A stretch of DNA of 64,000 nt from contig CAXMSE010000039.1 of NCBI GenBank assembly GCA_964196195.1, forward strand, positions 66,329-130,328. Reading direction: 5' to 3'. The DNA comes from an uncultured Gammaproteobacteria bacterium (lineage in GTDB: Bacteria; Actinomycetota; Acidimicrobiia; Acidimicrobiales; Aldehydirespiratoraceae). The translations under genes were made by a program, and so were the position numbers. How positions within the stretch are numbered: the stretch's first letter is position 1; the number at the start of each line of letters is the position of its first letter. The notes under the pieces were generated by a model, which was not told where the DNA came from, did no database searches, and saw only the letters and a program-made list of their open reading frames with translations. This document shows, piece after piece, positions 1-64,000 of the stretch.

Positions 1-380
1 GACACGAGGTCGCCCTGTCGTTCGGTTGCTTGTTCGGCCAGGGAGAGATCCACGGCCCGGCGCAGCACTGCTACCCGGAGCCGAGCCATCGCCCGTTCCG
101 CCACCCGAAGCATCAACAGCTGGGTGATTAGGGACAACAGGCTCACTACGATGACGGTGATAGTGGTGATGATGGCCAGACGGGCCAAAACGTCGCTGTC
201 GACCCCGGAGTCGGCGAGCAGGCCATCGTCGATGATCTTCTGGAACAAGATCGGCACCGCGATACGGCCCAGTCCGAGCAGGATTCCCGCGGCGACCATC
301 GAACCGATGACCGTGCGGAATTCAGGAGTGAATTCCAGGCCCTTGCGGATGATCGCGAACGCGCTGCGGTCGTCGGTCAC
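1..380 (-). CDS. ABC transporter permease/ATPase, 5' fragment (gene continues past window start)
   Basis: My own minus-strand translation from GTG at 380 gives VTDDRSAFAIIRKGLEFTPEFRTVIGSMVAAGILLGLGRIAVPILFQKIIDDGL..., which looks like the N-terminal TM region of a type-I ABC exporter. The start overlaps the stop of the upstream ABC gene (GTGA, 377-380). It is absent from the ORF track because it is truncated. Confidence 0.55.
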   Translation of the reverse strand, partial: MTDDRSAFAIIRKGLEFTPEFRTVIGSMVAAGILLGLGRIAVPILFQKIIDDGLLADSGVDSDVLARLAIITTITVIVVSLLSLITQLLMLRVAERAMARLRVAVLRRAVDLSLAEQATERQGDLV

Positions 381-2125
381 CCTGCCACTTCCTCGGCCCG
401 GTAGGCCTCGACCAGGCGCCGGTAGGCGGGATCGCCGAGGAGCTGCTGATGGGTGCCCACCGCCCGCACATTCCCGTCGCTCATGAGAGCCACCCGGTCG
501 GCGGCAACCATGGCGGCCACACGATGGGTGACCATCACGACGGTGGTGGGGAGATCGCCAAGGCGGGCGAGGATGCGTTCCTCGAGGGCCGGGTCGACGG
601 CGGCGGTGGCGTCGTCGAGCAGAATCATCCCCGGCCTGCCCGCCAAGGCACGAGCGAGGGCGATCCTCTGGCGTTGGCCACCGGAAAGCGTCACCCCGCG
701 CTCTCCCACGACGGTGGCGAAGCCGTCGGGGAGATCGTGTTCGAGATCGTCGGCTCCGGCAATGTGCAGGGCATCGATGATCTCGGCCTCATCACGGCCG
801 CGCCCGAAATCGGCGTTACCGCTGATGGTGCCGGTGTAGAGAACCGCCTGCTGGGAGGCCAGGGTGACACGCTGCCTCAGCTCCTCGTCGGCCACCTCGG
901 CGGCGATGACCCCTCCGAGCTGTACGGATCCCGCATCGGTGGCTCTCAGTCGAGCCAGCACCTCAAGCACGGTGGATTTGCCGCTCGCGGTCGACCCGAC
1001 AAGGGCGAGCGTCTCGCCGGGTTGGATGTCGAGGTCGAGATCGTTGAGCCGGCTTCTATCGACCGGTCCCACCCGCACACCGCGGAGGCTCGCGCCGAGA
1101 GGGCCGGCCGGGAGCAAGGAGGTGCCGGTCGAGGTGCGTAGCGGATCGTCGGGCTCGACCCTCAGTGAATCGATCCGTCTGCGGCCAACCACCGAGAGAG
1201 GGAGATCGGTGAGGAAGAAGCCGATCACCTGCATCGGAAAGGCCAGCACCCCGAACAGGGCGACTGCCTCCACGAGGCCACCAGGCTCGAGAGCACCGGA
1301 GTTGACGCGCTGGGCGCCGACCACCACGATCAGGACCATCGCCATCTGGGGCACGAAGGCGAAGCCGTTGTTGATCGCCGTGTGGAGCGACTGGAGGCGA
1401 ACCCGGCTGGCACGATGGGTGTCGACGATGCTCTCGAACCGGTCGAGTTCGGCATCTTCGCGGCCGAGGGTCTTGATCACCTGGCTGCCGGCGATTATCT
1501 CGCTCGCGGCGGCGGTGACGTCGGCGTTGGCTGCCCGCTCCGTCGCGGTGGGGGGTTCGAGCCAGGACGCGGTGGCCCAACTCATCATCAACACGAAGGG
1601 AAGCACGCCGATCGTGGCGAGCATGAGGGGGATGTCGAGTAGCGCCAGGCCCACCACCGCGAAAACGATCATGCTCAGCACCCCGATCGTGTAGGGGAGC
1701 GGATGGATGACGTCGACCGCGGCCTCGGTGTCGGCATCGAGATGGGCAAGAAGTTCTCCCGGTGGACGTGAGCGCACCCGGTCGAGCGACACGCTGACTA
1801 TCCGACGGGCGACATCACGTTGCAGACCCGCTCGAGCGCGGGCGGCAGTCATTCCGGCGAAGTAGCGACGGACGATCACACCGGCCGAGCGAAACACCAT
1901 CACACCCACAAGAAGAGCCACCGCAGCCCATTCCCGCGCGGGTGCGCCCTCGTTGAGGGGTACGAGCACTTCGTCGGTGGCCCAGCCGAGCGCTACCGCC
2001 GATGCAACTGATCCGGCCGCGTAGAACACCGACCCCGTGACGGCGATCCACAAGGGCCGTGGGTAGGCGCGGGCGTAGCCCCGCACGAGCCGGAGGCCGT
2101 CGGCGATGGGAGCGCTTCCGGTCAC
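377..2125 (-). CDS. ABC transporter, fused permease/ATP-binding subunit (MdlB/MsbA-type exporter half-transporter)
   Basis: 582 aa. N-terminal half has 6 hydrophobic segments. Walker A is GSTASGKST, the ABC signature is LSGGQRQRIALARAL, and Walker B is ILLDDATAAVD. Confidence 0.9.
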   Translation of the reverse strand: MTGSAPIADGLRLVRGYARAYPRPLWIAVTGSVFYAAGSVASAVALGWATDEVLVPLNEGAPAREWAAVALLVGVMVFRSAGVIVRRYFAGMTAARARAGLQRDVARRIVSVSLDRVRSRPPGELLAHLDADTEAAVDVIHPLPYTIGVLSMIVFAVVGLALLDIPLMLATIGVLPFVLMMSWATASWLEPPTATERAANADVTAAASEIIAGSQVIKTLGREDAELDRFESIVDTHRASRVRLQSLHTAINNGFAFVPQMAMVLIVVVGAQRVNSGALEPGGLVEAVALFGVLAFPMQVIGFFLTDLPLSVVGRRRIDSLRVEPDDPLRTSTGTSLLPAGPLGASLRGVRVGPVDRSRLNDLDLDIQPGETLALVGSTASGKSTVLEVLARLRATDAGSVQLGGVIAAEVADEELRQRVTLASQQAVLYTGTISGNADFGRGRDEAEIIDALHIAGADDLEHDLPDGFATVVGERGVTLSGGQRQRIALARALAGRPGMILLDDATAAVDPALEERILARLGDLPTTVVMVTHRVAAMVAADRVALMSDGNVRAVGTHQQLLGDPAYRRLVEAYRAEEVAG

Positions 2126-2189
2126 TGGCCGACCCTAGACCCTGTAACCGGATGAGGGGCACCATTATGGGGCCGGCCGGTGGATGCCC

Positions 2190-3701
2190 TCAAGCGATGA
2201 TGGCCAACTCGATTCCCAGTTCCTGCTGCACTTCGTCTCGCCGTCGGATACTCCACGAGACGCCGCCACCACCGGTTGGGCCGAGTCTCAGAATGCCGGG
2301 CCTGGTGGCGACGAAGTGCCTTCGACTGAGAGATCGCGCGTGGGTGTCGTGGTGTGTGAACCTCCACCACCGCAATGCCACCCCCAACCCACTTGTGAGG
2401 TAGTGCAGATACGCCTCGGGGTAGATGCTCGCCTCGTCGAGCCGAACAAACCCCCGATGGGCCAGTTCGGCCAGTCCCGCGTTCAGCTCGGTTGGCGAAA
2501 CATCGACATCGAGCAGCTCGCGGACCCTTGAGCGGAGCCCCCCACCGTCGAGGTCGCCTCCGTGGTTGACCAGGGCCGAAATCGGCAGGGCTGTGGCAGG
2601 TACTCCAAGCTTGTTTGCCGATGTGATCACGTCGAGTAGGGCCGCAAGCGCAGTGGAGGAACCGGCGTCGAGGTCGTGATCGAACGGATCGGGCCTTTTC
2701 TCTGTGTCGGGGGGAAAGGCCGCGAGGCAGCGGGCCGTCGCTTCGATGGTTGCGGTCGGCTGGTCTGACGCTGTCGCCCCATCTGGGTCGACCGCCACCA
2801 GAGCCGACACCGAGCCATCGCCGGAATCAAGGTCCAGCTCGACCGTGGAGCGCGCCGCAGTGGGAGAAGGTTGGGAAGCGAGGGCGCTGACCACCCCAAC
2901 CGTCGCATGCAACAATCCAAGGGTGCCCGGACGCGCGGTTCCGGGGCCGTGGGGATGCTGCGACGCGGCAACCTCGAGACAAAGCGGAGGCGGGGTGGTC
3001 GGGTCTTGATCGACATGACCAAGGGCCTCAACCGCGGCCACCGCATCAGCGGGCGTGGCCGCGGAGCTCAACACGGCTTCGGCAAGCTGGGCCACGATCA
3101 CGTTCGCGTCGGCGGGCCGGTAGCCACCCTCCACCGGGGTGCTGCGGCCGTTGATGGCGTCGATCAGTTCCCAGAATCTGAAGTCGCTCGGCCCGGTCGC
3201 GGCGAGGTCCTCGAGGAGCAACTGAGCCTCGCCGTGGCGGCCGGCATCGGCCATCGCCTGGGCGGTGAGGATCCACAGCATGGGCACGACTCGGCCTTGT
3301 TCGGTGTTGAGACTCACCGCCCTCGCCAACTGGGCGAGGCCGTCGAATCGGCGCCCCGACATCCACAACGCCGAGCCGTACGAGGCCCTGATTCCTGTGT
3401 CCTCAGGCGCGTGTCGCACCGCCAACCGAAGCAGGTCGGCCGCCGTGGTGTGGTCTTCGGCTTCGAGGAATTCGTTTGCCGCAGTAAGAGCCAGCGATGC
3501 CGCGCATCTCGCCAACATCGGAGTCTTGGGATCGCCGGGGTCGGCTTCGGCCAGATAGGCGTCGACATCGCGGGCGAGACTGGGGAGTTCGATGCGGCCG
3601 GCCTGGATCGTCTCGGCCGTGGTGGCCGTGACCGGAAGCGGAACAGGGGGCACGTCGAGTAGTTCGGCCAGTGCCTCGGTGGGTTGGATCCAGTGGGTCA
3701 T
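2190..3701 (-). CDS. Hypothetical cytoplasmic protein, N-terminal TPR-like helical repeats (503 aa), translationally coupled to the giant gene
   Basis: The track ORF 2190-4118 overlaps the giant gene by 420 nt. The internal ATG at 3701 (MTHWIQPTEALAELL...) overlaps the giant gene's TGA as ATGA (3698-3701). There is no signal peptide or TM segment. The N-terminal ~190 aa are helical and repeat-like (LRLAVRHAPEDTGIRASYGSALWMSGRRFDGLAQLARAV...). I recognise no catalytic motif. Confidence 0.6.
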   Translation of the reverse strand: MTHWIQPTEALAELLDVPPVPLPVTATTAETIQAGRIELPSLARDVDAYLAEADPGDPKTPMLARCAASLALTAANEFLEAEDHTTAADLLRLAVRHAPEDTGIRASYGSALWMSGRRFDGLAQLARAVSLNTEQGRVVPMLWILTAQAMADAGRHGEAQLLLEDLAATGPSDFRFWELIDAINGRSTPVEGGYRPADANVIVAQLAEAVLSSAATPADAVAAVEALGHVDQDPTTPPPLCLEVAASQHPHGPGTARPGTLGLLHATVGVVSALASQPSPTAARSTVELDLDSGDGSVSALVAVDPDGATASDQPTATIEATARCLAAFPPDTEKRPDPFDHDLDAGSSTALAALLDVITSANKLGVPATALPISALVNHGGDLDGGGLRSRVRELLDVDVSPTELNAGLAELAHRGFVRLDEASIYPEAYLHYLTSGLGVALRWWRFTHHDTHARSLSRRHFVATRPGILRLGPTGGGGVSWSIRRRDEVQQELGIELAIIA

Positions 3702-6700
3702 TTCGGGAACACCGGCTGGTAGGACGCCATCATCTGCTTGAGGCTTGCCACGTACTCGGCCTCGCTCATTTTCAGCTGGGTCAGCACCGCCTGGGTGGCG
3801 CGGGGGTTGGCTCTCATCGTGCGGGCCGCGTCGACGAGTTGCTGGTTGGGCAACGGCTGACCAATGCGCCCTGCGACATATGAGGCCCGGTCGACTGCCT
3901 TGGAAACCGACTTGGCGTCGTCGTAATGGCTCATGGCGGCTTGTTGCTGGGTGAACAGCCCTTTCATCTCCGCCGCACCGATCCGGGTCGGGTCCGCAGC
4001 CATGTCGAGCCCCGCGAAGGTACGTTCCGCGCCCCACGCCGTATCGATATCGGCCGCGTTCGCCAGGGGGGTGTTGAGGCCTTCGGCCCGCTCGATCTGC
4101 TGAAGTTCGCTGTCCCACGTGCGAAGGTCCATCTGGCCGAGTTCGTTACGGTCGATGATCGCCTGCCCGGAGGTGGAGTAGCTGCCGGCGTCGCCGGCGC
4201 GATCGCCGAAGGTGAACACCTCGGTCGAACCCTGAGCAGATTGCCGAGCCCGGGTGTAGCCCATCGGATAAGCATCAGCCTGACCCGCACCGGCCCCGAA
4301 ACCTCCGTAGGACCTCATGTCCATGTTGTCGCCGGTCAGACGCCGAGCCGCGGCGGCCGGATCGTCGGCATCGCCGAGTCGGTTGACCGCCTCGCCCAAC
4401 GAGATCCCTTCTTCACGAGCCAGGATCACCGCCGGATCGGTGGCCGAATTGAGGCGGAGCTCGGCCGCTCGTTGGTGCAGCTGGCTGAGTCTCGACTGCA
4501 AGCGTTGCTGGGTCTGGGTGTAGGTCTCGCCCGCCCGCCTCGCGCTGTCGAGCTGATCGCGGGTGAAACTGGCGACGATGGTGCGGTCGGCATCGGTCAT
4601 GACGGATCGCCCCGCTCCGACCGACCCGCTGTTGCCCATCATCACCTCGTTTGGGTGAAAGCCGACCTCAGCCGCGAAATCGTCGACCGCATCGGTCACA
4701 CCCTGACGGCTCGCGGCACCGGTGAGCTCGTCGTGCATGTTTACGACGCTCTGAGCTAGTTCGTCGCTGACATTCCCGGCCGCCTCGGCTCGACCCATCC
4801 CCCCCATCCCATCACCTTGAAATAGGGATCGGCGGGCCGCGTCGGCCGCATCCTCAGCTTCCGCCAACGCATCCATCGCGCGCGCTGTATCGGCGGAGTT
4901 GCCGGTGGCTGCCGCAGCTCGGGCCGCGGCGCGTGCCTCCTCGGCTGCCTCGGCGAGACGCGCTGCCTCGGACATCCGCCCCGGCGCAGCCGCCGCCGTC
5001 TCCGCGACCCCGGTCGGCCCGATCACCCGCGCCGTACTGGCGGCATCACCAGTGGCGTCGAGTACCCGCGCCGTGCTCGCCGCGTCGCCGGTGGCGTCGA
5101 GCACCCTGCTCACATCGGTTGCCTCCGCGGCCAGGTCCATCGTTCTCGATACAGCGACCAGTTCGTCGGCGTGGGACAAGACGCCCGCACCGGCCAAGGT
5201 TGTGCCGATGTCGAGCACCCCCATGGCGACCGATCCCAGCCTCGCTCCCAGAGGGCGATCACCGTCCATGGCGTCGTAGAGGTCGCGGCCCGGTATGAAC
5301 ATCGCGGCGGTGTCGATCGGATGACGGATGAACTGTCCACCCAGCGCGACTCCGACGCGACCGGCGGTTACCGCGCCCTGCTGAATACTCTCCTGGGCGT
5401 CGCCGAAGGTGCCCCCGGCGAGCATGCCGGCGGCGTCGTAGATCGTCTCCGCAGTTCCTTCGCCGAGAATCTTCCAGTTCTCGAGGTCGGTGGCGGCCTG
5501 CACCACGACACGGGTGGCATCGACCATGATGCCCGGTATCTCGGTGGCATCGTTCCACGATGCCTGTGCGGTCTCGGAGAAGATCTGGCCCCAGGTGTCC
5601 CTGAGCGTCGCCAGATCTTGATCTCTCTCCCGCCCCTCGAGTGCTGCCAGCGCGAGGTCCCGCGCCTCGATCTGGGCTCCCAGTCTGTCGACTTCGTCCC
5701 AGCCGGCGCGGATTTCGGTCATCTCGGCGTCGTTGTCGGCGATACTGCGCCCTGCCATGTCGCCGAACCGTTGTTCTGCTTCCTCGTCGCTGTACTGCCC
5801 GGCGACGAATCGCTCGTGATGGGAGTCGCGGGCCCTGCTCGCCTCGCTCGCGGCCGCGATTCGTTGTTCGATCGTGGCGCGGTCGAGCATCTCGGTGCCG
5901 TCGGGAGTGTCCCACGCGTAGAGATCGTCGGCATTGGCTTGAATCGGGTTGCCATGTTCGTCGAGCACGGTGGCCGCAGGCGCGGTGCGGCTGGCTGGTT
6001 CGACACCGGCTCCCTGCAGGGTGGCCCGCACCCTGCCAGCGCCCCCCTCGCGCCAACTGGTGAGGAGGTCGCCGGCGGTGAGGCCGCTCTCGGCGAGAGT
6101 GGCGGCGGTGATCCCCATGGCTGCAATCAGTCCGATCAGTCCCGCGGCGGCTGCTTCTCGGTTGGTCGGCGAGTCGTCCGCGGCTGCGCCCGACGCTGAT
6201 GCGGCACCGAGAGGGACCGAGCCGGGTGCGCCTCGGGTACCCAGCACCGTGCCGAGGTTTCCGCCGATCTCGCCCTGATTGACCATCGCCGTTATGGACT
6301 GGATCATCGATGCGACCTCAGGATCACCCGGCAGGCAATGGTGGCACCGGTATCGGAATATCCCCGATGGGAACACCCCGCGAACGGTGACGTTGGGACC
6401 GTCGGCGGAATCGAAGTCGTTGAGTATGTAGATCTGACCGGGACCGCCCGGGGCAAGCACCTGGTGGAAGCCAACTCTCGCGCATTCGCCTACCGGCGAT
6501 GGGAGGGGCACCCCGTCGGCGCCCAGCTCACAAACGAGGTCGAGATCGGAGTTGCGAGGGCCCCCGTTTATGTAGCCGTAGCCATCCTGATCGAACTCCA
6601 CGGCCAAGCGGGGTTCGGGCCGGGCGAGGTAGTAGGTGAGCTCGCTTCTGACACCTCCGGGGCCCTCCTCGCCGAACTCGATGCCTGAGTCCCAGCACGC

Positions 6701-9604
6701 GGCCTGGTTGGGGGCCACGAACCTTCTGGTGAGCGAGGCCGACGTGTCGGGATCGAACGTGGTGGCCGCGGCCAGGGTGTCGGTGACCTCTTGTCTGACC
6801 GGACACTGGCGGCCACCGTCGTCGCGTGCGGGATCATCAGCCGACGGGGGAGGATCGGTGAGTGCAGGGGCGTCGGTGAGTGAGATGTCGAGTTCGCAGG
6901 GGGCCCACAGCTCGGGCGACCCGGTCAGGCCGGACGCCTGTTCACCGCCGACTAGAACTACCAGTCCCTCGCGTGGTTCGACATCGGTGCGGGTGCTGGC
7001 CACCCCTCGACCGCAGGTTCCGTCGGCTCTCCGACTCGGGCTGTCGAAGAGCAGATCACTGAAATTGACAAATGGTCCGATCACTCCCAGCGAACCCTGC
7101 TCCACTAGTAGAGCTTGGGTCGGTTCCTGCCAGCCGTCGAGCAACTGGCGTGACGCCGTGCCTTCCGCGGAGTAGAGGAGGTCGCAACAAATGCCATCAA
7201 CGAGTTCGAACGCGAACGTCTCCGTACCCGTGATCTTCTGGAAAGACGACGATATGTAGGCATCGATGGCCAGGTCGCGTGTGATGGGGTCGGGTGCGAC
7301 GATGAACGAAGGCTCGAGCGTGATGACGAGGTCGGGCTTTTGTCTGGGAGCGATTCCGCCATTCAGGGTGATCTCATCCCAGCCCACGGCGTCGTTGAGA
7401 GTATCGGCCCCGGTGACTGCGGGTTCTTGGGCTGCTGAGGGTTGGGTGAGCGATGGTCCGAAGGTGGCCCCGGCGATGATGATGAGGGCGACACCTCCTG
7501 TGGCGGTACGGGCATTGGCCAGGGCGGGACGGCGTCCGATCACCAGCCCGGCAGCGGTGGCTCCCGACAGGAACGACAGGGCCAACCCGATGGAGATCAC
7601 TCCGGTACGGTTCAGGAGCCCGGCCACCTGGGTGGCGACGAGACCCGCCGCGAATGCGAAGATCGCCAGCGCGCTCCGCTTGGCCATCAGGCCCTTCGGC
7701 GACGTGACGATGGCGAGATTGCGGCCCTGAGTCAGACCCAGCGCCGCTCCACCGACGAGAGCAGCGGCCATGGCCCACACCGGGGCGCCGGCCGCGAAGA
7801 TCGTCATCATCACCAATGCCCCGCCGAGAGCGAAAATGATCCGCAGGAGCTCCATGCTGGGCCGGATTCGACTCGGTCGGCGGGCCAATAGCAGGGCGAG
7901 AGCGAGGCCCGCCAGCGACAGGACGAGCATCACCACTCGGGCCACCCGCAGCAGGGTGGCGGTGATACCACCGGAGTCTCCCCCCGCCGATGAGGATGCA
8001 GCAGGCTGGGAGTCGGCCCCTTCGTCGTCGCCGCTGCCGTCGCTGTCTCGAGGAGCCAGAGCGAAGGTCCCGGCCAGTCCTGCTTCCACGGCATCGGCGA
8101 GGTAGGGGGGAAGCGGCTCGAACAGGGTTTCGAGATCGGTGATCTCGACATCGGCGCACGTGCGAGCGATCGCGGCAGTTTGCCGGAGCCACTCGCGCGC
8201 GGTGGCATCGGCTTTGTCGAGGTCGCCGGACTGGGGGGCCGAGACCACGATGTCGACCATCGAAGCGAGATCGCCCGACACGATGCGGCCGAAGGTGGTG
8301 TCTGAGGTGGGCCTGTCTTCGACGGAGCAGAGTCGCTCGGCTTCCTCCGCACTGCGACCGTCGGGAAGAACGAACAGCGTGAGCCGAATCGACCGCTCGA
8401 AATCGTCGGCGATCTCCCACGTGCAGGTGCCATTGGTACTCGGGAAGAGATCCGAGAAACCCGAGCTCAACGACGCGGCCGCGGGTCCGGGCGACCCGAC
8501 CTGCTCGTTGAAGGCGGAGATCGTGAAGCCGTCGATGGCCGGACATGGCAAGACGAGCGACTCAATCGGCTGCTGTAGGGCCCCTTCGTCGATGGCTGCC
8601 TCGTATGCGGCGGCCTCAACCTCGCAGTCGACCGCCAATATGAGGAGAGCGTCGGCGACGCGGGTGGCTTGGGCTTCCACGTAGGGCCGCACGTCGTCGT
8701 CGGCCTCGATACTGAGGGTGAGAGCAGCTGGCGCAGAATGCTGATCGACTCCATTGCAGCCGTTTTCCCTGTCGGGGAAAGGAAACCCGCTGATGAATCC
8801 CCTATCGGTCACCGCCGGCACAACATCGACCACGACGGTGTAGGAGGCGCTCTGGTAGCGGCATTCGATCCGGGGATTCGATGACAGGATGCGGGTCGGT
8901 AGCTCGTCGACGACCGAGATGCTCGAAGTGTTGAGGGTGGCGAACTGGAGTGCCGCTGAACGGGTGAGCACCGTGCCTGCCGGAATATCGAGCTGGAGGC
9001 AGGCGCCTACTAGCGCGGCGTCGAGTGCTTCCAGCTGGGCGGCAGCGGCATGGTCGAACGCCGGTACTTCGAGCGGAGTGGGGCATGTTTCTGCGAGTGG
9101 GGCGACCATGTCGGCCATCGACTCGGCCACGGCACGTAATCCTGCGACCGTCTCCTCGTTGGTGTCGGCCCTCAGATCGAATTCTGCGGTGATCGCGAGT
9201 GGCGGTCGGAGCTGGCCCATGTCGATCGCGCGGCGATCTCTGAAGAACCCTTCGTAGGGCAGCGCTTCGAGCTTGCAAATGCGTTCAGGCCGCGCCCCTT
9301 GGCGCGTGAACCGCACATCGACGGTAACGGCCGGCCCGATTCCCACGTAGGAGCATCTGGTTCGGATGAGGGTACTCGCCACCTCAACGCCGTTGAACCC
9401 GTTGGAGGCGACGATTTCCTCATAGTCGCGAGGTGTGGCTCCGGGCACGGCAGGGCAGGTGAAACCGTCGTCGAGAGCCTCGATCGCGGCGATGACCGCG
9501 GCGTCTTCAGGAGTGGGCGGCAGCAGATCGTCCTGAGCGGCTGCGGGCGCGGCGCCCAGGGCGACCGAGCCGATCATCGCCACTGCGAACGCGACTCGAA
9601 GCAT
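3698..9604 (-). CDS. Giant membrane protein of unknown function (1,968 aa): signal peptide, 3 x Cys4 ectodomain modules, 6-TM block, second Cys-rich ectodomain, 7th TM, ~800-aa tail
   Basis: Uninterrupted 5.9-kb ORF. The N-terminus MLRVAFAVAMIGSVALGAAPAAAQ is signal-peptide-like. Cys sit at aa 50/84/110/174, 202/248/283/327 and 354/394/426/483. Hydrophobic helices span aa 547-718 with RR/K-rich alternate loops. There are 10 Cys in aa 800-1090, and aa 1151-1172 (AAAAGLIGLIAAMGITAATLA) is hydrophobic. No known catalytic motif was seen. Confidence 0.8.
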   Translation of the reverse strand: MLRVAFAVAMIGSVALGAAPAAAQDDLLPPTPEDAAVIAAIEALDDGFTCPAVPGATPRDYEEIVASNGFNGVEVASTLIRTRCSYVGIGPAVTVDVRFTRQGARPERICKLEALPYEGFFRDRRAIDMGQLRPPLAITAEFDLRADTNEETVAGLRAVAESMADMVAPLAETCPTPLEVPAFDHAAAAQLEALDAALVGACLQLDIPAGTVLTRSAALQFATLNTSSISVVDELPTRILSSNPRIECRYQSASYTVVVDVVPAVTDRGFISGFPFPDRENGCNGVDQHSAPAALTLSIEADDDVRPYVEAQATRVADALLILAVDCEVEAAAYEAAIDEGALQQPIESLVLPCPAIDGFTISAFNEQVGSPGPAAASLSSGFSDLFPSTNGTCTWEIADDFERSIRLTLFVLPDGRSAEEAERLCSVEDRPTSDTTFGRIVSGDLASMVDIVVSAPQSGDLDKADATAREWLRQTAAIARTCADVEITDLETLFEPLPPYLADAVEAGLAGTFALAPRDSDGSGDDEGADSQPAASSSAGGDSGGITATLLRVARVVMLVLSLAGLALALLLARRPSRIRPSMELLRIIFALGGALVMMTIFAAGAPVWAMAAALVGGAALGLTQGRNLAIVTSPKGLMAKRSALAIFAFAAGLVATQVAGLLNRTGVISIGLALSFLSGATAAGLVIGRRPALANARTATGGVALIIIAGATFGPSLTQPSAAQEPAVTGADTLNDAVGWDEITLNGGIAPRQKPDLVITLEPSFIVAPDPITRDLAIDAYISSSFQKITGTETFAFELVDGICCDLLYSAEGTASRQLLDGWQEPTQALLVEQGSLGVIGPFVNFSDLLFDSPSRRADGTCGRGVASTRTDVEPREGLVVLVGGEQASGLTGSPELWAPCELDISLTDAPALTDPPPSADDPARDDGGRQCPVRQEVTDTLAAATTFDPDTSASLTRRFVAPNQAACWDSGIEFGEEGPGGVRSELTYYLARPEPRLAVEFDQDGYGYINGGPRNSDLDLVCELGADGVPLPSPVGECARVGFHQVLAPGGPGQIYILNDFDSADGPNVTVRGVFPSGIFRYRCHHCLPGDPEVASMIQSITAMVNQGEIGGNLGTVLGTRGAPGSVPLGAASASGAAADDSPTNREAAAAGLIGLIAAMGITAATLAESGLTAGDLLTSWREGGAGRVRATLQGAGVEPASRTAPAATVLDEHGNPIQANADDLYAWDTPDGTEMLDRATIEQRIAAASEASRARDSHHERFVAGQYSDEEAEQRFGDMAGRSIADNDAEMTEIRAGWDEVDRLGAQIEARDLALAALEGRERDQDLATLRDTWGQIFSETAQASWNDATEIPGIMVDATRVVVQAATDLENWKILGEGTAETIYDAAGMLAGGTFGDAQESIQQGAVTAGRVGVALGGQFIRHPIDTAAMFIPGRDLYDAMDGDRPLGARLGSVAMGVLDIGTTLAGAGVLSHADELVAVSRTMDLAAEATDVSRVLDATGDAASTARVLDATGDAASTARVIGPTGVAETAAAAPGRMSEAARLAEAAEEARAAARAAAATGNSADTARAMDALAEAEDAADAARRSLFQGDGMGGMGRAEAAGNVSDELAQSVVNMHDELTGAASRQGVTDAVDDFAAEVGFHPNEVMMGNSGSVGAGRSVMTDADRTIVASFTRDQLDSARRAGETYTQTQQRLQSRLSQLHQRAAELRLNSATDPAVILAREEGISLGEAVNRLGDADDPAAAARRLTGDNMDMRSYGGFGAGAGQADAYPMGYTRARQSAQGSTEVFTFGDRAGDAGSYSTSGQAIIDRNELGQMDLRTWDSELQQIERAEGLNTPLANAADIDTAWGAERTFAGLDMAADPTRIGAAEMKGLFTQQQAAMSHYDDAKSVSKAVDRASYVAGRIGQPLPNQQLVDAARTMRANPRATQAVLTQLKMSEAEYVASLKQMMASYQPVFPK
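5024..5108 (-). repeat. Tandem 39-nt (13-codon) duplication inside the giant gene
   Basis: On the + strand, cacccgcgccgtactggcggcatcaccagtggcgtcgag is followed by tacccgcgccgtgctcgccgcgtcgccggtggcgtcgag and a partial third unit. The protein reads SRVLDATGDAASTARVLDATGDAASTARV (aa ~1498-1526). Confidence 0.8.
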
Positions 9605-9722
9605 CAGATCAGGAAAACCCGAGGTAGGTGGTCATCAGCCCTACTGTCTCCGCTGGGGCGGTGCTCCGCCAACCTAGTTCACGCCGGCCAGAGCGGGCAT
9701 GGTGATGTCAGAACCGACCGCT

Positions 9723-11435
9723 TCAGGCGAAGCGGTCGCGCAGCTCTCGTTTGAGGAACTTGCCATTTGCGTTCTGGGGAAGTGGTTCATCGATGAAGAA
9801 GACGGCTTCAGGGTGTTTGAACCTGGCAATCCGACCCTCGAGATGGGTGGCGAGCCCCGCCGCGTCGAGATCAGACCCATCCACACGAAGGATGGCCACC
9901 CCGACTTTCTCCCCGAGTCGGTCGTCGGGGAGGCCGAAGACGGCCGCCTCGGCAACGCCAGGGTGCTCATATATGGCCGACTCGACCTCTGAGCAGTAGA
10001 CGTTCTCTCCGCCGCGGATCACCATGTCCTTGGCCCTGTCGACGATGTGCACGAAGTTGTCTTCATCGACCCTCACGATGTCGCCGGTGTTGAACCAGCC
10101 GTCCTTGATTGCTTCGTCGGTGGCTTCGGGTCGGTTGAGATAACCCTTCACAACTGCTGGCCCGCGCACACAGAACTGACCCACCTGATCGGATGGGAGC
10201 TCATTGTTGTCGTCGTCGACCAGCTTCCACTCGAAGGTCGGCATGATCGGCCCGGCCGAGGTGGGTCGAGCCGTATAGAAGGTGTTGGCCACCGCGGTGA
10301 TGATGCCGTGGGTTTCGGTGAGCCCGTATCCGGTGCTCGGTTTCACCGCCCCATCAGTGCTGTCGATCTTGTCGACCAGATCGGGTTGAAGGGCGGCGCC
10401 TCCTCCTCCCATCTGGGCGAGTGTCGACGTGTCGCGAACCGACCAGTCGTCGTGGAGCAGCATCTCGCGGCTCATGGTGGGCACACCCGTGAAGGTGGTG
10501 ACCTTCTCCCGTTCGATCAATTCGAGCGCTCGGCCCGCATCCCATTTGTGCAGGAAAACGATCTTGGCCCCGATCGCAGTGCCGGGGTGCAGCACACACC
10601 CGTTGGCGGTGACATGGAAGAGGGGAGTGGGGACCATGATGGTGATCGGGGCTTCGGTGGCTTTCTGGGGCACGGAACCGGTGGCGGCCGCCACCTTCGC
10701 CCCGGCCATGGAGGCGACCGTGTTAGCGAATCCCATGTGCATCAAGTTGTGCACCGACCCACGATGGGTTAGTTGAGCGCCCTTGGGTGGGCCGGTGGTG
10801 CCGGATGTGTAGAAGATGCAGATGTCGTCGTCGGGCTGGATCTCGGCGGGGGGCAACTCGACCGGGGCGTCGTCGGGACGCACCACTTCACTCCATCGAC
10901 TCGCGTCGCTCGGTAGCTCACGGTCGGAACGCACCGAGATGACATGCATGGGAGCGTCGTCGCGAAGAATGTCGAGGTGTGGGATCACCCGCTCAAGGCG
11001 CTCATCGTCGGCAATGAGGACCTTGGGCTTCGAGTCGCTGAGCCCGTATTCCATCTCCGACCCTGTCCACCAGGCGTTCATGCCCACCACTGCGGCACCG
11101 ATGGAGATGGTGGCCCAGTAGGCCAAGATCCACTCGGGGTAGTTCCGCATGGCAACGGCGACACGGTCTCCTGGCTCGATGCCGTGCTGGTCGACCAGCA
11201 GATGAGCCAGTGACCGAACCGCGGCGTGGGCATCGGCGTAGGTGTGGCGCTCGTCTTCGAAGACGAGGTAGGGATTGTCGCCGTGGGCGGCCGAAGACTC
11301 CCAGATCTGGCGCATGTTGGCGGGCGCGTTGTCGAACACTCGCATCTGAATTCCGCGGACGTCCTGCAGCGACCACGAGAACGGGGCGCCGTCGGAGGTG
11401 AGTTCGTTCCAGGTTTGGGTCAGTTGATCGATCAC
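9723..11435 (-). CDS. AMP-dependent acyl-CoA synthetase/ligase
   Basis: 570 aa. Contains the AMP-binding motif FYTSGTTGPPKGA, plus GYGLTET, GWFNTGD and a C-terminal NANGKFLKRELR. Confidence 0.9.
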   Translation of the reverse strand: MIDQLTQTWNELTSDGAPFSWSLQDVRGIQMRVFDNAPANMRQIWESSAAHGDNPYLVFEDERHTYADAHAAVRSLAHLLVDQHGIEPGDRVAVAMRNYPEWILAYWATISIGAAVVGMNAWWTGSEMEYGLSDSKPKVLIADDERLERVIPHLDILRDDAPMHVISVRSDRELPSDASRWSEVVRPDDAPVELPPAEIQPDDDICIFYTSGTTGPPKGAQLTHRGSVHNLMHMGFANTVASMAGAKVAAATGSVPQKATEAPITIMVPTPLFHVTANGCVLHPGTAIGAKIVFLHKWDAGRALELIEREKVTTFTGVPTMSREMLLHDDWSVRDTSTLAQMGGGGAALQPDLVDKIDSTDGAVKPSTGYGLTETHGIITAVANTFYTARPTSAGPIMPTFEWKLVDDDNNELPSDQVGQFCVRGPAVVKGYLNRPEATDEAIKDGWFNTGDIVRVDEDNFVHIVDRAKDMVIRGGENVYCSEVESAIYEHPGVAEAAVFGLPDDRLGEKVGVAILRVDGSDLDAAGLATHLEGRIARFKHPEAVFFIDEPLPQNANGKFLKRELRDRFA

Positions 11436-11500
11436 GCTTGATATTGCTAGTCGACGCGACCCCGTCGGGCCTAGATGCGTTGAGGGCCTAGCCTCTTGAT

Positions 11501-12433
11501 GTGAATCCTGACGACGCCTTCCATCCCGCCATCAGAATTGGGGAGGAGGCAGCCGCGGCGATCGACCGAGGCCGTCCGGTGGTAGCGCTGGAGTCCACCA
11601 TCTTCAGCGGTCTCGGCCTGCCTGCCCCGTCCAACCGCGAGTGTTTCGATCGCTGTGTCGCAGCTGTCCGCCTCGGCGGGGCGGTGCCGGCCCTCACTGC
11701 GGTGATCGACGGTACGGCGTGGGTGGGAGTCGAGGAGGATTTTCTCGACCGCGTCTTGTCAGGTTCGGCCAAGGTTGCGGCTCGCGATCTTCCCCATGCT
11801 CTGGCGTCGGGGCTCGATGTCGGCGTCACCACGGTGTCGGCCTCGCTCACCCTCGCCGCAAGTGCGGGCGTGCAGGTGTTCGCGACCGGTGGTATCGGGG
11901 GAGTCCATCGCGGAAGTGAGTTGAGCGGCGACATCAGCCACGACCTCACGGCACTGGCCCGTCACCGGGTGGTCACTGTGTCGGCCGGAGCGAAGGCCTT
12001 CCTCGACCTGGCCCGCACCCTCGAGTATCTCGAGACTCTCGGAGTCCCGGTGGTGGGATGGAATACCAATCGCTTCCCGGCCTTTTACGTGAGAGACAGC
12101 GGACTACCGCTACACACCACCGTCACGTCAGGAGAAGAGGTCGCGAAAATGGTCCGGTCGGCTGCCGCAGTAGGTCACCCCGGAGGCCTGCTGGTGGTCA
12201 ATCCGATCCCCGAGCCAGACGAGCTCGACCCGACCCGCATCGGTGCGGCACTGGAGGGGGCTCTGGCCGAGGTGGCGGCTCAGGGCCTCCATGGCCCTGC
12301 AGTCACCCCGGTGGTGCTGGCCGCCATAGCCTCGGCCACCGACGGCGACAGTGTGCCGGCCAACTTGGCCCTGGCCGAGAGCAATGCCGCGGTTGCCGCC
12401 GAGATAGCCGTTGGCCTCAGCTCGCGGGCTTGA
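11501..12433 (+). CDS. psuG: Pseudouridine-5'-phosphate glycosidase (indigoidine synthase A-like)
   Basis: 310 aa with a GTG start. VVALESTIFSGLGLP, FATGGIGGVHRG and the overall length are typical of PsuG/IndA. Confidence 0.75.
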   Translation: MNPDDAFHPAIRIGEEAAAAIDRGRPVVALESTIFSGLGLPAPSNRECFDRCVAAVRLGGAVPALTAVIDGTAWVGVEEDFLDRVLSGSAKVAARDLPHALASGLDVGVTTVSASLTLAASAGVQVFATGGIGGVHRGSELSGDISHDLTALARHRVVTVSAGAKAFLDLARTLEYLETLGVPVVGWNTNRFPAFYVRDSGLPLHTTVTSGEEVAKMVRSAAAVGHPGGLLVVNPIPEPDELDPTRIGAALEGALAEVAAQGLHGPAVTPVVLAAIASATDGDSVPANLALAESNAAVAAEIAVGLSSRA

Positions 12434-13650
12434 TGTCCACGTTCGATCCCGACGCCCTGATCCTGGAGATCCTCACCGATCCGACCGTGATCCCGGATCC
12501 CTATCCCAAGCTGCGCGAGCTGCGCGAGAGGGCCCCGATCTTTCAGACCTCGCTCACCGGCACCTGGATCTTCACCCGCTACGACGACATCCGTTCAGTG
12601 CTGCGAGACCCCAGATGCGGGAGCCCGCCGCGCGCGAGCCGCACGGGGGAGCGAATTGGTATCGATGGTGCTCGACGCCGCGATCGAGACCCGGACTCAC
12701 TCTCGATGTTGTTTCTCAATCCACCCGATCACACCCGCATCCGGGGGCTCGTGAGCAGGGCGTTCACGCCCCGCCGGATCGAGCGGCTCCGCCCCGAGAT
12801 CACCGCCATGACCGACGGCCTGCTCGACCAACTCGGCTCGGAGGGAGATCTCATCAGCGCTCTGGCGTTCCCGCTCCCGGCCAATGTCGTGAGTGCACTT
12901 GTCGGGGTGCCGGCAGGCGACCGCGATGCGCTACGGCCCCTGATCACCGATCTCGGGGTGGGCATAGAGCCCACCGCGTCGGTCGAAGAGATAGCGATCG
13001 CCGATGCCGCCGGGCGGCGCATCCGCGATTATCTCGTGGAGCTCATCGCCGAACGCAGGCAGCACCCGAGAGACGACCTCCTGTCGGTGCTGATCGCGGC
13101 CAGCGACGGCGACGGCGACCGACTCAGCGAGAACGAGGTGATCGTCAACACGATCCTGATCTACGCCGCCGGTTTCGAAACGACCACCCACCTGATCGGC
13201 AATCTCGTGAGAAACATGGTTGCCCACCCCGATCAGCTGGCGCGAGTCCGTGATGATCGCGCCCTGGTCCCCAACGCGGTCGAGGAGATACTTCGCTTCG
13301 ACCCACCGGTGCAGATCGACGGCAGGTTCGTGCTCCACGACATCGAGGTGGCCGGTCACCACATTCCTGCCGGATCATCGCTAGTCACCTCGCTGGCTGC
13401 GGGAAACCGCGATCCCGCCGTGTTCGACGAACCAGATCGCTTCGATGTTGGCCGGGTCGACACCCAGGTCCTGTCGTTCGGTTCCGGTGTGCACTACTGC
13501 CTCGGCGCGGCCCTTGCTCGCCTCGAAGGCCAAATCGTTCTCGACCGCCTCCTAGAGCGTCACCAGAGCTGGGGCATCACCGCCGAGCCCTCCTGGCGCA
13601 AACGAATCACCTTGCGCGGCGTCGAGCGACTCGATGTCGCGTTCAACTGA
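12433..13650 (+). CDS. Cytochrome P450
   Basis: Internal ATG (MSTFDPDALILEIL...) overlaps the psuG stop (TGATG). The EXXR motif is EEILRFDPP and the heme-Cys loop is FGSGVHYCLGAALARLE. The track ORF's upstream extension (from 12058) lies inside psuG. Confidence 0.85.
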   Translation: MSTFDPDALILEILTDPTVIPDPYPKLRELRERAPIFQTSLTGTWIFTRYDDIRSVLRDPRCGSPPRASRTGERIGIDGARRRDRDPDSLSMLFLNPPDHTRIRGLVSRAFTPRRIERLRPEITAMTDGLLDQLGSEGDLISALAFPLPANVVSALVGVPAGDRDALRPLITDLGVGIEPTASVEEIAIADAAGRRIRDYLVELIAERRQHPRDDLLSVLIAASDGDGDRLSENEVIVNTILIYAAGFETTTHLIGNLVRNMVAHPDQLARVRDDRALVPNAVEEILRFDPPVQIDGRFVLHDIEVAGHHIPAGSSLVTSLAAGNRDPAVFDEPDRFDVGRVDTQVLSFGSGVHYCLGAALARLEGQIVLDRLLERHQSWGITAEPSWRKRITLRGVERLDVAFN

Positions 13651-13680
13651 GGAGATACTGGCGGGCCTGAAGGGGAGCAG

Positions 13681-13875
13681 GTGGCCGACACCGCCGACGC
13701 CACCGATGCCAACGCCGCACCCGTCGAGCAACGGGGCTTGATTCTGGACGAACAGCAGGCTGCGTTCAACGCCTTTCGCAACCGCGACGATGGAAAGGCC
13801 GACAAAATCTTGCAGGAGTTGGGTGGCAACGATCCCGTCGGACGAGACATCGTGCTCAAACTCGCCGGGAAGTGA
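13681..13875 (+). CDS. Small acidic hypothetical protein (64 aa)
   Basis: GTG start preceded by GGGGAG. Third codon positions are strongly G/C-biased, like the neighbouring genes. No recognisable motif. Confidence 0.4.
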   Translation: MADTADATDANAAPVEQRGLILDEQQAAFNAFRNRDDGKADKILQELGGNDPVGRDIVLKLAGK

Positions 13876-14003
13876 CCGTTGGGGATCCTCTTCGAATAGG
13901 TCGGCGGAAGCGGCTCCGACGACACCGCGCGGGCTACTTCGGTCGTTAGGGTCGCCGCCGTGCCTGCCCCCTGTGCCTGTTCGAACCCGTCCACGACGCG
14001 CCG

Positions 14004-15647
14004 GTGAACCGAAGCATCACGCTGCGGGCGTGGCAGCACGAGGCCCTGGGGGCCTTCCTCGCTCACGATCGCCCCGATTTCTTGGCCGTGGCCTGTCCCG
14101 GGGCGGGCAAGACCACGTTCGCGCTCACCGCAGCGCGGCATTGGCTGGCAGGCGAACGACTTCCCCTCGTGGTGGTGGCGCCCACTCGTCATCTGAAGGC
14201 CCAGTGGGCTGTCGCCGCCGGTCGGTTCGGCTTTCATCTCGAGCCGGAGTGGGATGCGGGCATCGCCGAGATTCCAGCCGACATGCATGGAGTGGTGGTC
14301 ACCTACGCCCAGGCGGCAACCTCGGCGCGGCAGCTACAGCGGATCAGCCGTGACGGGATCGTGATCCTCGATGAGATCCACCATGCCGGCGGCGACAAGT
14401 CGTGGGGTGAGGGTGTTGCTACGGGATTCGCCGACGCCAAGTCGAGGCTCCTACTCTCCGGCACCCCGTTTCGTTCCGACGATTCGCCCATCCCGTTCGT
14501 GCGCTACACCCTCGGCGATTATGGCGACGCAGTCAGCGACTACGAGTACGACTACGGGGCCGCTCTACGCGATGGTGGCGTGGTGCGTCCCGTCTTCTTT
14601 CCCCGCTTCGACGGGCACATGGAGTGGATCGGCGCCGATGGCAACCACAAGGAGGCGGCCTTCGGTGATGAGGTGACCCGCGAAGACAGAGGTGCACGCC
14701 TACGCACCGCGCTGAGCGCCGAAGGAGACTGGCTTCCAACGGTGCTCACGCGGGCCGACGAGAAGCTGCGACAGATCCGCCGCACCTCACCCGATGCGGG
14801 TGGGTTGGTGATATCGATCGATCAGGATCACGCTCGCGGCGTCGCGGCCTTGCTGGAGAGGTGGACCGGCGAGAAGCCGGCAATCGCGGTGTCGGACGAC
14901 CCTCGAGCTTCTGAGGTGATCGATCGGTTCGCGGGCGGCGATCAGGCCTGGATCGTGACCGTGAGGATGATCAGCGAGGGGGTCGACATCCCCCGCCTGA
15001 GGGTCGGAGTACATGCCACCACCACCGTCACACCCCTTTTCTTTCGCCAGGCTGTGGGCCGGATCGCCCGCTGGACCCCTGGTCAGGCTTCTCAGAAGGC
15101 CTACTTCTATGTGCCCGACGACTCACGACTCAGATACCACGCCCAGACGATCGCGGAGCAGCGCCGCCACTCGATCAACGAGCGGATAGCAGCCGGGGAG
15201 CAGCGGGAATCGGCCCTCGACGATCTCCAACGTGCGGTGCGGATCGAGGAACAGCCCTCCCTCTTCCAGGCCTTGTCCTCGGTGGCGATGGTGGGGCCCG
15301 CCGACGACGGAATCGACCCCCACGAGGACCTGGTCATCGGGGCCGAGGATCTTGCCGGCACACCGATCGACCTTCCTCCACCACCGGTGATAGCGGGTCG
15401 CGAGCCTGACGCGAGGGCGACACTCGGAGATCTTCGGTCCCGCCATGCCCGCAAGAAGGAGCTTCGCCAGTGGAACGCCGATCGGGTGGTCGAGTTGGTG
15501 CGGGTCACCGGAATGGACCATCGCAGCGTCAACGGGGATCTCAACCGCCGCAGCGGCGTCGACCGGGTGAAAGAGGCCGATGAGAACTCGCTCAGGCGCC
15601 GACTTTCGGCCGCGGACGACTGGCTCGAGTCGTTGAGGTTGCGCTGA
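14004..15647 (+). CDS. Superfamily-2 DNA/RNA helicase (DEAH-type; possibly SftH-like)
   Basis: 547 aa. Motif I is ACPGAGKTTFAL, motif II is LDEIHHAG, motif III is LLLSGTPFRSD, and the C-terminal RecA lobe has VRMISEGVDIPRL and FRQAVGRIAR. Size and the core-at-N-terminus layout resemble the mycobacterial SftH clade; that comparison is from memory and not verified. Confidence 0.85.
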   Translation: MNRSITLRAWQHEALGAFLAHDRPDFLAVACPGAGKTTFALTAARHWLAGERLPLVVVAPTRHLKAQWAVAAGRFGFHLEPEWDAGIAEIPADMHGVVVTYAQAATSARQLQRISRDGIVILDEIHHAGGDKSWGEGVATGFADAKSRLLLSGTPFRSDDSPIPFVRYTLGDYGDAVSDYEYDYGAALRDGGVVRPVFFPRFDGHMEWIGADGNHKEAAFGDEVTREDRGARLRTALSAEGDWLPTVLTRADEKLRQIRRTSPDAGGLVISIDQDHARGVAALLERWTGEKPAIAVSDDPRASEVIDRFAGGDQAWIVTVRMISEGVDIPRLRVGVHATTTVTPLFFRQAVGRIARWTPGQASQKAYFYVPDDSRLRYHAQTIAEQRRHSINERIAAGEQRESALDDLQRAVRIEEQPSLFQALSSVAMVGPADDGIDPHEDLVIGAEDLAGTPIDLPPPPVIAGREPDARATLGDLRSRHARKKELRQWNADRVVELVRVTGMDHRSVNGDLNRRSGVDRVKEADENSLRRRLSAADDWLESLRLR

Positions 15648-15814
15648 GCGAGGCCGACCCATCACAAATCGGGCCGAGCGCACTCTGTTCGCGCGAATTT
15701 CAGGGCAAACTCAGTAGGCATCCTCATGCGGATGTGTGTCATTGCCGATTGGTTTGTGACGAGCGCCACGAGATGCGCTGGAACATTCCTCCCCGAGGAG
15801 ACGTTGTAACGACC

Positions 15815-16066
15815 ATGAGTGAACCGGAGAACACGATCAGGGCTATGCGGGAAGAGGCCGACGGCGACGTTTGCAGCCGCTCGCGGGTAATGGACTCCCT
15901 GCTCGACCTTCGACTCGAAGCCGGTGCCCGTTACGACCTGATCGAGCTCATCGACCTCGCCCTTCGCGATCTGCCGGGGAAAAACCTCGTCCCCAAGGAC
16001 TGGTGGTGCGAGCAGCTCGACACCTTCGAGCTGGTGGCGATGAACCCCGTGGAGCCGGTGGGCTGA
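15815..16066 (+). CDS. Small acidic hypothetical protein (83 aa)
   Basis: ATG at 15815 (MSEPENTIRAMREEADGD...). The + strand frame shows strong GC3 bias. The competing minus-strand ORF 15662-16078 translates to low-complexity, antisense-looking sequence. Confidence 0.45.
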   Translation: MSEPENTIRAMREEADGDVCSRSRVMDSLLDLRLEAGARYDLIELIDLALRDLPGKNLVPKDWWCEQLDTFELVAMNPVEPVG

Positions 16067-16126
16067 TAGCTCGTCCAAACCCCGAGAGGCGGCACACGGT
16101 CGTCACCTTGTCGTCTGCGGTACACA

Positions 16127-16152
16127 TCTAGAGCTCAGAAGCTTCGCTCGAG
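16127..16152. promoter_or_regulatory. Cluster of nested palindromes upstream of the PLP-enzyme cluster (operator candidate)
   Basis: TCTAGA, GAGCTC, AAGCTT (within the 8-nt palindrome GAAGCTTC) and CTCGAG all fall within 26 nt, about 40 nt upstream of the ATG at 16193. Confidence 0.25.
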
Positions 16153-16192
16153 GGGTGCGACGCCATGATTTGGTGGCAGACTCTTTTACATT

Positions 16193-17725
16193 ATGTATAA
16201 CGCTGCTGAATTCGCACGAGCCCACGCCTCGCTCGGCCTCACCACCGAGATCGCCGACACCGGCATCTACGAGCGCACCGTCGAACGGTTCAAAGAGCGA
16301 GGGATCGCCCTGCCTACCTTTGGCGAGTTGGCCGACCCGTCAACGATCCCGGCGGCGCGGATCGCTCCGCTGGCCGGGCTCGATCGAAACGAGCCCGACA
16401 GCCGCAACCTTTTCCGAGTCCACTGGTACGGCGGGCTCGACGGGTCGGGGCCCCACGAGGTTCCCGACTACATCGAGCTACCACCGGAAATGACCGGCGT
16501 CGAGGCCCGCATTTTGTTGGCCTTCGGCAACCGTTTCCCGATGATCAAGGCCCACAAGGTTCAGGCCGCCTATGCCTGCCTCGTGCCGCGTCTCGTCACC
16601 GGCCGATTCGACCCCACGGTGCACCGCGCCGTTTGGCCATCGACGGGCAACTACGCGAGGGGCGGCATCGCCATCAGTCGCATCATGGATTGCCGCGGCG
16701 TGGCGGTGCTTCCGGAGGGGATGAGCAAGGCTCGGTTCGATTGGCTCGAGCAATGGACTCTCGATCCGGCCAACGACATCATCCGCACCCCCGGTACCGA
16801 GTCCAACGTCAAGGAGATCTACGACACCTGTAACGAGCTCGAGAAGGATCCTGAGATCGCGATCATCAATCAGTTCTCGGAGTTCTCCAATCACCTGGGC
16901 CACTACTCCATCACAGGGCCGGCTCTGGAGCGGGTCTACGAACACGCCACCTCCGGCGACGCAGGCGCCCGGCTCGCGGCCTACGTTTCCGCTTCTGGCT
17001 CAGCGGGCACGCTCGGTGCAGGCGATTACCTGAAGGACCACCACGGATCGCGGATCGTCGCGGTCGAGGCGCTCGAGTGCCCCACCCTTCTGGAGAACGG
17101 TTTTGGTGATCACAACATCCAGGGCATCGGCGACAAGCACGTTCCCCTCATCCACAACGTGATGAACACCGACGACGTGATCGCGGTGAGCGACCGGTCC
17201 ACCGATGCCCTCGATGCCCTGTTCAACACCGACACCGGTAAGGCCCACCTGGTCGACCGCGTCGGCCTCGACCCTTCGTTGGTCGATGCACTGAAGCACA
17301 TGGGCTACTCCTCGAGTTGCAACGCTCTCGCCGCGATCAAGCTCGCCAAGGAGCGCGGATACGGCCGTGAAGACGTCGTCGTCACCGTGGCCACCGATGG
17401 CAGCGAGCTCTACGACGCGGAGAGGGCCGAGTATCTCGCCCACCATCATCCCGACGGTTACGACTCCGTGGCCGCTGCCACCGATTTCGGTCGCGAGCTC
17501 GAGGCCGGCGACACGGCCAAACATCTCGAGCTCACCGAGGCCGAGCGTCGGCGCGTGTTCAACCTCGGCTACTTCACGTGGGTGGAGCAGCAGGGCACCG
17601 ATTTCGCCGACTTCACCGCCCGTGGTCACCAAGGATTCTGGGACGGCATGCGTCACTTCGTCGCCGACTGGGATGAGCTCATCGTCGAGTTCAATGATCG
17701 CACCGGCACCCGCGCCGACGAGTGA
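16193..17725 (+). CDS. Fold-type II PLP-dependent enzyme (cysteine synthase/TrpB-like) with ~110-aa N-terminal extension
   Basis: 510 aa. The candidate PLP-lysine region is FPMIKAHKVQAAYACL, with STGNYARGGIA and SGSAGTLGAG (Gly-rich phosphate loop). It is longer than canonical CysK/CysM. Confidence 0.7.
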   Translation: MYNAAEFARAHASLGLTTEIADTGIYERTVERFKERGIALPTFGELADPSTIPAARIAPLAGLDRNEPDSRNLFRVHWYGGLDGSGPHEVPDYIELPPEMTGVEARILLAFGNRFPMIKAHKVQAAYACLVPRLVTGRFDPTVHRAVWPSTGNYARGGIAISRIMDCRGVAVLPEGMSKARFDWLEQWTLDPANDIIRTPGTESNVKEIYDTCNELEKDPEIAIINQFSEFSNHLGHYSITGPALERVYEHATSGDAGARLAAYVSASGSAGTLGAGDYLKDHHGSRIVAVEALECPTLLENGFGDHNIQGIGDKHVPLIHNVMNTDDVIAVSDRSTDALDALFNTDTGKAHLVDRVGLDPSLVDALKHMGYSSSCNALAAIKLAKERGYGREDVVVTVATDGSELYDAERAEYLAHHHPDGYDSVAAATDFGRELEAGDTAKHLELTEAERRRVFNLGYFTWVEQQGTDFADFTARGHQGFWDGMRHFVADWDELIVEFNDRTGTRADE

Positions 17726-17726
17726 C

Positions 17727-18983
17727 GTGACGTCCACGTTCGAGCGGTATGTCGACCGCCTCGATGTCAGCCGGCACGTGACCGACGGAGATCTCAGCCG
17801 CGAGGATCTTGTCGCCACCATCCGGCGCATCGATCGTGCGGTGGCAGAAGTGGAAGGCCACGGATTCGAGCCCACGCCGTTCGTGATCGAACGCGAGTTG
17901 GGGGTTGCAGCCGGACTCCCCGGGGCGACCGAACTCTGGGTGAAGGACGAGACCGACAACGTCTCTGGTTCGCACAAAGCGCGCCACCTGTTCGGGGTAG
18001 CGGTGCAAGAGGCGGTGAAGGCAGATGCCGGCAGTGGTCCATTCGCGATCGCGAGCTGCGGAAATGCCGCGCTCGGGGCGGCGGTGATCGCCAACGCTGT
18101 CGAGCATTCCCTCGAAGTGTTCGTGCCCGACTGGGCCAATGAGGCGGTCGTCGATCGCGTCGAGGACCTGGGCGGTGAAGTAGTGCGATGTGAGCGCCAG
18201 CCCGGCGTTCTCGGTGATCCCGCCCACCACGCCATGGTGGCAGCGATCGAATCGGGAGCAGTGCCGTTCTCCTGTCAGGGCACCGAAACACCCTCCACCA
18301 TCGATGGCGGTCGCACCATCGCCTACGAAATGGTCGACACGCTCCTGGCCCACGATGGCAGCGCTCCGTCCCGCCTCGATCGGCTGTTCGTGCAGGTCGG
18401 CGGGGGAGCCTTGGGAAGTGCGGTGGTCACAGGACTCGCCCGCTCGGCCCACCTCATCTCGCTCCCAATCGTTCATGCCGTCCAGCCCGAGGGAAATCAC
18501 CCCCTGGTGCGAGCATGGGACCGACTCGTCGCGGAAATGCTTCCGGTGGCCGAGCCTGGCACCAACGGCGAAAGGGCAGATGCGGCCCAAACCCTCGGGC
18601 CCATCGACGAGCAGGGATTCGCCGAGGTGAGGGCCCGGATAGAGGCTGATTCCGGCCGTTACATGGCGCCCTGGGATGATGAGCCGGTGTCCTACGCCAC
18701 GGGGATCCTCGACGATGTCACCTACGACTGGATCCCCCTGATCGAGGCCATGCTTCGTTCCGGCGGCCACCCGGTGGTGGCATCCGAACACGATCTGCGC
18801 CAAGCCCACCGGCTCGCCCACATCCACACCGACATCGAGGTGTGCCCGACAGGAGCGGCTGGTCTCGGCGGGCTCCTCTCCCTGCTCAGCTCACGCCCCC
18901 ACCTTTTCGCCTCCGGAGAACGCATCGCCTTGTTGTTCACCGGACACATGCGGCCCGGCGACCCCGACCCCCGGGCGGGCTGA
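17727..18983 (+). CDS. Fold-type II PLP-dependent enzyme (threonine synthase/TrpB-like)
   Basis: GTG at 17727, one nt after the upstream stop (VTSTFERYVD...). The candidate PLP-lysine motif is DETDNVSGSHKARHLFG, with ASCGNAALGAA and VQVGGGALGSA. The track ORF's upstream extension lies inside the previous gene. Confidence 0.7.
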   Translation: MTSTFERYVDRLDVSRHVTDGDLSREDLVATIRRIDRAVAEVEGHGFEPTPFVIERELGVAAGLPGATELWVKDETDNVSGSHKARHLFGVAVQEAVKADAGSGPFAIASCGNAALGAAVIANAVEHSLEVFVPDWANEAVVDRVEDLGGEVVRCERQPGVLGDPAHHAMVAAIESGAVPFSCQGTETPSTIDGGRTIAYEMVDTLLAHDGSAPSRLDRLFVQVGGGALGSAVVTGLARSAHLISLPIVHAVQPEGNHPLVRAWDRLVAEMLPVAEPGTNGERADAAQTLGPIDEQGFAEVRARIEADSGRYMAPWDDEPVSYATGILDDVTYDWIPLIEAMLRSGGHPVVASEHDLRQAHRLAHIHTDIEVCPTGAAGLGGLLSLLSSRPHLFASGERIALLFTGHMRPGDPDPRAG

Positions 18984-18991
18984 GACGCGTC

Positions 18992-20158
18992 GTGCAACAA
19001 CAGCGGCGCGTCTTCACGATCATCATCGTCCTGAGCGCGGCCGCGGTGGCTCAGGCTTTCGGACGGTTCACATGGGGAGTGGTGCTACCCGAGGCGCGCG
19101 ACGATGTGCTCGACGGCTCCAACACGCTCGCCGGACTTTTCGGATCGATCAATGTGAGCGCCTACCTCTTCGGCACTATCGTCGTGGCCTGGCTCGCATC
19201 CCGGCTCACACTTGTCGGCCTCGTTCGCTTCGGACTCGTTCTGTCCACTTCCGGCATCGGGCTGGCGGCCTTCGCTCCTGAGCCATGGGTACTCGGTGTG
19301 GCGTTGGCGATAATGGGTATCGGCGGCGCGATCATCTGGGTTCCCGCTCCGGGCATCACTGCCCGCCTTTTTCCCGACAACCGGCGTGGCCTGGCTTCGG
19401 GCATCGTGGGCACGGGCATCGGCGTCGGCATCGTGTTCTCGGGCCGGCTCGCAAGCTGGCTGGGAGGACGCTCCGAAGAGGCGGTGTGGCAGACCGTCTA
19501 TCGGGTCGAGTTCGTGATCGCGGTGGCGGTGCTCGCACTCGCGTTCACGGTGCTTCGATCTGAGGGTGAGAGGCCATCGGTGGCGGGTGGCCTCGGTGGC
19601 TTCGGAGCTCTCCGCGGAGTCGATGGTTGGAAGCCGCTCACCGTGGCCTACTCCGCCTACGGCTTTAGTTACATCCTCGTGATCGCCTTCCTGGTGGCTC
19701 GCCTCGAAGACGATGCCGGCTATTCCCCAGGTCGGGCCGCACTGATTTTCTCGATCGTGGGCGTGGCCATTATCGTCGGCGGCCTCACCGTGGCCCCGAT
19801 TTCGGATCGTGTGGGACGGAGGCCGACACTCGTAATCGCGTTCGTGGTGTGGGCCGCGGCGGCCCTCGCGATGCTCACTGGCTCGTTGCCGGTGGTCATA
19901 GTCGCGGCGATTGCAATCGGCTTGATGTTCAGCGGAATTCCCACCACGATCATCGCCCACGTGGTCACCCACACCGACCAGTCCACCTATGGTCCGGCCT
20001 TCAGCGCCACCACCTTGGCCTTCGGTGCGTCGCAAGCCGTATCACCCCAGATAGGTGGGGCAGTTGCCGATTGGCGAGGGTCCTTCACGCTCGTGTTTGT
20101 GATGGCCGCGGTGATGGCTCTGGTGGGCGCGGTGGCGGCCAGTCGGCTTCCCGAGTGA
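18992..20158 (+). CDS. MFS transporter
   Basis: GTG at 18992, 8 nt after the upstream stop. About 12 hydrophobic segments, with an MFS-like loop DNRRGLASGIVGTGIGVG. Confidence 0.8.
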   Translation: MQQQRRVFTIIIVLSAAAVAQAFGRFTWGVVLPEARDDVLDGSNTLAGLFGSINVSAYLFGTIVVAWLASRLTLVGLVRFGLVLSTSGIGLAAFAPEPWVLGVALAIMGIGGAIIWVPAPGITARLFPDNRRGLASGIVGTGIGVGIVFSGRLASWLGGRSEEAVWQTVYRVEFVIAVAVLALAFTVLRSEGERPSVAGGLGGFGALRGVDGWKPLTVAYSAYGFSYILVIAFLVARLEDDAGYSPGRAALIFSIVGVAIIVGGLTVAPISDRVGRRPTLVIAFVVWAAAALAMLTGSLPVVIVAAIAIGLMFSGIPTTIIAHVVTHTDQSTYGPAFSATTLAFGASQAVSPQIGGAVADWRGSFTLVFVMAAVMALVGAVAASRLPE

Positions 20159-20159
20159 G

Positions 20160-20489
20160 TCAGGCCTCGGGGTCGGTTTCGTAGATCTCCGCCGCCTCCG
20201 TTGAGCCGTCGTCGAGCAACACCGCCGTGGACACTCTCCGGTAGCCGGCTCCTTGGGAACGGTCGAGTCGGTCGAGGCGACGATCGAGCACATCGGACTC
20301 GATCACATCCACCTCCACCCGAGGCCCGGAGTCGTCGAGGGTCAGCCCTTCCCAGCCCTCCGCGGGTCCCCAGGTGATCTCGTAGGCCCAGCCTCGGACG
20401 CTCCCTCGCTGCCACTCGCCACCAATTCCCCCCACCTCGTGGTGGGCGTCGCCGCCGCGCATGAGTGAGCCGTAGACCGCGAGTCGCAC
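20160..20489 (-). CDS. Gamma-glutamylcyclotransferase (AIG2/GGACT-like) family protein
   Basis: VRLAVYGSLMRGG...GW matches the YGSL motif of the GGCT/AIG2 family. I moved the start to GTG at 20489, 11 nt after the adnB stop, because the longer track ORF overlaps adnB by 120 nt. Confidence 0.6.
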   Translation of the reverse strand: MRLAVYGSLMRGGDAHHEVGGIGGEWQRGSVRGWAYEITWGPAEGWEGLTLDDSGPRVEVDVIESDVLDRRLDRLDRSQGAGYRRVSTAVLLDDGSTEAAEIYETDPEA

Positions 20490-20499
20490 GAGGTTGAGT

Positions 20500-23400
20500 C
20501 TAGAGGTCGGCGGCCTCCCCGCCGGTGGCCGAAAGGTCGGCCAACTCGCCCGCTCGTGCCTCCACCTCGGCCATCGCCAACCCCAGATCGGACAGCTCGG
20601 CCTCGGTGGCTCCCTGTTCACTGAGAAACACGAACACCATCCGGCTGATGGGCTCGCCGGTGGCGGCTCTCACCGCCGCCGCATAGCTCGCACCTTGGAG
20701 TCGGTAGCGCTCGAGCTTGGCCGCGATGTCGTCGTCGCCCTGGACGTGGTCGGTCTTCCAGTCGACGATGACAAGGCCCTCGGCATCCCGGTAGAGCAGG
20801 TCGACATAACCCTCGACCAGGCGCTCGCCGACCGGAGCGGCCACCCAGACTTCGCGCCAGTGTTTCGAGCGGGTGGCGGCCTGAGCGATGGGGCTCTCTA
20901 TGGCGCTCGAGGCCAAGCGGCGGATCACCGCGGTGCGGTTGGTAACGCCTTCCGCGGCGGCCTGGGCCGCGGCGGCATCGTCGAGGCCGGCGCCGGTGGC
21001 GAGATCGACGATCTGGAGGACGCCGTGAACGGCCCGTCCGACAGCGGTGCCGTAGCGCCCCTTCTGCCAGGGAGGCAGGTCGAGATCGCGGGAGCGCTTG
21101 TGCAGGCCGGGATCGGCTGCATCGGCAACTTCGCGGGCCAGGGTGGTTGCCGCCACGACCATGCGAGTGGAGGCAGCGGCGAGGGCAGCGCTGCGCTCGC
21201 GGGCCCAGAGGGCGCGCTCGGGCACGGCGGCGCGCTCGGGGGCGGTGGGGGCGGTGTAGGACGTGGGGGTGGGTACGAAAGCGGTGGCTGCGGTGGACCT
21301 CAGGGCGGGCTCGGCCATCACCGATGCGCTCGTCCGCGCCTTCTGGTCGAGACGATGCAGGCAGACCACCAGATGATCGCGGGCGCGGGTTGCCGCCACG
21401 TACATCAGCCGCAGCCGCTCGTGTTCGTCCATCTGATCGTCGATCGGCTTCCAGGAGTCGTAGCCCTCCGATGCCACGATGCTGGAGAGCTTCACGAGGG
21501 CCGATCCGTCCGGTGGGAAATCAATCGACGGCCCCCGCGATGGGCGCTGGAACTGGGTGGTCATCCCCGCGAGCACGGTGATCGGAAACTCGAGTCCCTT
21601 TGCTCCGTGGATGGTCATGATGCGCACCGAATCGTCGTCGGTCTCGGGCAGCACCGTTTCTGAAACCCGGGCGTTGTCGGCTCCCTGGAGGCGGGCCCAC
21701 TGCAGGTACGCCCTCAGGTCGGTGCCTCCGGCATCGACCCAGGCCCGGGCCTGATCGGTGACGAACCGAAGCCGCCGCCACACATCGCGAGGCGCTCCTG
21801 TGGCGATCGCGCTCTCCAACACGGCACGATCGCGAACAACACGGTCGAGCAGTTCGGCGGGGGTTGACCAGAGGCGAGCCTCGTGCAGTTGGGCGAGGTG
21901 GGCGAGCCCATCGGCCACCGGGTGCCCCTCGGTGCCCTCGGGTGGGTCGGACCGCAGGGAGAAGCGGCCTTGGTGACCCAGTCGCCAGTGGGCGAGGTCG
22001 TCATCGCCACAGCCATAGACGAAGGACCGCAATGCGGCGACCGTGGCGAGCTCGTCGGTGGGGTCGGCCACCGCCCGAAGCGTGAGCATCAGCTCGCGCA
22101 CTTCTCGCGACGCGTAGACGAGGGACGATGTCTCCGCTCGATAAGGCACACCGACGCGATCGAGGGCTCGTTCGAGGGCGGGCAGGCTCGTTCGGGCGGG
22201 TAAGAGGATGCACACATCGCTGGGAAGCGCTTCGCGCCAGCCTCCTTTGTTGTCGCCGACCATCCACGGCTGGGGCCCCCTCAGTGCCCCGGCGACGGTG
22301 AGAGCCACGTCGCGCGTCTCGACCAGGCGTAAGGAATCGGCCTTGAGTTTCTCGGCGATCGGCTCGCTGCCGAGTAGTGCGACCGAGGGGCCGGCCGGTG
22401 CGGCTTCCTCGCGGTGGGCGCTGAGGGCTACGTATTCGGGTTGGCTGCCTGGCTCGGGCCGGATGAGTTCGCCGAAGACGTCGTTGATCCAGCTAATGAT
22501 CGGGGCGGTGGTACGGAAGTTGACGGTGAGCGAGGGCCGGTCGTGGATACGATCACGGGCCGCGAGATAGACGCCGATGTCGGCTCTTCGGAATCTGTAG
22601 ATCGACTGCTTGGGGTCGCCCACCACGAAGAGGCGGCCGGGGTCGAGGGGGAGATCGTGCCAGCTCCGGCCTCCGGGGTCGTCCTCGGATGTGGCGATGA
22701 GTACCGCCAGTTCGATCTGGATCGGGTCGGTGTCCTGGAACTCGTCGAGCAGGAGTCGGGTGTAGCGCTCCCGCAGCGATGAACGAACCGCCTGGCCGTG
22801 TACGGGATGGCTGAGCACGCGTCGGGCGTGGACGAGGAGATCGTGGAATTCGAGACGTCCCTCGGCTCGTCGCTGCTCGGCGGAGCGAACGACGAAGGTG
22901 CCGATCCGGCCGCCGAGATGATGAAGGGCACCGGTGGTGACTCGGGCAACCGCTGCATCACATTCGGAGGCGAGTGAGCGCACCGTTCGCCGAATCTCGT
23001 CGACATCGATTGCCCAGTTGCTCTTGCGACCATTGCGGCCTGGTTTCAAGGCCCGGGTGGCGCCGTTTCGCTCGCCCATGTCGGCTGCGATTGCCATGGC
23101 GTCGATCTCGTCGAGAGCACCGGCGAGGTCGGCGCGATTCTCGGCGAGGCGACCGAAGAACTTCAAGAGGCCGTCGTCGGCCTCGGGCGCGCAATGGCGG
23201 CGAAGATTCAGAACCTCGTCGAAGCGGGCCAGCAGGGAAGCCCCGTCGAAGGGCACGGGGGGCGGAGGGTCGAGGTCGAGCCTGTCGCTCACGAGGTCCC
23301 AGTTGGCGGCCATCTGGAGGGCCAGCGAACGCAGGGCATCGAGTTTCACGCCGGCGGCCTCGAGCGCGAGCAGGGAGCGAGACATCTCGTCGTCGTCGAG

Positions 23401-23892
23401 GAGTTGATCGAGGAACTCCCGCCAGCGCTGCTCGAACTCGACCTGAGAACCGATCTCGTCGAGAACCTCGACCCCCGGGGGGAGGCCCGCCTCGACCGGA
23501 TATTCGCCGAGGATTCGCTGGGCGAACGAGTGGAGGGTGCCGACCGCCGCAGCGTCGAGTTGTTGGACCGCAGCGCGAGCCGCTCCAGCCGCTGGGTCGT
23601 CGGGAGAGGTGCGGCCTTCGAATCGCTGACGGATGCGATCGCGGAGCTCGGCCGCCGCCTTCTCGGTGAACGTGATGGCCGCTATCGACTCCATGGCCAG
23701 CCCGTCGAGCAGCACGAGGGCCTCGATCCGGTCGACCAGCGCTCGGGTCTTTCCGGACCCGGCGCCGGCTTCCACGAATAGGGTCTGGTCGCGCTGTTCG
23801 CGGATCTTCACCCGCTCCGCCTGGTCGGCGGGTTGACGCTCACCGCCGTGGGAGTCGAGGCCGGGAGACTGTTGTTCAGCCACGATCGCCAC
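20500..23892 (-). CDS. adnB: AdnB/AddA-type ATP-dependent helicase-nuclease subunit (UvrD-like motor + RecB-type nuclease)
   Basis: 1,130 aa. Walker A is EAGAGSGKT, motif II is LLDEFQDTDP, with VGDPKQSIYRFRRAD and TIHGAKGLEF. The C-terminal PD-(D/E)XK motif is GYVDLLY...LVIVDWKTD. Confidence 0.85.
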   Translation of the reverse strand: MAIVAEQQSPGLDSHGGERQPADQAERVKIREQRDQTLFVEAGAGSGKTRALVDRIEALVLLDGLAMESIAAITFTEKAAAELRDRIRQRFEGRTSPDDPAAGAARAAVQQLDAAAVGTLHSFAQRILGEYPVEAGLPPGVEVLDEIGSQVEFEQRWREFLDQLLDDDEMSRSLLALEAAGVKLDALRSLALQMAANWDLVSDRLDLDPPPPVPFDGASLLARFDEVLNLRRHCAPEADDGLLKFFGRLAENRADLAGALDEIDAMAIAADMGERNGATRALKPGRNGRKSNWAIDVDEIRRTVRSLASECDAAVARVTTGALHHLGGRIGTFVVRSAEQRRAEGRLEFHDLLVHARRVLSHPVHGQAVRSSLRERYTRLLLDEFQDTDPIQIELAVLIATSEDDPGGRSWHDLPLDPGRLFVVGDPKQSIYRFRRADIGVYLAARDRIHDRPSLTVNFRTTAPIISWINDVFGELIRPEPGSQPEYVALSAHREEAAPAGPSVALLGSEPIAEKLKADSLRLVETRDVALTVAGALRGPQPWMVGDNKGGWREALPSDVCILLPARTSLPALERALDRVGVPYRAETSSLVYASREVRELMLTLRAVADPTDELATVAALRSFVYGCGDDDLAHWRLGHQGRFSLRSDPPEGTEGHPVADGLAHLAQLHEARLWSTPAELLDRVVRDRAVLESAIATGAPRDVWRRLRFVTDQARAWVDAGGTDLRAYLQWARLQGADNARVSETVLPETDDDSVRIMTIHGAKGLEFPITVLAGMTTQFQRPSRGPSIDFPPDGSALVKLSSIVASEGYDSWKPIDDQMDEHERLRLMYVAATRARDHLVVCLHRLDQKARTSASVMAEPALRSTAATAFVPTPTSYTAPTAPERAAVPERALWARERSAALAAASTRMVVAATTLAREVADAADPGLHKRSRDLDLPPWQKGRYGTAVGRAVHGVLQIVDLATGAGLDDAAAAQAAAEGVTNRTAVIRRLASSAIESPIAQAATRSKHWREVWVAAPVGERLVEGYVDLLYRDAEGLVIVDWKTDHVQGDDDIAAKLERYRLQGASYAAAVRAATGEPISRMVFVFLSEQGATEAELSDLGLAMAEVEARAGELADLSATGGEAADL

Positions 23893-26800
23893 CGTTTACA
23901 GCAAGATAGGTGACCAATTCCGGATCGTCTTGGAGCCGGCTCCAGTCGGCGTACTGGTGGGCCAGGCCGAGGCCATCGGGCTCGCAGAACTCGCAGTCGA
24001 CCCAGGGGCGAAACTTGGGCACGGCGGGGTGTTGGGGGAAGTGGCCGGTAGCGATGCCGTCGACGATCATCGCCACCGTGGTGAGGGCGGTGGCTTCCAC
24101 CTCGGGGGTGACCGCGTAGCCGACTGTGTCGAAGCGGCCCTTGCGGGTAACGAACCAGTAGTCGCCCCTGACAGATGCGTTCGGCCGGTCGAGGATCTCG
24201 CGAACGGCCAGGGAATAGAGCACGAGCTGGAGGTGGGCGCCGCCGGGGGTGGGGTCGTCGGCGCTCAAGCCGCGGTAGTTGCGGCTCGAACCAGTCTTGT
24301 AGTCGATCACCACCAACTCGCCGTTGCTGGTCTCGTCGACGCGGTCGATGGCCCCGCGGAGGAGGAGAGTGCGGCCGTCGGGTAACTCGAGGCTGACCGG
24401 CGGCGTGTTGCCCCCGGGCATTCCGAACGCCATCTCGGTGGCGACTGCTCGTGAACCGTGGGCCGCGCGCTGGGCATGATCGAATTCGGCGAAGTCGAGC
24501 AGGTCGCTCATGAGGACCTGACGATCGCGCTGCCAGTACACCCGCCGCCCGACTATCCCGCGGGCCTGAAGCCGGTCGGCTTCATCGGACGCAGCGGCCA
24601 GGAGTCGCTTGACCTCGGAGTCGGGCCACGGCGCCCCCGGGGCGGGCGAAGCGCCCCTCGATAGTGCCTCGCTGATCCAGCGATCGAGAAGATCGTGCAC
24701 GAGCGAACCGAGGGTGAGCGGCGAGATGCGGTACTGCTCCTCGGGGTCTTGCACCGAGTCGACGCGCAGGATGTGGCGGATGAAGTATGCGTGGGGGCAT
24801 TTCGCCCATGACTCGAGGCGGGTGGCGGAGCTGATCTCGCCGGCGTCGGTGGGCGCCGGGAGTTGGGCCCCTCGAAGATCGCCGTCGGTGGCGAGGTTTC
24901 CGTCGAAGCGAGTGAAACGCGACGAGAGCCGACCTGTGACGAGGTCGATGCCGCGACGAAGCGCGGGCCGAAGGTCGACCAGGGGATCGGTGCGGATATC
25001 GGCGCCTGCTTCGGCCCGGTCGAGCAGGGCTCGCACGTCGTATTCCTGATCGTGAGCCGGGAAGGGTGACGATCTGAGCCCGGCGATGAAGGACGGCACC
25101 TCGGTGAGCCAATCGCCGGTGAGTCGGTTGAGATCGGCGGCCGAGGGCCTGACCCCATCGCGGATCTCGGTGGAGTCGAGCAGCCACCGGGAGGGCGCCC
25201 GCTCGGCATTGCGGCGCAGGTCGCCGCGCGGAAAGCTGAATACGACCTCGCTGGCGGCGGCCATGACGGCCAGCAGGGCTCGGTGTTCGTCGTGGACGGC
25301 ATCTGCCGCCAGGGGAAGGTCGGGGGCTGCGACGGTTCGAACTCGATCGGGGAGCAGGGGGTCGTCTCGACGGCGGGCCGGGAACGATCCCTCCGCCATT
25401 CCGAGAACAACGACGTTGTCGAGCTCGAGTCCGATGGCCAACTTCACATTCCCGACGAGTACCCCGTTGCCGAAGGAGCCGTGGCGGCCAAGATCGTCGG
25501 CGAGTTGGAGCTCGAGGGCCCGCCGAAAGCTCGACGGGTTGGGGTTGGGATCGATCCCGTCGAGGTCGGCCAGCCGATCTATCGCGGCGTCGATCCTCTG
25601 GGCGGCCGCTCGTTCCTCCGCGGGCCAATTGGTTCGGAGCGCTTCGCCCCCGAGATAGGTGCGGACGAGTTGGCGGCACCAGGAGGCGAGGCCGGACCAC
25701 GATGTGGCGCGGCCAGCTGGATCGAGATCGTGGGCCAGGCGGGTGATGAAGCCCGCGAGCTCGCCTGCATGCTCGGCGTCGCGTCGAAGCCGGGCAACCC
25801 GCCATCCCTGCTCATCGTCGTCTTGGAATCGCACCGCCTCGGCCTCAAGGTCTTCGATGCGACGCTCCAGGCGATTCGTCCATTGTTGGAGGCCACCGAC
25901 GATGCCGGCGGCTCTCGATGCTCGCTCCCATGCCGCCACCGGCGCGGGCCGGTTGTCGAGGCCCCGCACAGGGGCGCCGGCGAGCCAGGCCGCGACATCG
26001 TGGCGAGACAGGTTGTGGTCGGGCAATGCCAACAAGGCGAGTAGTGAGCGGCCGAGTAGGGAGGCATCGGCGGTGCGAACCGATGAGCCGAACCAGGCGA
26101 TTCCGGCTGCATCGAGGGCATCGCCGGCGAGCCGGGCGTAGGGGTCGGTGGCGCTGTAGAGGATTGCGCAACGGGCCAGCGGAATCCCACGGCGCGCGGC
26201 CGCAATCACTGTTCGCACTGCGTGGCGCACCTCGTCGTCGGCATCTGACACGGTGAGCGCGCGGTGGGCTATGGGGATGGGCGGGACCGAAGCCCCGGGG
26301 AGGGGCCACTCCGCTCCGATCGCTTCGATTGCCTGGCGGACCGATGCGTCGGCGTCGTCGACGCCGGTGATGCCGGCCAGCACCAATAGGGGGTGACGGC
26401 GGGCGAAGCCGCTCAGAAGGCGAGCCTGGCTGCTGGTGAGGTGCTGGGGGAGAAAGAGGATCGCGGGGCCTAGTTCGGCGAGGATGGGGGCGTTGGTATC
26501 GAGGGCGTGAATGGCCGCGTCGATGAGGTCCTGTTCGTCTGAGAAGCCGTCTCCCAGCCGGCGACGCACGGCCCGATGGATTCGAACCACGTCGGAGGTG
26601 CGGGGGGTGGTGGCCTCGAGTCGACGGAGGCCTGCCTCCGACACCTCCGAGAGCGACCGATGAGAACGAATCAGTGAGCGTTCGGTGGTGGGGTGTCGTT
26701 CGACCCCGGCGAAGTGGCCGGGATCTGAGTGCAGAATTGCGCGCACAGCCCCCGCGAGAACGGGCGTGGAAACCGGTCGACGGCCGGTGGCGGCAAGGCC

Positions 26801-27046
26801 CGGCGCTCCCAGGAGTTCGGCGAGCCGATACGGGGTGAGGAAGGTGACCGCCGCGATCCCGCCCTTGTGGCCGAGCGACCGTCGCGCCGCGATGCCCACA
26901 TGGTTTGAGGGAACGATCACCGCGACCGGTTGTAGTGGGTCGTCCTGCTTGTGGTGGTCGATCGCGGCTGCGAGGGTCACGTGGGCCGGAGGGCCATATG
27001 GGGTGGTGGTGACCGGGATCGACATCGCAAGGAGGATCGTACGCAC
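23876..27046 (-). CDS. adnA: AdnA/AddB-type helicase-nuclease subunit (degenerate motor domain + RecB-type nuclease)
   Basis: 1,056 aa, sited immediately upstream of adnB and overlapping it. No intact GxGKT/S was seen at the N-terminus (VAVIVPSNHVG). The C-terminal nuclease motif is GAIDRVD...LVVIDYKTG. Start is ambiguous: GTG 27046 or ATG 27025. Confidence 0.75.
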   Translation of the reverse strand: MRTILLAMSIPVTTTPYGPPAHVTLAAAIDHHKQDDPLQPVAVIVPSNHVGIAARRSLGHKGGIAAVTFLTPYRLAELLGAPGLAATGRRPVSTPVLAGAVRAILHSDPGHFAGVERHPTTERSLIRSHRSLSEVSEAGLRRLEATTPRTSDVVRIHRAVRRRLGDGFSDEQDLIDAAIHALDTNAPILAELGPAILFLPQHLTSSQARLLSGFARRHPLLVLAGITGVDDADASVRQAIEAIGAEWPLPGASVPPIPIAHRALTVSDADDEVRHAVRTVIAAARRGIPLARCAILYSATDPYARLAGDALDAAGIAWFGSSVRTADASLLGRSLLALLALPDHNLSRHDVAAWLAGAPVRGLDNRPAPVAAWERASRAAGIVGGLQQWTNRLERRIEDLEAEAVRFQDDDEQGWRVARLRRDAEHAGELAGFITRLAHDLDPAGRATSWSGLASWCRQLVRTYLGGEALRTNWPAEERAAAQRIDAAIDRLADLDGIDPNPNPSSFRRALELQLADDLGRHGSFGNGVLVGNVKLAIGLELDNVVVLGMAEGSFPARRRDDPLLPDRVRTVAAPDLPLAADAVHDEHRALLAVMAAASEVVFSFPRGDLRRNAERAPSRWLLDSTEIRDGVRPSAADLNRLTGDWLTEVPSFIAGLRSSPFPAHDQEYDVRALLDRAEAGADIRTDPLVDLRPALRRGIDLVTGRLSSRFTRFDGNLATDGDLRGAQLPAPTDAGEISSATRLESWAKCPHAYFIRHILRVDSVQDPEEQYRISPLTLGSLVHDLLDRWISEALSRGASPAPGAPWPDSEVKRLLAAASDEADRLQARGIVGRRVYWQRDRQVLMSDLLDFAEFDHAQRAAHGSRAVATEMAFGMPGGNTPPVSLELPDGRTLLLRGAIDRVDETSNGELVVIDYKTGSSRNYRGLSADDPTPGGAHLQLVLYSLAVREILDRPNASVRGDYWFVTRKGRFDTVGYAVTPEVEATALTTVAMIVDGIATGHFPQHPAVPKFRPWVDCEFCEPDGLGLAHQYADWSRLQDDPELVTYLAVNGGDRG

Positions 27047-27120
27047 ACCCTGTGACGAGGGTCGTGTCGCCGAGACTCGAAAGTCGTTTTGTGGTCGGGA
27101 CTAAGGACCCTGCTGAGAGT

Positions 27121-27186
27121 AACCCCCAAGAGTTACAATCTCTATATGAGATCTCAGATCTCTATCCAATCTGAATTACGAATGGA
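27121..27186 (+). promoter_or_regulatory. A/T-rich promoter/operator region: TACAAT -10-like box, 15-nt perfect palindrome, direct repeats
   Basis: TACAAT lies at 27134-27139. GAGATCTcAGATCTC lies at 27148-27162. ATCTCTAT occurs at 27138-45 and again at 27158-65. GGAG at 27184-87 sits 8 nt before the ATG at 27196. Confidence 0.35.
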
Positions 27187-27195
27187 GTGATCACT

Positions 27196-27909
27196 ATGAA
27201 GAAACGTCTATCAATCATCGGTTACGGGCTACTGGTCATCGGTCTGGTGTTCGTGGTTGTCGGTGGAGTCGCCTACGGAAAGGTCCAGCAGGGTTACGAC
27301 TCGCTGCACGCCTTCAGCGAGGTGCAGAACGTCAACTTGAGCTACAACGACGACGGCCAGCTCGTTGATCGGGGCACTACCGAAGGTGCCGATGCGATCA
27401 TGACCTTGCTCACAGAAGATTGGAACTACCCGGTCAACAACTCGGACTTCGATTCCAGCGATCCGCTGGTGAACACCGGGTCTGAGTACATGTTCCAGAT
27501 GGCGACAATCTCCTACCACACGTTGCACGGCACCCAGACAGTTGTCCTGGCCGAGGACGCCGAATTCAACGGTGAGATCATCGCGGCCGGCAGCTACGAC
27601 GTCGCAGTCGACGGCCGCTACTGGACCGACTTCGATCGCACGCACCCCCTCGATGGCCCGGCCCGAGGCCAGGCATGGAGCGGAACCGTCCACGGGCTGG
27701 TCGGCGAGCTCGGTGTCGGTGCTGTCACCGCATCGACCCTGCAGATGGGTCTGGCAATGGCCGGTCTGTTCGCAGGACTCGGAGTCATCTTCGTGCTCTC
27801 CGGTGGCGGCATCGTGTGGGCAGCCAAGGGCACGGAAAAGCTGTTGATCCCCGACACCATTCCCGAAGCACTGCTCGCCGACGGCAAGGCCAAGCAGCCT
27901 GTCGCCTAG
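27196..27909 (+). CDS. Hypothetical bitopic membrane protein (237 aa; TM helix at each end, ~175-aa ectodomain)
   Basis: ATG with GGAG-N8 spacing. TM1 is IIGYGLLVIGLVFVVVGGVAY and the C-terminal TM is LAMAGLFAGLGVIFVLSGGGIVW. It is visibly more A/T-rich than its neighbours. No family recognised. Confidence 0.7.
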   Translation: MKKRLSIIGYGLLVIGLVFVVVGGVAYGKVQQGYDSLHAFSEVQNVNLSYNDDGQLVDRGTTEGADAIMTLLTEDWNYPVNNSDFDSSDPLVNTGSEYMFQMATISYHTLHGTQTVVLAEDAEFNGEIIAAGSYDVAVDGRYWTDFDRTHPLDGPARGQAWSGTVHGLVGELGVGAVTASTLQMGLAMAGLFAGLGVIFVLSGGGIVWAAKGTEKLLIPDTIPEALLADGKAKQPVA

Positions 27910-27936
27910 CGATTGAAACCTGATTTCCCCCATAGT

Positions 27937-27980
27937 GACAATCACGCCTCTGCACACCAGGGGCGTGATTGTCGTTTTCG
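27937..27980 (+). terminator. Intrinsic terminator
   Basis: The stem GACAATCACGCC (27937-48) pairs perfectly with GGCGTGATTGTC (27962-73), extendable by 2-3 bp. It is followed by GTTTTCG, 28 nt after the stop codon. Confidence 0.65.
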
Positions 27981-27996
27981 CCCTCTCGCGGGTCGC

Positions 27997-28833
27997 TCAG
28001 TCGTCAGGGGGAGCGGCGAAGTCGATGAGCTCCTCCACCGCGCCGAGAAGGGGGGCTTCAAGATCCGTCCAACTCGACACCCGACCGAGCAGCTGCTTCC
28101 AGAACTCGCCGGTGGATCGTTCGACCCCGAGGGCGGCGAGCACACCCTGCTTCCACGGCTCACCGCGGGGCACCTCCGGCCAGGCGTCGATGCCGAGCAC
28201 GGCCGGCTTCACCGCCTGCCAGATGTCGACATAGGGGTGGCCACAGATCAACACGTTGGGGTCGCCGACGGTGTCGGCGATGCGCTGCTCCTTGCTTCCC
28301 TCCACGAGGTGGTCGAGCAAGACGCCGAGGCGACGTCGGTCGGTGGGTCTGAACCCACGGACCCGGTCGGCGAGGTCGTCGGCACCGTCGAGCCGCTCGA
28401 CCACGACCCCCTCCACTCTGAGGTCGGAGCCCCAGACCTTCTCGATCAGTTCGGCGTCGTGGATACCCTCGACCCAGATGCGGCTGGCGCGAGCGATCCG
28501 GGCGGGCACGGCCCCGAGGTCGATCGAGCCGGACGCGGTGAGCGATGGGGCCTCGGGCTCACGGACGGGTACGACAAGCCTGCACGGCACACCCTTGCCG
28601 TCGATACCGGCGCGCACCGAACCTTCGCTGTAGCGCACGACGTGATCGCGGCCGTGGCGATCGCGCAGGACTAGACGGGGCGGAGCGAACTCCACGAGGG
28701 CACCGACCGCACCACTGGCCCGGTCCTCGAGCACGAGGCCCCGGCGGGCCGCCACTACCGGGTAGGCGCGTTTGCGGGTTGGGGGGCCGTCGAGGGGGCC
28801 CGAGAGCATGCCGTCGTCACGCATGCCGGTCAC
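27997..28833 (-). CDS. Conserved actinobacterial protein, DUF3097-like
   Basis: 278 aa. The C-terminal half (RIWVEGIHDAELIEKVWG...VLICGHPYVDIWQAVKP) resembles my memory of DUF3097 family members found near adnAB in actinobacteria. Not verified by search. Confidence 0.55.
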   Translation of the reverse strand: MTGMRDDGMLSGPLDGPPTRKRAYPVVAARRGLVLEDRASGAVGALVEFAPPRLVLRDRHGRDHVVRYSEGSVRAGIDGKGVPCRLVVPVREPEAPSLTASGSIDLGAVPARIARASRIWVEGIHDAELIEKVWGSDLRVEGVVVERLDGADDLADRVRGFRPTDRRRLGVLLDHLVEGSKEQRIADTVGDPNVLICGHPYVDIWQAVKPAVLGIDAWPEVPRGEPWKQGVLAALGVERSTGEFWKQLLGRVSSWTDLEAPLLGAVEELIDFAAPPDD

Positions 28834-28883
28834 CGTAACCCGTTAGGGATCGTCAGAGTGGCCACTCACGGAGTTGCGACTCC

Positions 28884-28889
28884 TATGAT
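28884..28889 (+). promoter_or_regulatory. -10-like TATGAT placed for a leaderless transcript of the MerR-menF gene
   Basis: TATGAT ends 6 nt before the GTG start at 28896. There is no SD-like sequence in between. Confidence 0.3.
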
Positions 28890-28895
28890 GGTGGG

Positions 28896-30890
28896 GTGCC
28901 CTACCGTGTCGAGGAACTTGCCGAAGCCGCCGGCGTGGCGGTCGACACCGTCCGCTACTACCAGCGTGAGAAGTTGCTGGCTCCTCCCGAGCGCGAAGGT
29001 CGGCGGGCCTGGTACGACGATGGGCACCTCGAACGCCTCCGTGAGATCCGCGACCTTGCCGATCAGGGATTCAGTCTCGCCCAGATCCGCTCCCTGTCGT
29101 CCCCCGACGCCAGTGGTCTGCTGGCGGATCTCGCGTCCGAGAACGCCGCCGATCCCGAGCTCGACAAATCCGAACTCGCCCGTCGAGCGGAGGTGCCGGA
29201 GTTCCTCGTCGACGTCGTTGTGAGCGCGGGTCTGATCACCCCCAGCGGGGCATCCGGTGATGAACGCTTCGCCGCCGACAGCATCGACATGCTCGTAGCG
29301 GCGCGGACCCTCGTGAGCGAAGGCGTGTCGCTGGAGGAACTCACCGCCCTCGCTCTGCGCCACGCCACCCACGTCGAGGACGTGATCGACGACGCCATCG
29401 AAGTCTTCAAACGCCACAGCGACAACAAGGGCGGAAGTCGAGAAGACCTCGTGGCGCTCATGCACCGGCTGGTGCCGGTCGCCTCCTCCCTGGTCGGCCA
29501 GCACTTCGAACGAACCCTGCGAACCCGAGCCCTCGCCCGCATCGGCGACGATCCCGTCACCGAGGGCGGAGGGGTCGTGGTGTTCGCCCACAAGCTGGAG
29601 AAGCACCTCGACCCGGTCGCCCTCTACGAGGCGGCCGATGATCACCACCGGATGCTCTGGGTGCGGCCCGAGTCCGGGTTTGCCCTTGTCGGCCTGGGCG
29701 CCGTCGAGGTGATCGAGCCCCACGGCCAAACCAGGTTCTCGGCGGCGTCGGCGGCTCGGGCCGCGCTGGCGGCGCGAGTCCGGCGTCACGGGCCGGCCGA
29801 TGCCCCCGCTCCCGTGCTCGTCGGTGGATTCTCGTTCTCTTGTGGCGCCGGTGAACAGGGCCCCGACTGGTCGGGCTACCCCGATGCCCGGTGGGTCCTG
29901 CCGGAGCTCACCGTGGTCACCCGGGCCGACGGCTGCTGGCTGCTCGCCGCCACCGTGCTCGCGGATGGAGACGACGAGAAGGCGGCCCTCGACAAGCTTG
30001 AGGCGCGGATCGACATCCTGGCCCAGACCCCGCTGCCGGTCGCGTCATCGGGCGCTGAGGTCCCCCACGGCGAACCATCGAGCAACGATCCGCCCTATGT
30101 CGATCTGGTGGTCGAAGGAGTGGCGGCGATCACCGCCGGCGAGTTCGGGAAGGTCGTGCTGGCCCGGGTATTCGACCGGGGCCCCATCGACACCGGCCTC
30201 GTCCTCCAGCGCCTCGTCGACCGCTACCCGACGTGCGCGGTGTTCTCGGTGGGTGTGGGCGACCGCGCCTTCCTGGGTGCGAGCCCGGAGCAGCTGGTGG
30301 CCCTCGACGGCCGCGAGGTGCACACCGTCGCCCTGGCCGGAACCACCGGCCGCGGTTGGGACGAGACCACCGATACGGGGCTGGCGGCGGAGATGATGGC
30401 ATCGCCGAAGGTGCGGTCCGAGCACGCCTTCGTCGTGGACGACATCTCTTCTCGGCTGGCGACGCTGGGTCTCGTGGGCGAGACGCCCAGCGAACCGGAG
30501 GTTCTCCGTCTCGCTCGGGTGCAGCACCTCCGTACCCCGATCACCGCTCGGGTCGAACGTCGAACCGGTGGCGTCTCCGACATGGACGTGATGAGGGTGG
30601 CGAGTGTGCTCCACCCCACACCGGCGGTGGCCGGCACCCCCACCGAGGCAGCCCTGAAGTGGCTGACCACCCACGAGGACTTCGACCGGGGCTGGTATGC
30701 CGCTCCGGTCGGCTGGTGCGACCTCGACGGCAACGGCGAGCTTCGCGTGGCCCTGCGCACAGCCCTGGTCGACACTGATCGCGTGCAGCTTTTCGCCGGC
30801 GCCGGGATCGTGGCCGACTCTGATCCTGAAGATGAGCTCACCGAAACCGGCGTGAAGCTCCGTGCCCTCCTCGATGTGATGGAGTCCTGA
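28896..30890 (+). CDS. menF: MerR-family HTH domain fused to isochorismate synthase
   Basis: Single 664-aa ORF. Residues 1-70, YRVEELAEAAGVAVDTVRYYQREKLL...WYDDGHLERLREIRDLADQGFSLAQIR, are a MerR HTH. Residues ~235-664 are a chorismate-binding enzyme (GASPEQLV, LAGTTGRG, SEHAFVVD, LHPTPAVAGTP, DRGWYAAPVGW, AGAGIVADSDPEDELTET). Confidence 0.8.
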   Translation: MPYRVEELAEAAGVAVDTVRYYQREKLLAPPEREGRRAWYDDGHLERLREIRDLADQGFSLAQIRSLSSPDASGLLADLASENAADPELDKSELARRAEVPEFLVDVVVSAGLITPSGASGDERFAADSIDMLVAARTLVSEGVSLEELTALALRHATHVEDVIDDAIEVFKRHSDNKGGSREDLVALMHRLVPVASSLVGQHFERTLRTRALARIGDDPVTEGGGVVVFAHKLEKHLDPVALYEAADDHHRMLWVRPESGFALVGLGAVEVIEPHGQTRFSAASAARAALAARVRRHGPADAPAPVLVGGFSFSCGAGEQGPDWSGYPDARWVLPELTVVTRADGCWLLAATVLADGDDEKAALDKLEARIDILAQTPLPVASSGAEVPHGEPSSNDPPYVDLVVEGVAAITAGEFGKVVLARVFDRGPIDTGLVLQRLVDRYPTCAVFSVGVGDRAFLGASPEQLVALDGREVHTVALAGTTGRGWDETTDTGLAAEMMASPKVRSEHAFVVDDISSRLATLGLVGETPSEPEVLRLARVQHLRTPITARVERRTGGVSDMDVMRVASVLHPTPAVAGTPTEAALKWLTTHEDFDRGWYAAPVGWCDLDGNGELRVALRTALVDTDRVQLFAGAGIVADSDPEDELTETGVKLRALLDVMES

Positions 30891-30891
30891 C

Positions 30892-32625
30892 ATGACCGAT
30901 CCCGTCTACGACCCGATTGCCGTCTTCGCAGCTACCCTCGCCGGCCATGGCGTGGTCGATGTGGTCATCAGTCCGGGCTCACGATCGACCCCCCTGGCCG
31001 TCACCTTCCACGCCCGGCCCGACATGCGCACATGGATCCAACTCGATGAACGATCAGCGGGGTTCTTCGCTCTCGGCCAGGCCAAGGCCACCGGTCGCCC
31101 ATCGGTGCTCATCTGCACGTCGGGCACTGCCGCAGCCAACTATCTGCCTGCCATCGTGGAGGCCAACCATGCGGGAGTGCCTCTGATCGTGTGTACCGCC
31201 GACCGGCCCCCGGAGCTGAGGGGCTGGGGAGCGGGGCAGACCATCGACCAGGTCGAGATGTTCGGTACCAACGTCCGCTGGTTCGTCGACCTGCCCGATC
31301 CGAGCCAGTGGAGCGGGCAGCAGGCTTCGATGGCGGCCATGAGGGCCCTCGACCGCTGCACCGGTCGCCGTCGTGGTCCGGTTCATCTCAACTGGCCCCT
31401 CCGCGAGCCGCTCGAGCCGGTGGGGGCTGTCCCCGTTCCCGATCTGATCCGGTCCCGCGAGAGCGATGTTCGCCCGTTTCAGCTCTCCGACGATGCCCTC
31501 GGTGAACTCACCGATCGGGAGAAGGGCGTCATCATCGTCGGGCCCGACATTGCCGCCAGCATCGCCGAGGAGCACGAGCTCGCGGAGTGGATCCTCGAGT
31601 TCGCGATGACCGTGGCCTGGCCGATCTTCGCGGAACCGATCACCCAACTCCGCCGCGGCCATCGACGCGGCGAGAAGTACGTGATGAACGCCATCGACCA
31701 TCTCTGCAAGCACTCCGATGTGGTTGACGCCTTGGTGCCAGACGTGGTGCTCCGCCTGGGCGCCAGCCCCACCTCGAAGCCGGTTCGCCAATGGCTCGAA
31801 CGAGTCCGACCCCCACACGTGGTGCTGATAGATCCCGAGGAACGGTGGAACGACGCCTCGTTCACCGCCACCGAACATCATGCCGCGCCCCTCGTGAGCG
31901 TTCTGGGAAGGGCTCGTCGCCTCGGTGCGGGTGCTCGCGAGCGAAGCCCGTGGCTCGATCGCTGGTGGGATCTCGACAAGGCCGCGTCGAGGGAGGTCGA
32001 TTCGGCTCTCGCCTCGGGCCCCAGGCTCAGTGGCCGCGTCGTGCGCGAGATGGTGGATGCCTTGCCCGAGGGAGCGGTGGTGATGACCTCCAACTCCATG
32101 CCGGTGCGCGACCTCGATGCGTTCCTTCCCAATGGGGGCGCCACTGTGTCGTTCGTGGCCAATCGAGGGGCCTCGGGGATCGACGGGATCACCTCCACCG
32201 CTCTCGGCCTGGCCTCCAAGACCCATGATCCGGTGCTTGCGTTCATCGGCGACTTGGCTCTGCTGCACGACGTGGGTGCCTTGTTCGGGGCCGCCCGAGC
32301 CGGACTTCATCTCACCGTTGTGTGCATCGACAACGACGGCGGTGGCATCTTCTCGCTCCTGCCGATTGCAGCCCGCGCCGACGACGTCGACTTCGAAACC
32401 CTTTTCGGTACGCCGCACGGCATCGACCTCGCCGCCCTCGACGGCACTGCGGGCGTGCGCGTCGTAGAGGTGGCTGAGCAAGACGATCTGGCGGCCCTAG
32501 TTGTCGCCGCCACGGCCACTTCCGAGCCCGGTGTCGACATCGTCTTGGTGCGCGTGGATCGCGATGCCGACGTCGCCCAACGTCGCGACATCACCGATGC
32601 GGTCGGCCGGGCCCTCCGAACGTGA
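30892..32625 (+). CDS. menD: SEPHCHC synthase (2-succinyl-5-enolpyruvyl-6-hydroxy-3-cyclohexene-1-carboxylate synthase), ThDP-dependent
   Basis: 577 aa. N-terminal motifs are VISPGSRSTPL and CTSGTAAANYLPAIVEA. The ThDP motif is GDLALLHDVG...NDGGGIF. It follows menF by 1 nt. Confidence 0.9.
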   Translation: MTDPVYDPIAVFAATLAGHGVVDVVISPGSRSTPLAVTFHARPDMRTWIQLDERSAGFFALGQAKATGRPSVLICTSGTAAANYLPAIVEANHAGVPLIVCTADRPPELRGWGAGQTIDQVEMFGTNVRWFVDLPDPSQWSGQQASMAAMRALDRCTGRRRGPVHLNWPLREPLEPVGAVPVPDLIRSRESDVRPFQLSDDALGELTDREKGVIIVGPDIAASIAEEHELAEWILEFAMTVAWPIFAEPITQLRRGHRRGEKYVMNAIDHLCKHSDVVDALVPDVVLRLGASPTSKPVRQWLERVRPPHVVLIDPEERWNDASFTATEHHAAPLVSVLGRARRLGAGARERSPWLDRWWDLDKAASREVDSALASGPRLSGRVVREMVDALPEGAVVMTSNSMPVRDLDAFLPNGGATVSFVANRGASGIDGITSTALGLASKTHDPVLAFIGDLALLHDVGALFGAARAGLHLTVVCIDNDGGGIFSLLPIAARADDVDFETLFGTPHGIDLAALDGTAGVRVVEVAEQDDLAALVVAATATSEPGVDIVLVRVDRDADVAQRRDITDAVGRALRT

Positions 32626-33377
32626 CGTCGCCTCTGGTGGTGCTCCACGGGTTCACCGGTTCGACAGCCACCATGGAGATGATCGCGGCGGCGTTTCGCG
32701 AGGAGCATCGGGTCCTTGTGCCGGACCTTGCCGGTCACGGACTCTCGCCTCACATCGAAGCGGACCCGGCCTCGTTCTCCGTCGATTCCATGGCCCGTGC
32801 GGTGGCCTCGCTGGTGGGTGAACCATTCCACCTGGTCGGCTACTCGATGGGTGGAAGGGTTGCTCTCACCCTTGCCTGCGAGCAGGCGCACCGGGTGAAG
32901 TCACTGTCGCTGATCGGAGCCTCGGCGGGACTCGCCACCGAGGACGAACGAGCCAGACGTGTGGTGGCCGATGAGGAACTGGCTCGTCGGATCATCAGCG
33001 AGGGAATAGAGAGTTTTGTCGACGCCTGGATGGCTAACCCGCTGTTCGCCACCCAGGCCCGCCTCGGCCCGGAGTACCTCGCCGCGGCCCGGGCCCAGAG
33101 GCTCACCAATGATCCCGCTGCCTTGGCCGCGAGCCTGCGCGCCGCAGGTACGGGCAGGATGCGGGCGCTGCACGGCGAACTCCACCGATGCGCGATGCCA
33201 GTGGGGCTCATCGTGGGTGCCGACGATCCGAAGTTTCGTACCATCGCCGACGAGCTGGCATCGTCTCTACCGAATGTCGCAGTCCATACGATCACCGATG
33301 CGGGCCACGCCACTCATGTCGAACAGCCGACCGCTACGGTCGCCGCCATCAGGTCCACCATCGAGGCGGCCGTGTGA
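32622..33377 (+). CDS. menH: Alpha/beta hydrolase, probable SHCHC synthase
   Basis: 251 aa with GTGA overlap with menD. VVLHGFTGS, the nucleophile elbow GYSMGGRVAL and a C-terminal DAGH are present. The assignment rests on its position between menD and menC. Confidence 0.7.
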   Translation: MTSPLVVLHGFTGSTATMEMIAAAFREEHRVLVPDLAGHGLSPHIEADPASFSVDSMARAVASLVGEPFHLVGYSMGGRVALTLACEQAHRVKSLSLIGASAGLATEDERARRVVADEELARRIISEGIESFVDAWMANPLFATQARLGPEYLAAARAQRLTNDPAALAASLRAAGTGRMRALHGELHRCAMPVGLIVGADDPKFRTIADELASSLPNVAVHTITDAGHATHVEQPTATVAAIRSTIEAAV

Positions 33378-34396
33378 TCGTAGATCTCAGGAACTACCGG
33401 CTTGGTCTCGTCTCTCAACTCAGCACCGCTCATGGCGTGGTGCATCAGCGTCGGGGCATTCTCGTGTCGGTCAGCGACGGTGAGCATGTGGGCTGGGGCG
33501 AGGCGGCTCCCATGCCGGGTTGGTCGAACAGCTCCCACGAGCTGGTCTCGGCTTCGCTAGCGGTGGCCGCCGCCAATCTCGATACCGACGTCGATGCCAC
33601 GCTCGACGCGCTCGACGCGGTACCCGAGGCTCGGGCCGGTCTCGCCGGGGCCCTGGCAGATCTCACCGCTCGTCGAAGGGGTCTCTCGTTGAGCCGATTG
33701 CTTGATCCCGACGCGTCCGCCTCGGTGGCCGTCAACAGCCTCGTGACCGCCTCCGACCCGGCCGAAGCCGCGGGTGACGCCCGCCTTGCCCTCGACAGCG
33801 GAATTCGAACCATCAAGGTGAAGGTCGCCGCCGAGAGCCCAACCCTCGATCTCAAACGGGTCGCCGCGGTCCGCGACGCGGTGGGGCCCCATGTGGAACT
33901 GAGACTCGATGCCAACGGTGGCTGGACCGTGCCGCTCGCGCTCGAGATGCTGGACGCGCTGGCCCCTCACCACATCTCGTTCTGTGAGGAACCGGTTAGC
34001 GGGATAGCGGCAATCGCCGAGGTCGGTGCGGCCAGCGCGGTGCCGGTGGGGATAGACGAGTCGGCCAGATCTGTCGATGATGTCGCGGAGGCCCTCGGCA
34101 CCGGCACCATCGACGTGGTCGTGGTGAAGCCCCAGGCGATCGGAGGCCCCGACGTGGCCATGCAGGCGATACGCCTGGTGCGCGAATTCGGCGCCACACC
34201 GATCGTCACGACGATGATCGACAGCGCGGTAGGCGTCGCCCACGCGCTCCACGTCGCCTGTGCGAGTGGTGTGGATTTGGCGCACGGCTTGGCCACATCA
34301 GCGCTATTGCGCGACGACGTCGCCGACCCACCGCCCGTCGTCGACGGACGGATGGCCGTGCCGACTGGGCCCGGGATCGGCGTCGGCCCCTTGTAG
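33374..34396 (+). CDS. menC: o-Succinylbenzoate synthase (enolase superfamily)
   Basis: GTG at 33374 overlaps the menH stop (GTGA). Motifs are IKVKV, LRLDANGGW, CEEP and IDES. About 340 aa. The track ORF's upstream extension lies inside menH. Confidence 0.8.
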   Translation: MIVDLRNYRLGLVSQLSTAHGVVHQRRGILVSVSDGEHVGWGEAAPMPGWSNSSHELVSASLAVAAANLDTDVDATLDALDAVPEARAGLAGALADLTARRRGLSLSRLLDPDASASVAVNSLVTASDPAEAAGDARLALDSGIRTIKVKVAAESPTLDLKRVAAVRDAVGPHVELRLDANGGWTVPLALEMLDALAPHHISFCEEPVSGIAAIAEVGAASAVPVGIDESARSVDDVAEALGTGTIDVVVVKPQAIGGPDVAMQAIRLVREFGATPIVTTMIDSAVGVAHALHVACASGVDLAHGLATSALLRDDVADPPPVVDGRMAVPTGPGIGVGPL

Positions 34397-34416
34397 GGCC
34401 CCAGTACCCTCCGGCC

Positions 34417-35022
34417 GTGGATCTCTTCATCGTTCGTCACGGTCGCCCCATGCGCCAGCTTGTCGGAGAAGGCGAAACCGCGGATCCAGGCCTTTCCGAC
34501 ATCGGCCTCGAACAGGCTCGCCGCACCGCCGATCTCCTCGAAGCCGAACGGATCGATCACATCGTGTCGTCCACGATGCGACGCGCCCGCGACACCGCCC
34601 TGCCGCTGGCGAGCCGACTCGGGTACGAGATCCAACATATCGACGACATCAAGGAGTCCGACCACCGCTCATCGATGTATGTCCCGCTCGAGGAGATGTC
34701 GGCCGACGATCCCGAGACGGCGCACTATTTCGAAGGCGACCTGATGGAGGTGATCTTCAGCGACGGCTATCACGTGTTCGAGGATCGCGTCGTGAGCGGC
34801 TTCCAACAGATCATCGACGCCAACCGTTCGAAACGGGTTGCGGTGTTCTGCCACAGGATGGTCACCGCCGTCTTCCTCAAGTCCATCCTCGGAGTCCACG
34901 ATGTGTTCTCCCTCAAGATCGACTATTGCGGCGTCACGCGCGTGCAGGCCGCCAGCCAGGGCCACCGCACCGTCCGCAGCATCAACGAGACTCAACACGT
35001 TCGCGATCTCATCCAGTGGTGA
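34417..35022 (+). CDS. Histidine phosphatase family protein (phosphoglycerate mutase-like)
   Basis: 201 aa. N-terminal LFIVRHGRP (RHG motif), SSTMRRARDTA, and a C-terminal H in VFCHRMV. Confidence 0.8.
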   Translation: MDLFIVRHGRPMRQLVGEGETADPGLSDIGLEQARRTADLLEAERIDHIVSSTMRRARDTALPLASRLGYEIQHIDDIKESDHRSSMYVPLEEMSADDPETAHYFEGDLMEVIFSDGYHVFEDRVVSGFQQIIDANRSKRVAVFCHRMVTAVFLKSILGVHDVFSLKIDYCGVTRVQAASQGHRTVRSINETQHVRDLIQW

Positions 35023-35068
35023 GCTTGAGTCCGCCATCTCAGTCGTCGAAGCCTCCTACGCTGATCTT

Positions 35069-35908
35069 GTGAATCTCACCCTCGTCGTTATGGCCGCCGG
35101 GCTCGGATCCCGGTTCGGCGGCACGAAGCAGCTTGCCGTCGTGGGCACCGACGGCGAAGCCTTCCTCGACTTCGCCATCCGTGATGCGGTCGATGCCGGC
35201 GTGGAGAAGGTCGTGCTGATCGTTCGCTCCGGCATCGAGGCCGATGTCCGACGCCATGTCGACGGTCACCACCGGGGGGTCGACATCGCCTACGTCTGCC
35301 AGGACGGCCACGGCCCGGCGCGGGAGAAGCCATGGGGCACCGGCCATGCCGTTCTCACCGCCGAGCCCGACGTCGACGGGCCCTTCGTCGTGATCAACGC
35401 CGACGACTACTACGGCCGTTCCACCTATTTCGCCCTTGTGGCCGCCGCTTCACATCTCAGCGACGACCGCGCCCTCTTAGCCGGGTTCCGCCTCGACCAG
35501 ACCTTGCCGGAGTTCGGCGAGGTGAGCCGCGGGGTCTGTGGTGTCGAAGGTGACGAACTCGTATCGCTGGTGGAGACCCATGGAATCGAGCGGCGTTCCG
35601 ACGGCACCATCCGCGCCACCGATCCCGAAGGGCCACTCGCCGACGACACCGTTGCTTCGATGAACTGCTGGGTGTTCCCCCACCGCCTGTTCGATGATCT
35701 CGAGGCCGGGTTCGCGGAATTCGTAGACCGTCACCGTGAGGAACCGAAAGCCGAATACCAGATTCCATCGGTGGTCCACCAGTTGATGGAGGCGGGGGAG
35801 ATCACTGTGGGTGTGGTTCCCACCGACGAACCCTGGGTTGGTGTCACCAACCCCCACGATCTGGAAGTTGCGCGCCGGCGGATCGCCGAGGTCCGCTCCG
35901 GCGGGTGA
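35069..35908 (+). CDS. Nucleotidyltransferase (sugar-phosphate NTP-transferase fold)
   Basis: GTG at 35069 gives VNLTLVVMAAGLGSRFGGTKQL (G-rich NTP-binding loop), followed by PWGTGHAV and VINADDYYG. The start is uncertain. Confidence 0.7.
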   Translation: MNLTLVVMAAGLGSRFGGTKQLAVVGTDGEAFLDFAIRDAVDAGVEKVVLIVRSGIEADVRRHVDGHHRGVDIAYVCQDGHGPAREKPWGTGHAVLTAEPDVDGPFVVINADDYYGRSTYFALVAAASHLSDDRALLAGFRLDQTLPEFGEVSRGVCGVEGDELVSLVETHGIERRSDGTIRATDPEGPLADDTVASMNCWVFPHRLFDDLEAGFAEFVDRHREEPKAEYQIPSVVHQLMEAGEITVGVVPTDEPWVGVTNPHDLEVARRRIAEVRSGG

Positions 35909-35957
35909 GAAAGGTCTACTCCGGGAACCGCTCGCTGGTTCGCGACGTCACACCGGT

Positions 35958-37379
35958 ATGAAGATCCTGCGATCCCTCACCATCGTTGCTGCCATCGCCC
36001 TCGTCGGCGCCGCCTGCGGCGACGACTCATCTATCACCTCGCCGATCGGTGATGACGGTTCCCTCAGCACCGGCGAAGGCACAACCTCCACCGTTGAACC
36101 AGGGCGGGGTTGGCTCGAGGGCGGCGACCTCGACTGGGTGGGCGGTTCGGACGGCTTCGTGGGAGATGCCGCACCGGGTGCGGTGGCTCTGGCCGACGAA
36201 GGCGCGGACTTGGCCGAGGAGCGGAGCGCCGACATAATCGCGCCGGTTCCCTCGCCCGACGACAACACCCCCTTGAGTGCGGGATCGATCAACGATGGCG
36301 GCGACGTCAATGCCTATCTCGAATATCGCGAGCGGATTCTCGGGGCAGGCTTGTCGGTACGGGCGCTGGACATCACCGAGTCGACCCTCATCACAGTGGT
36401 CGGAAACAATGGTCTGCCGGTGCTCGACGCGGCAGTTGAATTCTGGGATCCCACCGCCGACACCGATACGCCGATGGTCTCGCTGCGCACCACCGCCGAT
36501 GGCACGGTTCGGTTTCTCCCCGCCGCGATGACCGCTGACCGTTTCGATCGGTTCGACATCGACATTGTGGTCGGCGAGGTTCGCGAGATCGTCTCCTTCG
36601 ATCGTGGGGAGGATGCTGTCACGGTCGAGTTGCCGGTTGAGGGTGGGATCGATGGCTCGGTTCCCCTCGATATCCACTTCGTCCTCGACGCCACCGGGTC
36701 GATGGGCGACGAGATCAGCCGACTCCGCGACAACATGACCTCCATCGCCGAACAGATAGCGGCCCTGCCCAGCCGGCCCGATGTGCGGTTCGGGATGACG
36801 GTGTATCGCGACGTTGGGGACCTGTTTGTCACCCGCACCTTCGATCTCACCGATGACCTGACCGATTTCCTCGATGCTCTGGCGTTGGTTTCGGCCGAAG
36901 GCGGGGGCGACTACCCCGAGGCCATGGATGAGGCGCTGGCTGATGCCCTCGACAAGCCCGCGTGGCGGCGCGACGGGGCCGTCGAACTGATGATCCTCAT
37001 CGCCGACGCCCCACCCCAGGTCGGTCGCCAGGTCGAGTCGCCCTACACCGCCTCTGCGGTTGCGGCGGCCACTCAAGGGGTGAAGATATTCCCGGTGGCC
37101 GCGTCGGGCACCGATGATCAGGCCGAATACGTAATGAGAGAACTGGCCTTCGTCAGTGGTGGCCGGTTCGTGTTCCTCTCCTATGGCGTTGATGGCGCAG
37201 CCACCGGCGAAAGCACCGATATCTCTCCCGACGACTACGACGAACTGCCTCTCGACCAACTCGTGGTGAAACTCGTCGAGGACGAGTTGGCCGCGTTGGC
37301 CGGAGAAGGCGCCGGCCCCCAGCCCAGCACCACGACCACAATCGACCCGGTTCAGACCACTACCACCGTGGATCAATAG
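35958..37379 (+). CDS. Secreted/lipoprotein von Willebrand factor A (vWA) domain protein
   Basis: ATG at 35958 gives MKILRSLTIVAAIALVGAAC (lipobox-like). The MIDAS motif is DIHFVLDATGSMGDEI, followed by LILIADAPP. Confidence 0.8.
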   Translation: MKILRSLTIVAAIALVGAACGDDSSITSPIGDDGSLSTGEGTTSTVEPGRGWLEGGDLDWVGGSDGFVGDAAPGAVALADEGADLAEERSADIIAPVPSPDDNTPLSAGSINDGGDVNAYLEYRERILGAGLSVRALDITESTLITVVGNNGLPVLDAAVEFWDPTADTDTPMVSLRTTADGTVRFLPAAMTADRFDRFDIDIVVGEVREIVSFDRGEDAVTVELPVEGGIDGSVPLDIHFVLDATGSMGDEISRLRDNMTSIAEQIAALPSRPDVRFGMTVYRDVGDLFVTRTFDLTDDLTDFLDALALVSAEGGGDYPEAMDEALADALDKPAWRRDGAVELMILIADAPPQVGRQVESPYTASAVAAATQGVKIFPVAASGTDDQAEYVMRELAFVSGGRFVFLSYGVDGAATGESTDISPDDYDELPLDQLVVKLVEDELAALAGEGAGPQPSTTTTIDPVQTTTTVDQ

Positions 37380-37404
37380 ACCATCGGCAAGGGTGGGCTT
37401 TCGG

Positions 37405-38052
37405 TCAGCTGAAGGGATTCTCCGGCCGAGCTGTCGCCTGGCCGTCGACCTCGATGTCGACTCTCTCGTTGTAGAAGCAAATGAGGCCCTTCACCGGAGC
37501 CGACTCGGGCAGTGGATCGTCGTACCCCCAGGCGATGTCGGTGTGCTCCTCGCCGCCGACAGTGGCTGACCAATAACGAGCCACTCCCTTGTAGGGGCAA
37601 CCCGTCGACGTATCGGTAGGACTGAGCAGGTCGAGGCGGACATCGTCGGCGGGCAGGTAGTAGCGAGGGATGAGCCCGGTCTCGAACAGGATCGTCGGGT
37701 TCCGCGAGTCGGCGACAATCTCGCCTTGGACCTTCACCACCACATGGCGTGACGAGGCAAGCGCATCGATGCGCGCATACGGACTGCGGGGATGGACGAA
37801 GACCTCCTCATTCTCCTCGAACCAGCGATCGACCGTCCCCCAATCGAGCTTCACATGGCCGGGCAACTCCTCGATCGTGGAGGCGGGAAGGCTGTCGTCG
37901 TGGACGTCGGCCTCGGGGATGTACCAGAAGGGGTAGTACTTGTGTTCCCACACCAACTGGGCACTACGGGTGTCGACCACGGTTCGGTCGCCGATCGTTC
38001 CGCGGATCCATTTCGATGTCGGCTCAATGCGTTCGATGCTCATGACTCCCAC
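37405..38052 (-). CDS. DUF427 domain protein (two tandem DUF427-like halves)
   Basis: 215 aa. W(I/V)RG...(V/I)ADS...YYP...D recurs twice (SKWIRGTIGDRTVVDT...HKYYPFWYIP and VVKVQGEIVADS...IPRYYLP), plus CPYKG. The start is at 38052 or 38043. Confidence 0.7.
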   Translation of the reverse strand: MGVMSIERIEPTSKWIRGTIGDRTVVDTRSAQLVWEHKYYPFWYIPEADVHDDSLPASTIEELPGHVKLDWGTVDRWFEENEEVFVHPRSPYARIDALASSRHVVVKVQGEIVADSRNPTILFETGLIPRYYLPADDVRLDLLSPTDTSTGCPYKGVARYWSATVGGEEHTDIAWGYDDPLPESAPVKGLICFYNERVDIEVDGQATARPENPFS

Positions 38053-38100
38053 AACTCACCCACGCCGTCGAAGATTCCCATCGCGTGCCAGACTCCGGAG

Positions 38101-39657
38101 GTGCTTCCTCCCGTTGTGACCCGTTACGCGCCCAATGCGATGGTGTCCACCATCGACCACCTCGCCACCCATGCCGGACTCGAGCTCCTGGGTCGGGGGG
38201 GATCGGCCGTCGATGCGGCCATCGGCGCCAACGCCGTGTTGTCGGTGACGTCGTCGCACATGTGCGGAATGGGAGGCGACTTGTGGGCGCTCGTCCACAC
38301 CGGCGATGGAGCCCCCGGCACTCTCGACGCGTCGGGTAGAGCGGGTTCGGGCGCGGATCCTGATGAGGCCCGAGCGGCCGGTCTCCACCACATCCCGCTC
38401 AAGGGCGACGTTCGGGCCATCACCGTGCCCGGGGCGGTCGACGGCTGGCTGGCTCTTCACGAGCGCTATGGGCGACTGGAACTGGCCGACGTGTTCGCAG
38501 CTGCCGTGGGATTTGCCGAGGACGGGTTCGCGGTCGCTCCCTTGCTGGCCAGGGCGGCACCGCTCGTGGCCGGAATCGCTCACAATGAGCTGCCTCCCGC
38601 TCCCCACACAGGTGAGCTGGTGACCCGGCCGGGGTCGGCCCGCGCTCTGAACGCCATCGCGGCGCACGGTCGTGAGGGCTTCTACGGAGGCGAGTTCGGC
38701 GAGTGCCTTCTCGCTGTCGGTCCGGATCAGTTTGGAGCGGACGACCTCGTCGAGTCGCAGGCTCGATGGGTCGAGCCGGTTTCGGTCGATGCGTTCGGTC
38801 ATCGTCTCTGGACGCCGCCCCCGACCAGTCAGGGATACATCACGATCCTCGGTGCTGCGATCGCCGACGCGTTCGACCTCACCGAGGACGGTGCCGGTAC
38901 CCACTTGCTGATCGAGTCGGCCGTGCAGGCGGGCCACGATCGACCCATTGCCCTCTACGAAGGCGCCGATCCGGCCGCGCTGCTCGCGCCCGAACTGATC
39001 CGCCATCGGCAGGGCCAGATCGACCCCGACCAGGCGGGCCGGGTCGATGTTCCGGCCTTCGATGGCGACACCACCTACCTGTGCGTGGTCGACGCCGACG
39101 GCATGGGTGTGTCGCTGATCAACTCCAACGCCAGTGGCTTCGGTGCCCACATCGTGGCCGGATCGAGCGGGATATTCCTGCACGATCGTGGCCTCGGATT
39201 CTCTCTCGAGCCCGGCCATCCCGCGGAGTACGGGCCGGGCCGCCGGCCTCCCCACACGCTGGCCCCGGCGCTCGTCACGCGAGGCGATGGTTCCTTGAAG
39301 GCTGTGCTTGGCACGATGGGTGGAGATTCCCAGCCCCAGATCCTGTTGCAGATCCTCGCCTCGATGCTGGTGCACGGCCGCGACCCGGGCCGTGCCCTGA
39401 GCGAGGGGCGCTGGAGCCTTGCCGCCGTCGATGGGGGCGGGTTCGATACGTGGAGGGCGGGTCATGGGCGCCGTGTCGAGCTTGAAGATCATGTCGAGTC
39501 CGAGGTCGGCGAGGCTCTTGTTTCCAGAGGCCACGATGTCGGCATGGGTGGACACGGAAGCTTTGGTCATGCCCACGCCATCGAGGTGACCGAGCACGGC
39601 ACGCTCGCAGGAGCAGCCGACCCCCGCGCCCTCACCGGTGTGGCATCGGGGATCTGA
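38101..39657 (+). CDS. ggt: Gamma-glutamyltransferase family protein
   Basis: LELLGRGGSAVDAAIGANAVLSV...CGMGGD is present. The nucleophile region is FDGDTTYLCVVDADG, followed by PPHTLAP and GTMGGDSQPQ. Start is uncertain among GTG 38101, GTG 38116 and ATG 38140. The upstream track extension is antisense to the DUF427 gene. Confidence 0.8.
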   Translation: MLPPVVTRYAPNAMVSTIDHLATHAGLELLGRGGSAVDAAIGANAVLSVTSSHMCGMGGDLWALVHTGDGAPGTLDASGRAGSGADPDEARAAGLHHIPLKGDVRAITVPGAVDGWLALHERYGRLELADVFAAAVGFAEDGFAVAPLLARAAPLVAGIAHNELPPAPHTGELVTRPGSARALNAIAAHGREGFYGGEFGECLLAVGPDQFGADDLVESQARWVEPVSVDAFGHRLWTPPPTSQGYITILGAAIADAFDLTEDGAGTHLLIESAVQAGHDRPIALYEGADPAALLAPELIRHRQGQIDPDQAGRVDVPAFDGDTTYLCVVDADGMGVSLINSNASGFGAHIVAGSSGIFLHDRGLGFSLEPGHPAEYGPGRRPPHTLAPALVTRGDGSLKAVLGTMGGDSQPQILLQILASMLVHGRDPGRALSEGRWSLAAVDGGGFDTWRAGHGRRVELEDHVESEVGEALVSRGHDVGMGGHGSFGHAHAIEVTEHGTLAGAADPRALTGVASGI

Positions 39658-39680
39658 ACTGGGGTCCGCTCACCGGGTGC

Positions 39681-41018
39681 TCACCCCAGCAGATCGGTGA
39701 CCACGTCGTGGTAGAAGCGGGTGGTGAGGTGGAGCGACTCGACGTCGATGCGCTCATCATGGCCGTGGAAGCGTGAACCGAACTCAGCGGGCGACACAGA
39801 GGGGCTGAGCAGGCCGGCGCCGTAGGCGATCGCCCCCAGCTCGCGGTGCACGCGTGCGTCGGTGAACCCGGGGCTGATCAGGGGCAGGAGGCGACTTGCC
39901 GGGAAGGGCCGGTTGGCGGCGCGCTGCATGGCATCCCAGAGTGGGGTGTTGGGTTGGCTCACCGACGACTCATCGTTCATCAGGGCGGTGGTCTCGACAT
40001 CGTCGTAGAGATCGCCGAGTGCGGCGCGCAGGTGGGCTTCCACCTCAGGGGCACCTTCGCCGGGCAGCGTGCGGACATCGACATCGATGTCGACGATGTC
40101 GGGAATCACGTTGGTCTTGGTCTGGCCTACTGCTGCGTTGGGCGAGAATGTCGTATGGGAGCAGGCGTGGAGATGGCTGGCTGCGGGCCGGCTGGGCATC
40201 GCCTCGAGGGCCTCGTCTATCGCTCCATCGTCGAGTAGGACCTGCTTCATCTCGGGAGCCAGGTCCATGGCCTCGACCTGGGGCCGCCAGAAGTCGTGAA
40301 ACCGGGCCGGCGGGCGATAATCGGCGAGCCGCTGGACGATCGCTGCAGCCTTCACCAGAGCGTTGTCGGTGCGAAAGGGCATCGAACCGTGGCCCGGCAA
40401 CCCGCGCACGCGGAGCCGACGCCATGCCACACCCTTCTCACCGACGGTCATGGAGATGGCCGGCGCATCGGAGGATCCATTGTGGAGTCCACCGTTTTCG
40501 GTGAGGACATAATTTGTCCTGATCGCCTCGGGATGATTGTCGCCCATCCAGCGCGCTCCGTAAGCCGAGCCGGACTCCTCGTCGGCCACTGCGAGGAAGA
40601 CCAGATCGCCGCGGGGCTTCCAGCCTGCCTCGGCCAGGTTCCGGGTGACCACTGCCATGGTGGCGGTGAGATTGAGCATGTCGACCGCGCCCCGGCCCCA
40701 CACCTCGCCGTCGATGATCTCTCCACCGAACGGGTCCTCGCGCCAGCCGTCGGGGCTGACAGGCACGACGTCGGTGTGACCGTTGAGGCAGAGGCTGGGT
40801 GCTTCGGGGTCGGACCCCTCGATCCGGGCCACGAGTGAGGTGCGTCCCGGTGCCGCGTGGTAGCGCTCGACATCGAGGCCTGCGCCTTCGAGGTAGTCGG
40901 TGAGTAGATCGGCGTTACGGATCTCCTGACCGGATTCTTCGGTGCCCTCATTGACACACTCGTTGCGGATCAGCGCTTGCAGTAGTTCGACGGTCTCGTC
41001 GCCGCGGGGTTCGGTCAT
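39681..41018 (-). CDS. M20/M25/M40 family metallopeptidase (dipeptidase-like)
   Basis: NGHTDVVP, VADEESGS and GHG...PF are present, and length is typical. I chose ATG 41018 (MTEPRGDETVELL). The TTG at 41054 would overlap the divergent neighbour. Confidence 0.85.
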   Translation of the reverse strand: MTEPRGDETVELLQALIRNECVNEGTEESGQEIRNADLLTDYLEGAGLDVERYHAAPGRTSLVARIEGSDPEAPSLCLNGHTDVVPVSPDGWREDPFGGEIIDGEVWGRGAVDMLNLTATMAVVTRNLAEAGWKPRGDLVFLAVADEESGSAYGARWMGDNHPEAIRTNYVLTENGGLHNGSSDAPAISMTVGEKGVAWRRLRVRGLPGHGSMPFRTDNALVKAAAIVQRLADYRPPARFHDFWRPQVEAMDLAPEMKQVLLDDGAIDEALEAMPSRPAASHLHACSHTTFSPNAAVGQTKTNVIPDIVDIDVDVRTLPGEGAPEVEAHLRAALGDLYDDVETTALMNDESSVSQPNTPLWDAMQRAANRPFPASRLLPLISPGFTDARVHRELGAIAYGAGLLSPSVSPAEFGSRFHGHDERIDVESLHLTTRFYHDVVTDLLG

Positions 41019-41041
41019 GGGTTCAGTTTCGACCAAGTCGA

Positions 41042-41827
41042 GTGCTATCGACAAAACACGGACCGAATTCTACGATCGCTGCGGTGCCTCCCAAGTCGAT
41101 CGGCGCATCTGGCCACGACGTGGTTCGCTATGGAGATGCGTCACCCCAGTTCGCCAACCTCACCCTCCCCCCCGGGGATGGACCCTTCCCGGTGATCGCA
41201 TTCATCCACGGCGGCTTCTGGCGTAATGCCTACGACTTCACGCTGGCCGAGCCCCAGGCCGCCGACGCGGTGGCCCACGGCTACGCCGCATGGAATATCG
41301 AGTACCGCCGAGTCGGCGATCCCGGAGGTGGATTTCCCGGGACCCTCGACGACGTGGCCGTAGCGGTGGATCTGCTGGCCGATCTCGAGGCACCACTCGA
41401 CCTCGACCGGGTAGTGGTGGTCGGCCATTCGGCCGGCGGCCATCTGGCTCTATGGGTGGGTCAACGCGAGCAGCCGGCAGTCACTCCGGTTCTTGTGGTG
41501 GGCCAGGCCCCCGTGGCCGATCTCGTCGCCACCGCCGATCTCAGCGGGGGAGCGGTGGTGGAGTTCATGGGGGGCAGCGCCGACGAACTGCCCGACGCCT
41601 ACGCTGTCACCGACCCCCTCCGGCTTCTGCCGGTGAAGGTTGCCCAGCTGATCGTGCACGGCGACACCGATGTCATCGTGCCGGTTGAAACCGTATGTGA
41701 CTACGTGAGAGCGGCCGGCGACGGTGTGCTCTTTCGGGAGTTCGTAGAAACCGATCACTTCGATGTGATCGACCCCAGCCACGAGTCGTGGCAGTTTGTG
41801 CTCGCAGCAATCGAGGAGAGGCAATGA
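41042..41827 (+). CDS. Alpha/beta hydrolase (esterase / arylformamidase-like)
   Basis: Oxyanion motif FIHGGFW, nucleophile elbow GHSAGGHLA, and a C-terminal HGDTD...DH. The start is uncertain (GTG 41042 or GTG 41084). The stop overlaps the next start (ATGA). Confidence 0.75.
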   Translation: MLSTKHGPNSTIAAVPPKSIGASGHDVVRYGDASPQFANLTLPPGDGPFPVIAFIHGGFWRNAYDFTLAEPQAADAVAHGYAAWNIEYRRVGDPGGGFPGTLDDVAVAVDLLADLEAPLDLDRVVVVGHSAGGHLALWVGQREQPAVTPVLVVGQAPVADLVATADLSGGAVVEFMGGSADELPDAYAVTDPLRLLPVKVAQLIVHGDTDVIVPVETVCDYVRAAGDGVLFREFVETDHFDVIDPSHESWQFVLAAIEERQ

Positions 41828-44800
41828 CTGATCTGGCCGCCTACACACTCGCCGACCAGTTCGGCTCCGAACAGGGGCGGGCCACCCTGTCGGGTGTCCA
41901 GGCGATGGTGCGCATGGTTCTCGACCAGGTTCGAGCCGACGGGCGGGTCGGCCAACGTACGGGCGCACTCATCGCGGGCTACCGAGGATCGCCGGTCGGG
42001 GGTATCGATGCCGCCTATCTGCGAAATCAGAGTGAGCTCGACGCCAACCAGGTCCGGTTCATCAACGGCGTCAACGAGGAACTCGGCGCCACCATGGTGT
42101 GGGGATCCCAGCTGGCCAGCAGGCACGAGGCCCCTCTCTACGACGGCGTACTCGGACTCTGGTACGGAAAGGGTCCCGGCCTCGACCGGGCCGGCGATGC
42201 CATCCGCCACGGCAACCTGTGCGGCACGGGCCGTACCGATGGTGTGATCGCGGCGGTGGGCGACGATCCGGCGTGCAAGTCGTCGACCCTGCCGTCTGCT
42301 TCCGAGCACTCCATGGCCGACCTCGCCCTCCCCACTCTCTATCCGGCCTCCGTGCAGGAGATCCTCGACTACGGCCGTTACGGCTACGAGCTCTCCCGGG
42401 CCTGTGGAGCATGGGTGGGTATGAAGATCCACACCGATGTGGCCGACGGCTCCGCCACCGTCAATTTCGACCCTCGACGGATCGAGCTCGCCGGTGTGCC
42501 CTTCCTGGTCGACGACGATCCGTGGATGCAGACGGTCAACGATGCTCTACTCGCCCCGTTCTCGGTGCAACAGGAGAACGAGGCCTTCACGGTTCGCCTC
42601 GACGCAGCCCGGCACTTCGTGGCCACCAACCGGCTCGACCGCACCGTAGGTGCCACCGATGCCTGGCTCGGCATCATCGCGGGGGGTAAGGCCTACCTCG
42701 ATGTTCGGAGCGCCCTCACCCAGCTGGGTATCGAGTCCGACGCCGACCTGGTCGGTGCAGGGATCCGGATCTACAAGCCGGCCATGATCTGGCCCCTGGA
42801 ACCCGCGGGCCTTCGCCGGTTCGCGTCGGGCACCGCCACCATCGTGGCCGTCGAGGAGAAGCGGGCGTTCCTGGAGGACCAGGTCCGCAACCAGCTCTAC
42901 GGGTCGACAGATGCTCCGGAGGTAATCGGTAAGTTCGATATCGAAGGCCGCCCTCTCGTTCCCTCCGCGGGGGCGCTCGAGCCCGATCAGCTCGTCGAGC
43001 CGCTCCGCCGCCTGCTCCAGCCCCGACTCGGCTCCGATCGGCTCACTCCGAAACGGGAGCGCATCGCCGTCTCGGCCGTGGGCAGCACCCTCCCCAGTCG
43101 CACCCCGTATTTCTGCTCCGGGTGTCCTCACAATCGATCGACGAGGGTTCCCGAAGGTTCGGTGGCCGGTGGCGGAATCGGTTGTCACGGAATGGCCCTG
43201 CTGATGCCGGGCCGCGCCACCGGTATCACCCAGATGGGCGGAGAGGGTGCCCAGTGGGTCGGCTTGTCGCCGTTCGTGGATGAGGCTCACCGCTTCCAGA
43301 ACCTCGGCGATGGCACCCTGGCCCACTCCGGCATCCTGGCCATCCGCCAGGCAGTGTCGTCGGGGGCCAACATCACCTACAAGATCCTCTACAACGGCAC
43401 CGTGGCCATGACCGGAGGGCAGGATGCCGCTGGTGAACTGGCCGTGCCCGAACTCACCAGAGAACTCGATGCTGAAGGTGTGGCACGAGTGGTGGTGGTG
43501 GCCGACGACACCGAGAAGTACGCATCCGACGCCTGGTTCGCTCCGGGCACCAAGGTCGTCCACCGAGACAAGCTTGACGACATCCAGCTCGAATTACGTG
43601 AGATGCAGGGCACCACGGTGCTCATCTACGACCAGGGCTGTGCAGCCGAACTCAGGCGAGGCCGCAAGCGGGGTCGCATCGAGCGCCCCACCACCAGGGT
43701 GTTCATCAATGAGGCGGTCTGTGACGGCTGCGGTCATTGCGGCGAGATCTCCAATTGCATCAGCGTGCATCCCGTCACCACCCCGTTCGGCCGCAAGACC
43801 CGCATCCATCAGGAGTCGTGCAACTTCGACCTCACCTGTCTCGGCGGAGACTGTCCCGCCTTCATCACCGTCACGGTGGATGAATCGGATTTGTCCGCCG
43901 GCGAACACGGTGCCCCGCTTGGCGCCACGGTGGCGGCCTGGCCGATGCCGGCCGATCCGGTTGTGCCCGACGAGGCGTCGCTCCTCATTGTCGGTATCGG
44001 CGGTACCGGGGTGGTAACCGTCAACCAGCTGCTGAATACAGCGGCCCTCCTCGACGACAAGACGGCCTCCAGCCTCGACCAAACTGGTCTGGCCCAGAAG
44101 GGCGGACAGGTGGTCTCACATCTGCGCATCGGCCCCGACGCCGACGTGGGCTCCAGTCGCCTGGCCGAAGGCAGCGCCGACGGCTATCTCGTTTTCGACC
44201 TCGTGGCCGGAGTGTCGCCGGTCAACCTGGCCCGCACCGCGTCCGACCGAACCACTGCGGTCGTGTCCACCTCGAGGATGCCCACAGGCCACATGGTCAC
44301 CAAGCGGGCTCTCGCCGACTTCCCCGAGGTAGAGGCTTTCCGAGATGAGATCGACCGCACCACGCGGGCCGAGTCCAATCAGTGGGTCGACGCTGAGGGG
44401 ATCGCCACGAGCGTCTTTCGATCTCAGCCCGCCGCCAACCTCATCGTGCTCGGCGTCGCCTACCAGAAGGGACTCGTGCCCGTGAGCGGTGGAGCGATCG
44501 AAAGGGCGATCGAACTCAACGGCGTCGCGGTGGAAATGAACACCGAGGCGTTCCGGCTCGGTCGCCGTCTCGCGGCCGATCCTGAGCTCGCAGCCGAGAT
44601 CGAGATCGACACCCCGACCACCGAGTCGCCCCCTGCCCTCTCCGCCGCCCACAGTGAGCTGCTCGCCAGCATCGACACCGACGAAGCCCTGGCCGAAACA
44701 CTCGCATGGCGAATCCCGGAGCTCGTCGCCTACGGCGGCAGGAGCTGGGTCGCCCGCTACCTCGAAACGGTGGGGCTTGTGCGCCGTGCTGAGGTGGCAG

Positions 44801-45312
44801 TGCCGGGCCGAAGTGACCTCGCCGACACCGTCGCCCAGCAGCTGTTTCGGCTCATGACCTACAAGGACGAATACGAGGTCGCCCGCTTGCATCGTCGGCC
44901 CGGACTCGCCGAGGAGATCAAGGGTCGATTCGGCGCCGGCGCCAGTTTCACCTACCAGCTCAAGCCCCCGAGCCTCGTCAAGTTCGGGATCGACCGCAAG
45001 ATCGGGTTCGGACGCGTCTCTTCGGCGCTGGCTTTCGTCCCCCTAGCCCGGATGAAACGGATGAGGGGCAGCCGCCTCGATCCCTTCGGTCGTAGCGAGG
45101 AGCGCCGTATCGAGCGCGACCTCATTGTCGAATACGAGAACCTGGCGCACGAGCTGGCCGGTTCGTTGAGCGTCGACAACTACGAGCGAGCGGTCGACAT
45201 CGCCGGTCTGGCCGACCAGGTCCGGGGATTCAGCGAGGTGAAGCTCGCCAACGTCGCCCGCTACCGAGGTGAACTCTCAGAAGCCAGGAAGGGCTGGGGT
45301 CGGCCGGTCTAG
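41824..45312 (+). CDS. Indolepyruvate ferredoxin oxidoreductase family protein (fused alpha/beta, 2-oxoacid:ferredoxin oxidoreductase)
   Basis: 1,162 aa from ATG 41824. CSGCPHN, the ThDP-type GDGTLAHSG, and the ferredoxin-like CDGCGHCGEISNC...CLGGDCP are present. Confidence 0.85.
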   Translation: MTDLAAYTLADQFGSEQGRATLSGVQAMVRMVLDQVRADGRVGQRTGALIAGYRGSPVGGIDAAYLRNQSELDANQVRFINGVNEELGATMVWGSQLASRHEAPLYDGVLGLWYGKGPGLDRAGDAIRHGNLCGTGRTDGVIAAVGDDPACKSSTLPSASEHSMADLALPTLYPASVQEILDYGRYGYELSRACGAWVGMKIHTDVADGSATVNFDPRRIELAGVPFLVDDDPWMQTVNDALLAPFSVQQENEAFTVRLDAARHFVATNRLDRTVGATDAWLGIIAGGKAYLDVRSALTQLGIESDADLVGAGIRIYKPAMIWPLEPAGLRRFASGTATIVAVEEKRAFLEDQVRNQLYGSTDAPEVIGKFDIEGRPLVPSAGALEPDQLVEPLRRLLQPRLGSDRLTPKRERIAVSAVGSTLPSRTPYFCSGCPHNRSTRVPEGSVAGGGIGCHGMALLMPGRATGITQMGGEGAQWVGLSPFVDEAHRFQNLGDGTLAHSGILAIRQAVSSGANITYKILYNGTVAMTGGQDAAGELAVPELTRELDAEGVARVVVVADDTEKYASDAWFAPGTKVVHRDKLDDIQLELREMQGTTVLIYDQGCAAELRRGRKRGRIERPTTRVFINEAVCDGCGHCGEISNCISVHPVTTPFGRKTRIHQESCNFDLTCLGGDCPAFITVTVDESDLSAGEHGAPLGATVAAWPMPADPVVPDEASLLIVGIGGTGVVTVNQLLNTAALLDDKTASSLDQTGLAQKGGQVVSHLRIGPDADVGSSRLAEGSADGYLVFDLVAGVSPVNLARTASDRTTAVVSTSRMPTGHMVTKRALADFPEVEAFRDEIDRTTRAESNQWVDAEGIATSVFRSQPAANLIVLGVAYQKGLVPVSGGAIERAIELNGVAVEMNTEAFRLGRRLAADPELAAEIEIDTPTTESPPALSAAHSELLASIDTDEALAETLAWRIPELVAYGGRSWVARYLETVGLVRRAEVAVPGRSDLADTVAQQLFRLMTYKDEYEVARLHRRPGLAEEIKGRFGAGASFTYQLKPPSLVKFGIDRKIGFGRVSSALAFVPLARMKRMRGSRLDPFGRSEERRIERDLIVEYENLAHELAGSLSVDNYERAVDIAGLADQVRGFSEVKLANVARYRGELSEARKGWGRPV

Positions 45313-46610
45313 CCGGCCTCTGAGTGGGTCACGGGTTGTTCGCCCATCCACTCCCGCAAGGTGTTCTTCAGCTTCGTCTGCTGGATGAACAGATCCTGTT
45401 CGGCATCATGATCGCCATCCGACTGGGGCGCCTTCAGGTAGAAGCTCAGCCACTCCTGCACGCCGGCCTCGCCGGCACGTGTGGCGAGATCCATGAACAG
45501 GGCCAGGTCGAGCACGATCGGTGCAGCGAGGATGGAGTCTCGGCACAGGAAATCGATCTTGATCTGCATGGGGTAACCCATCCAGCCGAAGATGTCGATC
45601 GCGTCCCAGCCTTCCTTGTTGTCGCCACGCGGCGGGTAGTAGTTGATTCGCACCACATGATCGATGTTGCCGTAGAGATCGGGGTACACGTCGGGCTGGA
45701 GGATCTTGTGGAGAACACCCAGTTTCGATTCTTCCTTGGTCTTGAAGTTCTCCGGTGCGTCGAGCACCTCGCCGTCGCGGTTACCCAGGATGTTGGTGGA
45801 GTACCACCCTCGCAGGCCGAGCATGCGGGCCTTCAAGCCAGGAGCGATCAGGGTCTTCATGAGGGTCTGGCCCGTCTTGAAGTCCTTGCCGACGATCGGC
45901 ACGCCGCGGGTCTGGCTGAGTTCGATCATGCACGGCAGGTCAGTGGAGAGGTTGGGTGCGCCGTTGGCGAAGGGAACCTCGCTTTGGAGCGCGGCATACA
46001 CGTAGATCTGCGACGGTGAGATGTTGTCGTCGTTGTCCTTGAGGCCCTGTTCAAAAGTGGCGACGCTCTGGTGCACCGCCGACGCCTCCTGGAATGCTTC
46101 GGTCGAACCGCACCACACCACTACGAGTCGGTCGCAGTCGTTCTCGATGCGGAAGCGCTCGATGTCGGCCATGAGGGCCATGGCCTGATCCCATTTGTTG
46201 GTCTCGGCCTTCACGCGGGTGCCTTCGAGGCGGCTCACCCACTTCTGGTCGAACACGGCATCCATGGCCACGATGCCCTCGAGTTCGCTCGAGATCGGGG
46301 CGAGGTCGCGCTCGTCGAGCACTCCGCAGGTTCGGGCTGCTTCGAGTGCGTTCGCCGAGATCGGGTCCCAGCCGCCGAACACGATGTCGTCGAGCGAAGC
46401 CAGTGGGGCGAAGTCGCGGATGAGGGGGTTGTTGTCGTCCTCGAGGGTGCCGAGCCGTATGTGGGCCATCTGGCTGACCGACCCGAGCGGTGGAACGCCA
46501 TTCTGACGGGCGGTGAGAACGCCGGCGATGAAGGTGGAGGCCACGGCACCGAGTCCCGGGGTGAGGACCCCGAGCTTGCCTGTGGCGGGGGCGATGTTTC
46601 GTGCAGTCAT
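45309..46610 (-). CDS. ino1: myo-Inositol-1-phosphate synthase
   Basis: 433 aa. N-terminal Rossmann GLGAVASTFIAGV, plus STNILGNRDGEVLDAPENFKTKEESK and WMGYPMQIKIDFLCRDSILAAP. Confidence 0.8.
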   Translation of the reverse strand: MTARNIAPATGKLGVLTPGLGAVASTFIAGVLTARQNGVPPLGSVSQMAHIRLGTLEDDNNPLIRDFAPLASLDDIVFGGWDPISANALEAARTCGVLDERDLAPISSELEGIVAMDAVFDQKWVSRLEGTRVKAETNKWDQAMALMADIERFRIENDCDRLVVVWCGSTEAFQEASAVHQSVATFEQGLKDNDDNISPSQIYVYAALQSEVPFANGAPNLSTDLPCMIELSQTRGVPIVGKDFKTGQTLMKTLIAPGLKARMLGLRGWYSTNILGNRDGEVLDAPENFKTKEESKLGVLHKILQPDVYPDLYGNIDHVVRINYYPPRGDNKEGWDAIDIFGWMGYPMQIKIDFLCRDSILAAPIVLDLALFMDLATRAGEAGVQEWLSFYLKAPQSDGDHDAEQDLFIQQTKLKNTLREWMGEQPVTHSEAG

Positions 46611-46618
46611 GGCTGAAT

Positions 46619-46642
46619 CATAAGAAAGTCAACGCGCTTATG
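46619..46642. promoter_or_regulatory. Interrupted dyad CATAAG-N12-CTTATG in the ino1/LysR divergent intergenic (LysR-box candidate)
   Basis: Seen in the 60-nt A/T-rich spacer between the ino1 start (46610) and the LysR start (46671). Confidence 0.35.
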
Positions 46643-46670
46643 CACGTTGATGAAGAATATCTGAACTATT

Positions 46671-47534
46671 GTGCGAAGGGTGAGCCGATCTCTCCCCGAC
46701 CTGTCGATTCGCCAACTCGAGTACCTCGTGGCGGTGAGTGAATCACCCAACTGGGCCGCCGCTGCAGCCGAGGTCGGGGTGTCGGCCTCGGCCCTCTCCC
46801 AGGGTCTGGCCGAGCTGGAGAGGCGGGTGGGTGTGCCCTTGTTCGACCGGGAGGGTCGGCGCCGGGTCCTGAGACCGGGAGCGACGGAGGTCCTCGCCCA
46901 TGCCCGCCAGGTGGTCGCCCTCACCGGAGATCTCGCTGATTGGGCCGACCGCACCCGTACCGGCCGGGGAGGGGCACTGAGGGTGGGAATGATCGATGCC
47001 GCAGCGGTCGGTCACTTCCCAGAGGTGTTGCGCCGCTTTCGAATCGATCATCCCGAACTCGAATTCCGCCTGCGGGTCGCTCCCTCGGCCCAACTCCTCG
47101 ACGAGTTGGAATCGGGAGAGCTCGACTTCATCGTGTGTGTCGAGCCGATCGAGCCCCGTCGAGGTGTGGTGCTCCAGCACCTTCTCGGCGAGGACCTCGC
47201 CGTATTCACCCCTGAGGGTCGGCCCGCGGGGCCCCCGGCATCGTGGGGGCCCTGGGTTCTGTTCGCTTCGGGATCACACACCAGGGCGGTGATCGACGGC
47301 GCTCTTCGTGATCTCGGTGCGCCGATGGAGATCGTTGCGGAATCGAATCAGCCCGAGGTGTTGAGGGCGATGGTGGGTCTCGGCGTCGGTTGGACGGTGC
47401 TTCCGGTCGTGCAGGCCGGCTCCGAATTGGGTGATGGCCGGGTGATCGCGTCTCGCCATCTCTGCACCGCCACTCGCGAAGGCTCCGCGCCGCCGCCGGC
47501 GGCCGTGATGCTGGAAGAACAGCTCCGCGCCTAG
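46671..47534 (+). CDS. LysR-family transcriptional regulator
   Basis: 287 aa. The N-terminal wHTH is LSIRQLEYLVAVSESPNWAAAAAEVGVSASALSQGLAELERRVGVPLFDR, followed by a substrate-binding domain. Confidence 0.9.
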   Translation: MRRVSRSLPDLSIRQLEYLVAVSESPNWAAAAAEVGVSASALSQGLAELERRVGVPLFDREGRRRVLRPGATEVLAHARQVVALTGDLADWADRTRTGRGGALRVGMIDAAAVGHFPEVLRRFRIDHPELEFRLRVAPSAQLLDELESGELDFIVCVEPIEPRRGVVLQHLLGEDLAVFTPEGRPAGPPASWGPWVLFASGSHTRAVIDGALRDLGAPMEIVAESNQPEVLRAMVGLGVGWTVLPVVQAGSELGDGRVIASRHLCTATREGSAPPPAAVMLEEQLRA

Positions 47535-47565
47535 GCTCGCCGCGTCGTCACATCCAGGAGACAAA

Positions 47566-48042
47566 ATGAGCAACGCAGCCGCCGCATATGAGATCCTCAA
47601 GGACACAGTCGGCAACGACGAAGGAGCCGGAGACTGGTTCCAGATCACCCAGGAACAGATCAACCAGTTCGCCGACTGCACCGTCGATCACCAGTTCATC
47701 CACCTCGATGAGGAGCGGGCTAAAGCCGAGACCCCCTTCGGGGGAACGATCGCTCACGGCCTGCTCACCCTGTCGATGCTGGTTCACCTCAGTTCCACGG
47801 TCCCCAGCGACACGCCGCCGCTCGCCGGGGTGATAATGGGCATCAACTACGGCTTCGACAAGGTGCGCTTCATCAACCCGGTCAACTCGGGTAAGCGGGT
47901 ACGCGCCCTGAGTACCGTCAAGTCCGTCGAACTCAAGGGCAGCGCCATCGATAGCACCCGCACCTTCACGATCGAGATCGAGGGAGTGGACAAGCCGGCC
48001 ATGGTGGCCGACTGGATCGGCCGGATGGTGTTCGACTCCTGA
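47566..48042 (+). CDS. MaoC-family (R)-specific enoyl-CoA hydratase/dehydratase
   Basis: 158 aa with a GGAGA RBS. The hydratase-2 motif region is IHLDEERAKAETPFGGTIAHGLLTLS. Confidence 0.85.
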   Translation: MSNAAAAYEILKDTVGNDEGAGDWFQITQEQINQFADCTVDHQFIHLDEERAKAETPFGGTIAHGLLTLSMLVHLSSTVPSDTPPLAGVIMGINYGFDKVRFINPVNSGKRVRALSTVKSVELKGSAIDSTRTFTIEIEGVDKPAMVADWIGRMVFDS

Positions 48043-48077
48043 GGCGAACGCGCCGACTCCCGCAGCGAGCGATTCTG

Positions 48078-49640
48078 GTGAAGGCCCGCCTCGGCTCGAC
48101 TTTGGTGGCCTTCGCCTTGGCGGCCGCGGCGTGTAGCTCCGATGCGAGTCCCGAGTCGGTGCCCCCTCTCGTCACATCATCCACTATTACGACGCCTACA
48201 GCGGTCGACGCTCCGGACGAGGGCGACGGGGCCGGCGACGGATCCGATCCCGGCGAGGTGGTGGCAGCTGATATCAGCCAGGTCGACTGTCCGGGCGCGA
48301 TCGCGAGCGAGCTGATGGCCTGCGGTTCGGCTCTGGTGACCATCGACCGAACCGATCCGACGCCAGGTGTTGTCGAGATCACGGTGGCCACGATGCGAGG
48401 CTCCGATCCCGCCATCGACACACCTTTGGTGGTGCTCCAGGGCGGGCCGGGCGGGGCTAGCAGCGATTTCGCGGCCTGGTTCCCCCAGCGACCGTTCACC
48501 CAGGTGTTCATCGATCAGCGAGGCACCGGATTCGGCAGTGTCGATTTCGACTGTGGAGAGTACGACGCCGCGATCATCGACATCCTGGCCTCGGAGGCCT
48601 CCGAGGCCGAAGAACTCGGCACCGACGCTCTCGATGCCTGTGCCCGACGACTCGATGCCAGCCCCCTCCTCGATACCGCGAGCACCCGGAATCATGCCGA
48701 CGACGTCGTTTCTGTGATGCGCGGCCTCGGCTACGGGCGCTACGTGGTCTATGGGGTGTCGTATGGGAGCACGATCGGCCTCGAGCTGCTGAGAGCCGAG
48801 CCCACCGGCATCTCAGGCGTCGTGCTCGACGGCGTCTATCCGCCCGACATCGGGATCGACGAGGCGTTGGCGCGATCGGCCACGATGGCGCTCGACACGC
48901 TGGCGGGGGCGTGCGCCGCGAGCGAGATCTGCTCGGGCTACACCGACGATGTGGTGGCCACCACCGAACTCCTCATGGCGCGGCTCGACAGGGAGCCTCT
49001 GGTGGTGGGGCTCAGCACTAGGGAGACGGGTTTCGCCGAGCCCATCGATGTCGTGATCGACGGCACCAGGCTCGCCGAGCTCTCCTTCCTGCTCCTCTAC
49101 AGCGAGGCGAGGCTCCGTTTCCTGCCGGCGGTGCTGGGAGGCATCGAGGCCGGCGACGAATCGGCCGCTCGGTGGCTGGCGAATGTGGGGGCTCGAACGA
49201 TGGTGTTGTCCTATGCGGCCAACGATGAGGGCACCTTCTTTGCCGTGCAGTGCAACGATCGCCTTCCCTTCACCGACGGCCCGGGAGATGATCTGGCTCC
49301 CTTCCCGGCGGCGATTACATCGGCTCCGATCATCGAGTCGTGTTCCTCGTGGGATCAGCCGGGGGCTGATGCCATCGCTGGATCCTCGGTGAGTTCCGAT
49401 ATCCCCACCCTGTTGCTCTCCGGTGAGTTCGACCCGATAACACCGGCGGCCTTCGCGGAGGCGACCGCAGCGAGGCTGAGCAACGCCACTGTGGTGACCC
49501 AGGCGGGGAGAGGCCACGGGATTTGGATCGGAAACGACTGCATAGGCTCGATCGTTTTCGACTTTGTGTCAGATCCCGGCACAAGCCTCGACACCTCCTG
49601 TGCATCCGAGGGCGTGCCCGTCGATTGGGCGAAGCCCTGA
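48078..49640 (+). CDS. Secreted alpha/beta hydrolase (tripeptidyl aminopeptidase/S33-like lipoprotein)
   Basis: 520 aa. The N-terminus MKARLGSTLVAFALAAAAC is lipobox-like. QGGPGG, the elbow YGVSYGS and a C-terminal GRGHG are present. Confidence 0.8.
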   Translation: MKARLGSTLVAFALAAAACSSDASPESVPPLVTSSTITTPTAVDAPDEGDGAGDGSDPGEVVAADISQVDCPGAIASELMACGSALVTIDRTDPTPGVVEITVATMRGSDPAIDTPLVVLQGGPGGASSDFAAWFPQRPFTQVFIDQRGTGFGSVDFDCGEYDAAIIDILASEASEAEELGTDALDACARRLDASPLLDTASTRNHADDVVSVMRGLGYGRYVVYGVSYGSTIGLELLRAEPTGISGVVLDGVYPPDIGIDEALARSATMALDTLAGACAASEICSGYTDDVVATTELLMARLDREPLVVGLSTRETGFAEPIDVVIDGTRLAELSFLLLYSEARLRFLPAVLGGIEAGDESAARWLANVGARTMVLSYAANDEGTFFAVQCNDRLPFTDGPGDDLAPFPAAITSAPIIESCSSWDQPGADAIAGSSVSSDIPTLLLSGEFDPITPAAFAEATAARLSNATVVTQAGRGHGIWIGNDCIGSIVFDFVSDPGTSLDTSCASEGVPVDWAKP

Positions 49641-49745
49641 CCCTCACGGTTTCGGGGTTTTTCCCACTCTTGGGGACGATAGGTGGTGCTCTTAACCCAG
49701 CGGGGTCGAAAGTGATGTCACTTAGCCACGCATCTGGAGACCCCC

Positions 49746-50588
49746 ATGAAACGCATTCTCATGTCACCACCCGCCATCGCCTTGGCGATTCTCGGCCTGG
49801 TCGGCGCCTTGACAGTCGGCGCCGTTGCCCTGCCCGGCCCCCTGCTCGACGACAATCCATCGACACCAGGCGATGTCTCCGGCCCCTGCGATGAGGCCGA
49901 GCACGCCAATGACCCCCGCTGCGCAGACATCGAAGTCTCGACCCCGGACGCCTCGGCTCCCGATGCCGAGTCCAGCTCGACCGACGACAACCCCTCATCG
50001 CCTGGTGATGTTTCAGGTCCTTGCGATGAGGCCGAGCACTTCGATGACCCCCGTTGTGCAGGCACCGATGTGCCGGCACCGACGCCCACGACCCCTGTGT
50101 CCGCAACTCCGGCCGATGGAATGGTTACCGCCGGCCCGGCAGGAAGCGTCGCCTATTCCTTCGACGGCGCCAGCTTCACGGTGGGTGAGGTACTCGTCGA
50201 AGATGGCTGGACCGCCATCGTCGAGCAGGCTGGCGGCCTCCAGGTCGAGGTCAAGTTCCTCAAGGGCACAGTGCGCATCGATGTTGAGGTCGAACTCGAA
50301 CATGGGCAGGTGAGGGAGCGGGTTCGCACCCGTGATGAGGCTGACGACTCCGAGACTAGGGTCGAGAACGGCATCGTGACGCGAAGCGACGATGGCTCGG
50401 ATGATAATTCCGGGTCGGGTCGTGGCTCCGACGATGTTGATGATAATTCCGGGTCGGGTCATGGCTCCGACGATGTTGATGACGACTCCGGTTCGGGTCA
50501 TGGCTCCGATGACTCTGACGATGCTGATGACGACTCCGGGTCGGGTCATGGCTCCGACGACTCCGGAAGTGGTTCCGACAACAGCTGA
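49746..50588 (+). CDS. Secreted repeat protein: duplicated DDNPSxPGDVSGPCDEAEHxxDPRCA motif, central beta-rich domain, acidic SGSGHGSDD repeat tail
   Basis: 280 aa with a GGAGA-N6-ATG start. Signal/TM segment is PPAIALAILGLVGALTVGAVA. See the repeat features below. Confidence 0.75.
   Translation: MKRILMSPPAIALAILGLVGALTVGAVALPGPLLDDNPSTPGDVSGPCDEAEHANDPRCADIEVSTPDASAPDAESSSTDDNPSSPGDVSGPCDEAEHFDDPRCAGTDVPAPTPTTPVSATPADGMVTAGPAGSVAYSFDGASFTVGEVLVEDGWTAIVEQAGGLQVEVKFLKGTVRIDVEVELEHGQVRERVRTRDEADDSETRVENGIVTRSDDGSDDNSGSGRGSDDVDDNSGSGHGSDDVDDDSGSGHGSDDSDDADDDSGSGHGSDDSGSGSDNS
49848..50060 (+). repeat. Two 78-nt (26-codon) direct repeats, 49848-49925 and 49983-50060
   Basis: The copies encode DDNPSTPGDVSGPCDEAEHANDPRCA and DDNPSSPGDVSGPCDEAEHFDDPRCA. 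They differ mainly at synonymous positions. Confidence 0.85.
50400..50564 (+). repeat. Four 39-nt tandem units (13 codons; DD(N/D)SGSG(R/H)GSDD(V/S)), with a 9-nt spacer before unit 4
   Basis: Units lie at 50400-438, 50439-477, 50478-516 and 50526-564. Units 1 and 2 differ at a single nucleotide. Confidence 0.85.
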
Positions 50589-50611
50589 GTCTGCCGACAC
50601 TCCACCACCCG

Positions 50612-50650
50612 GCCGTGCCGCCCTTTGAGGGCGGCACGGCTGTTTCTCGT
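50612..50650 (+). terminator. Intrinsic terminator
   Basis: A perfect 12-bp stem pairs GCCGTGCCGCCC (50612-23) with GGGCGGCACGGC (50629-40). The loop is TTTGA and TGTTTCTCGT follows. It lies 24 nt after the stop codon. Confidence 0.7.
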
Positions 50651-50974
50651 ACCCTGGTCGGAGTCCCCCGGGAGGCATCTCGCGGCTCCGGGCGCCCGAA
50701 TGCTGCTGTGTCTCAATGTCTCAATACTGCAATGTTGGTGTGGGACCTTTGACCCTTGAAGAGGCATTTGTAATCACTTTCTATGGCCGGTAATGACGTT
50801 CTGGGGGATGGTTTGGCCCGCACTTTGCTATCTCTTTGCGGTTTGTTTACGTCTCGGGATGAAATCCCTGATCATCTGGACTAAGGTCCAGCCGGGTTCG
50901 ATGTTGAGCGGGTGCAGGGCCGCAAGACATCAAGCTCGGGGATTTCGGTCCCCGATCCCCCTCCAGGGAAACTA

Positions 50975-51008
50975 GGGCTCGGTCGGCGTGAATTCGCCGG
51001 CCGAGCCC
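50975..51008 (+). other. Strong 14-bp hairpin in the aquaporin 5' leader (attenuator / RNA-element candidate)
   Basis: GGGCTCGGTCGGCG-TGAATT-CGCCGGCCGAGCCC, with one G-U pair. It ends 17 nt before the ATG at 51026, and no SD-like sequence follows it. Confidence 0.3.
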
Positions 51009-51025
51009 AAGCCCTTTCTGACCTC

Positions 51026-51679
51026 ATGAATCGTCGCCTTCTAGCCGAATTCATCGGCACCGCCCTCCTGCTCAGCGGCGTAATCGGCTCGGGAATCATG
51101 GCCGAACGGCTCACCGACGATGCTGCCTTGCAGCTCCTTGCCAATGCCGGGGCAACCGTGGGTGTGCTCTACACCATCATCTTGATGTTCGGCCCTGTCT
51201 CCGGTGCCCATTTCAACCCAGCAGTCACCCTTTCCGACGCCTCACTAGGCGGCCGACCGTGGTCTGATGTGGCCCCCTACATCGCCGCCCAACTCGCAGG
51301 TGGTGCCGTGGGCGTGATCGTGGCCAATCTCATGTTCGAGCTGGATGCGGTGAATGTGAGCGAGAAGGTGCGCGATGGTGGCGGCCAGTACCTCGGCGAG
51401 GTCGTCGCCACTTTCGGGCTCGTATTCCTGATCTTCTCCCTGGTGCGGTCGGGTCGTGACCACCTGGCGGCTTCGGCCGTCGCGGCCTACATCGGCGGTG
51501 CCTACTGGTTCACGTCGTCGACATCTTTCGCCAATCCGGCGGTGTCGGCGACCCGAACCCTCAGCAACACCTTCGCAGGGATCGACCCGGGGTCAGCCCC
51601 GATGTTCATAGTGATGGAATTGATCGGTGCGGGCCTCGCGGTGGGCGCGATCCGGGTGATCTATCCGGCTCGGAGCTGA
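51026..51679 (+). CDS. MIP-family channel (aquaporin/glycerol facilitator-like)
   Basis: ATG at 51026 gives MNRRLLAEFIGTALLL. Two NPA boxes are present (SGAHFNPAVTL and FANPAVSATR). About 6 TM segments. Confidence 0.85.
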   Translation: MNRRLLAEFIGTALLLSGVIGSGIMAERLTDDAALQLLANAGATVGVLYTIILMFGPVSGAHFNPAVTLSDASLGGRPWSDVAPYIAAQLAGGAVGVIVANLMFELDAVNVSEKVRDGGGQYLGEVVATFGLVFLIFSLVRSGRDHLAASAVAAYIGGAYWFTSSTSFANPAVSATRTLSNTFAGIDPGSAPMFIVMELIGAGLAVGAIRVIYPARS

Positions 51680-52878
51680 TCGAGAGCAGCGAGCGCAGTG
51701 CCTACATGCATTGCCACACCGGCTGAGAGGGCCGATTCGTTGAGGCGCATGAGGTTGGAGTGCAGTCCGGCGGCGGTGGCGGGATCGGTTATGTCGGCGG
51801 GACATACTCCGAGGTTGCTTATCGCTCCGGGCACCTTCTCGAGCACGTAGGAGAAGTCCTCCGCCCCCATCACCGGGTTGGGCATGGGCACGTAGGCGTC
51901 GTTGCCCAACAAGGACCGGGCGACATCGGCCACGAGGTCTACCGACGCGGAATCATTGATGGTGGCGGGGTAGCCCTCGTCGATCCTGATCTCGGCGCTC
52001 GCGTCGTGAGCGGCAGTGATCGAGTGGACGAGACGCTCGAGCGCGGCATGGACCTGGATGCGGGTGCGGGGGCTCACGCAACGGATCGTGCCGACCAGCT
52101 GGGCACGCTCCGGGATCACATTATTGGTGGTGCCGGCGCTGATCTTGGTGACCGATACGACCGTGGGCTCGAATACGGGTATCTCGCGGGTGACCATCGT
52201 CTGGATCGAGGTGATCAGCTGGGCGGCAATCGCGATCGGGTCGGTGGTGTAGTGAGGCATCGAGGCGTGGCCGCCGCGGCCGATCACATCGATGTTGAAG
52301 GTGTCGGCCGATGCGAGCATCGCCCCCGCTCGTGACGACACGATGCCGGCAGGGGCATTCGGCGTGACGTGCATCGCATACGCGGCATCGACCCCATCGA
52401 GGACGCCCTCCTCGATCATCAGTCTGGCGCCGCCGTAACCCTCCTCTCCGGGTTGGAACATGAATCGAACCGAACCTCTGATTTCGCCTCGACGGGCCGA
52501 CAATATGCGTGCCGCGCCCACCAACATGGCCACATGGGAGTCGTGGCCGCAGGCGTGGGATCGGCCAGGAACCGTGGATGCGTACGCCGACACGGTGTCT
52601 TCGGCCATCGGCAGGGCATCGGTGTCGGCCCGGAGCAGGACGGTGGGACCGTCGCCTCCGCGGAGATCGGCCACTACGGAGGTGATATCGCCCTCACCCT
52701 GTCGAATCTCGAGAGGCAGGTCGGCCAGGGCGGCGGTGATCCGATTCTGGGTGATCGGATTGTCGGTTCCGAGCTCTGGCTCTCGATGGATGGCGCGACG
52801 AAGTTCGATCACCGATTCGAGGCCGGCGGCGGCCGCCTCGTTGACGGCGGCCGCAGACGATTGATCGAAGATTGTCAT
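51661..52878 (-). CDS. M20D-family amidohydrolase (N-acyl-amino-acid amidohydrolase / hippurate hydrolase-like)
   Basis: ATG at 52878 gives MTIFDQSS. RRAIHREPELG, HACGHDSH and FQPGEEGYGGA are present. The 3' end overlaps the aquaporin 3' end by 19 nt. Confidence 0.85.
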   Translation of the reverse strand: MTIFDQSSAAAVNEAAAAGLESVIELRRAIHREPELGTDNPITQNRITAALADLPLEIRQGEGDITSVVADLRGGDGPTVLLRADTDALPMAEDTVSAYASTVPGRSHACGHDSHVAMLVGAARILSARRGEIRGSVRFMFQPGEEGYGGARLMIEEGVLDGVDAAYAMHVTPNAPAGIVSSRAGAMLASADTFNIDVIGRGGHASMPHYTTDPIAIAAQLITSIQTMVTREIPVFEPTVVSVTKISAGTTNNVIPERAQLVGTIRCVSPRTRIQVHAALERLVHSITAAHDASAEIRIDEGYPATINDSASVDLVADVARSLLGNDAYVPMPNPVMGAEDFSYVLEKVPGAISNLGVCPADITDPATAAGLHSNLMRLNESALSAGVAMHVGTALAALDQLRAG

Positions 52879-53007
52879 GTGACCACAGTAGGCCGAAGAT
52901 ACGGTGCCCCGACATGGAGATCGTGCTGGTGCGACACGAGCGACGGAGGGAATCGCCGACTGAATCGGGTGTCGGGGTCCGATGAACACCGCAGCTACGG
53001 TCGGCTG

Positions 53008-53724
53008 ATGGCCGGCCCCCGCATCCCCCGCATCCTCCTCTCGCCGTGGCGTCAGAATCTCCCCACCCAGGTGCACGCCAACGAGGATCTGATCACGCTC
53101 GGCGTGGCCTATGTGGATGCGGTGCGGCGGGCCGGTGGGGTGCCTCTGCTCGCCCCCCACTCGCTCGATGACGACGAGGTCGACTCCCTGCTGGCGGTGG
53201 TCGACGGCGTTGTGATCACCGGTGGGGACGACATCGACCCTGCCGCCTACGGTGCTCTCGACGAGGCGAGCATCGGCGTGCGCCCCGAAGCCGACGTAGC
53301 AGATCTTCGCCTGCTCTCCGCAGCATTCGATCGGGGACTGCCGGTGCTCGGTGTCTGTCGCGGCCTACAGATCGCCAATGTCTTCTTCGGCGGCGACCTC
53401 ATCCAAGAGGCGCGATCAGACGACGACTCCGAACACCCGATGGTCGACCCGGCCACGAACCACGCCCACCTGCACACCATTGACATCGCGCTCGGGTCAC
53501 GCCTTTCGATGATCTACGAAGCAAGCTCTCTCGAGGTCGGGTCGTTGCACCACCAAGCCATCGGAAGACTCGGCGAGGGCCTCGTGGCCACCGCCCACAC
53601 CCGTGGCGGAGTGGTCGAGGCGGTGGAGGCCCGGCATCACGATCTCCTGGCGGTGCAGTGGCATCCCGAACTCGGGGCCGTCGGCGACGCCCTCTTCGTC
53701 GATGTAGTCGACCGTGCTCGGTAG
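53008..53724 (+). CDS. Class-I glutamine amidotransferase-like, gamma-glutamyl-GABA hydrolase (PuuD/peptidase C26) family
   Basis: ITGGDDIDP, the catalytic-Cys motif GVCRGLQ, then HHQA and VQWHPE. Start uncertain (ATG 53008 chosen). Confidence 0.8.
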   Translation: MAGPRIPRILLSPWRQNLPTQVHANEDLITLGVAYVDAVRRAGGVPLLAPHSLDDDEVDSLLAVVDGVVITGGDDIDPAAYGALDEASIGVRPEADVADLRLLSAAFDRGLPVLGVCRGLQIANVFFGGDLIQEARSDDDSEHPMVDPATNHAHLHTIDIALGSRLSMIYEASSLEVGSLHHQAIGRLGEGLVATAHTRGGVVEAVEARHHDLLAVQWHPELGAVGDALFVDVVDRAR

Positions 53725-53735
53725 GGTTCGCGCCC

Positions 53736-54131
53736 ATGCTCTCAGCCGATCTCGACACCATCCGAGTTGCTCTCCATCTCCTGGGCGTCACCGTCTGGAT
53801 CGGTGGACAGATCCTGATGGCTGCACTGGTGCCCGTCCTGAGGGGCATCGCCCCCGATGCCCCTCGCCTCGCCGCAGCCCGCTTCGGCCAGGTGGCGTGG
53901 GCCTTCTTTGGGCTGGCGATGATCACCGGCATCTGGAACATCCTGGCCCTCGAAGGCACCCAGTCCGCCGAGTACAACGCAACCCTCGGGGTGAAGCTGC
54001 TTGCGGTCACGCTCTCGGGCATGGCCGCCTTTCTCCACCAGCGCACGCCCTCGGCCGCGGTTCGGGGAGTCACCGGAGGGATTGGCCTGCTGGCATCGTT
54101 GGCTGCCCTGTTCCTCGGTGTGATGCTGTGA
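53736..54131 (+). CDS. Hypothetical integral membrane protein (~4 TM, 131 aa)
   Basis: ATG at 53736. Four hydrophobic segments (LHLLGVTVWIGGQILMAALV, WAFFGLAMITGIWNILAL, LLAVTLSGMAAFL, GGIGLLASLAALFLGVML). Confidence 0.6.
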   Translation: MLSADLDTIRVALHLLGVTVWIGGQILMAALVPVLRGIAPDAPRLAAARFGQVAWAFFGLAMITGIWNILALEGTQSAEYNATLGVKLLAVTLSGMAAFLHQRTPSAAVRGVTGGIGLLASLAALFLGVML

Positions 54132-54147
54132 GCCGGGGTGTGGCGCG

Positions 54148-54768
54148 ATGAGCGAGTGGGTTCGCCGAGGCGCCGATGGCGTCACCCGCTGTTGGTGGCC
54201 CGGCGCCGACGACGACTATGTCGCCTACCACGACCACGAGTGGGGTCGCCCCGTGGTCGACGACATCCGACTCTTCGAGAAGGTGTGTCTGGAGGGATTC
54301 CAAGCGGGCCTCTCCTGGCTCACGATCCTTCGTAAACGCGACAACTTCCGAGCTGCGTTCGAGGGTTTCGACTTCGTGAAGGTAACGAGCTTTGGTGAGA
54401 CCGATGTGGAACGCCTGTTGGGCGACGCCGGCATCGTCCGCCATCAGGGCAAGATCCGCTCCACTATCAACAACGCGGGCCGGGCCATCGAACTGGTCGA
54501 GGAGGCGGGATCGTTGGCCGCCTGGTTCTGGAGTTGGGAACCAGAGGCGCTCGAGGGCGATCCCGGTGGCGAGTGGCCGGTGCCGAGCATCACGCCCACG
54601 TCGAGTGCGATCGCCAAGGCACTCAAAAAAAAGGGTTGGACCTTCGTGGGGCCAACCACCGTCTATGCCTTCATGCAGGCGATGGGGATGGTCAACGACC
54701 ACCTCCCCGGATGCGCAGCCGGCGAGGAATGTGAGCGGGAACGCTCCGCCTTGCCACGCCCCCGCTGA
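54148..54768 (+). CDS. tag: DNA-3-methyladenine glycosylase I
   Basis: 206 aa. CWW...YHDHEWGRP...LFEKVCLEGFQAGLSWLTILRKRDNFRAAF is the canonical Tag signature. Confidence 0.9.
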   Translation: MSEWVRRGADGVTRCWWPGADDDYVAYHDHEWGRPVVDDIRLFEKVCLEGFQAGLSWLTILRKRDNFRAAFEGFDFVKVTSFGETDVERLLGDAGIVRHQGKIRSTINNAGRAIELVEEAGSLAAWFWSWEPEALEGDPGGEWPVPSITPTSSAIAKALKKKGWTFVGPTTVYAFMQAMGMVNDHLPGCAAGEECERERSALPRPR

Positions 54769-55658
54769 TGTCGCAGGCCTCGAATACCGTCCGCGCCGAG
54801 GACGTCCACTTCGCACCTCTCGACTGGGGTCTGCTGCTGGCGACGTCGCTCATCTGGGGCTCGTCGTTCCTGTTCATGGCGATCGGCCTCGACGCGTTCG
54901 AGCCCGGTCTCGTGTCGTTCCTGCGGGTAGGCCTCGGCGCCGCAACCGTCGTGTTCATCCCCGGTGCCCGTGGTCCAGTGGCTCGAGCTGATCTCGGCAA
55001 GATCGCGATGGTCGGGTTCATGTGGATGGCGTTGCCTCTCACCCTGTTTCCGATCGCCCAACAGTGGGTGGACTCGTCGGTGGCCGGGATGCTCAACAGT
55101 GCGATGCCGCTGTTGACGGTGCTCATTGCCTGGTCGGCCTTCTCCACTCCCACCGGGCCCCGGCGCTTGTTCGGGGTGTCGGTGGGGCTCGTCGGCATAT
55201 TGCTGATCGGGATTCCCGAGGCTGCCACCGCAGGCACCAACGCCGCGGGAGTACTGCTGGTCGTGATCGCAGTCGCCTGTTACGGCGTGGCGGTCAACAT
55301 CGCCGGTCCCCTCCAGCGCCAGTATGGCTCCCTCCCCGTCATCGCCCGCTCCCTCGCCTTCGCCACCGTGTTCACAGCCCCCCTGGGCCTGTTCGGCTTG
55401 TCGGGCTCGAGCTTCTCGTGGAGCTCACTCGCGGCCTGTGCCGCGGTAGGCGTCGGCGGCACCGGTATCGCCTACTCGTTGGCGGCAACCCTCGCGGGGC
55501 GAGTGGGAGCGGTACGGATGTCGATCGTCAGCTACGTGATTCCGATCGTTTCGATAGCTTTCGGTGTGGCGTTCCGCGACGAAACGGTGAGCTTCTGGGC
55601 GATCGCCGGCACCGCGGTGGTGCTGGTGGGTGCCTACTTGAGTTCTCGGGTGGACTGA
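54768..55658 (+). CDS. EamA/DMT-family transporter
   Basis: 296 aa with ~10 TM segments in two repeated halves. The start overlaps the tag stop (TGATG). Confidence 0.8.
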   Translation: MSQASNTVRAEDVHFAPLDWGLLLATSLIWGSSFLFMAIGLDAFEPGLVSFLRVGLGAATVVFIPGARGPVARADLGKIAMVGFMWMALPLTLFPIAQQWVDSSVAGMLNSAMPLLTVLIAWSAFSTPTGPRRLFGVSVGLVGILLIGIPEAATAGTNAAGVLLVVIAVACYGVAVNIAGPLQRQYGSLPVIARSLAFATVFTAPLGLFGLSGSSFSWSSLAACAAVGVGGTGIAYSLAATLAGRVGAVRMSIVSYVIPIVSIAFGVAFRDETVSFWAIAGTAVVLVGAYLSSRVD

Positions 55659-57206
55659 CTAGTCGACGGTGGTGCCCGCGAACTGTTCTCGCAGGATGCG
55701 CTTGAGGGTCTTGCCGGTGGAGTTGCGGGGGATCGTGTCGACGAACTCCACCGCCCTCGGCTGCTTGAAACGGGCCAGCTTGCCGTCGGTGTATTGGAGC
55801 ACTGCTTCGGCCGTAACGGTGTCGTCGGCCCGCACCACGATGGCCAGCGGCGACTCGCCCCATTTTCCCGAGGGCACGCCGATGACAGCCACCTCGTTGA
55901 CGCCCTCCATCGTCAGGATGGCGTTTTCGATCTCGGCCGGATACACGTTTTCGCCGCCGGAGATGATCATGTCCTTCACCCGATCCTGGATGTAGACGAA
56001 ACCCTCGGCATCGATGACAGCCACGTCGCCGGTGTTGAGCCAGCCATCGACGATCGCTTCTGCGGTTGCCTCGGGACGGTTCCAGTAGCCGGTCATGACA
56101 TGGGGTCCCCGCACGAGAACCTCACCGGGTTCGTCCGGCGCACAGTCGTCACCGGCCTCGTTGACCACCCGCACGTCGGTGTAGAAGAAGGCCTTTCCAG
56201 TGGATCCGGCGTGCTCGAGTGCGTCGTCGGGCGAGATGAGGCAGGCCGGGCCGCACGTCTCGGTGAGTCCGTAGACCTGATGGATCTCGATCCCCATGTC
56301 TTCGTAGGTGCGGATGAGCGACTCCGGCACCGGCGCGGCACCGCTCATCACCCAGCGCAACGAAGGCACCTGGTGGGCTTCGGCATCGTAGGTGAGGAGC
56401 ATGAACTGGAGCATCACGGGCACCGCGAGCGTGACCGTGACCTTCTCGTCGCGGAGCACCTCCCACATCTTCACCGGGTCGAACTCGCTCATGATCACGC
56501 CCGTTCCCCCCAGGTTGGCGATGCTGAGCAGGGGGTTGAGCGCTCCTACGTGAAAGAGCGGCAGACAGATCAGGTAGCGGTCGCCGTATTGGGTGTCGGC
56601 AGTGGTGTTGGCTGTGATTACCGACCACAGGGCCGTGTTGTGGGAGTGCATCACTCCCTTCGGGAGGCCGGTGGTGCCCGAGGTGTACATGATGAAAAGG
56701 AGGTCGTCGTCGGAGGCCGTGCACTCGGGCTCGTGACTCGAAGCCCCGCTCATCATGTCCTCGTAGCCATCGGCGAAATCGGGGCGACCGGCCGCATCAC
56801 CTACATGGATCCAGCGGGTGATCTGGGTGCCGTCGGTGCCTCGGCCGTGGAGCTCGGTGACCACCTCGTTGAATGCGCTGCCGAACAGAAGGGTGCTGGA
56901 TCCTGAGTCGGTGAGAATGAACGAGAGCTCGTCGGCGATCAGGCGCCAGTTGAGCGCAACAATCACCCCGCCCACCTTGGCTGCACCGAAGAACGTCTCG
57001 ACGAACTCCGGTCCGTTCATCAGCAGGGTGGCGACGCGATCGCCGACCTGGAGGCCGCCCGCGGTGAGCCCGTTGGCCGCCTTGTTGCAGCGCGCGTTGA
57101 GCTCTGGGTAGGTGAGCCGCTTGCCGCTCGTTATGTCGACGACTGCCTCGGTGCTCGGGTTGAGCTCGGCTCGTTTGGTGATGAACAGGCCAATATTGTT
57201 CTTCAT
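55659..57206 (-). CDS. Long-chain-fatty-acid--CoA ligase (AMP-binding family)
   Basis: 515 aa. MYTSGTTGLPKGVMHSH, YGLTETCG, GWLNTGD and a C-terminal NSTGKTLKR are present. Confidence 0.9.
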   Translation of the reverse strand: MKNNIGLFITKRAELNPSTEAVVDITSGKRLTYPELNARCNKAANGLTAGGLQVGDRVATLLMNGPEFVETFFGAAKVGGVIVALNWRLIADELSFILTDSGSSTLLFGSAFNEVVTELHGRGTDGTQITRWIHVGDAAGRPDFADGYEDMMSGASSHEPECTASDDDLLFIMYTSGTTGLPKGVMHSHNTALWSVITANTTADTQYGDRYLICLPLFHVGALNPLLSIANLGGTGVIMSEFDPVKMWEVLRDEKVTVTLAVPVMLQFMLLTYDAEAHQVPSLRWVMSGAAPVPESLIRTYEDMGIEIHQVYGLTETCGPACLISPDDALEHAGSTGKAFFYTDVRVVNEAGDDCAPDEPGEVLVRGPHVMTGYWNRPEATAEAIVDGWLNTGDVAVIDAEGFVYIQDRVKDMIISGGENVYPAEIENAILTMEGVNEVAVIGVPSGKWGESPLAIVVRADDTVTAEAVLQYTDGKLARFKQPRAVEFVDTIPRNSTGKTLKRILREQFAGTTVD

Positions 57207-57263
57207 GCCCGGATGGTAGACCGTCGGGCACCCATGACATACACGAGGGGATCGATTCCGAAC

Positions 57264-57716
57264 ATGAGTGACCCAGTGATCGAGATCGCCAACAATCGAT
57301 CAATTACTGCCGCGCCCTCGGCGGCGTGGGCTGTGTTGGCCGACTTTGATCATCTCGCCGACTGGGCTGCGGGAGTGACTCACAGCAGCCCGATGACCGC
57401 GACCCCACCTGGGATTGGCGCGACCCGTCGCGTGCAGGCCGGAGCAGTCACCCTGGTGGAGACGATCACCCGATGGGAACCGGAGCGGGTCCTGGCCTAC
57501 GAACTCGGGGGGCTGCCCCCTTTCATCGGCTCGGCGTCGAATCGGTGGGTGCTCACCGAGACCGCATCGGGCACCGACGTCAGCCTTACCGTGGCGATCG
57601 AGCCTCGCCCGAAGCTTGCGTCGAAGGCCCTCGCTCGGGTCGTGGCTCGCCGCATCTCCGCCGCCAACAAGGCCTTGCTCGCGAGCTTGGCCGCCAGAGC
57701 CGAACGAGGCGATTGA
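57264..57716 (+). CDS. SRPBCC-family protein (START/polyketide-cyclase-like fold)
   Basis: 150 aa from ATG 57264. The pattern ...ITAAPSAAWAVLADFDHLADWA... and the size are typical of the SRPBCC ligand-binding family. Confidence 0.6.
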   Translation: MSDPVIEIANNRSITAAPSAAWAVLADFDHLADWAAGVTHSSPMTATPPGIGATRRVQAGAVTLVETITRWEPERVLAYELGGLPPFIGSASNRWVLTETASGTDVSLTVAIEPRPKLASKALARVVARRISAANKALLASLAARAERGD

Positions 57717-57721
57717 GTCCC

Positions 57722-59455
57722 ATGAGCCAACCCGACCTGATTGTCATCCTCACCGACGAGGAGAGGGCTGCGCCGCCCTACGAGACGCCCGAGTTGACTC
57801 GATGGAGAGAGCAACACCTACCGGGACGGCGCTGGTTCACCGACAACGGCATCGACTTCCGACGCCACTATGTGGCGGCCACGGCGTGTGTGCCCAGCCG
57901 CCCCAGTCTGCTCACCGGCCAGTACCCCGACGTGCACGGTGTCACCCAGACCGATGGGCTGGGTAAGAACCACGACGACACGAGGATGCGCTGGCTGCGC
58001 GCCGGCGAGGTGCCGACGATGGGGCACTGGTTCCGAGCCGCCGGTTACGACACCCACTACAACGGAAAGTGGCACGTGAGCCACGCCGATCTGATGGCGA
58101 ACGGCCGGCCGTTGGCCACCAACACCAACGAGGGAAGGGTGATCCCAGAGGCGGTCGACGCCTATCTCGAGGCCGATCCCCTCGATGAGTACGGCTTCAG
58201 TGGTTGGGTCGGCCCTGAGCCCCATGGTGGCCGTCTGGCCGACAGTGGATTCATCCGCGATCCCCTCATCGCCGATCGGGTGGTGGCATGGCTCCACGAC
58301 CGCTTTCGGCGGCGCGACGATGGAGACACCGAAGCGCTCCGACCCTTCCTGCTGGTGTGCTCGTTCGTGAATCCCCACGACATCGTCTTGTGGCCTCTCT
58401 ACGCCCGGCGGGGCAGCCCACTGTCGCCGACCCTGGCCCCACCACCGCCGGTGCCGCCCTCGCCCACCGACGACGAAGATCTTCGCTCCAAGCCCGCGGT
58501 CCACAGCGCCTACCGCGACGCCTACTACTCGGCTTACGGGCCAACGAGGTTCGTGAAGAAGGCGTACCTCGGAAAGGCGGCCGAATACCGTTCCACCTAT
58601 CACCGCCTGCACCACGACGTCGACGGGCCGATCGACAGGGTGCGCAGGGCTGTCACCGACAACGCCGACGATGCCGTTCTGGTGTTCAGCGCCGACCATG
58701 GCGACATGCTCGGCGCCCACGGTGGGATGCATCAGAAGTGGTATCAGCTCTACGACGAGGCGGTGCGTGTGCCGTTCACCGTCGCGAGGGTCGGCGCCCA
58801 GCCGTCTATCGGCGCAGTGATCGACGAGGTGCCCACCAGCCATATCGACCTGCTTCCCACGCTCCTGGGGTTTGCCGACGCCGATATCGGTGCCTTGGTG
58901 GCTGATCTCACCGCCCGCCACTCCGAGGTTCATCCGCTGCCGGGTCGAGACCTCAGCGGTGTCATAACCGACCCTTCAGCGGGGTTGGCGTCGTCCCCCG
59001 TCTACCTCATCACCAGAGACAACATGCTCGAGGGCGACGGATCGGCCAGCGCCGTGGCCCGGGCCCGAGGGCGCGTCGACCCTCCATTTCCTCTCCAGAT
59101 CAGGATCCCGGCGCACGCGGCCACCAATGTCGAAGCGGTGGTTGCCCGCCACGACGAACGACTTTGGAAGCTCGCTCGCACCTTCGACGATCCGGCCACC
59201 TGGTCCGAGCCCCACGTCAGGCACCTCTCGATTCGTAGCCCGGCCGGACCCGCTTACCGCACTGAGCCGATCCCCGACCAGTGGGAGCTCTACGACCTCA
59301 CGCGAGATCCGTTCGAAGCAACGAATCTCGCCCACGACCCCACCTACTCCGGCGTGCGGTCCACCCTCGAAGCCGATTTGTCGGAGGCCCGTTCGCAAAG
59401 GGTGCCCGAGCGCAACGAAAACTGGCCCTATGCCGTGCGACCGGACACAATCTGA
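57722..59455 (+). CDS. Sulfatase (formylglycine-dependent, Cys-type)
   Basis: ATG at 57722 gives MSQPDLIVILTDEER. The C-x-P-x-R maturation motif is ACVPSRPSLLTGQYP, followed by FSADHGDMLGAHG. Confidence 0.85.
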   Translation: MSQPDLIVILTDEERAAPPYETPELTRWREQHLPGRRWFTDNGIDFRRHYVAATACVPSRPSLLTGQYPDVHGVTQTDGLGKNHDDTRMRWLRAGEVPTMGHWFRAAGYDTHYNGKWHVSHADLMANGRPLATNTNEGRVIPEAVDAYLEADPLDEYGFSGWVGPEPHGGRLADSGFIRDPLIADRVVAWLHDRFRRRDDGDTEALRPFLLVCSFVNPHDIVLWPLYARRGSPLSPTLAPPPPVPPSPTDDEDLRSKPAVHSAYRDAYYSAYGPTRFVKKAYLGKAAEYRSTYHRLHHDVDGPIDRVRRAVTDNADDAVLVFSADHGDMLGAHGGMHQKWYQLYDEAVRVPFTVARVGAQPSIGAVIDEVPTSHIDLLPTLLGFADADIGALVADLTARHSEVHPLPGRDLSGVITDPSAGLASSPVYLITRDNMLEGDGSASAVARARGRVDPPFPLQIRIPAHAATNVEAVVARHDERLWKLARTFDDPATWSEPHVRHLSIRSPAGPAYRTEPIPDQWELYDLTRDPFEATNLAHDPTYSGVRSTLEADLSEARSQRVPERNENWPYAVRPDTI

Positions 59456-59457
59456 TC

Positions 59458-60291
59458 ATGGAGATCGTGCTGCTGGGTACCGGTTCGCCACTGCCCGACC
59501 CCCGCCGGGCCGGGCCCTCGACCCTGCTGAAGGTCAATCAGACCGAGCACGTGCTCGTCGATGCCGGTCGGGGATGTGTCATGCGGATGGCAGGTGCCGG
59601 GTCCCTGCCGTCGCTTCTGGCTGGTGTGCTCGTCACCCACCTTCACAGCGATCACGTCACCGGCCTCGACGACGTCATCACCACCCACTGGATCATGTCC
59701 CCCGAGCCCACCCCGCTCTGTATCTGGGGGCCGGTCGGGATCGCCGACTTCGTCCGCCACACGATGGCCGCGCTGGCGGCAGATATCGGCTATCGGATCG
59801 CCCACCATGACGATCTCACCTGGGAGCCCATGGTGGACGTCACTGAGGTAGGTGCTGGCGACCGCTTCCATGTGGGGGGATCGATCGTGACGGTGCACCA
59901 GACCGAACATGCTCCCGTAGAGCCGTCGGTCGGGTTCCGCGTCGAGCATGGCCACTATGTGGTGGCCCTCGCCGGCGACACCGCGCCGTGTCCGGGTCTC
60001 GATGATCTGTGTGCCGACGCCGACGCGTATGTCCAGTCGGTGATCCTCGAGGATCTCGTGCGGGCCGTCCCCAACCGAAGACTGCACGACATCGTCGACT
60101 ACCACTCATCTGTCGCCCAGGCAGGTCAGACCGCCGCCCGCAACCGGGTCGGCCGCCTTGTGCTCACTCACATGGTTCCCGCGCCCCGACTCGATGGGTA
60201 CGACGAGTGGATAGAGGCGGCGGCAGCGCATTTCGATGGCGAGATCGTGATTGGCGACGACCTCACCACGGTCGATCTTGTCGAGCGCTGA
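59458..60291 (+). CDS. MBL-fold metallo-hydrolase (RNase Z/BN-like)
   Basis: ATG at 59458, 2 nt after the sulfatase stop, gives MEIVLLGTGSPLP. The metal motif is THLHSDHVTG and HS also occurs near the C-terminus. Confidence 0.8.
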   Translation: MEIVLLGTGSPLPDPRRAGPSTLLKVNQTEHVLVDAGRGCVMRMAGAGSLPSLLAGVLVTHLHSDHVTGLDDVITTHWIMSPEPTPLCIWGPVGIADFVRHTMAALAADIGYRIAHHDDLTWEPMVDVTEVGAGDRFHVGGSIVTVHQTEHAPVEPSVGFRVEHGHYVVALAGDTAPCPGLDDLCADADAYVQSVILEDLVRAVPNRRLHDIVDYHSSVAQAGQTAARNRVGRLVLTHMVPAPRLDGYDEWIEAAAAHFDGEIVIGDDLTTVDLVER

Positions 60292-60293
60292 CC

Positions 60294-60923
60294 TCAGTCG
60301 ATCCCCAGCTCCGTGATTCGGTCCGTCACCCGCCGACGCTCGTCGCCGATCACCGTTGAATCCCCGTGTCCAGTGTGCACGACGGTGTCGTCTGGCATCG
60401 TGAGCAGGTGGTCGCGGATCGAGCGCAGGATGGTCGGCTCGTCGCTGAAGCTACGCCCGGTTGCACCGGGGCCACCACAGAACAAGGTGTCACCGCTGAC
60501 CACCCGCGCTGCGTCGACGTCGTGAAAACAACAACAGCCAGGGGAGTGGCCGGGGGTGTGGATCACACCCACGGAGTGACCGCCCGCCTCCAGTAGCGAG
60601 CCAGGTACGACTTCGCCGTCGGGCGCGGAGTCGGGATACACCACATCCCAGAGCATCCGATCGGCGGGGTGGAGCAGGATCGGAGCGTCGACAGCCGACC
60701 GAAGTTGAACTGCCGCGTTGATGTGGTCGTTATGGCCGTGAGTGCACACGATTGCGCTGACCCGCCGCCCACCGACCGCTTCCACGATCGGTCGGTGGTC
60801 GTGAGCCGCGTCGAAGATCATCACTTCACGGTGATCGCCCACAAGCCAGATGTTGTTGGTGACTTCCCACTCACCGCCGTCGAGAGCGAAGACCCCTTCG
60901 GTGGTGACGAGTTCGATCGACAT
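60294..60923 (-). CDS. MBL-fold metallo-hydrolase (glyoxalase II-like), partner of mycothiol-dependent formaldehyde dehydrogenase
   Basis: 209 aa. CTHGHNDH, HTPGHSPG and HTGHG are present. It lies immediately downstream of the class-III ADH, as in mycobacterial Rv2259/Rv2260 by my recollection. Confidence 0.8.
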   Translation of the reverse strand: MSIELVTTEGVFALDGGEWEVTNNIWLVGDHREVMIFDAAHDHRPIVEAVGGRRVSAIVCTHGHNDHINAAVQLRSAVDAPILLHPADRMLWDVVYPDSAPDGEVVPGSLLEAGGHSVGVIHTPGHSPGCCCFHDVDAARVVSGDTLFCGGPGATGRSFSDEPTILRSIRDHLLTMPDDTVVHTGHGDSTVIGDERRRVTDRITELGID

Positions 60924-60938
60924 ATCGGCCGTCCCCGC

Positions 60939-62024
60939 TCAGAGCACCACGACGGACCGCAGCACCTCGCCACGTTCCATCTTGTGGAAGGCCTCCTCGA
61001 CTTCGTCGAGCGCGATGGTTTCGGAGACGAAGCCATCGAGGTCGAGACGCCCCTGTCGGTAGAGATCGATGAGCATCGGGAAATCACGCGACGGGAGGCA
61101 GTCGCCGTACCAGCTCGACTTGAGTGAGCCGCCGCGTCCGAAGATCTCGATGAAGGGCAACTCGATGGTCATGTCGGGGTGGGGTACCCCCACCAGCACG
61201 ACGGTGCCGGCGAGGTCGCGGGCCTCGAAACACTGCTTGTAGACCTCGGGAAGACCGATGGCGTCGATGGCCACGTCGACGCCGTTGCCGGCGGTGAGTT
61301 CCCGGATCTTGGCAACGGGATCCTCGGCCCCGGAGTTGATGGTGTGGGTGGCGCCGAATCCCTTGGCCCACTCGAGCTTCTGGTCGTCGATATCCACCGC
61401 GATGATCGTGGAGGCTCCGGCCAGCTTGGATCCGGCGATCGCGGCATCACCGACACCCCCGCAGCCAAATACGGCCACACTGTCGCCTCGCCCGACCCCG
61501 CCGGTGTTGATGGCAGCGCCGATGCCGGCCATGACTCCACATCCGAGCAGCCCGGCCGCCGCCGGCGAGGCCTCGGGGTCGACCTTGGTGCACTGGCCCG
61601 CGGCCACCAGCGTCTTCTCGGCGAATGCACCGATTCCGAGCGCAGGGGAGAGCTCCGTGCCGTCCTCGAGGGTCATCTTCTGCTCCGCGTTGAACGTCGA
61701 GAAGCAGTATTGGGGCTTGCCCTTCACGCAAGAGCGGCAGGTGCCGCACACCGCTCGCCAGTTGAGGATCACGAAGTCGCCGACCACGACGTCGGTGACG
61801 CCATCGCCGACCGATTCGATGAGCCCCGAGGCCTCGTGGCCGAGAAGGAACGGGAACTCGTCGTTGATGGCACCCTCGCGGTAATGGAGGTCGGTGTGGC
61901 ATACGCCGCAGGCCTGGATGGCCACCACCGCTTCGCCCGGGCCGGGGTCGGGAATCACGATGTTTTCGATCGTGACCGCGGCGCCTTTGGTCATCGCTAC
62001 AACACCCTTCACGGTCTGGGGCAT
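60939..62024 (-). CDS. mscR: S-(hydroxymethyl)mycothiol dehydrogenase (class III Zn-ADH, MscR-like)
   Basis: ATG at 62024 gives [40 protein letters not shown] and [12 protein letters not shown] are present. It is near-collinear with my memory of M. tuberculosis MscR. Confidence 0.85.
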
Positions 62025-62089
62025 CTTCGAGTTCCTCTTCGTGGTCAGGGGTGGATCGGCAAGCACCCTAGACGGAGATCTCCACCAAG

Positions 62090-62767
62090 TCAGCTGTCGA
62101 GAAGGTCGCGCACCAGCGCCCAGTCGGGCGGGATCAGTTTGAGCAGGTCCTCACGGTTGGCGGCGACGAGATCGGCGTATTCGAACCGATCGACCTCGGT
62201 CACGATGTCTTCGAAGTGGTCGAGCAGCACCGTGCTCGTGGGGTCGAGGCCGGTGATGATCGCCATGCCCGTCGGTTCGACCGCGACGGTATGCACGGTG
62301 AGGCCGCGGCGATGGCGGCGCAGGGCCACGATGGTCTTCCAGACATCGCCGGACCAGATCATGGTGGTGCGCTCACGACTGCTCGTGATCTCATCGATCG
62401 GGTTGCAGTCGTGGATGAGGATCACACTGTCGGGCGTCGACAGGTTCTCGACGTTGGCGAAGTCGCGCAGGGCTTGATCCCAATGGTGGAGCCCGTCGAT
62501 GAACGCAAGATCGACGAGGCGGCCGTGGAGGGCCCTCGGATCGGCGAAGAACGCATCGCTGGTAAGGGCCACGATCGTGCAGTCGGGCGGGGGATCGGCG
62601 ACATTCGGCAGGGGATCGACTCCCACGATCCGGGTGCCGGACTGTGCAAAGGCCAGCGAGTGTCCCTCGTGGACACCGATCTCGAGGTAGGTGGCGGGTC
62701 GGCGAAACTCGTGAACGCGCCTGAGTAGGTCGTAGTAGGTGGAGATCGGTTCGGCCAGGAGCGTCAC
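62090..62767 (-). CDS. Class I SAM-dependent methyltransferase (Methyltransf_24-like)
   Basis: GTG at 62767 overlaps the upstream stop (GTGA). [14 protein letters not shown] (SAM motif I-like) and AFIDGLHH are present. Confidence 0.65.
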
Positions 62768-63585
62768 CGGGTGCGCCGCCAGTGGATCCCCGTCCAGTCG
62801 ATCTCGACGATCTCGTCGTTGATACCGTGGCGGGTCCGGTAGTCGTCGACCGCCCGGCGGCACGGCTCCCAGGCCCCGTAGTCGTCGACGATCAGGAAGC
62901 CGCCGACGCTGAGCTTCGGGTATAGGGCGTCGAGCACTTCCATCGTCGACTGGTAGAGATCACCGTCGAGGCGGAGGACAGCGAGGCGATCGATGGGGGC
63001 ATCCGACAGGGTGTCGGAGAACCAGCCCTCGACGAGGTGGACCCGTTCGTCAAGCAGACCGTAACGTTCGAAGTTCGATCTCACCTGAGCGGCCGACACG
63101 GCCAGCGCTGCCACATTCGACAGGTCGTGCCCGGCATCTTCTGGATAGGTGTCGAGATCAGGCGCAGGTAGTCCTTCGAAGCTGTCGGCCACCCACACTC
63201 GGCGGTCGGCGTCGCTCCAGGCCTCCAGGATGCCGCGCATCAAGATGGTGACGCCGCCGCGCCATACCCCCGTTTCGATCAGGTCGCCGGGGACCCCGTC
63301 GCGGAGAACCGTTTCGACGCACCGGCGCACGTCCGTGAGGCGCTGTCGACCCACCATGGTTTCGGCCGAGGGAGGCCAATCGTTGCCCTCGTCTCGCTTG
63401 GTCGGGTCGCCACCGCGCCGCGTGAGGCGCCAACCTCGGGCCCGTAGGGCCGTACGAAGCTCGGCGGGTGAGCCGGGGCCCGGCCAGACCTCGAGGTCGA
63501 CGTCGTGGGTTTCTTCGTCGAGGAAGAGCTCGCGGGTGAGGCAAGCCATGAGCAGGTCGACATAACGATCGCGAGCCGAGGTCAT
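62764..63585 (-). CDS. TylF/MycF (macrocin-O-methyltransferase) family methyltransferase
   Basis: 273 aa. GDLIETGVWRGG, VWVADSFEGLP, LRLDGDLYQST and GGFLIVDDY are TylF-family signatures. Confidence 0.85.
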   Translation of the reverse strand: MTSARDRYVDLLMACLTRELFLDEETHDVDLEVWPGPGSPAELRTALRARGWRLTRRGGDPTKRDEGNDWPPSAETMVGRQRLTDVRRCVETVLRDGVPGDLIETGVWRGGVTILMRGILEAWSDADRRVWVADSFEGLPAPDLDTYPEDAGHDLSNVAALAVSAAQVRSNFERYGLLDERVHLVEGWFSDTLSDAPIDRLAVLRLDGDLYQSTMEVLDALYPKLSVGGFLIVDDYGAWEPCRRAVDDYRTRHGINDEIVEIDWTGIHWRRTR

Positions 63586-63597
63586 GAAGCCGGCAGC

Positions 63598-64000
63598 CTA
63601 GACGGGGCGGGGAAGGACCCAGATGCCGATCGGTGTCGACGGAAGAAACGACAGGATCTTCTCCTCACGGAGGGTGTAGCCGAGCCGCTGAGCCACTCCT
63701 TGGGACGCGGTATTGCTGGGGAGGATGCAGCTGAAGAGCTCTTCATCGTGGTGGTTGGCGAACGCCCAGTCGATTGATGCCCGACCGGCTTCGGTGGCGT
63801 AGCCGTGGCCCCAGTGGGCGGGATCGAGGGTCCAGCCGATTTCGAGGCCGGGCCAGTCGGCGATGGCAGGGCGATGGGGCCCGGCCCTACCCACGAGGTC
63901 GCCGGAGCTCTTCAACTCCACCGCCCAGTTGCCGGAGTTGCGCAAAGCCCACTGACCCAGCCAGCGCGCCAGTCCGGTCCACGCCATCTCGCGATCGAAC
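63598..64000 (-). CDS. GNAT-family N-acetyltransferase (RimJ/RimL-like), 5' end outside window
   Basis: GWTLDPAHWGHGYATEAGRASIDWAF...NTASQGVAQRLGY is present. The reading frame stays open to the window edge (FDREMAWTG...). Confidence 0.7.
   Translation of the reverse strand, partial: FDREMAWTGLARWLGQWALRNSGNWAVELKSSGDLVGRAGPHRPAIADWPGLEIGWTLDPAHWGHGYATEAGRASIDWAFANHHDEELFSCILPSNTASQGVAQRLGYTLREEKILSFLPSTPIGIWVLPRPV

Follow-up and report, generated by a model that had tools for sequence, protein, structure and literature searches.

A giant predicted membrane protein of Acidimicrobiales belongs by homology to a large unnamed multi-phylum family with exchangeable C-terminal tails

Introduction

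What is a bacterial protein of 1,968 residues that calls no known family to mind? Such a protein is encoded in the window analysed here, a stretch of 64,000 nucleotides of contig CAXMSE010000039.1 (assembly GCA_964196195.1; GTDB order Acidimicrobiales). A sequence-only reading had described it as an orphan with a signal peptide, two Cys-rich ectodomains, seven membrane helices and a long tail of no recognisable catalytic or signalling family.

Results

The giant gene is genuine

The 1,968-aa reading frame runs on the minus strand from an ATG at 9604 to a TGA at 3698-3700 and is, as had been noted, the largest of the ORFs listed for two stretches. It is a genuine gene. GC3 lies between 0.74 and 0.79 in each of the four gene quarters and matches that of the neighbouring genes, full-length colinear homologues with 63-79% identity are found on four independent Acidimicrobiales MAG or metagenome contigs, and an identical domain order is kept in over 30 distant relatives with lengths of 1,200-2,070 aa. 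An artefact, through assembly chimerism or the joining of several genes by sequencing error, might be suspected from the unusual size of the gene and from one locus (L010) where the membrane block is a stand-alone 290-aa gene, separate from that of the tail-bearing part. The colinear gene, which further metagenome contigs also carry in full length, rules out a chimera and, together with the even GC3 and the common domain order, leaves this explanation virtually no chance. The NCBI copy of the protein (P0001) starts seven codons later; the homologues support the ATG at 9604. The features of the locus are collected in Table 1.

Table 1. Features of the giant gene and its partner (positions in the window; residues of the giant protein; ↓, predicted cut)
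Feature	Residues	Position	Strand	Remark
Partner gene, 503 aa		2190..3701	-	ATG overlaps the TGA of the giant gene (ATGA)
Giant gene	1-1968	3698..9604	-	ORF and translation, even GC3, colinear homologues
Module C	1760-1968	3701..4327	-	Profile positions 995-1180, ~100 clusters
B-C insert	1723-1759	4328..4438	-	Limited to the query's clade among aligned sequences
Module B	1589-1722	4439..4840	-	Profile positions 810-960, ~90 clusters
Motif GNSGSVGAGRSVMTDADR	1657-1674	4583..4636	-	G1660, D1671 and D1673 are the invariant G, D, D
Tail region A	1173-1588	4841..6088	-	Alignment, profile coverage, low-confidence model
39-bp tandem repeat, 2.2 copies		5020..5106	-	Encodes the 13-aa repeat RVLDATGDAASTA
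Helix 7	1151-1172	6089..6154	-	Gly/Ala-rich, acidic flanks
Ectodomain 2	726-1150	6155..7429	-	10 invariant Cys
CHHC motif		6335..6346	-	Inside invariant Y-x-C-H-H-C-x-P-x-x-P-E-V-A
Internal signal-peptidase-like site S-A-A↓Q-E	723-727	7424..7438	-	End of helix 6
Six-helix membrane block	547-725	7430..7966	-	Homologous in ~50 representative proteins, E down to 1e-130
Acidic Ser/Gly/Asp linker	515-546	7967..8062	-	Sequence, homologue alignment
Ectodomain 1	24-514	8063..9535	-	Three Cys4 modules
Sec-type signal peptide	1-23	9536..9604	-	Hydrophobic segment; predicted cut AAA↓QDD

Predicted topology and the N-terminal half

Hydrophobic segments occupy residues 1-24, six stretches within 544-719, residues 1150-1175 and, weakly, 1458-1477. 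The predicted transmembrane helices lie where they had been read by eye, and the proposed anatomy is upheld throughout: signal peptide, 12-Cys ectodomain, six-helix block, 10-Cys ectodomain with CHHC, helix 7 and a Cys-free tail of ~800 aa. An eighth transmembrane helix at 1458-1477 was rejected, as the segment is too polar (rough Hessa-type score +5.4) and the corresponding stretch of a relative (P0076) is not hydrophobic. The 22 Cys are divided between ectodomain 1 (12) and ectodomain 2 (10); the membrane block and the tail (794 aa) are free of them.

Ectodomain 1 is the fastest-evolving region of the protein and is missing from relatives that begin at the membrane block. Its Cys fall into three groups of four (50/84/110/174, 202/248/283/327 and 354/394/426/483), so that the modules described earlier stand as groups, but their status as true repeats is weakly supported: hhalign places module 1 on module 2 in register (E=5e-4) and gives nothing significant for module 3 against the others. 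In the membrane block the K/R-rich loops RRPSRIRPS, SPKGLMAKRS and RRPALANAR fall on alternate sides, as previously proposed, and the conserved polar residues include RRPSRIRP, QGRN and ATQVAGLLNRTG.

The pattern A-x-A-Q-[DE] that closes the N-terminal signal peptide is also found at the N-termini of relatives. A comparable site lies at the end of helix 6, in the context ANAR-TATGGVALIIIAGATFGPSLTQPSAA↓QE, where A725 and Q726 are invariant. In 38 of the 48 block-bearing relatives this internal position displays [small]-x-[small]-Q-[DE], which recurs at their N-terminal signal peptides, and at both sites an n-h-c arrangement leads up to small-x-small. Helix 6, the last of the block, looks like an internal signal peptide, the motif suggesting cleavage. 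Internal signal sequences cut by signal peptidase are found in polyproteins, for example those of flaviviruses. Similarly, an n-h-c transmembrane helix with AxA inside the long precursor would free a new N-terminus across the membrane. Unlike the flavivirus polyproteins, the precursor is encoded by a bacterial chromosomal gene, and its processing is suggested by the motif in the 38 relatives and by a related gene fission.

Ectodomain 2 and helix 7

Ectodomain 2 corresponds to positions 1 to ~385 of the family profile and is present in ~45 clusters. Its Cys, located between residues 806 and 1090 and including a CC pair (806/807) and the CHHC motif (1087-1090), are invariant in seven homologues (10/10). 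A heme-c site was rejected, as CHHC differs from CxxCH. Helix 7 is the most conserved segment of the protein (95-100% identity); it carries acidic flanks on each side and displays marginal hydrophobicity and no positive-inside bias. Between the query and one homologue (P0005) identity is 55% in ectodomain 1, 64% in ectodomain 2, 70% in the membrane block, 82% in module B and 95% in helix 7. Because identity climbs from the ectodomains to module B and helix 7, the exterior appears variable and the interior constrained.

The tail and its conserved C-terminal domain

Region A of the tail comprises a juxtamembrane DExGNPI...W element, coiled-coil-like helices, an Ala-rich repeat region and a conserved, weakly hydrophobic Gly-rich stretch (residues 1341-1480); it weakly resembles the region preceding module B in the wider family (hhalign 38%). 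The earlier description of the tail as Ala-rich and helical holds for its composition (18.9% Ala) and for a low-confidence model, but the tail is not featureless, modules B and C being widely conserved. Module B is the slowest-evolving domain (82-91% identity), and module C contains the motifs DxD..Y.G.G..G..D.YP.G.T..RQ, TSGQ, K-x-x-x-R and NPx. Across 48 diverse proteins the combined B+C region (380 aa) has invariant G, D, D, K, R and P, the first three as G-x10-D-x-D, and near-invariant D, S, S, T, Y, D, Y, R, D and Q. B+C can be described as an enzyme-like C-terminal domain, strongly conserved and widespread in the sequences compared.

Nucleotidyltransferases of the Pol-beta superfamily, which includes the minimal NTases (MNT), kanamycin NTase, the GlnE and DrrA adenylyltransferases and the CD-NTases, share the motif hG[GS]-x9-13-Dh[DE]h. 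The query segment GNSGS-x9-TDADR (GDSGSSA.G..RSV.TDADRT in relatives) fits this motif at the pattern level only. The three residues that define the motif, G, D and D, are invariant in the 48 relatives, and the further conserved D, K and R of B+C are compatible with metal and phosphate binding. In contrast to Pol-beta NTases, the residue preceding the G is not hydrophobic in B+C, and ~70 members scanned give no Pfam, NCBIfam or PDB profile match. No NTase family was matched by the 18 and 48 B+C members scanned against Pfam or by the B+C members scanned against NCBIfam, and PDB profile searches with B+C alignments returned coiled-coil and low-complexity noise only. The motif would also suit a phosphate loop of the ASKHA type (D-x-G-[ST]). 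A trypsin-like protease, brought to mind by GDSGS, was rejected for want of a conserved His, and an SGNH/GDSL hydrolase because the DxxH block is absent from the invariant list.

AlphaFold2 models were unusable both for the tail (five-sequence alignment; mean pLDDT 42.8, module B below 50) and for residues 24-1175 (pLDDT 32.9). Foldseek with the low-confidence tail model gave no match at E<=1e-3 and only cytochrome b562-like helix bundles at E>0.2.

A large family hidden from word-indexed searches

A word-indexed homology search with the giant protein recovered seven relatives, all from Acidimicrobiales; the same kind of search gave three proteins with B+C and none with the membrane block, where hydrophobic words swamped it. 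Curated collections are silent. Pfam gives no match to the whole protein or its segments even at E<=10, neither Walker A nor HExxH is present, and the whole protein and six segments have no match in Pfam, NCBIfam, PADLOC or PDB sequences, which bears out the earlier statement that no catalytic or signalling family is recognisable. PADLOC-DB v2 has no match for the giant protein, its partner or a relative (P0007). Among the signalling outputs considered (histidine kinase, Ser/Thr kinase, GGDEF/EAL, adenylate cyclase and anti-sigma), none was recognised by Pfam or NCBIfam in the query or in ten N-scaffold or other tail-bearing relatives scanned in full.

These results would favour a lineage-restricted orphan with a few close homologues, as the sequence-only reading had it. 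That view is refuted by an exhaustive HMMER profile search with residues 769-1968, which yields 178 clusters at E<=1e-3, of which 123 reach E<=1e-10, the membrane block being homologous in ~50 of the 178; it is now scarcely credible. The apparent orphan status arose from the word-indexed search, to which over 95% of the family stayed hidden. The B+C domain terminates ~90 proteins with different N-terminal parts from at least three phyla, Actinomycetota, Chloroflexota and Bacillota (carriers include Acidimicrobiia, Anaerolineales, Natranaerofaba, Clostridiales and Eubacteriales) and is encoded in 21 metagenome loci with a GC content of 34% to 75%. By these profile matches the giant protein is a member of a large unnamed multi-phylum family of putative membrane proteins. 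Where looked up, members are named "hypothetical protein", except one lipoprotein (P0142) named "Pre-toxin TG" in IMG after a flanking domain. Stand-alone B+C proteins (146-440 aa) are probably fragments, because the three looked up (375-437 aa) sit on contigs of 1.4-1.5 kb.

Tails are exchanged at helix 7

The scaffold of membrane block, ectodomain 2 and helix 7 is shared by at least four unrelated tail types. From residue 1 to 1169 the query and P0018 show 40% identity, and beyond that they are unrelated; the pairs P0007/P0021 and P0011/P0021 repeat this pattern of homologous sequence followed by unrelated tails. The breakpoint is helix 7, and tails change as blocks. Sequence comparison shows the giant protein to be a mosaic whose modules evolve independently. 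Cys is about 12-fold scarcer in tails of all types (12 among 25,579 residues) than in the partner and neighbouring proteins, where it makes up 0.56-0.62%.

Polymorphic toxin systems (CdiA-CT, Rhs/WapA, and LXG/WXG toxins with PT-TG pre-toxin domains), reportedly described by Zhang et al. in 2012, come to mind. The giant family similarly has a conserved N-terminal part, interchangeable C-terminal cassettes and a sharp junction, a single C-terminal domain recurs behind many unrelated N-terminal parts, and a tightly coupled gene follows downstream. Accordingly, the protein might be a delivered effector, whose N-terminal scaffold would display the tail, bind a receptor or translocate, and whose Cys-free tail would be exported or handed to another cell; B+C would be a nucleotide-using toxin domain and the partner a chaperone, an adaptor or an unusual immunity protein. 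Besides the tail swap and the translational coupling, this is favoured by the position of B+C at the very end of proteins whose many N-terminal parts are unrelated, secreted types with BACON, PKD or PEGA domains among them; those with a lipoprotein-type signal and BACON/Ig domains look wholly secreted and have no helix preceding the tail. In P0142 the segment directly preceding B is recognised by Pfam as PT-TG (E=1.1e-6), a pre-toxin domain that marks polymorphic toxins (PMC13483458), and another member has a weak LXG match (E=0.011). The scarcity of Cys recalls proteins that cross membranes unfolded, and the marginal hydrophobicity and acidic flanks of helix 7 point the same way.

Several features separate the giant family from polymorphic toxins. 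Its tails measure 600-1,000 aa instead of 100-300 aa, and the standard predicted topology keeps the tail in the producer's cytoplasm. No T5, T6 or T7 secretion genes, Rhs or filamentous repeats accompany it, and no orphan toxin/immunity cassettes were seen. Pfam detects none of PT-TG, PT-VENN, PT-HINT, LXG, Rhs, FHA repeats or PAAR in the query, so that the PT-TG match is absent from the protein itself. B is the most conserved and not the most variable domain in the query's clade. Plasmid and phage tblastn with B+C, and IMG/VR scans with B+C and the whole family, returned nothing. With the partner gene also counting against it, as set out below, delivery of an effector is considered unlikely.

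The partner gene and the neighbourhood

The partner combines a TPR domain (residues 1 to ~190) with a conserved core (~300-503) and has neither a signal peptide nor a TM helix. Pfam TPR_14 matches residues 141-178 (30.3 bits against a cutoff of 23.5), and six partners have the TPR region (1-190) in conserved form. Residues 344-503, the core in the window's protein, align with the partner found in a relative that has a type-3 tail (BLAST 1.7e-9, hhalign 96.8%). The core accompanies tail types 1, 3 and 4 as well as the wider B+C family; at the sole type-2 locus seen, the 263-aa partner shows the TPR part only. In 12 of the 21 metagenome loci the core lies directly downstream, and in a thirteenth adjacent upstream. 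It can be fused N-terminally to a TM-PASTA-SLH wall-binding module (L012) or to a TM segment and an ectodomain (L036), and in the wider family to zinc ribbons or FHA.

As the core is constant across tail types, the partner is no immunity protein specific to one tail. Immunity and toxin would be expected to co-vary, whereas this partner stays the same across unrelated tails, is large (320-700 aa), and bears FHA, zinc-ribbon, TPR or PASTA-SLH modules that are untypical of immunity proteins. No immunity gene co-varying with the C-terminal domain was found, and no other downstream gene is conserved.

Only part of the neighbourhood proposed earlier as potentially conserved is so: the partner gene is retained, but the ABC pair is syntenic with the closest relative only. 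The ABC exporter pair and the acyl-CoA ligase were therefore rejected as parts of the system. In L004, L005 and L037 the gene directly upstream encodes a DUF2510-TM-(PASTA)-SLH membrane protein, and the stop and start codons overlap; orthologous AAA_16/TPR STAND genes (54% identity) lie upstream in L001 and L012. The window has neither a STAND nor an SLH neighbour, and no literature was found on DUF2510 together with SLH.

The SLH genes, with the fusion in L012, raise the prospect of a non-catalytic scaffold or tether that would link wall, membrane and cytoplasm through SLH/PASTA partners, disulfide-rich ectodomains, coiled-coil tails and TPR, serving morphogenesis, division or the integrity of the envelope; on this view the residues conserved in B+C would bind and not catalyse. 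Long helical, coiled-coil-like tail regions, TPR and FHA modules on partners, and chromosomal loci off mobile elements fit such a role. In contrast, the G-x10-D-x-D, K and R with near-invariant Y, D, Y, R, D and Q across phyla resemble an active site and not a binding surface. Neither the window nor most of the loci outside Acidimicrobiales have the SLH component, and the swapping of unrelated tails suits alternative outputs better than a structural strut. A purely structural role thus appears rather improbable.

Discussion

The favoured reading, given a probability of roughly 45%, is that the giant protein is an envelope-spanning transducer with an exchangeable, enzyme-like cytoplasmic output. 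Signal peptidase would cut the precursor at two AxA↓Q[DE] sites. In the first product an exposed Cys-rich domain would have the membrane block as its anchor; the second would be a type I membrane protein made of ectodomain 2, helix 7 and the tail. The fast-evolving ectodomains would sense something in the cell envelope or beyond, helix 7 would relay the signal across the membrane, and the partner core and TPR domain would hold or regulate the cytoplasmic tail. The tail is predicted to lie inside because the signal peptide is followed by six helices with alternating K/R loops and by one more helix. It may catalyse a Mg2+- and nucleotide-dependent reaction, nucleotide dependence being proposed because the motif resembles that of Pol-beta-type nucleotidyltransferases. 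Different tails would represent alternative outputs on one input scaffold.

Several observations argue for a transducer: the location of all 22 Cys in predicted outside parts, the predicted cytoplasmic location of the partner and its constant core, the conservation gradient, the tail swap at helix 7, the enzyme-like conservation of B+C, the absence of matches in phage, plasmid and viral collections, and the regulator-type STAND neighbours in L001 and L012. Against it stand the Cys depletion of the tails, which a cytoplasmic location leaves unexplained, the presence of B+C on proteins that look fully secreted together with PT-TG before B in one lipoprotein, and the weak hydrophobicity and missing positive-inside bias of helix 7. 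No profile or PDB sequence match to an NTase or other fold was obtained, both AlphaFold models were unusable, and the single fold search gave generic helix bundles.

A further parallel is actinobacterial envelope signalling with PASTA ectodomains and FHA partners, as in PknB, FhaA and FhaB/FipA. Similarly, PASTA/SLH wall-binding modules outside and FHA-bearing or other adaptors inside are encoded beside a membrane-spanning, enzyme-like protein. Unlike those systems, the giant protein has no kinase domain and is reversed, with its N-terminus outside and its enzyme-like part C-terminal; PASTA, SLH and FHA occur in some relatives' partners only and are absent from the window.

A broader joint reading, tentative and less likely than not, sees here an envelope machine of several phyla that has not been described before; monoderm bacteria would have in it a new class of device, for outside-in signalling or as an effector. 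Through an internal signal peptide the precursor would yield a polytopic membrane module as well as a receptor-like chain of type I, in which an ultra-conserved Gly/Ala helix would link disulfide-rich ectodomains with interchangeable output cassettes of ~800 aa. The commonest cassette would have a new nucleotide-transferring enzyme fold (B+C), and a new universal partner domain would be tied to FHA, zinc-ribbon, TPR or PASTA/SLH modules according to lineage.

For genome scans the family carries a caution, as a word-indexed search can make a large family look orphan. Its tails, swapped at a transmembrane helix, also amount to a clear experiment of nature in domain exchange. If the present readings are true, a module conserved in Actinomycetota, Chloroflexota and Bacillota would be made up of three families absent from Pfam (2025), NCBIfam (2026) and PADLOC: one comprises the membrane block and the CHHC ectodomain, another B+C, and the third the core of the partner. 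The protein would add a rare bacterial case of an internal signal peptide, and the module would represent a new kind of transmembrane device, for signalling or delivery, with probably a new enzyme domain.

Architecture of the giant protein

GC content at the third codon position is uniform along the giant gene (0.74–0.79 in each quarter, neighbouring genes alike), and full-length colinear homologues sharing 79%, 79%, 73%, 63%, 63% and, in one case, 32% identity occur on independent contigs, all from Acidimicrobiales MAGs (OFTM10, OFTM81, OFTM89, DHS20C19). This colinearity excludes an assembly chimera, and the giant ORF picked out by the sequence-only reading is a genuine gene. A hydropathy scan places hydrophobic segments at the signal peptide, at six positions within aa 544–719, at aa 1150–1175 and, weakly, at aa 1458–1477, in agreement with the membrane helices of that reading; its alternating Lys/Arg-rich loops are likewise borne out. 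The Cys-rich ectodomains it described are equally apparent: all 22 Cys lie inside the two predicted ectodomains, with 12 arranged as three groups of four in ectodomain 1 and 10, including CC and CHHC and all invariant, in ectodomain 2. The tail contains none.

Helix 6 is organised as a signal peptide, with a basic n-region (ALANAR), a hydrophobic core and a c-region (PSLTQPSAA/QE, the slash marking the predicted cleavage site). A [small]-x-[small]-Q-[DE] motif follows the last helix of the membrane block in 38 of 48 relatives, and the relatives' N-terminal signal peptides end in the A-x-A-Q-[DE] motif also seen after helix 6. In contig L010 the block, including AAAQE, forms a separate 290-aa gene, directly followed by the gene for P0015, which comprises a short N-terminal part, a helix and a tail. 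An internal signal peptide at helix 6 is probable, and predicted cleavage at the motif sites would process the precursor into a two-chain mature product. Within the gene, a 39-bp unit is repeated in tandem (2.2 copies, 81% matches) and specifies the 13-aa repeat RVLDATGDAASTA. In P0002 and P0003, which are the closest relatives, ~50 aa of the adjacent Ala-rich block (columns 1701–1748 of alignment A1) are duplicated in addition; this stretch is therefore a length-variable linker.

Features of the window and of contigs carrying relatives (L-numbers)
Sequence	Position	Strand	Feature
Window	377-2125	minus	MsbA/type-I-secretion-like ABC exporter
Window	2190-3701	minus	Partner gene, 503 aa; ATG overlaps TGA of giant gene
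Window	3698-9604	minus	Giant gene, ORF of 1,968 aa
Window	3701-6088		Tail of giant protein
Window	5020-5106		39-bp tandem repeat
Window	7424-7438	minus	A-x-A/Q-[DE] motif after helix 6 (aa 723-727)
Window	9527-9544	minus	A-x-A/Q-[DE] motif at N-terminal signal peptide (aa 21-26)
Window	9723-11435	minus	Acyl-CoA ligase
Window	11501-12433	plus	ORF containing tRNA call
Window	12058-13650		P450 ORF
Window	12257-12334	plus	tRNA-Trp (cca), ARAGORN
Window	20500-27046 (minus) and 41788-45312 (plus)		Three further large ORFs (1,130, 1,056 and 1,174 aa)
L001	1-17992		Giant-gene cluster
L004	8955-10001		DUF2510-TM-(PASTA)-SLH gene
L005	8964-10001		DUF2510-TM-(PASTA)-SLH gene
L037	4811-6001		DUF2510-TM-(PASTA)-SLH gene
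L012	14147-16255		TM-PASTA-SLH part fused to partner core

Extent of the family

Searches of Pfam, NCBIfam, PADLOC and PDB sequences with the whole protein and six pieces (E ≤ 10) returned no match, in keeping with the claim that no family is recognisable. The further claim that the protein is an orphan does not hold: a word-indexed search found 7 relatives, but exhaustive HMMER comparison of a profile of aa 769–1968 (alignment A2) with 1.84 billion representative proteins retrieved 178 clusters at E ≤ 1e-3, 123 at E ≤ 1e-10 and 50 at E ≤ 1e-30. Over three runs the word-indexed search recovered 7, 0 and 3 members; Ala/Gly/Leu-rich queries appear to saturate its candidate list, and "orphan" calls resting on such a search alone are therefore unsafe. 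Taken jointly, the orphan and artefact readings of the gene are highly improbable.

Mapped onto the profile, the matches cover ectodomain 2 with helix 7 in ~45 clusters, tail region A in about 35–40, module B (aa 1589–1722) in ~90 and module C (aa 1760–1968) in ~100. Modules B and C almost always co-occur, at the extreme C-terminus of their proteins. A membrane-block profile matches ~50 of the retrieved proteins (E down to 1e-130), and relatives including P0010, P0048, P0056, P0058 and P0123 start at the block, without ectodomain 1. Thus, the widespread core comprises membrane block, ectodomain, helix and tail, and the signal peptide and four-Cys modules are a clade-specific addition. Nearly all members looked up are named "hypothetical protein"; the taxa include Acidimicrobiia, Anaerolineales, Natranaerofaba carboxydovora (complete genome), Clostridiales and Eubacteriales, and one locus belongs to a diderm organism with BamA. 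Scanning metagenome contigs with the GDSGSS pattern gave 21 B+C loci of 34% to 75% GC. The short "stand-alone" B+C proteins looked up lie on contigs of about 1.4–1.5 kb and are for that reason probably fragments.

Tail exchange at helix 7

The giant protein and P0018 share 40% identity over aa 1–1169, where the alignment ends. Similarly, P0007 and P0021 share 39% identity over aa 16–1077 and are unrelated beyond, and the match of P0011 (query-type tail) to P0021 is confined to the N-terminal part. The tail of P0018 resembles that of P0021 at 35% identity. Compared all against all, 39 tails fall into four or more types, with some singletons; among the types compared, the G[ND]SGS...TDADR motif is confined to tails like that of the giant protein. 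Judged from these alignments, tails are swapped as blocks with the breakpoint at helix 7. This helix is the most conserved segment, with 95–100% identity where whole proteins share 63–79%; along the protein, identity is 55% in ectodomain 1, 82% in module B and 95% in helix 7. Its composition is Gly/Ala-rich ([DE]A/.../AESG) with acidic flanks, its hydrophobicity is borderline (about +0.5 in a rough Hessa-type sum), and no positive-inside bias is found there across 54 proteins. Tails of all types (those of 39 relatives and of the giant protein) contain 12 Cys in 25,579 aa (0.05%), compared with 0.62% in other window ORFs, 0.56% in partners and 1.8% in N-terminal parts, a depletion for which a cytoplasmic location does not account.

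Partner gene and neighbourhood

No signal peptide or TM helix is found in the partner. Its TPR domain (aa 1 to ~190) is conserved in six partners, and its C-terminal ~200 aa form a widely recurring core. P0018 (tail type 3) has a 323-aa partner that aligns with aa 344–503 of the window partner (BLAST 1.7e-9, hhalign 96.8%) and, at 7e-45, with the L012 partner over the latter's N-terminal half. In the L012 partner the core is followed by a TM helix, one PASTA domain and a pair of SLH domains. P0030 (tail type 4) has a partner built of core, TM helix and ectodomain, and this core matches the wider family at 71% in hhalign. At 13 of the 21 metagenome B+C loci a member of a single gene family sits next to the B+C gene, immediately downstream in 12 (3–18 nt away where measured) and on the upstream side in L024. 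This family combines a ~330-aa core with zinc ribbons or an FHA domain and is related to the L012 partner (BLAST 2.9e-4, hhalign 52% over 272 columns). The partner core is thus the constant element, while tails and N-terminal parts vary. Conservation of the partner gene, put forward as testable, is thereby borne out with tail types 3 and 4 and at the 13 loci; no other conserved neighbour of the B+C loci was found.

The ABC pair, proposed as part of the same neighbourhood, is syntenic in the closest relative L003 only, and not in L004, L005, L001, L012 or L037; the same holds for the acyl-CoA ligase on the other flank. The twin of the window's exporter would lie off the left edge. In L004, L005 and L037 a gene for a wall-anchored DUF2510-TM-(PASTA)-SLH membrane protein immediately precedes the giant gene, and its stop codon overlaps the next start; none was found in the 64-kb window. 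The fusion in L012 provides a Rosetta-stone link. L001 and L012 share an orthologous AAA_16/TPR STAND gene (54% identity) ahead of the giant gene. In L001, a marine Acidimicrobiales contig, a BTAD/AAA_16 regulator, a 13-repeat RCC1 protein, the STAND NTPase, the giant gene and the TPR partner are inserted between rpoA-rplQ and truA-rplM-rpsI, a conserved ribosomal-protein neighbourhood. By tblastn, the window's three further large ORFs show no relation to these STAND and SLH neighbours. The tRNA-Trp call falls within an ORF whose position matches that of Indigoidine_A in the syntenic relative, and also within the P450 ORF, in its long 5' extension; it is probably false, or else ORF starts need revision.

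Secreted-type relatives

In P0076 and four similar loci, B+C ends proteins of wholly secreted appearance, with a lipoprotein-type signal, six BACON/Ig domains and no helix before the tail. In lipoprotein P0142 the Pfam PT-TG pre-toxin domain, a marker of polymorphic toxins (PMC13483458), directly precedes B. Together with block exchange and Cys depletion of the tails, these proteins would suit a delivered effector working like a polymorphic toxin. In toxin-immunity systems, however, the downstream immunity gene co-varies with the toxin, and the constant partner core does not. The family is therefore not classed as a polymorphic toxin system; it may function like one, an unlikely reading overall. 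The BACON/Ig-type relatives of L014, L027, L029, L030 and L035 (about 1,740–1,780 aa) carry B+C without a partner gene. A 134–145-aa three-TM protein follows in L014 and L027 (weak DUF2177 match in L014). L014, L029 and L030 have an ECF sigma gene further along, accompanied in L014 by a gene for a zf-HC2 anti-sigma factor. These loci may represent a different regulatory wiring of the B+C domain.

The B+C domain

The G, D and D of GDSGSSA.G..RSV.TDADRT do not vary among 48 diverse relatives, nor do a K, an R and a P; D, S, S, T, Y, D, Y, R, G, G, D and Q are near-invariant. Pol-beta-type nucleotidyltransferases are marked by the pattern G[GS]-x9-12-D-x-D. B+C looks like an enzyme and fits this pattern, which is a pattern-level lead; an ASKHA-type D-x-G-[ST] phosphate loop would be compatible too. 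No nucleotidyltransferase family of Pfam or NCBIfam matches any of 76 members scanned, and PDB profile searches return coiled-coil noise only. The AlphaFold2 model of the tail is poor (pLDDT 42.8, module B below 50) and Foldseek with it is uninformative; that of aa 24–1175 is worse (32.9). Beside such residue conservation, a non-catalytic envelope scaffold appears quite improbable.

Proposed function and significance

With a probability of roughly 0.45, the giant protein would be a transmembrane transducer whose tail acts as an exchangeable, enzyme-like cytoplasmic output. This reading is favoured because topology rules place the tail inside, Cys are limited to the parts predicted to lie outside, the partner is constant, stays in the cytoplasm by prediction and in relatives carries fused signalling or wall-binding modules, conservation rises from the quickly changing exterior towards the slowly evolving interior, and the family is not found in the mobile-element collections searched (phage, plasmid, viral). 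An explanation beyond those considered takes the remaining probability. The giant protein and its partner are provisionally rated as categorically new, a rating that a confident B+C fold could lower. The literature searched holds no description of this multi-phylum module, and both the segments of the giant protein and the partner core lie outside curated families.

Follow-up and report, generated by a model that had tools for sequence, protein, structure and literature searches.

Does the large membrane protein encoded at this locus end in a toxin that is exported to act on other cells, or does its long tail work inside the cell that makes it? The window, by which we mean the whole 64,000-nucleotide stretch of DNA analyzed, contains two overlapping genes that the initial annotation had described as a polymorphic-toxin-style layout, with a pre-toxin motif, a linker, an orphan C-terminal region and then a gene in the position of an immunity gene. 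The reading that we tentatively prefer, as a plausible one, is that the pair is a two-gene module, in which a membrane protein resembling a receptor carries a novel effector domain on its cytoplasmic side and is accompanied by a TPR partner. The two genes are the following.

3698..9604, minus strand: large membrane-protein gene, 1,968 aa (open reading frame list and translation), stop codon at 3698-3700
2190..3701, minus strand: partner gene, 503 aa, its ATG overlapping the TGA stop of the large gene as ATGA

Over its entire 1,968 aa the large protein has no Pfam match at E<=10 and no NCBIfam match at E<=1. Five full-length orthologues are 63-82% identical to it overall. The portion up to the last membrane helix is arranged as follows.

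9536..9604, minus strand: signal peptide, aa 1-23, MLRVAFAVAMIGSVALGAAPAAA followed by QDD (hydropathy peak at aa 4-22)
7955..9535, minus strand: extracytoplasmic domain 1, aa 24-550, 12 cysteines (cysteine count)
7445..7954, minus strand: six predicted membrane helices, aa ~551-720 (hydropathy)
6161..7444, minus strand: extracytoplasmic domain 2, aa 721-1148, 10 cysteines (cysteine count and orthologue alignment)
6089..6160, minus strand: seventh membrane helix, which anchors the tail, aa ~1149-1172 (hydropathy maximum at aa 1152-1170)

Cleavage of the signal peptide after aa 23 is our own reading of the sequence. Extracytoplasmic domain 1 is the fastest-evolving part of the protein, with 54-76% identity to the orthologues. 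The six-helix block is 71-89% identical, and its six hydropathy peaks are found again in P0003, P0005, and P0006. Extracytoplasmic domain 2 contains a conserved ...YRCHHCxPxxPEVA, and the seventh helix, which is 83-100% identical in the orthologues, was aligned by profile search to the more divergent P0007.

The tail that follows, of 793 aa, has no cysteines, as against the 12 and 10 of the two outer domains. Positively charged residues of the protein are located in the cytoplasmic loops, and six plus one helices are also predicted in the orthologues. From the signal peptide, the cysteine-rich segments flanking the six helices, the seventh helix and the cysteine-free tail, a cytoplasmic location is predicted for the tail, its motif region and C-terminal domain included; the prediction draws on hydropathy, charge and cysteine distribution only. 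The initial annotation had offered a cytoplasmic location as a caveat to its own proposal, and the caveat agrees with these patterns. Relatives that share the C-terminal domain look much the same: 87 of the 95 full-length members have a hydrophobic anchor upstream of it, the median tail is 685 aa, and cysteine makes up 0.14% of the tails versus 0.7% of the N-terminal parts. By the criteria for polymorphic toxins of Zhang et al. (2012) the C-terminal domain should be outside the cell, a location at odds with the predicted topology of this protein and of most of its relatives. The tail itself is divided as follows.

5588..6088, minus strand: juxtamembrane part of the cytoplasmic tail with its charged helical segment, aa 1173-1339 (translation)
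5165..5587, minus strand: conserved pre-domain containing the PT-TG-like motif, aa 1340-1480 (HMM matches in 15 relatives)
5183..5308, minus strand: motif AAMFIPGRDLYDAMDGDRPLGARLGSVAMGVLDIGTTLAGAG, aa 1433-1474 (translation coordinates)
4820..5164, minus strand: repeat/Ala-rich linker, aa 1481-1595, which holds a tandem repeat found by TRF
3701..4819, minus strand: C-terminal domain, aa 1596-1968, 373 aa (profile search and AlphaFold2)

The juxtamembrane and charged segment, which we would describe as coiled-coil-like, has HMM matches in 16 relatives. The motif, beginning AAMFIPGRDLYDAMDGDRPLGARLG, falls at aa 1433-1474, within the residues (~1430-1480) where the initial annotation had noticed it. 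Few stretches of the tail are as well conserved: the 78-96% identity of the motif in the five orthologues exceeds their overall identity to the protein. It is also discernible in about 15 relatives more distant than the orthologues, with the clade consensus TP.QDF.DA.DG.R.LG.RL, and judged on these comparisons is more than chance. The linker described earlier is present as well: within it, at 5020-5106, lies a 39-bp repeat in 2.2 copies whose unit encodes the 13 aa RVLDATGDAASTA, and P0002 and P0003 have an additional linker copy of 51 aa.

The motif had been likened to PT-TG (Pfam PF14449), but no match to that family was obtained. PF14449, whose gathering score is 23.5 bits, gave no match at E<=10 to the whole protein, to aa 1430-1968, to aa 1340-1480, to the clade consensus, or to the clade members P0010, P0012, P0013, P0015, P0033, and P0040. 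Profile-profile comparison by hhalign with the PT-TG region of P0135 and P0090 was not significant either, at E=0.78 for a profile of the window clade and E=0.69 for the pre-domain of the wide family, though both profiles are shallow and a very remote relationship might escape them. The resemblance is nevertheless not empty, as P0135, a distant family member, has a true Pfam PT-TG (32 bits, E=1.2e-7, above the gathering score) at the equivalent position, about 70 aa upstream of a C-terminal domain homologous to that of the window protein. P0090, a relative of P0135, likewise has a PT-TG before the domain. In at least one lineage, then, the C-terminal domain occupies the "toxin slot" of a PT-TG protein. 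The motif of the window protein is in a corresponding place, directly before the C-terminal module, with 120 aa between it and the C-terminal domain. The PT-TG ahead of the C-terminal domain in P0135 and P0090 points to conflict systems, contrary to a receptor reading.

PT-TG is a pre-toxin module of T6SS, T7SS, and CDI toxins alike, and in many of the proteins that carry it no toxin domain can be recognized (PMC13483458). Like them, the window protein has a short G/D/R-type segment, a linker, a C-terminal module, and a tightly coupled next gene. It differs in that its segment has no Pfam match, in the lack of a trafficking domain, polymorphism, and a cassette array, and in its predicted cytoplasmic location. 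The PT-TG of P0135 and P0090, and the occurrence of that module in exported toxins, are consistent with a classical polymorphic toxin, in which a divergent PT-TG would be followed by an exported C-terminal toxin and a downstream immunity gene; the missing PT-TG in the window protein and its clade argues against it.

The behavior of the C-terminal domain itself is harder to reconcile with such a toxin. The initial annotation had proposed a region of ~370 aa with no recognizable family, and had expected it to be hypervariable. The first point was borne out: the domain has no match in Pfam, NCBIfam, PADLOC, PHROGs, or PDB sequences. The second was not, as the domain is 68-90% identical in the orthologues, compared with 54-76% for the first ectodomain, and few parts of the protein are as well conserved. 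A protein that senses at the surface and has a constrained output inside would be expected to show this difference between the ectodomain and the C-terminal domain. In the window and in 20 loci the domain is present as a single copy per locus, with no orphan cassettes or extra C-terminal fragments. A swappable toxin cassette was rejected on these grounds.

A profile search with the C-terminal domain yields 123 representatives, counted as one per 50%-identity cluster, 92 of them at E<1e-10. The domain is at the extreme C-terminus in all family members, and the N-terminal parts carry variable binding-type modules (PEGA, PKD, BACON, Ig-like, CarboxypepD_reg). As far as profile searches can tell, the domain defines a large unannotated family and forms the end of more than 100 families of proteins anchored in the membrane. 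A domain that is always C-terminal and joined to many different N-terminal regions would also suit a classical toxin. The AlphaFold2 model (pLDDT 89.5, pTM 0.87) is largely helical and has a helix-strand-loop-strand core, with a long helix before strand 1. Foldseek found no structural neighbor of the model in the PDB or BFVD, and the modeled fold is, with confidence, a novel one.

The only outlier lineage among the relatives, P0007/L018, could be taken for a case of toxin exchange, since its detectable homology to the window clade stops where the C-terminal domain begins. However, the P0007 C-terminus contains the collinear motifs DxDxT, LG..DD..A.RL, SY..Y.P.G, and R.NP..L..S..F and predicted secondary-structure elements in identical order, so that it looks like a divergent homologue and not a swapped cassette. 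It matched no known toxin fold.

Export of a toxin would also need a route. Domains of toxin trafficking (RHS, LXG, WXG, VgrG/PAAR, FHA, TcdB, MafB-N, PrsW, and others of T5SS, T6SS, and T7SS) were found neither in the large protein nor in any of 81 family members, and the window has no secretion system genes. The tail might be cleaved and pass out by way of the helices of the same protein, much as in toxins fused to the membrane-embedded PrsW, for which a membrane-coupled release route has been proposed (Zhang et al. 2012, PMC3482391), or might use an unlinked system. As in the PrsW fusions, a multi-helix membrane domain is N-terminal to a C-terminal module that is initially cytoplasmic, but the six-helix block matches neither PrsW nor another peptidase and the protein has no RHS repeats or known toxin domain, so the comparison is one of analogy only. 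The initial annotation had itself named findings that would count against a toxin, among them a missing PT-TG hit and a conserved C-terminal region, and these are largely what we found. What endures of the proposed layout is the succession of pre-domain, linker, C-terminal module, and coupled gene, which recurs across the family; PT-TG, polymorphism, and trafficking domains do not. We regard a classical polymorphic toxin as quite improbable.

Receptor-type proteins such as the PknB-type Ser/Thr kinases and the membrane-bound class III cyclases combine a variable ectodomain with a conserved cytoplasmic output. The window protein resembles them in its sequence of ectodomain, anchor, helical stalk, and conserved inner domain, and in evolving fast outside while being constrained inside. 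Unlike theirs, its output domain fits no known output family by sequence or by fold. No known conserved signaling partner (kinase, cyclase, or transcription factor) was found nearby.

The same architecture could instead belong to a conflict or defense effector acting in cis. The tail would then carry a toxic cytoplasmic enzyme silenced by the pre-domain, the TPR partner, or both, and detection of phage, competitor contact, or envelope damage by the ectodomains would lead to dormancy or death of the cell itself, with no delivery to a neighbor. This reconciles the cytoplasmic tail with the toxin-style layout and the true PT-TG of P0135 and P0090, and it accommodates the fast-evolving ectodomains and the tightly coupled, family-variable downstream genes. 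At one locus, L001, there is an overlap between a STAND NTPase (NACHT/AAA_16) and the beginning of the homologous gene, although such a neighbor was seen in the P0007 lineage (L001/L002) only. Against it, no PADLOC defense family matches the large protein, the partner, or their relatives. The window holds housekeeping genes, among them ten large neighbors of the gene pair, and the loci syntenic with it in a related MAG are likewise housekeeping and not defense islands, a setting that also agrees with the receptor reading. Retention of the TPR partner where the C-terminal domain has diverged past recognition does not favor it either, and we consider such an effector unlikely.

Whether signaling or toxic, an output domain would probably be an enzyme, as the residues of the C-terminal domain that do not vary suggest. 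They are located in three places.

4580..4636, minus strand: invariant loop G1657-N-S1659-G1660-S1661...T1670-D1671-A-D1673-R-T1675 (alignments and model)
4265..4276, minus strand: invariant D1777-A-Y1779-P1780 (columns D182 and Y184 invariant)
3887..3901, minus strand: invariant pair K1902...R1906, in the helical C-terminal half and on one of its helices (columns K307 and R311)

In the AlphaFold2 model the loop joins strands 1 and 2, and the K307...R311 pair is on helix 302-318. Of the loop columns, S64, G65, D76, and D78 are invariant in one alignment (A4); a second (A12) has S, G, D, and D without change, and a third (A8) has D, G, S, D, and D. Across 34, 32, and 21 diverse sequences the invariant residues are S, G-S, D, D, D, Y, K, R, and P, and the set (S, G-S, DxDxT, D-x-Y-P, K, R) is kept at only ~30% sequence identity. 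Small and acidic residues that cluster and are strictly invariant are a more usual feature of active sites than of scaffolds.

The signature of Pol-beta-type nucleotidyltransferases is hG[GS]x9-13Dh[DE]h plus a third carboxylate. G1660-S1661, the nine residues after it, D1671-A-D1673, and the invariant D1777 fit this pattern, and the long helix ahead of strand 1 is a further likeness; however, the model has a loop between G-S and DxD, where the classical enzymes have a helix. Foldseek against the PDB returned no hit at E<0.5 (the best nucleotidyltransferase, GlnE, 3k7d, had E=2.0 and probability 0.08), and no nucleotidyltransferase was found with Pfam or by profile searches of PDB sequences. 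The nucleotidyltransferase-like reading of the motif is a reading of this sequence pattern and a tentative one.

The downstream gene had been placed in the position of an immunity gene, and the tight coupling is confirmed by the ATGA overlap, which would also suit a classical toxin. Its product seems unlike a small cognate immunity protein: it is a 503-aa protein that is conserved in its TPR domain only.

3117..3701, minus strand: TPR domain, the conserved part of the partner, aa 1-195 (Pfam TPR_14)

TPR_14 matches residues 141-178 at E=4.9e-7 (30.3 bits against a cut-off of 23.5), and TPR_19 matches more weakly. The partner gene is also downstream in L003, L004, and L006-L013. Its TPR domain is 41-69% identical in all partners, as against 0-53% for the C-terminal half, and its conservation extends to eight other distinct loci, the divergent P0007 lineage among them. 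The variable half adds ~300 aa to the ~195 aa of the TPR domain, and elsewhere consists of a membrane helix and a Thr-rich region, of zinc ribbons, or of nothing. With its conserved TPR domain and variable C-terminal half, the partner is easier to see as an adaptor than as an immunity protein. TPR chaperones and adaptors (T3SS class II, SctY) share with it the TPR domain, translational coupling, and co-conservation with the tail. The similarity to SctY is weak and sub-threshold (E=2e-4, 21.8 bits, far under the cut-off of 70), and the extra variable half and the absence of a T3SS are further differences. Downstream genes differ between subfamilies, other subfamilies having unrelated ones; variation of this kind is often seen in toxin-immunity pairs and runs contrary to a receptor reading.

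The TPR partner could also mean that the tail is a non-catalytic scaffold, docking cytoplasmic proteins through the partner, for example in envelope or division functions, with the invariant residues serving folding or binding. TPR partners typically serve in assembly or as chaperones, the weak SctY similarity points the same way, and the C-terminal domain is largely helical and matches no enzyme family. Given the invariance of the small and acidic cluster at such low identity, we find a scaffold very unlikely.

In the receptor-like module that we prefer, a protein with a signal peptide, two fast-evolving cysteine-rich outer domains with six helices between them, and a seventh helix would bear a tail of ~800 aa, in which a charged helical stalk, the conserved pre-domain with its motif, and an expandable Ala-rich linker lead to the 373-aa C-terminal domain. 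That domain would be the conserved output module of a large membrane-anchored family, and we infer a metal-dependent enzyme of the phosphoryl- or nucleotidyl-transfer type, with the G-S loop, DxDxT, the third Asp of D-x-Y-P, and the K...R pair as its candidate site. Events at the variable ectodomains may regulate it, with the stalk and pre-domain as relay. The partner would most likely dock on the tail by its TPR domain, as an adaptor or regulator, and its variable half may link the module to lineage-specific functions. It is a rather speculative extension that the receptor-like proteins contain a new enzymatic effector fold switched by their ectodomains, either as a new signaling output or as a self-directed, membrane-gated toxin. 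If so, the PT-TG-like pre-domain would be a hinge or latch, the first function of PT-TG outside exported toxins. The C-terminal domain is found in many uncultured lineages, among them Acidimicrobiia, Dehalococcoidia, and Ruminococcaceae.

The large membrane protein of the window and its downstream partner, a TPR protein, are encoded on the minus strand.

Features of the large gene and its partner (window coordinates)
3698..9604, minus strand: open reading frame of the large protein, 5,907 bp, 1,968 aa, with the motif region near its 3' end
5183-5308, minus strand: motif, aa 1433-1474 in translation
5020-5106, minus strand: 39-bp x 2.2 tandem repeat, encoding RVLDATGDAASTA, in the Ala-rich linker downstream of the motif
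3701-4819, minus strand: C-terminal region, aa 1596-1968, 373 aa
2190..3701, minus strand: partner gene, 503 aa, whose ATG overlaps the large-gene stop as ATGA

The initial annotation had described the open reading frame, motif, linker, C-terminal region and overlapping downstream gene correctly throughout, and had tentatively read them as a polymorphic toxin with a PT-TG (PF14449) pre-toxin domain, a C-terminal toxin and an immunity gene. The reading best supported by our results, which we favor tentatively, is a receptor-like membrane protein in which a novel cytoplasmic C-terminal domain would be a conserved, probably catalytic output with a TPR adaptor. The large protein had no matches in Pfam (E<=10) or NCBIfam (E<=1). 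Its linker is expandable, with a 13-aa unit present 2.2 times in the window and an extra 51-aa AEEARAAARAAAATGNSADTARAMDA... copy in the orthologues P0002 and P0003 (P-numbers denote related proteins from our searches and L-numbers their genomic loci).

By hydropathy and Cys count, a signal-peptide-like N-terminus is followed by a 527-aa segment with 12 cysteines, a helix block (aa ~551-720), a 425-aa segment with 10 cysteines and a further helix at 1152-1170; the remaining tail of 793 aa has no cysteine. Arg/Lys-rich loops lie at the expected cytoplasmic-side positions, and the orthologues have six hydropathy peaks in the helix block as well as the seventh helix. Hydropathy, charge and Cys distribution together predict a cytoplasmic tail, motif and C-terminal domain included, in line with the suspicion voiced in the initial annotation. 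A self-directed conflict effector would reconcile the toxin-like layout with this cytoplasmic location, and we consider it an unlikely alternative.

A word-indexed search of 5.8 billion proteins returned only seven relatives of the large protein, five of them full-length orthologues with 63-82% identity to it. The related loci are in MAGs of Acidimicrobiales, Acidimicrobiia and Ilumatobacteraceae.

Identity of the orthologues to the window protein, by region
Ectodomain 1: 54-76%
Helix block: 71-89%
Ectodomain 2: 64-82%
Motif: 78-96%
Linker: 57-88%
C-terminal domain: 68-90%

Hypervariability is not seen in the C-terminal domain, which ranks among the most conserved parts of the large protein. 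One copy of this domain occurs in the window, and one in every fetched locus that yielded it; tblastn and a six-frame HMM scan found no orphan cassettes of it in the window or these loci. The proposed C-terminal polymorphism is thus not borne out by the homologue alignment.

None of the window motif, the 141-aa pre-domain surrounding it (aa 1340-1480), the clade consensus and six clade members matched PT-TG at E<=10, so that PT-TG membership of the window protein was not recovered. One genuine PT-TG relative was found through the domain alignment. In the 622-aa P0135, PT-TG reaches 32 bits at residues 192-243 (gathering score 23.5, E=1.2e-7), about 70 aa upstream of the homologous C-terminal domain, with precomputed and recomputed Pfam results in agreement; its 80% relative P0090 is the sole other PT-TG match among 49 members (E<=0.01). 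The window pre-domain is therefore positionally equivalent to a true PT-TG domain in one lineage. A third type, the wide-family pre-domain FTG..DG.TS...TGG.SE.VYTP.DALY..KD.IDRGESG, occupies the same position in 62 of 89 members. All three types share P...D..Y....G.D...G..L by eye, and MAFFT places the window-clade motif under the wide-family pre-domain. We do not claim homology among them, because an iterative HMM search from the window motif stayed at 15 proteins, reaching neither the wide-family pre-domain nor the P0135 PT-TG, and hhalign was not significant for any pair (E=0.2-0.8).

In the P0135 locus (L005, 977-7941), several envelope-associated genes in a row (CsgG-like, DUF1425, LpoB, LPP20 and FlgT-like) precede the gene of the PT-TG-bearing member. 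Its genome is low-GC and diderm-type, with Omp85/POTRA nearby, a setting unlike that of all the Acidimicrobiia loci.

A 2026 survey of PT-TG counted 10,226 proteins with 312 architectures, linked to T6SS, T7SS and CDI, and identified the conserved core as a 15-residue loop containing Gly, Asp and Arg (PMC13483458). Many of these proteins lack a recognizable toxin domain and may have other functions (PMC13483458). The occurrence of our C-terminal domain with PT-TG in one branch bears on the question, raised by that survey, of whether such toxin-less proteins may do something other than interbacterial antagonism.

We searched 1.84 billion cluster representatives with a profile of the C-terminal domain, at full HMMER sensitivity, and identified a family of 123 proteins (one representative per 50%-identity cluster), 92 of them at E<1e-10 and 25 at E<1e-30. 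The domain is at the protein end in every member, and 87 of the 95 full-length members have at least one hydrophobic anchor upstream of it. The typical layout is a signal peptide, an ectodomain, one membrane helix and a tail of ~650 aa; the tails have a median length of 685 aa and contain 0.14% Cys, compared with 0.7% in the N-terminal parts. Members vary from 0.3% to 14.6% in lysine content, which indicates that many phyla are represented. Almost all members come from metagenomes, the few named ones being from one Dehalococcoidia MAG and one Ruminococcaceae MAG, and all source names, where present, are "hypothetical protein". Pfam scans of 81 full-length members identified binding-type ectodomains (PEGA, PKD, BACON, HYDIN/ASH/MSP-like Ig, CarboxypepD_reg and BiPBP_C), and none of the 81 had an RHS, LXG, WXG, VgrG/PAAR, FHA or TcdB domain.

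No secretion system is encoded by ten large neighbor genes in the window; their products are POR, an AddAB-like helicase-nuclease pair, a sulfatase, hydrolases, an ABC transporter and enzymes of the chorismate-binding and TPP kinds. The flanks of the large gene are syntenic with a related MAG. Neither the 81 scanned members nor these ten neighbors thus supply the trafficking expected of a toxin. A classical exported polymorphic toxin, to which the layout is analogous, needs an export route that has no support, and we regard it as quite improbable. The toxin reading retains this layout analogy and the one genuine PT-TG relative; PT-TG membership, polymorphism, trafficking and location speak against it. 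Layout alone is insufficient to name such proteins polymorphic toxins. Because it is invariably the last part of membrane-anchored proteins whose ectodomains are highly variable, we regard the C-terminal domain as a candidate new output module, either for cross-membrane signaling or for membrane-gated self-intoxication.

Five bitopic members (P0039, P0067, P0070, P0079 and P0098) have a conserved [KR][IV]P.PEN..QA.AG.LIPG, reminiscent of sorting signals, just before the single membrane anchor. As a common membrane-anchor motif, P.PEN..QA.AG.LIPG was set aside, being present in only these 5 members and having no match in the window protein.

The P0007/L018 lineage has a homology limit that resembles a toxin-style boundary. 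In the ectodomains and helices, P0007 and its 82% orthologue in L018 are 32-45% identical to their window-clade counterparts; L018, for instance, is 45% identical to P0012 across 1,050 aa. The alignment of the window-clade tail profile with P0007 starts at the seventh helix, takes in the motif (…LTGLDRLAASADPDKPLAERL…) and the linker, and breaks off at the very first C-terminal-domain residues; the final ~300 aa of this lineage escape the family profile. Short matches in this part are nonetheless collinear: DADRT/DRDFT after the strand-loop, LGDADDPAAAARRL/LGLPDDAASLAQRL, SY…Y.P.G, and R.NP…L..S..F (hhalign E=0.089). A shallow AF2 model of the lineage's C-terminus has pLDDT 70-90 at residues 40-140 (55.8 overall), and its confident core has the long helix, strand, long loop and strand in the order of the family core; no known toxin fold was matched. 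The TPR partner is kept, at 28% identity. The collinear motifs, common secondary-structure order, absence of a toxin fold match and retained partner lean against a cassette-like C-terminal swap. We read this C-terminus as a highly diverged, possibly inactivated copy, a swap with a distant paralogue being the less likely alternative. At the P0007 locus, the gene of a 1,071-aa STAND NTPase (NACHT/AAA_16; L001, 6789-10004, also in L002) shares 4 nt with the start of the homologous large gene. The window lacks an equivalent, and an AMP-dependent ligase is encoded upstream of its large gene.

Alignments of diverse domains (34, 32 and 21 sequences, ~30% identity to the window) have conserved positions at S1659, G1660, S1661, D1671, D1673, (T1675), D1777, Y1779, K1902, R1906 and P1934 in window numbering, and the family thus has a clear candidate for an active site. 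The AlphaFold2 model from the 34-sequence alignment is confident (pLDDT 89.5, pTM 0.87) and starts with a long helix and then strand 1; the G-S and DxD residues lie on the 15-residue loop between this strand and strand 2. After strand 2 come helices, a further three short strands and a C-terminal half made of helices. Foldseek found no match to the model in PDB or BFVD at E<0.2, three profiles (A3, A4 and the core-only A12) retrieved only noise from PDB sequences, and when the large protein, its parts, its partner and relatives were scanned against Pfam, NCBIfam, PADLOC and PHROGs, the large protein gave nothing. G-S-x9-DxD with a third Asp is like the Pol-beta nucleotidyltransferase signature, and DxDxT resembles HAD motif I. 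Because no search supports either fold, we infer only that the domain may be an enzyme with an acidic metal site; a non-catalytic scaffold seems very improbable. What is new here is the domain family: it is unannotated, lacks a structural neighbor and is widely distributed, its function being one that we infer.

The partner has a TPR_14 match above the Pfam threshold (E=4.9e-7, 30.3 bits). It follows the large gene, mostly with start/stop overlap, in five window-clade loci (L003/L008, L004/L006, L007, L009), and is also present in L010-L013, where the C-terminal domain is only 44-48% identical. Only its N-terminal TPR domain of ~195 aa is conserved (41-69% identity, 26% in L001). The rest is 43-53% identical in close relatives and is replaced by a membrane helix and Thr-rich region in L010, by two zinc ribbons in L011 and by nothing in L012. 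The partner evolves faster than the C-terminal domain (58% vs 90% identity in L004) and is absent from the more distant family loci L014-L017. Other downstream genes occur: L021 (758-1930) and L022 (9985-11073), which are unrelated loci, each have directly after the family member a gene for a ~340-aa domain ending in a zinc ribbon (29% mutual identity, E=6e-39), L005 has a 563-aa protein with a signal-like N-terminus, and L023 a small four-helix membrane protein. Because only the TPR domain is conserved, the remainder varies and distant loci have other downstream genes, an adaptor or regulator docking on a conserved tail feature would fit better than a cognate immunity protein of the C-terminal domain.

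At the extreme C-terminus (window 3701-3760, aa ~1949-1968), many family members keep an ...MM..Y.P.[LF] ending, as in SYQPVFPK, DYNPTL, GYNPNLK and RYNPTFG; this ending is a candidate peptide that the TPR partner could bind. No relationship was detectable between the L021/L022 proteins and the C-terminal half of the window partner. The next gene in these two loci encodes another zinc-ribbon protein, FHA-fused in one and RDD-fused in the other.

Elsewhere in the window, two overlapping large genes (20500-27046, minus strand) resemble AddA/AddB, encoding 1,130 aa with a UvrD helicase and PD-(D/E)XK nuclease and 1,056 aa with a PD-(D/E)XK nuclease only. On the plus strand, 28896-30890 encodes a protein that joins a MerR-type HTH (residues 3-67) to a domain of a chorismate-binding enzyme (residues 400-654), and a gene for a TPP-dependent enzyme comes directly after it at 30892-32625; the two resemble a MenF/MenD pair, unusual in that a regulator is fused at the N-terminus.
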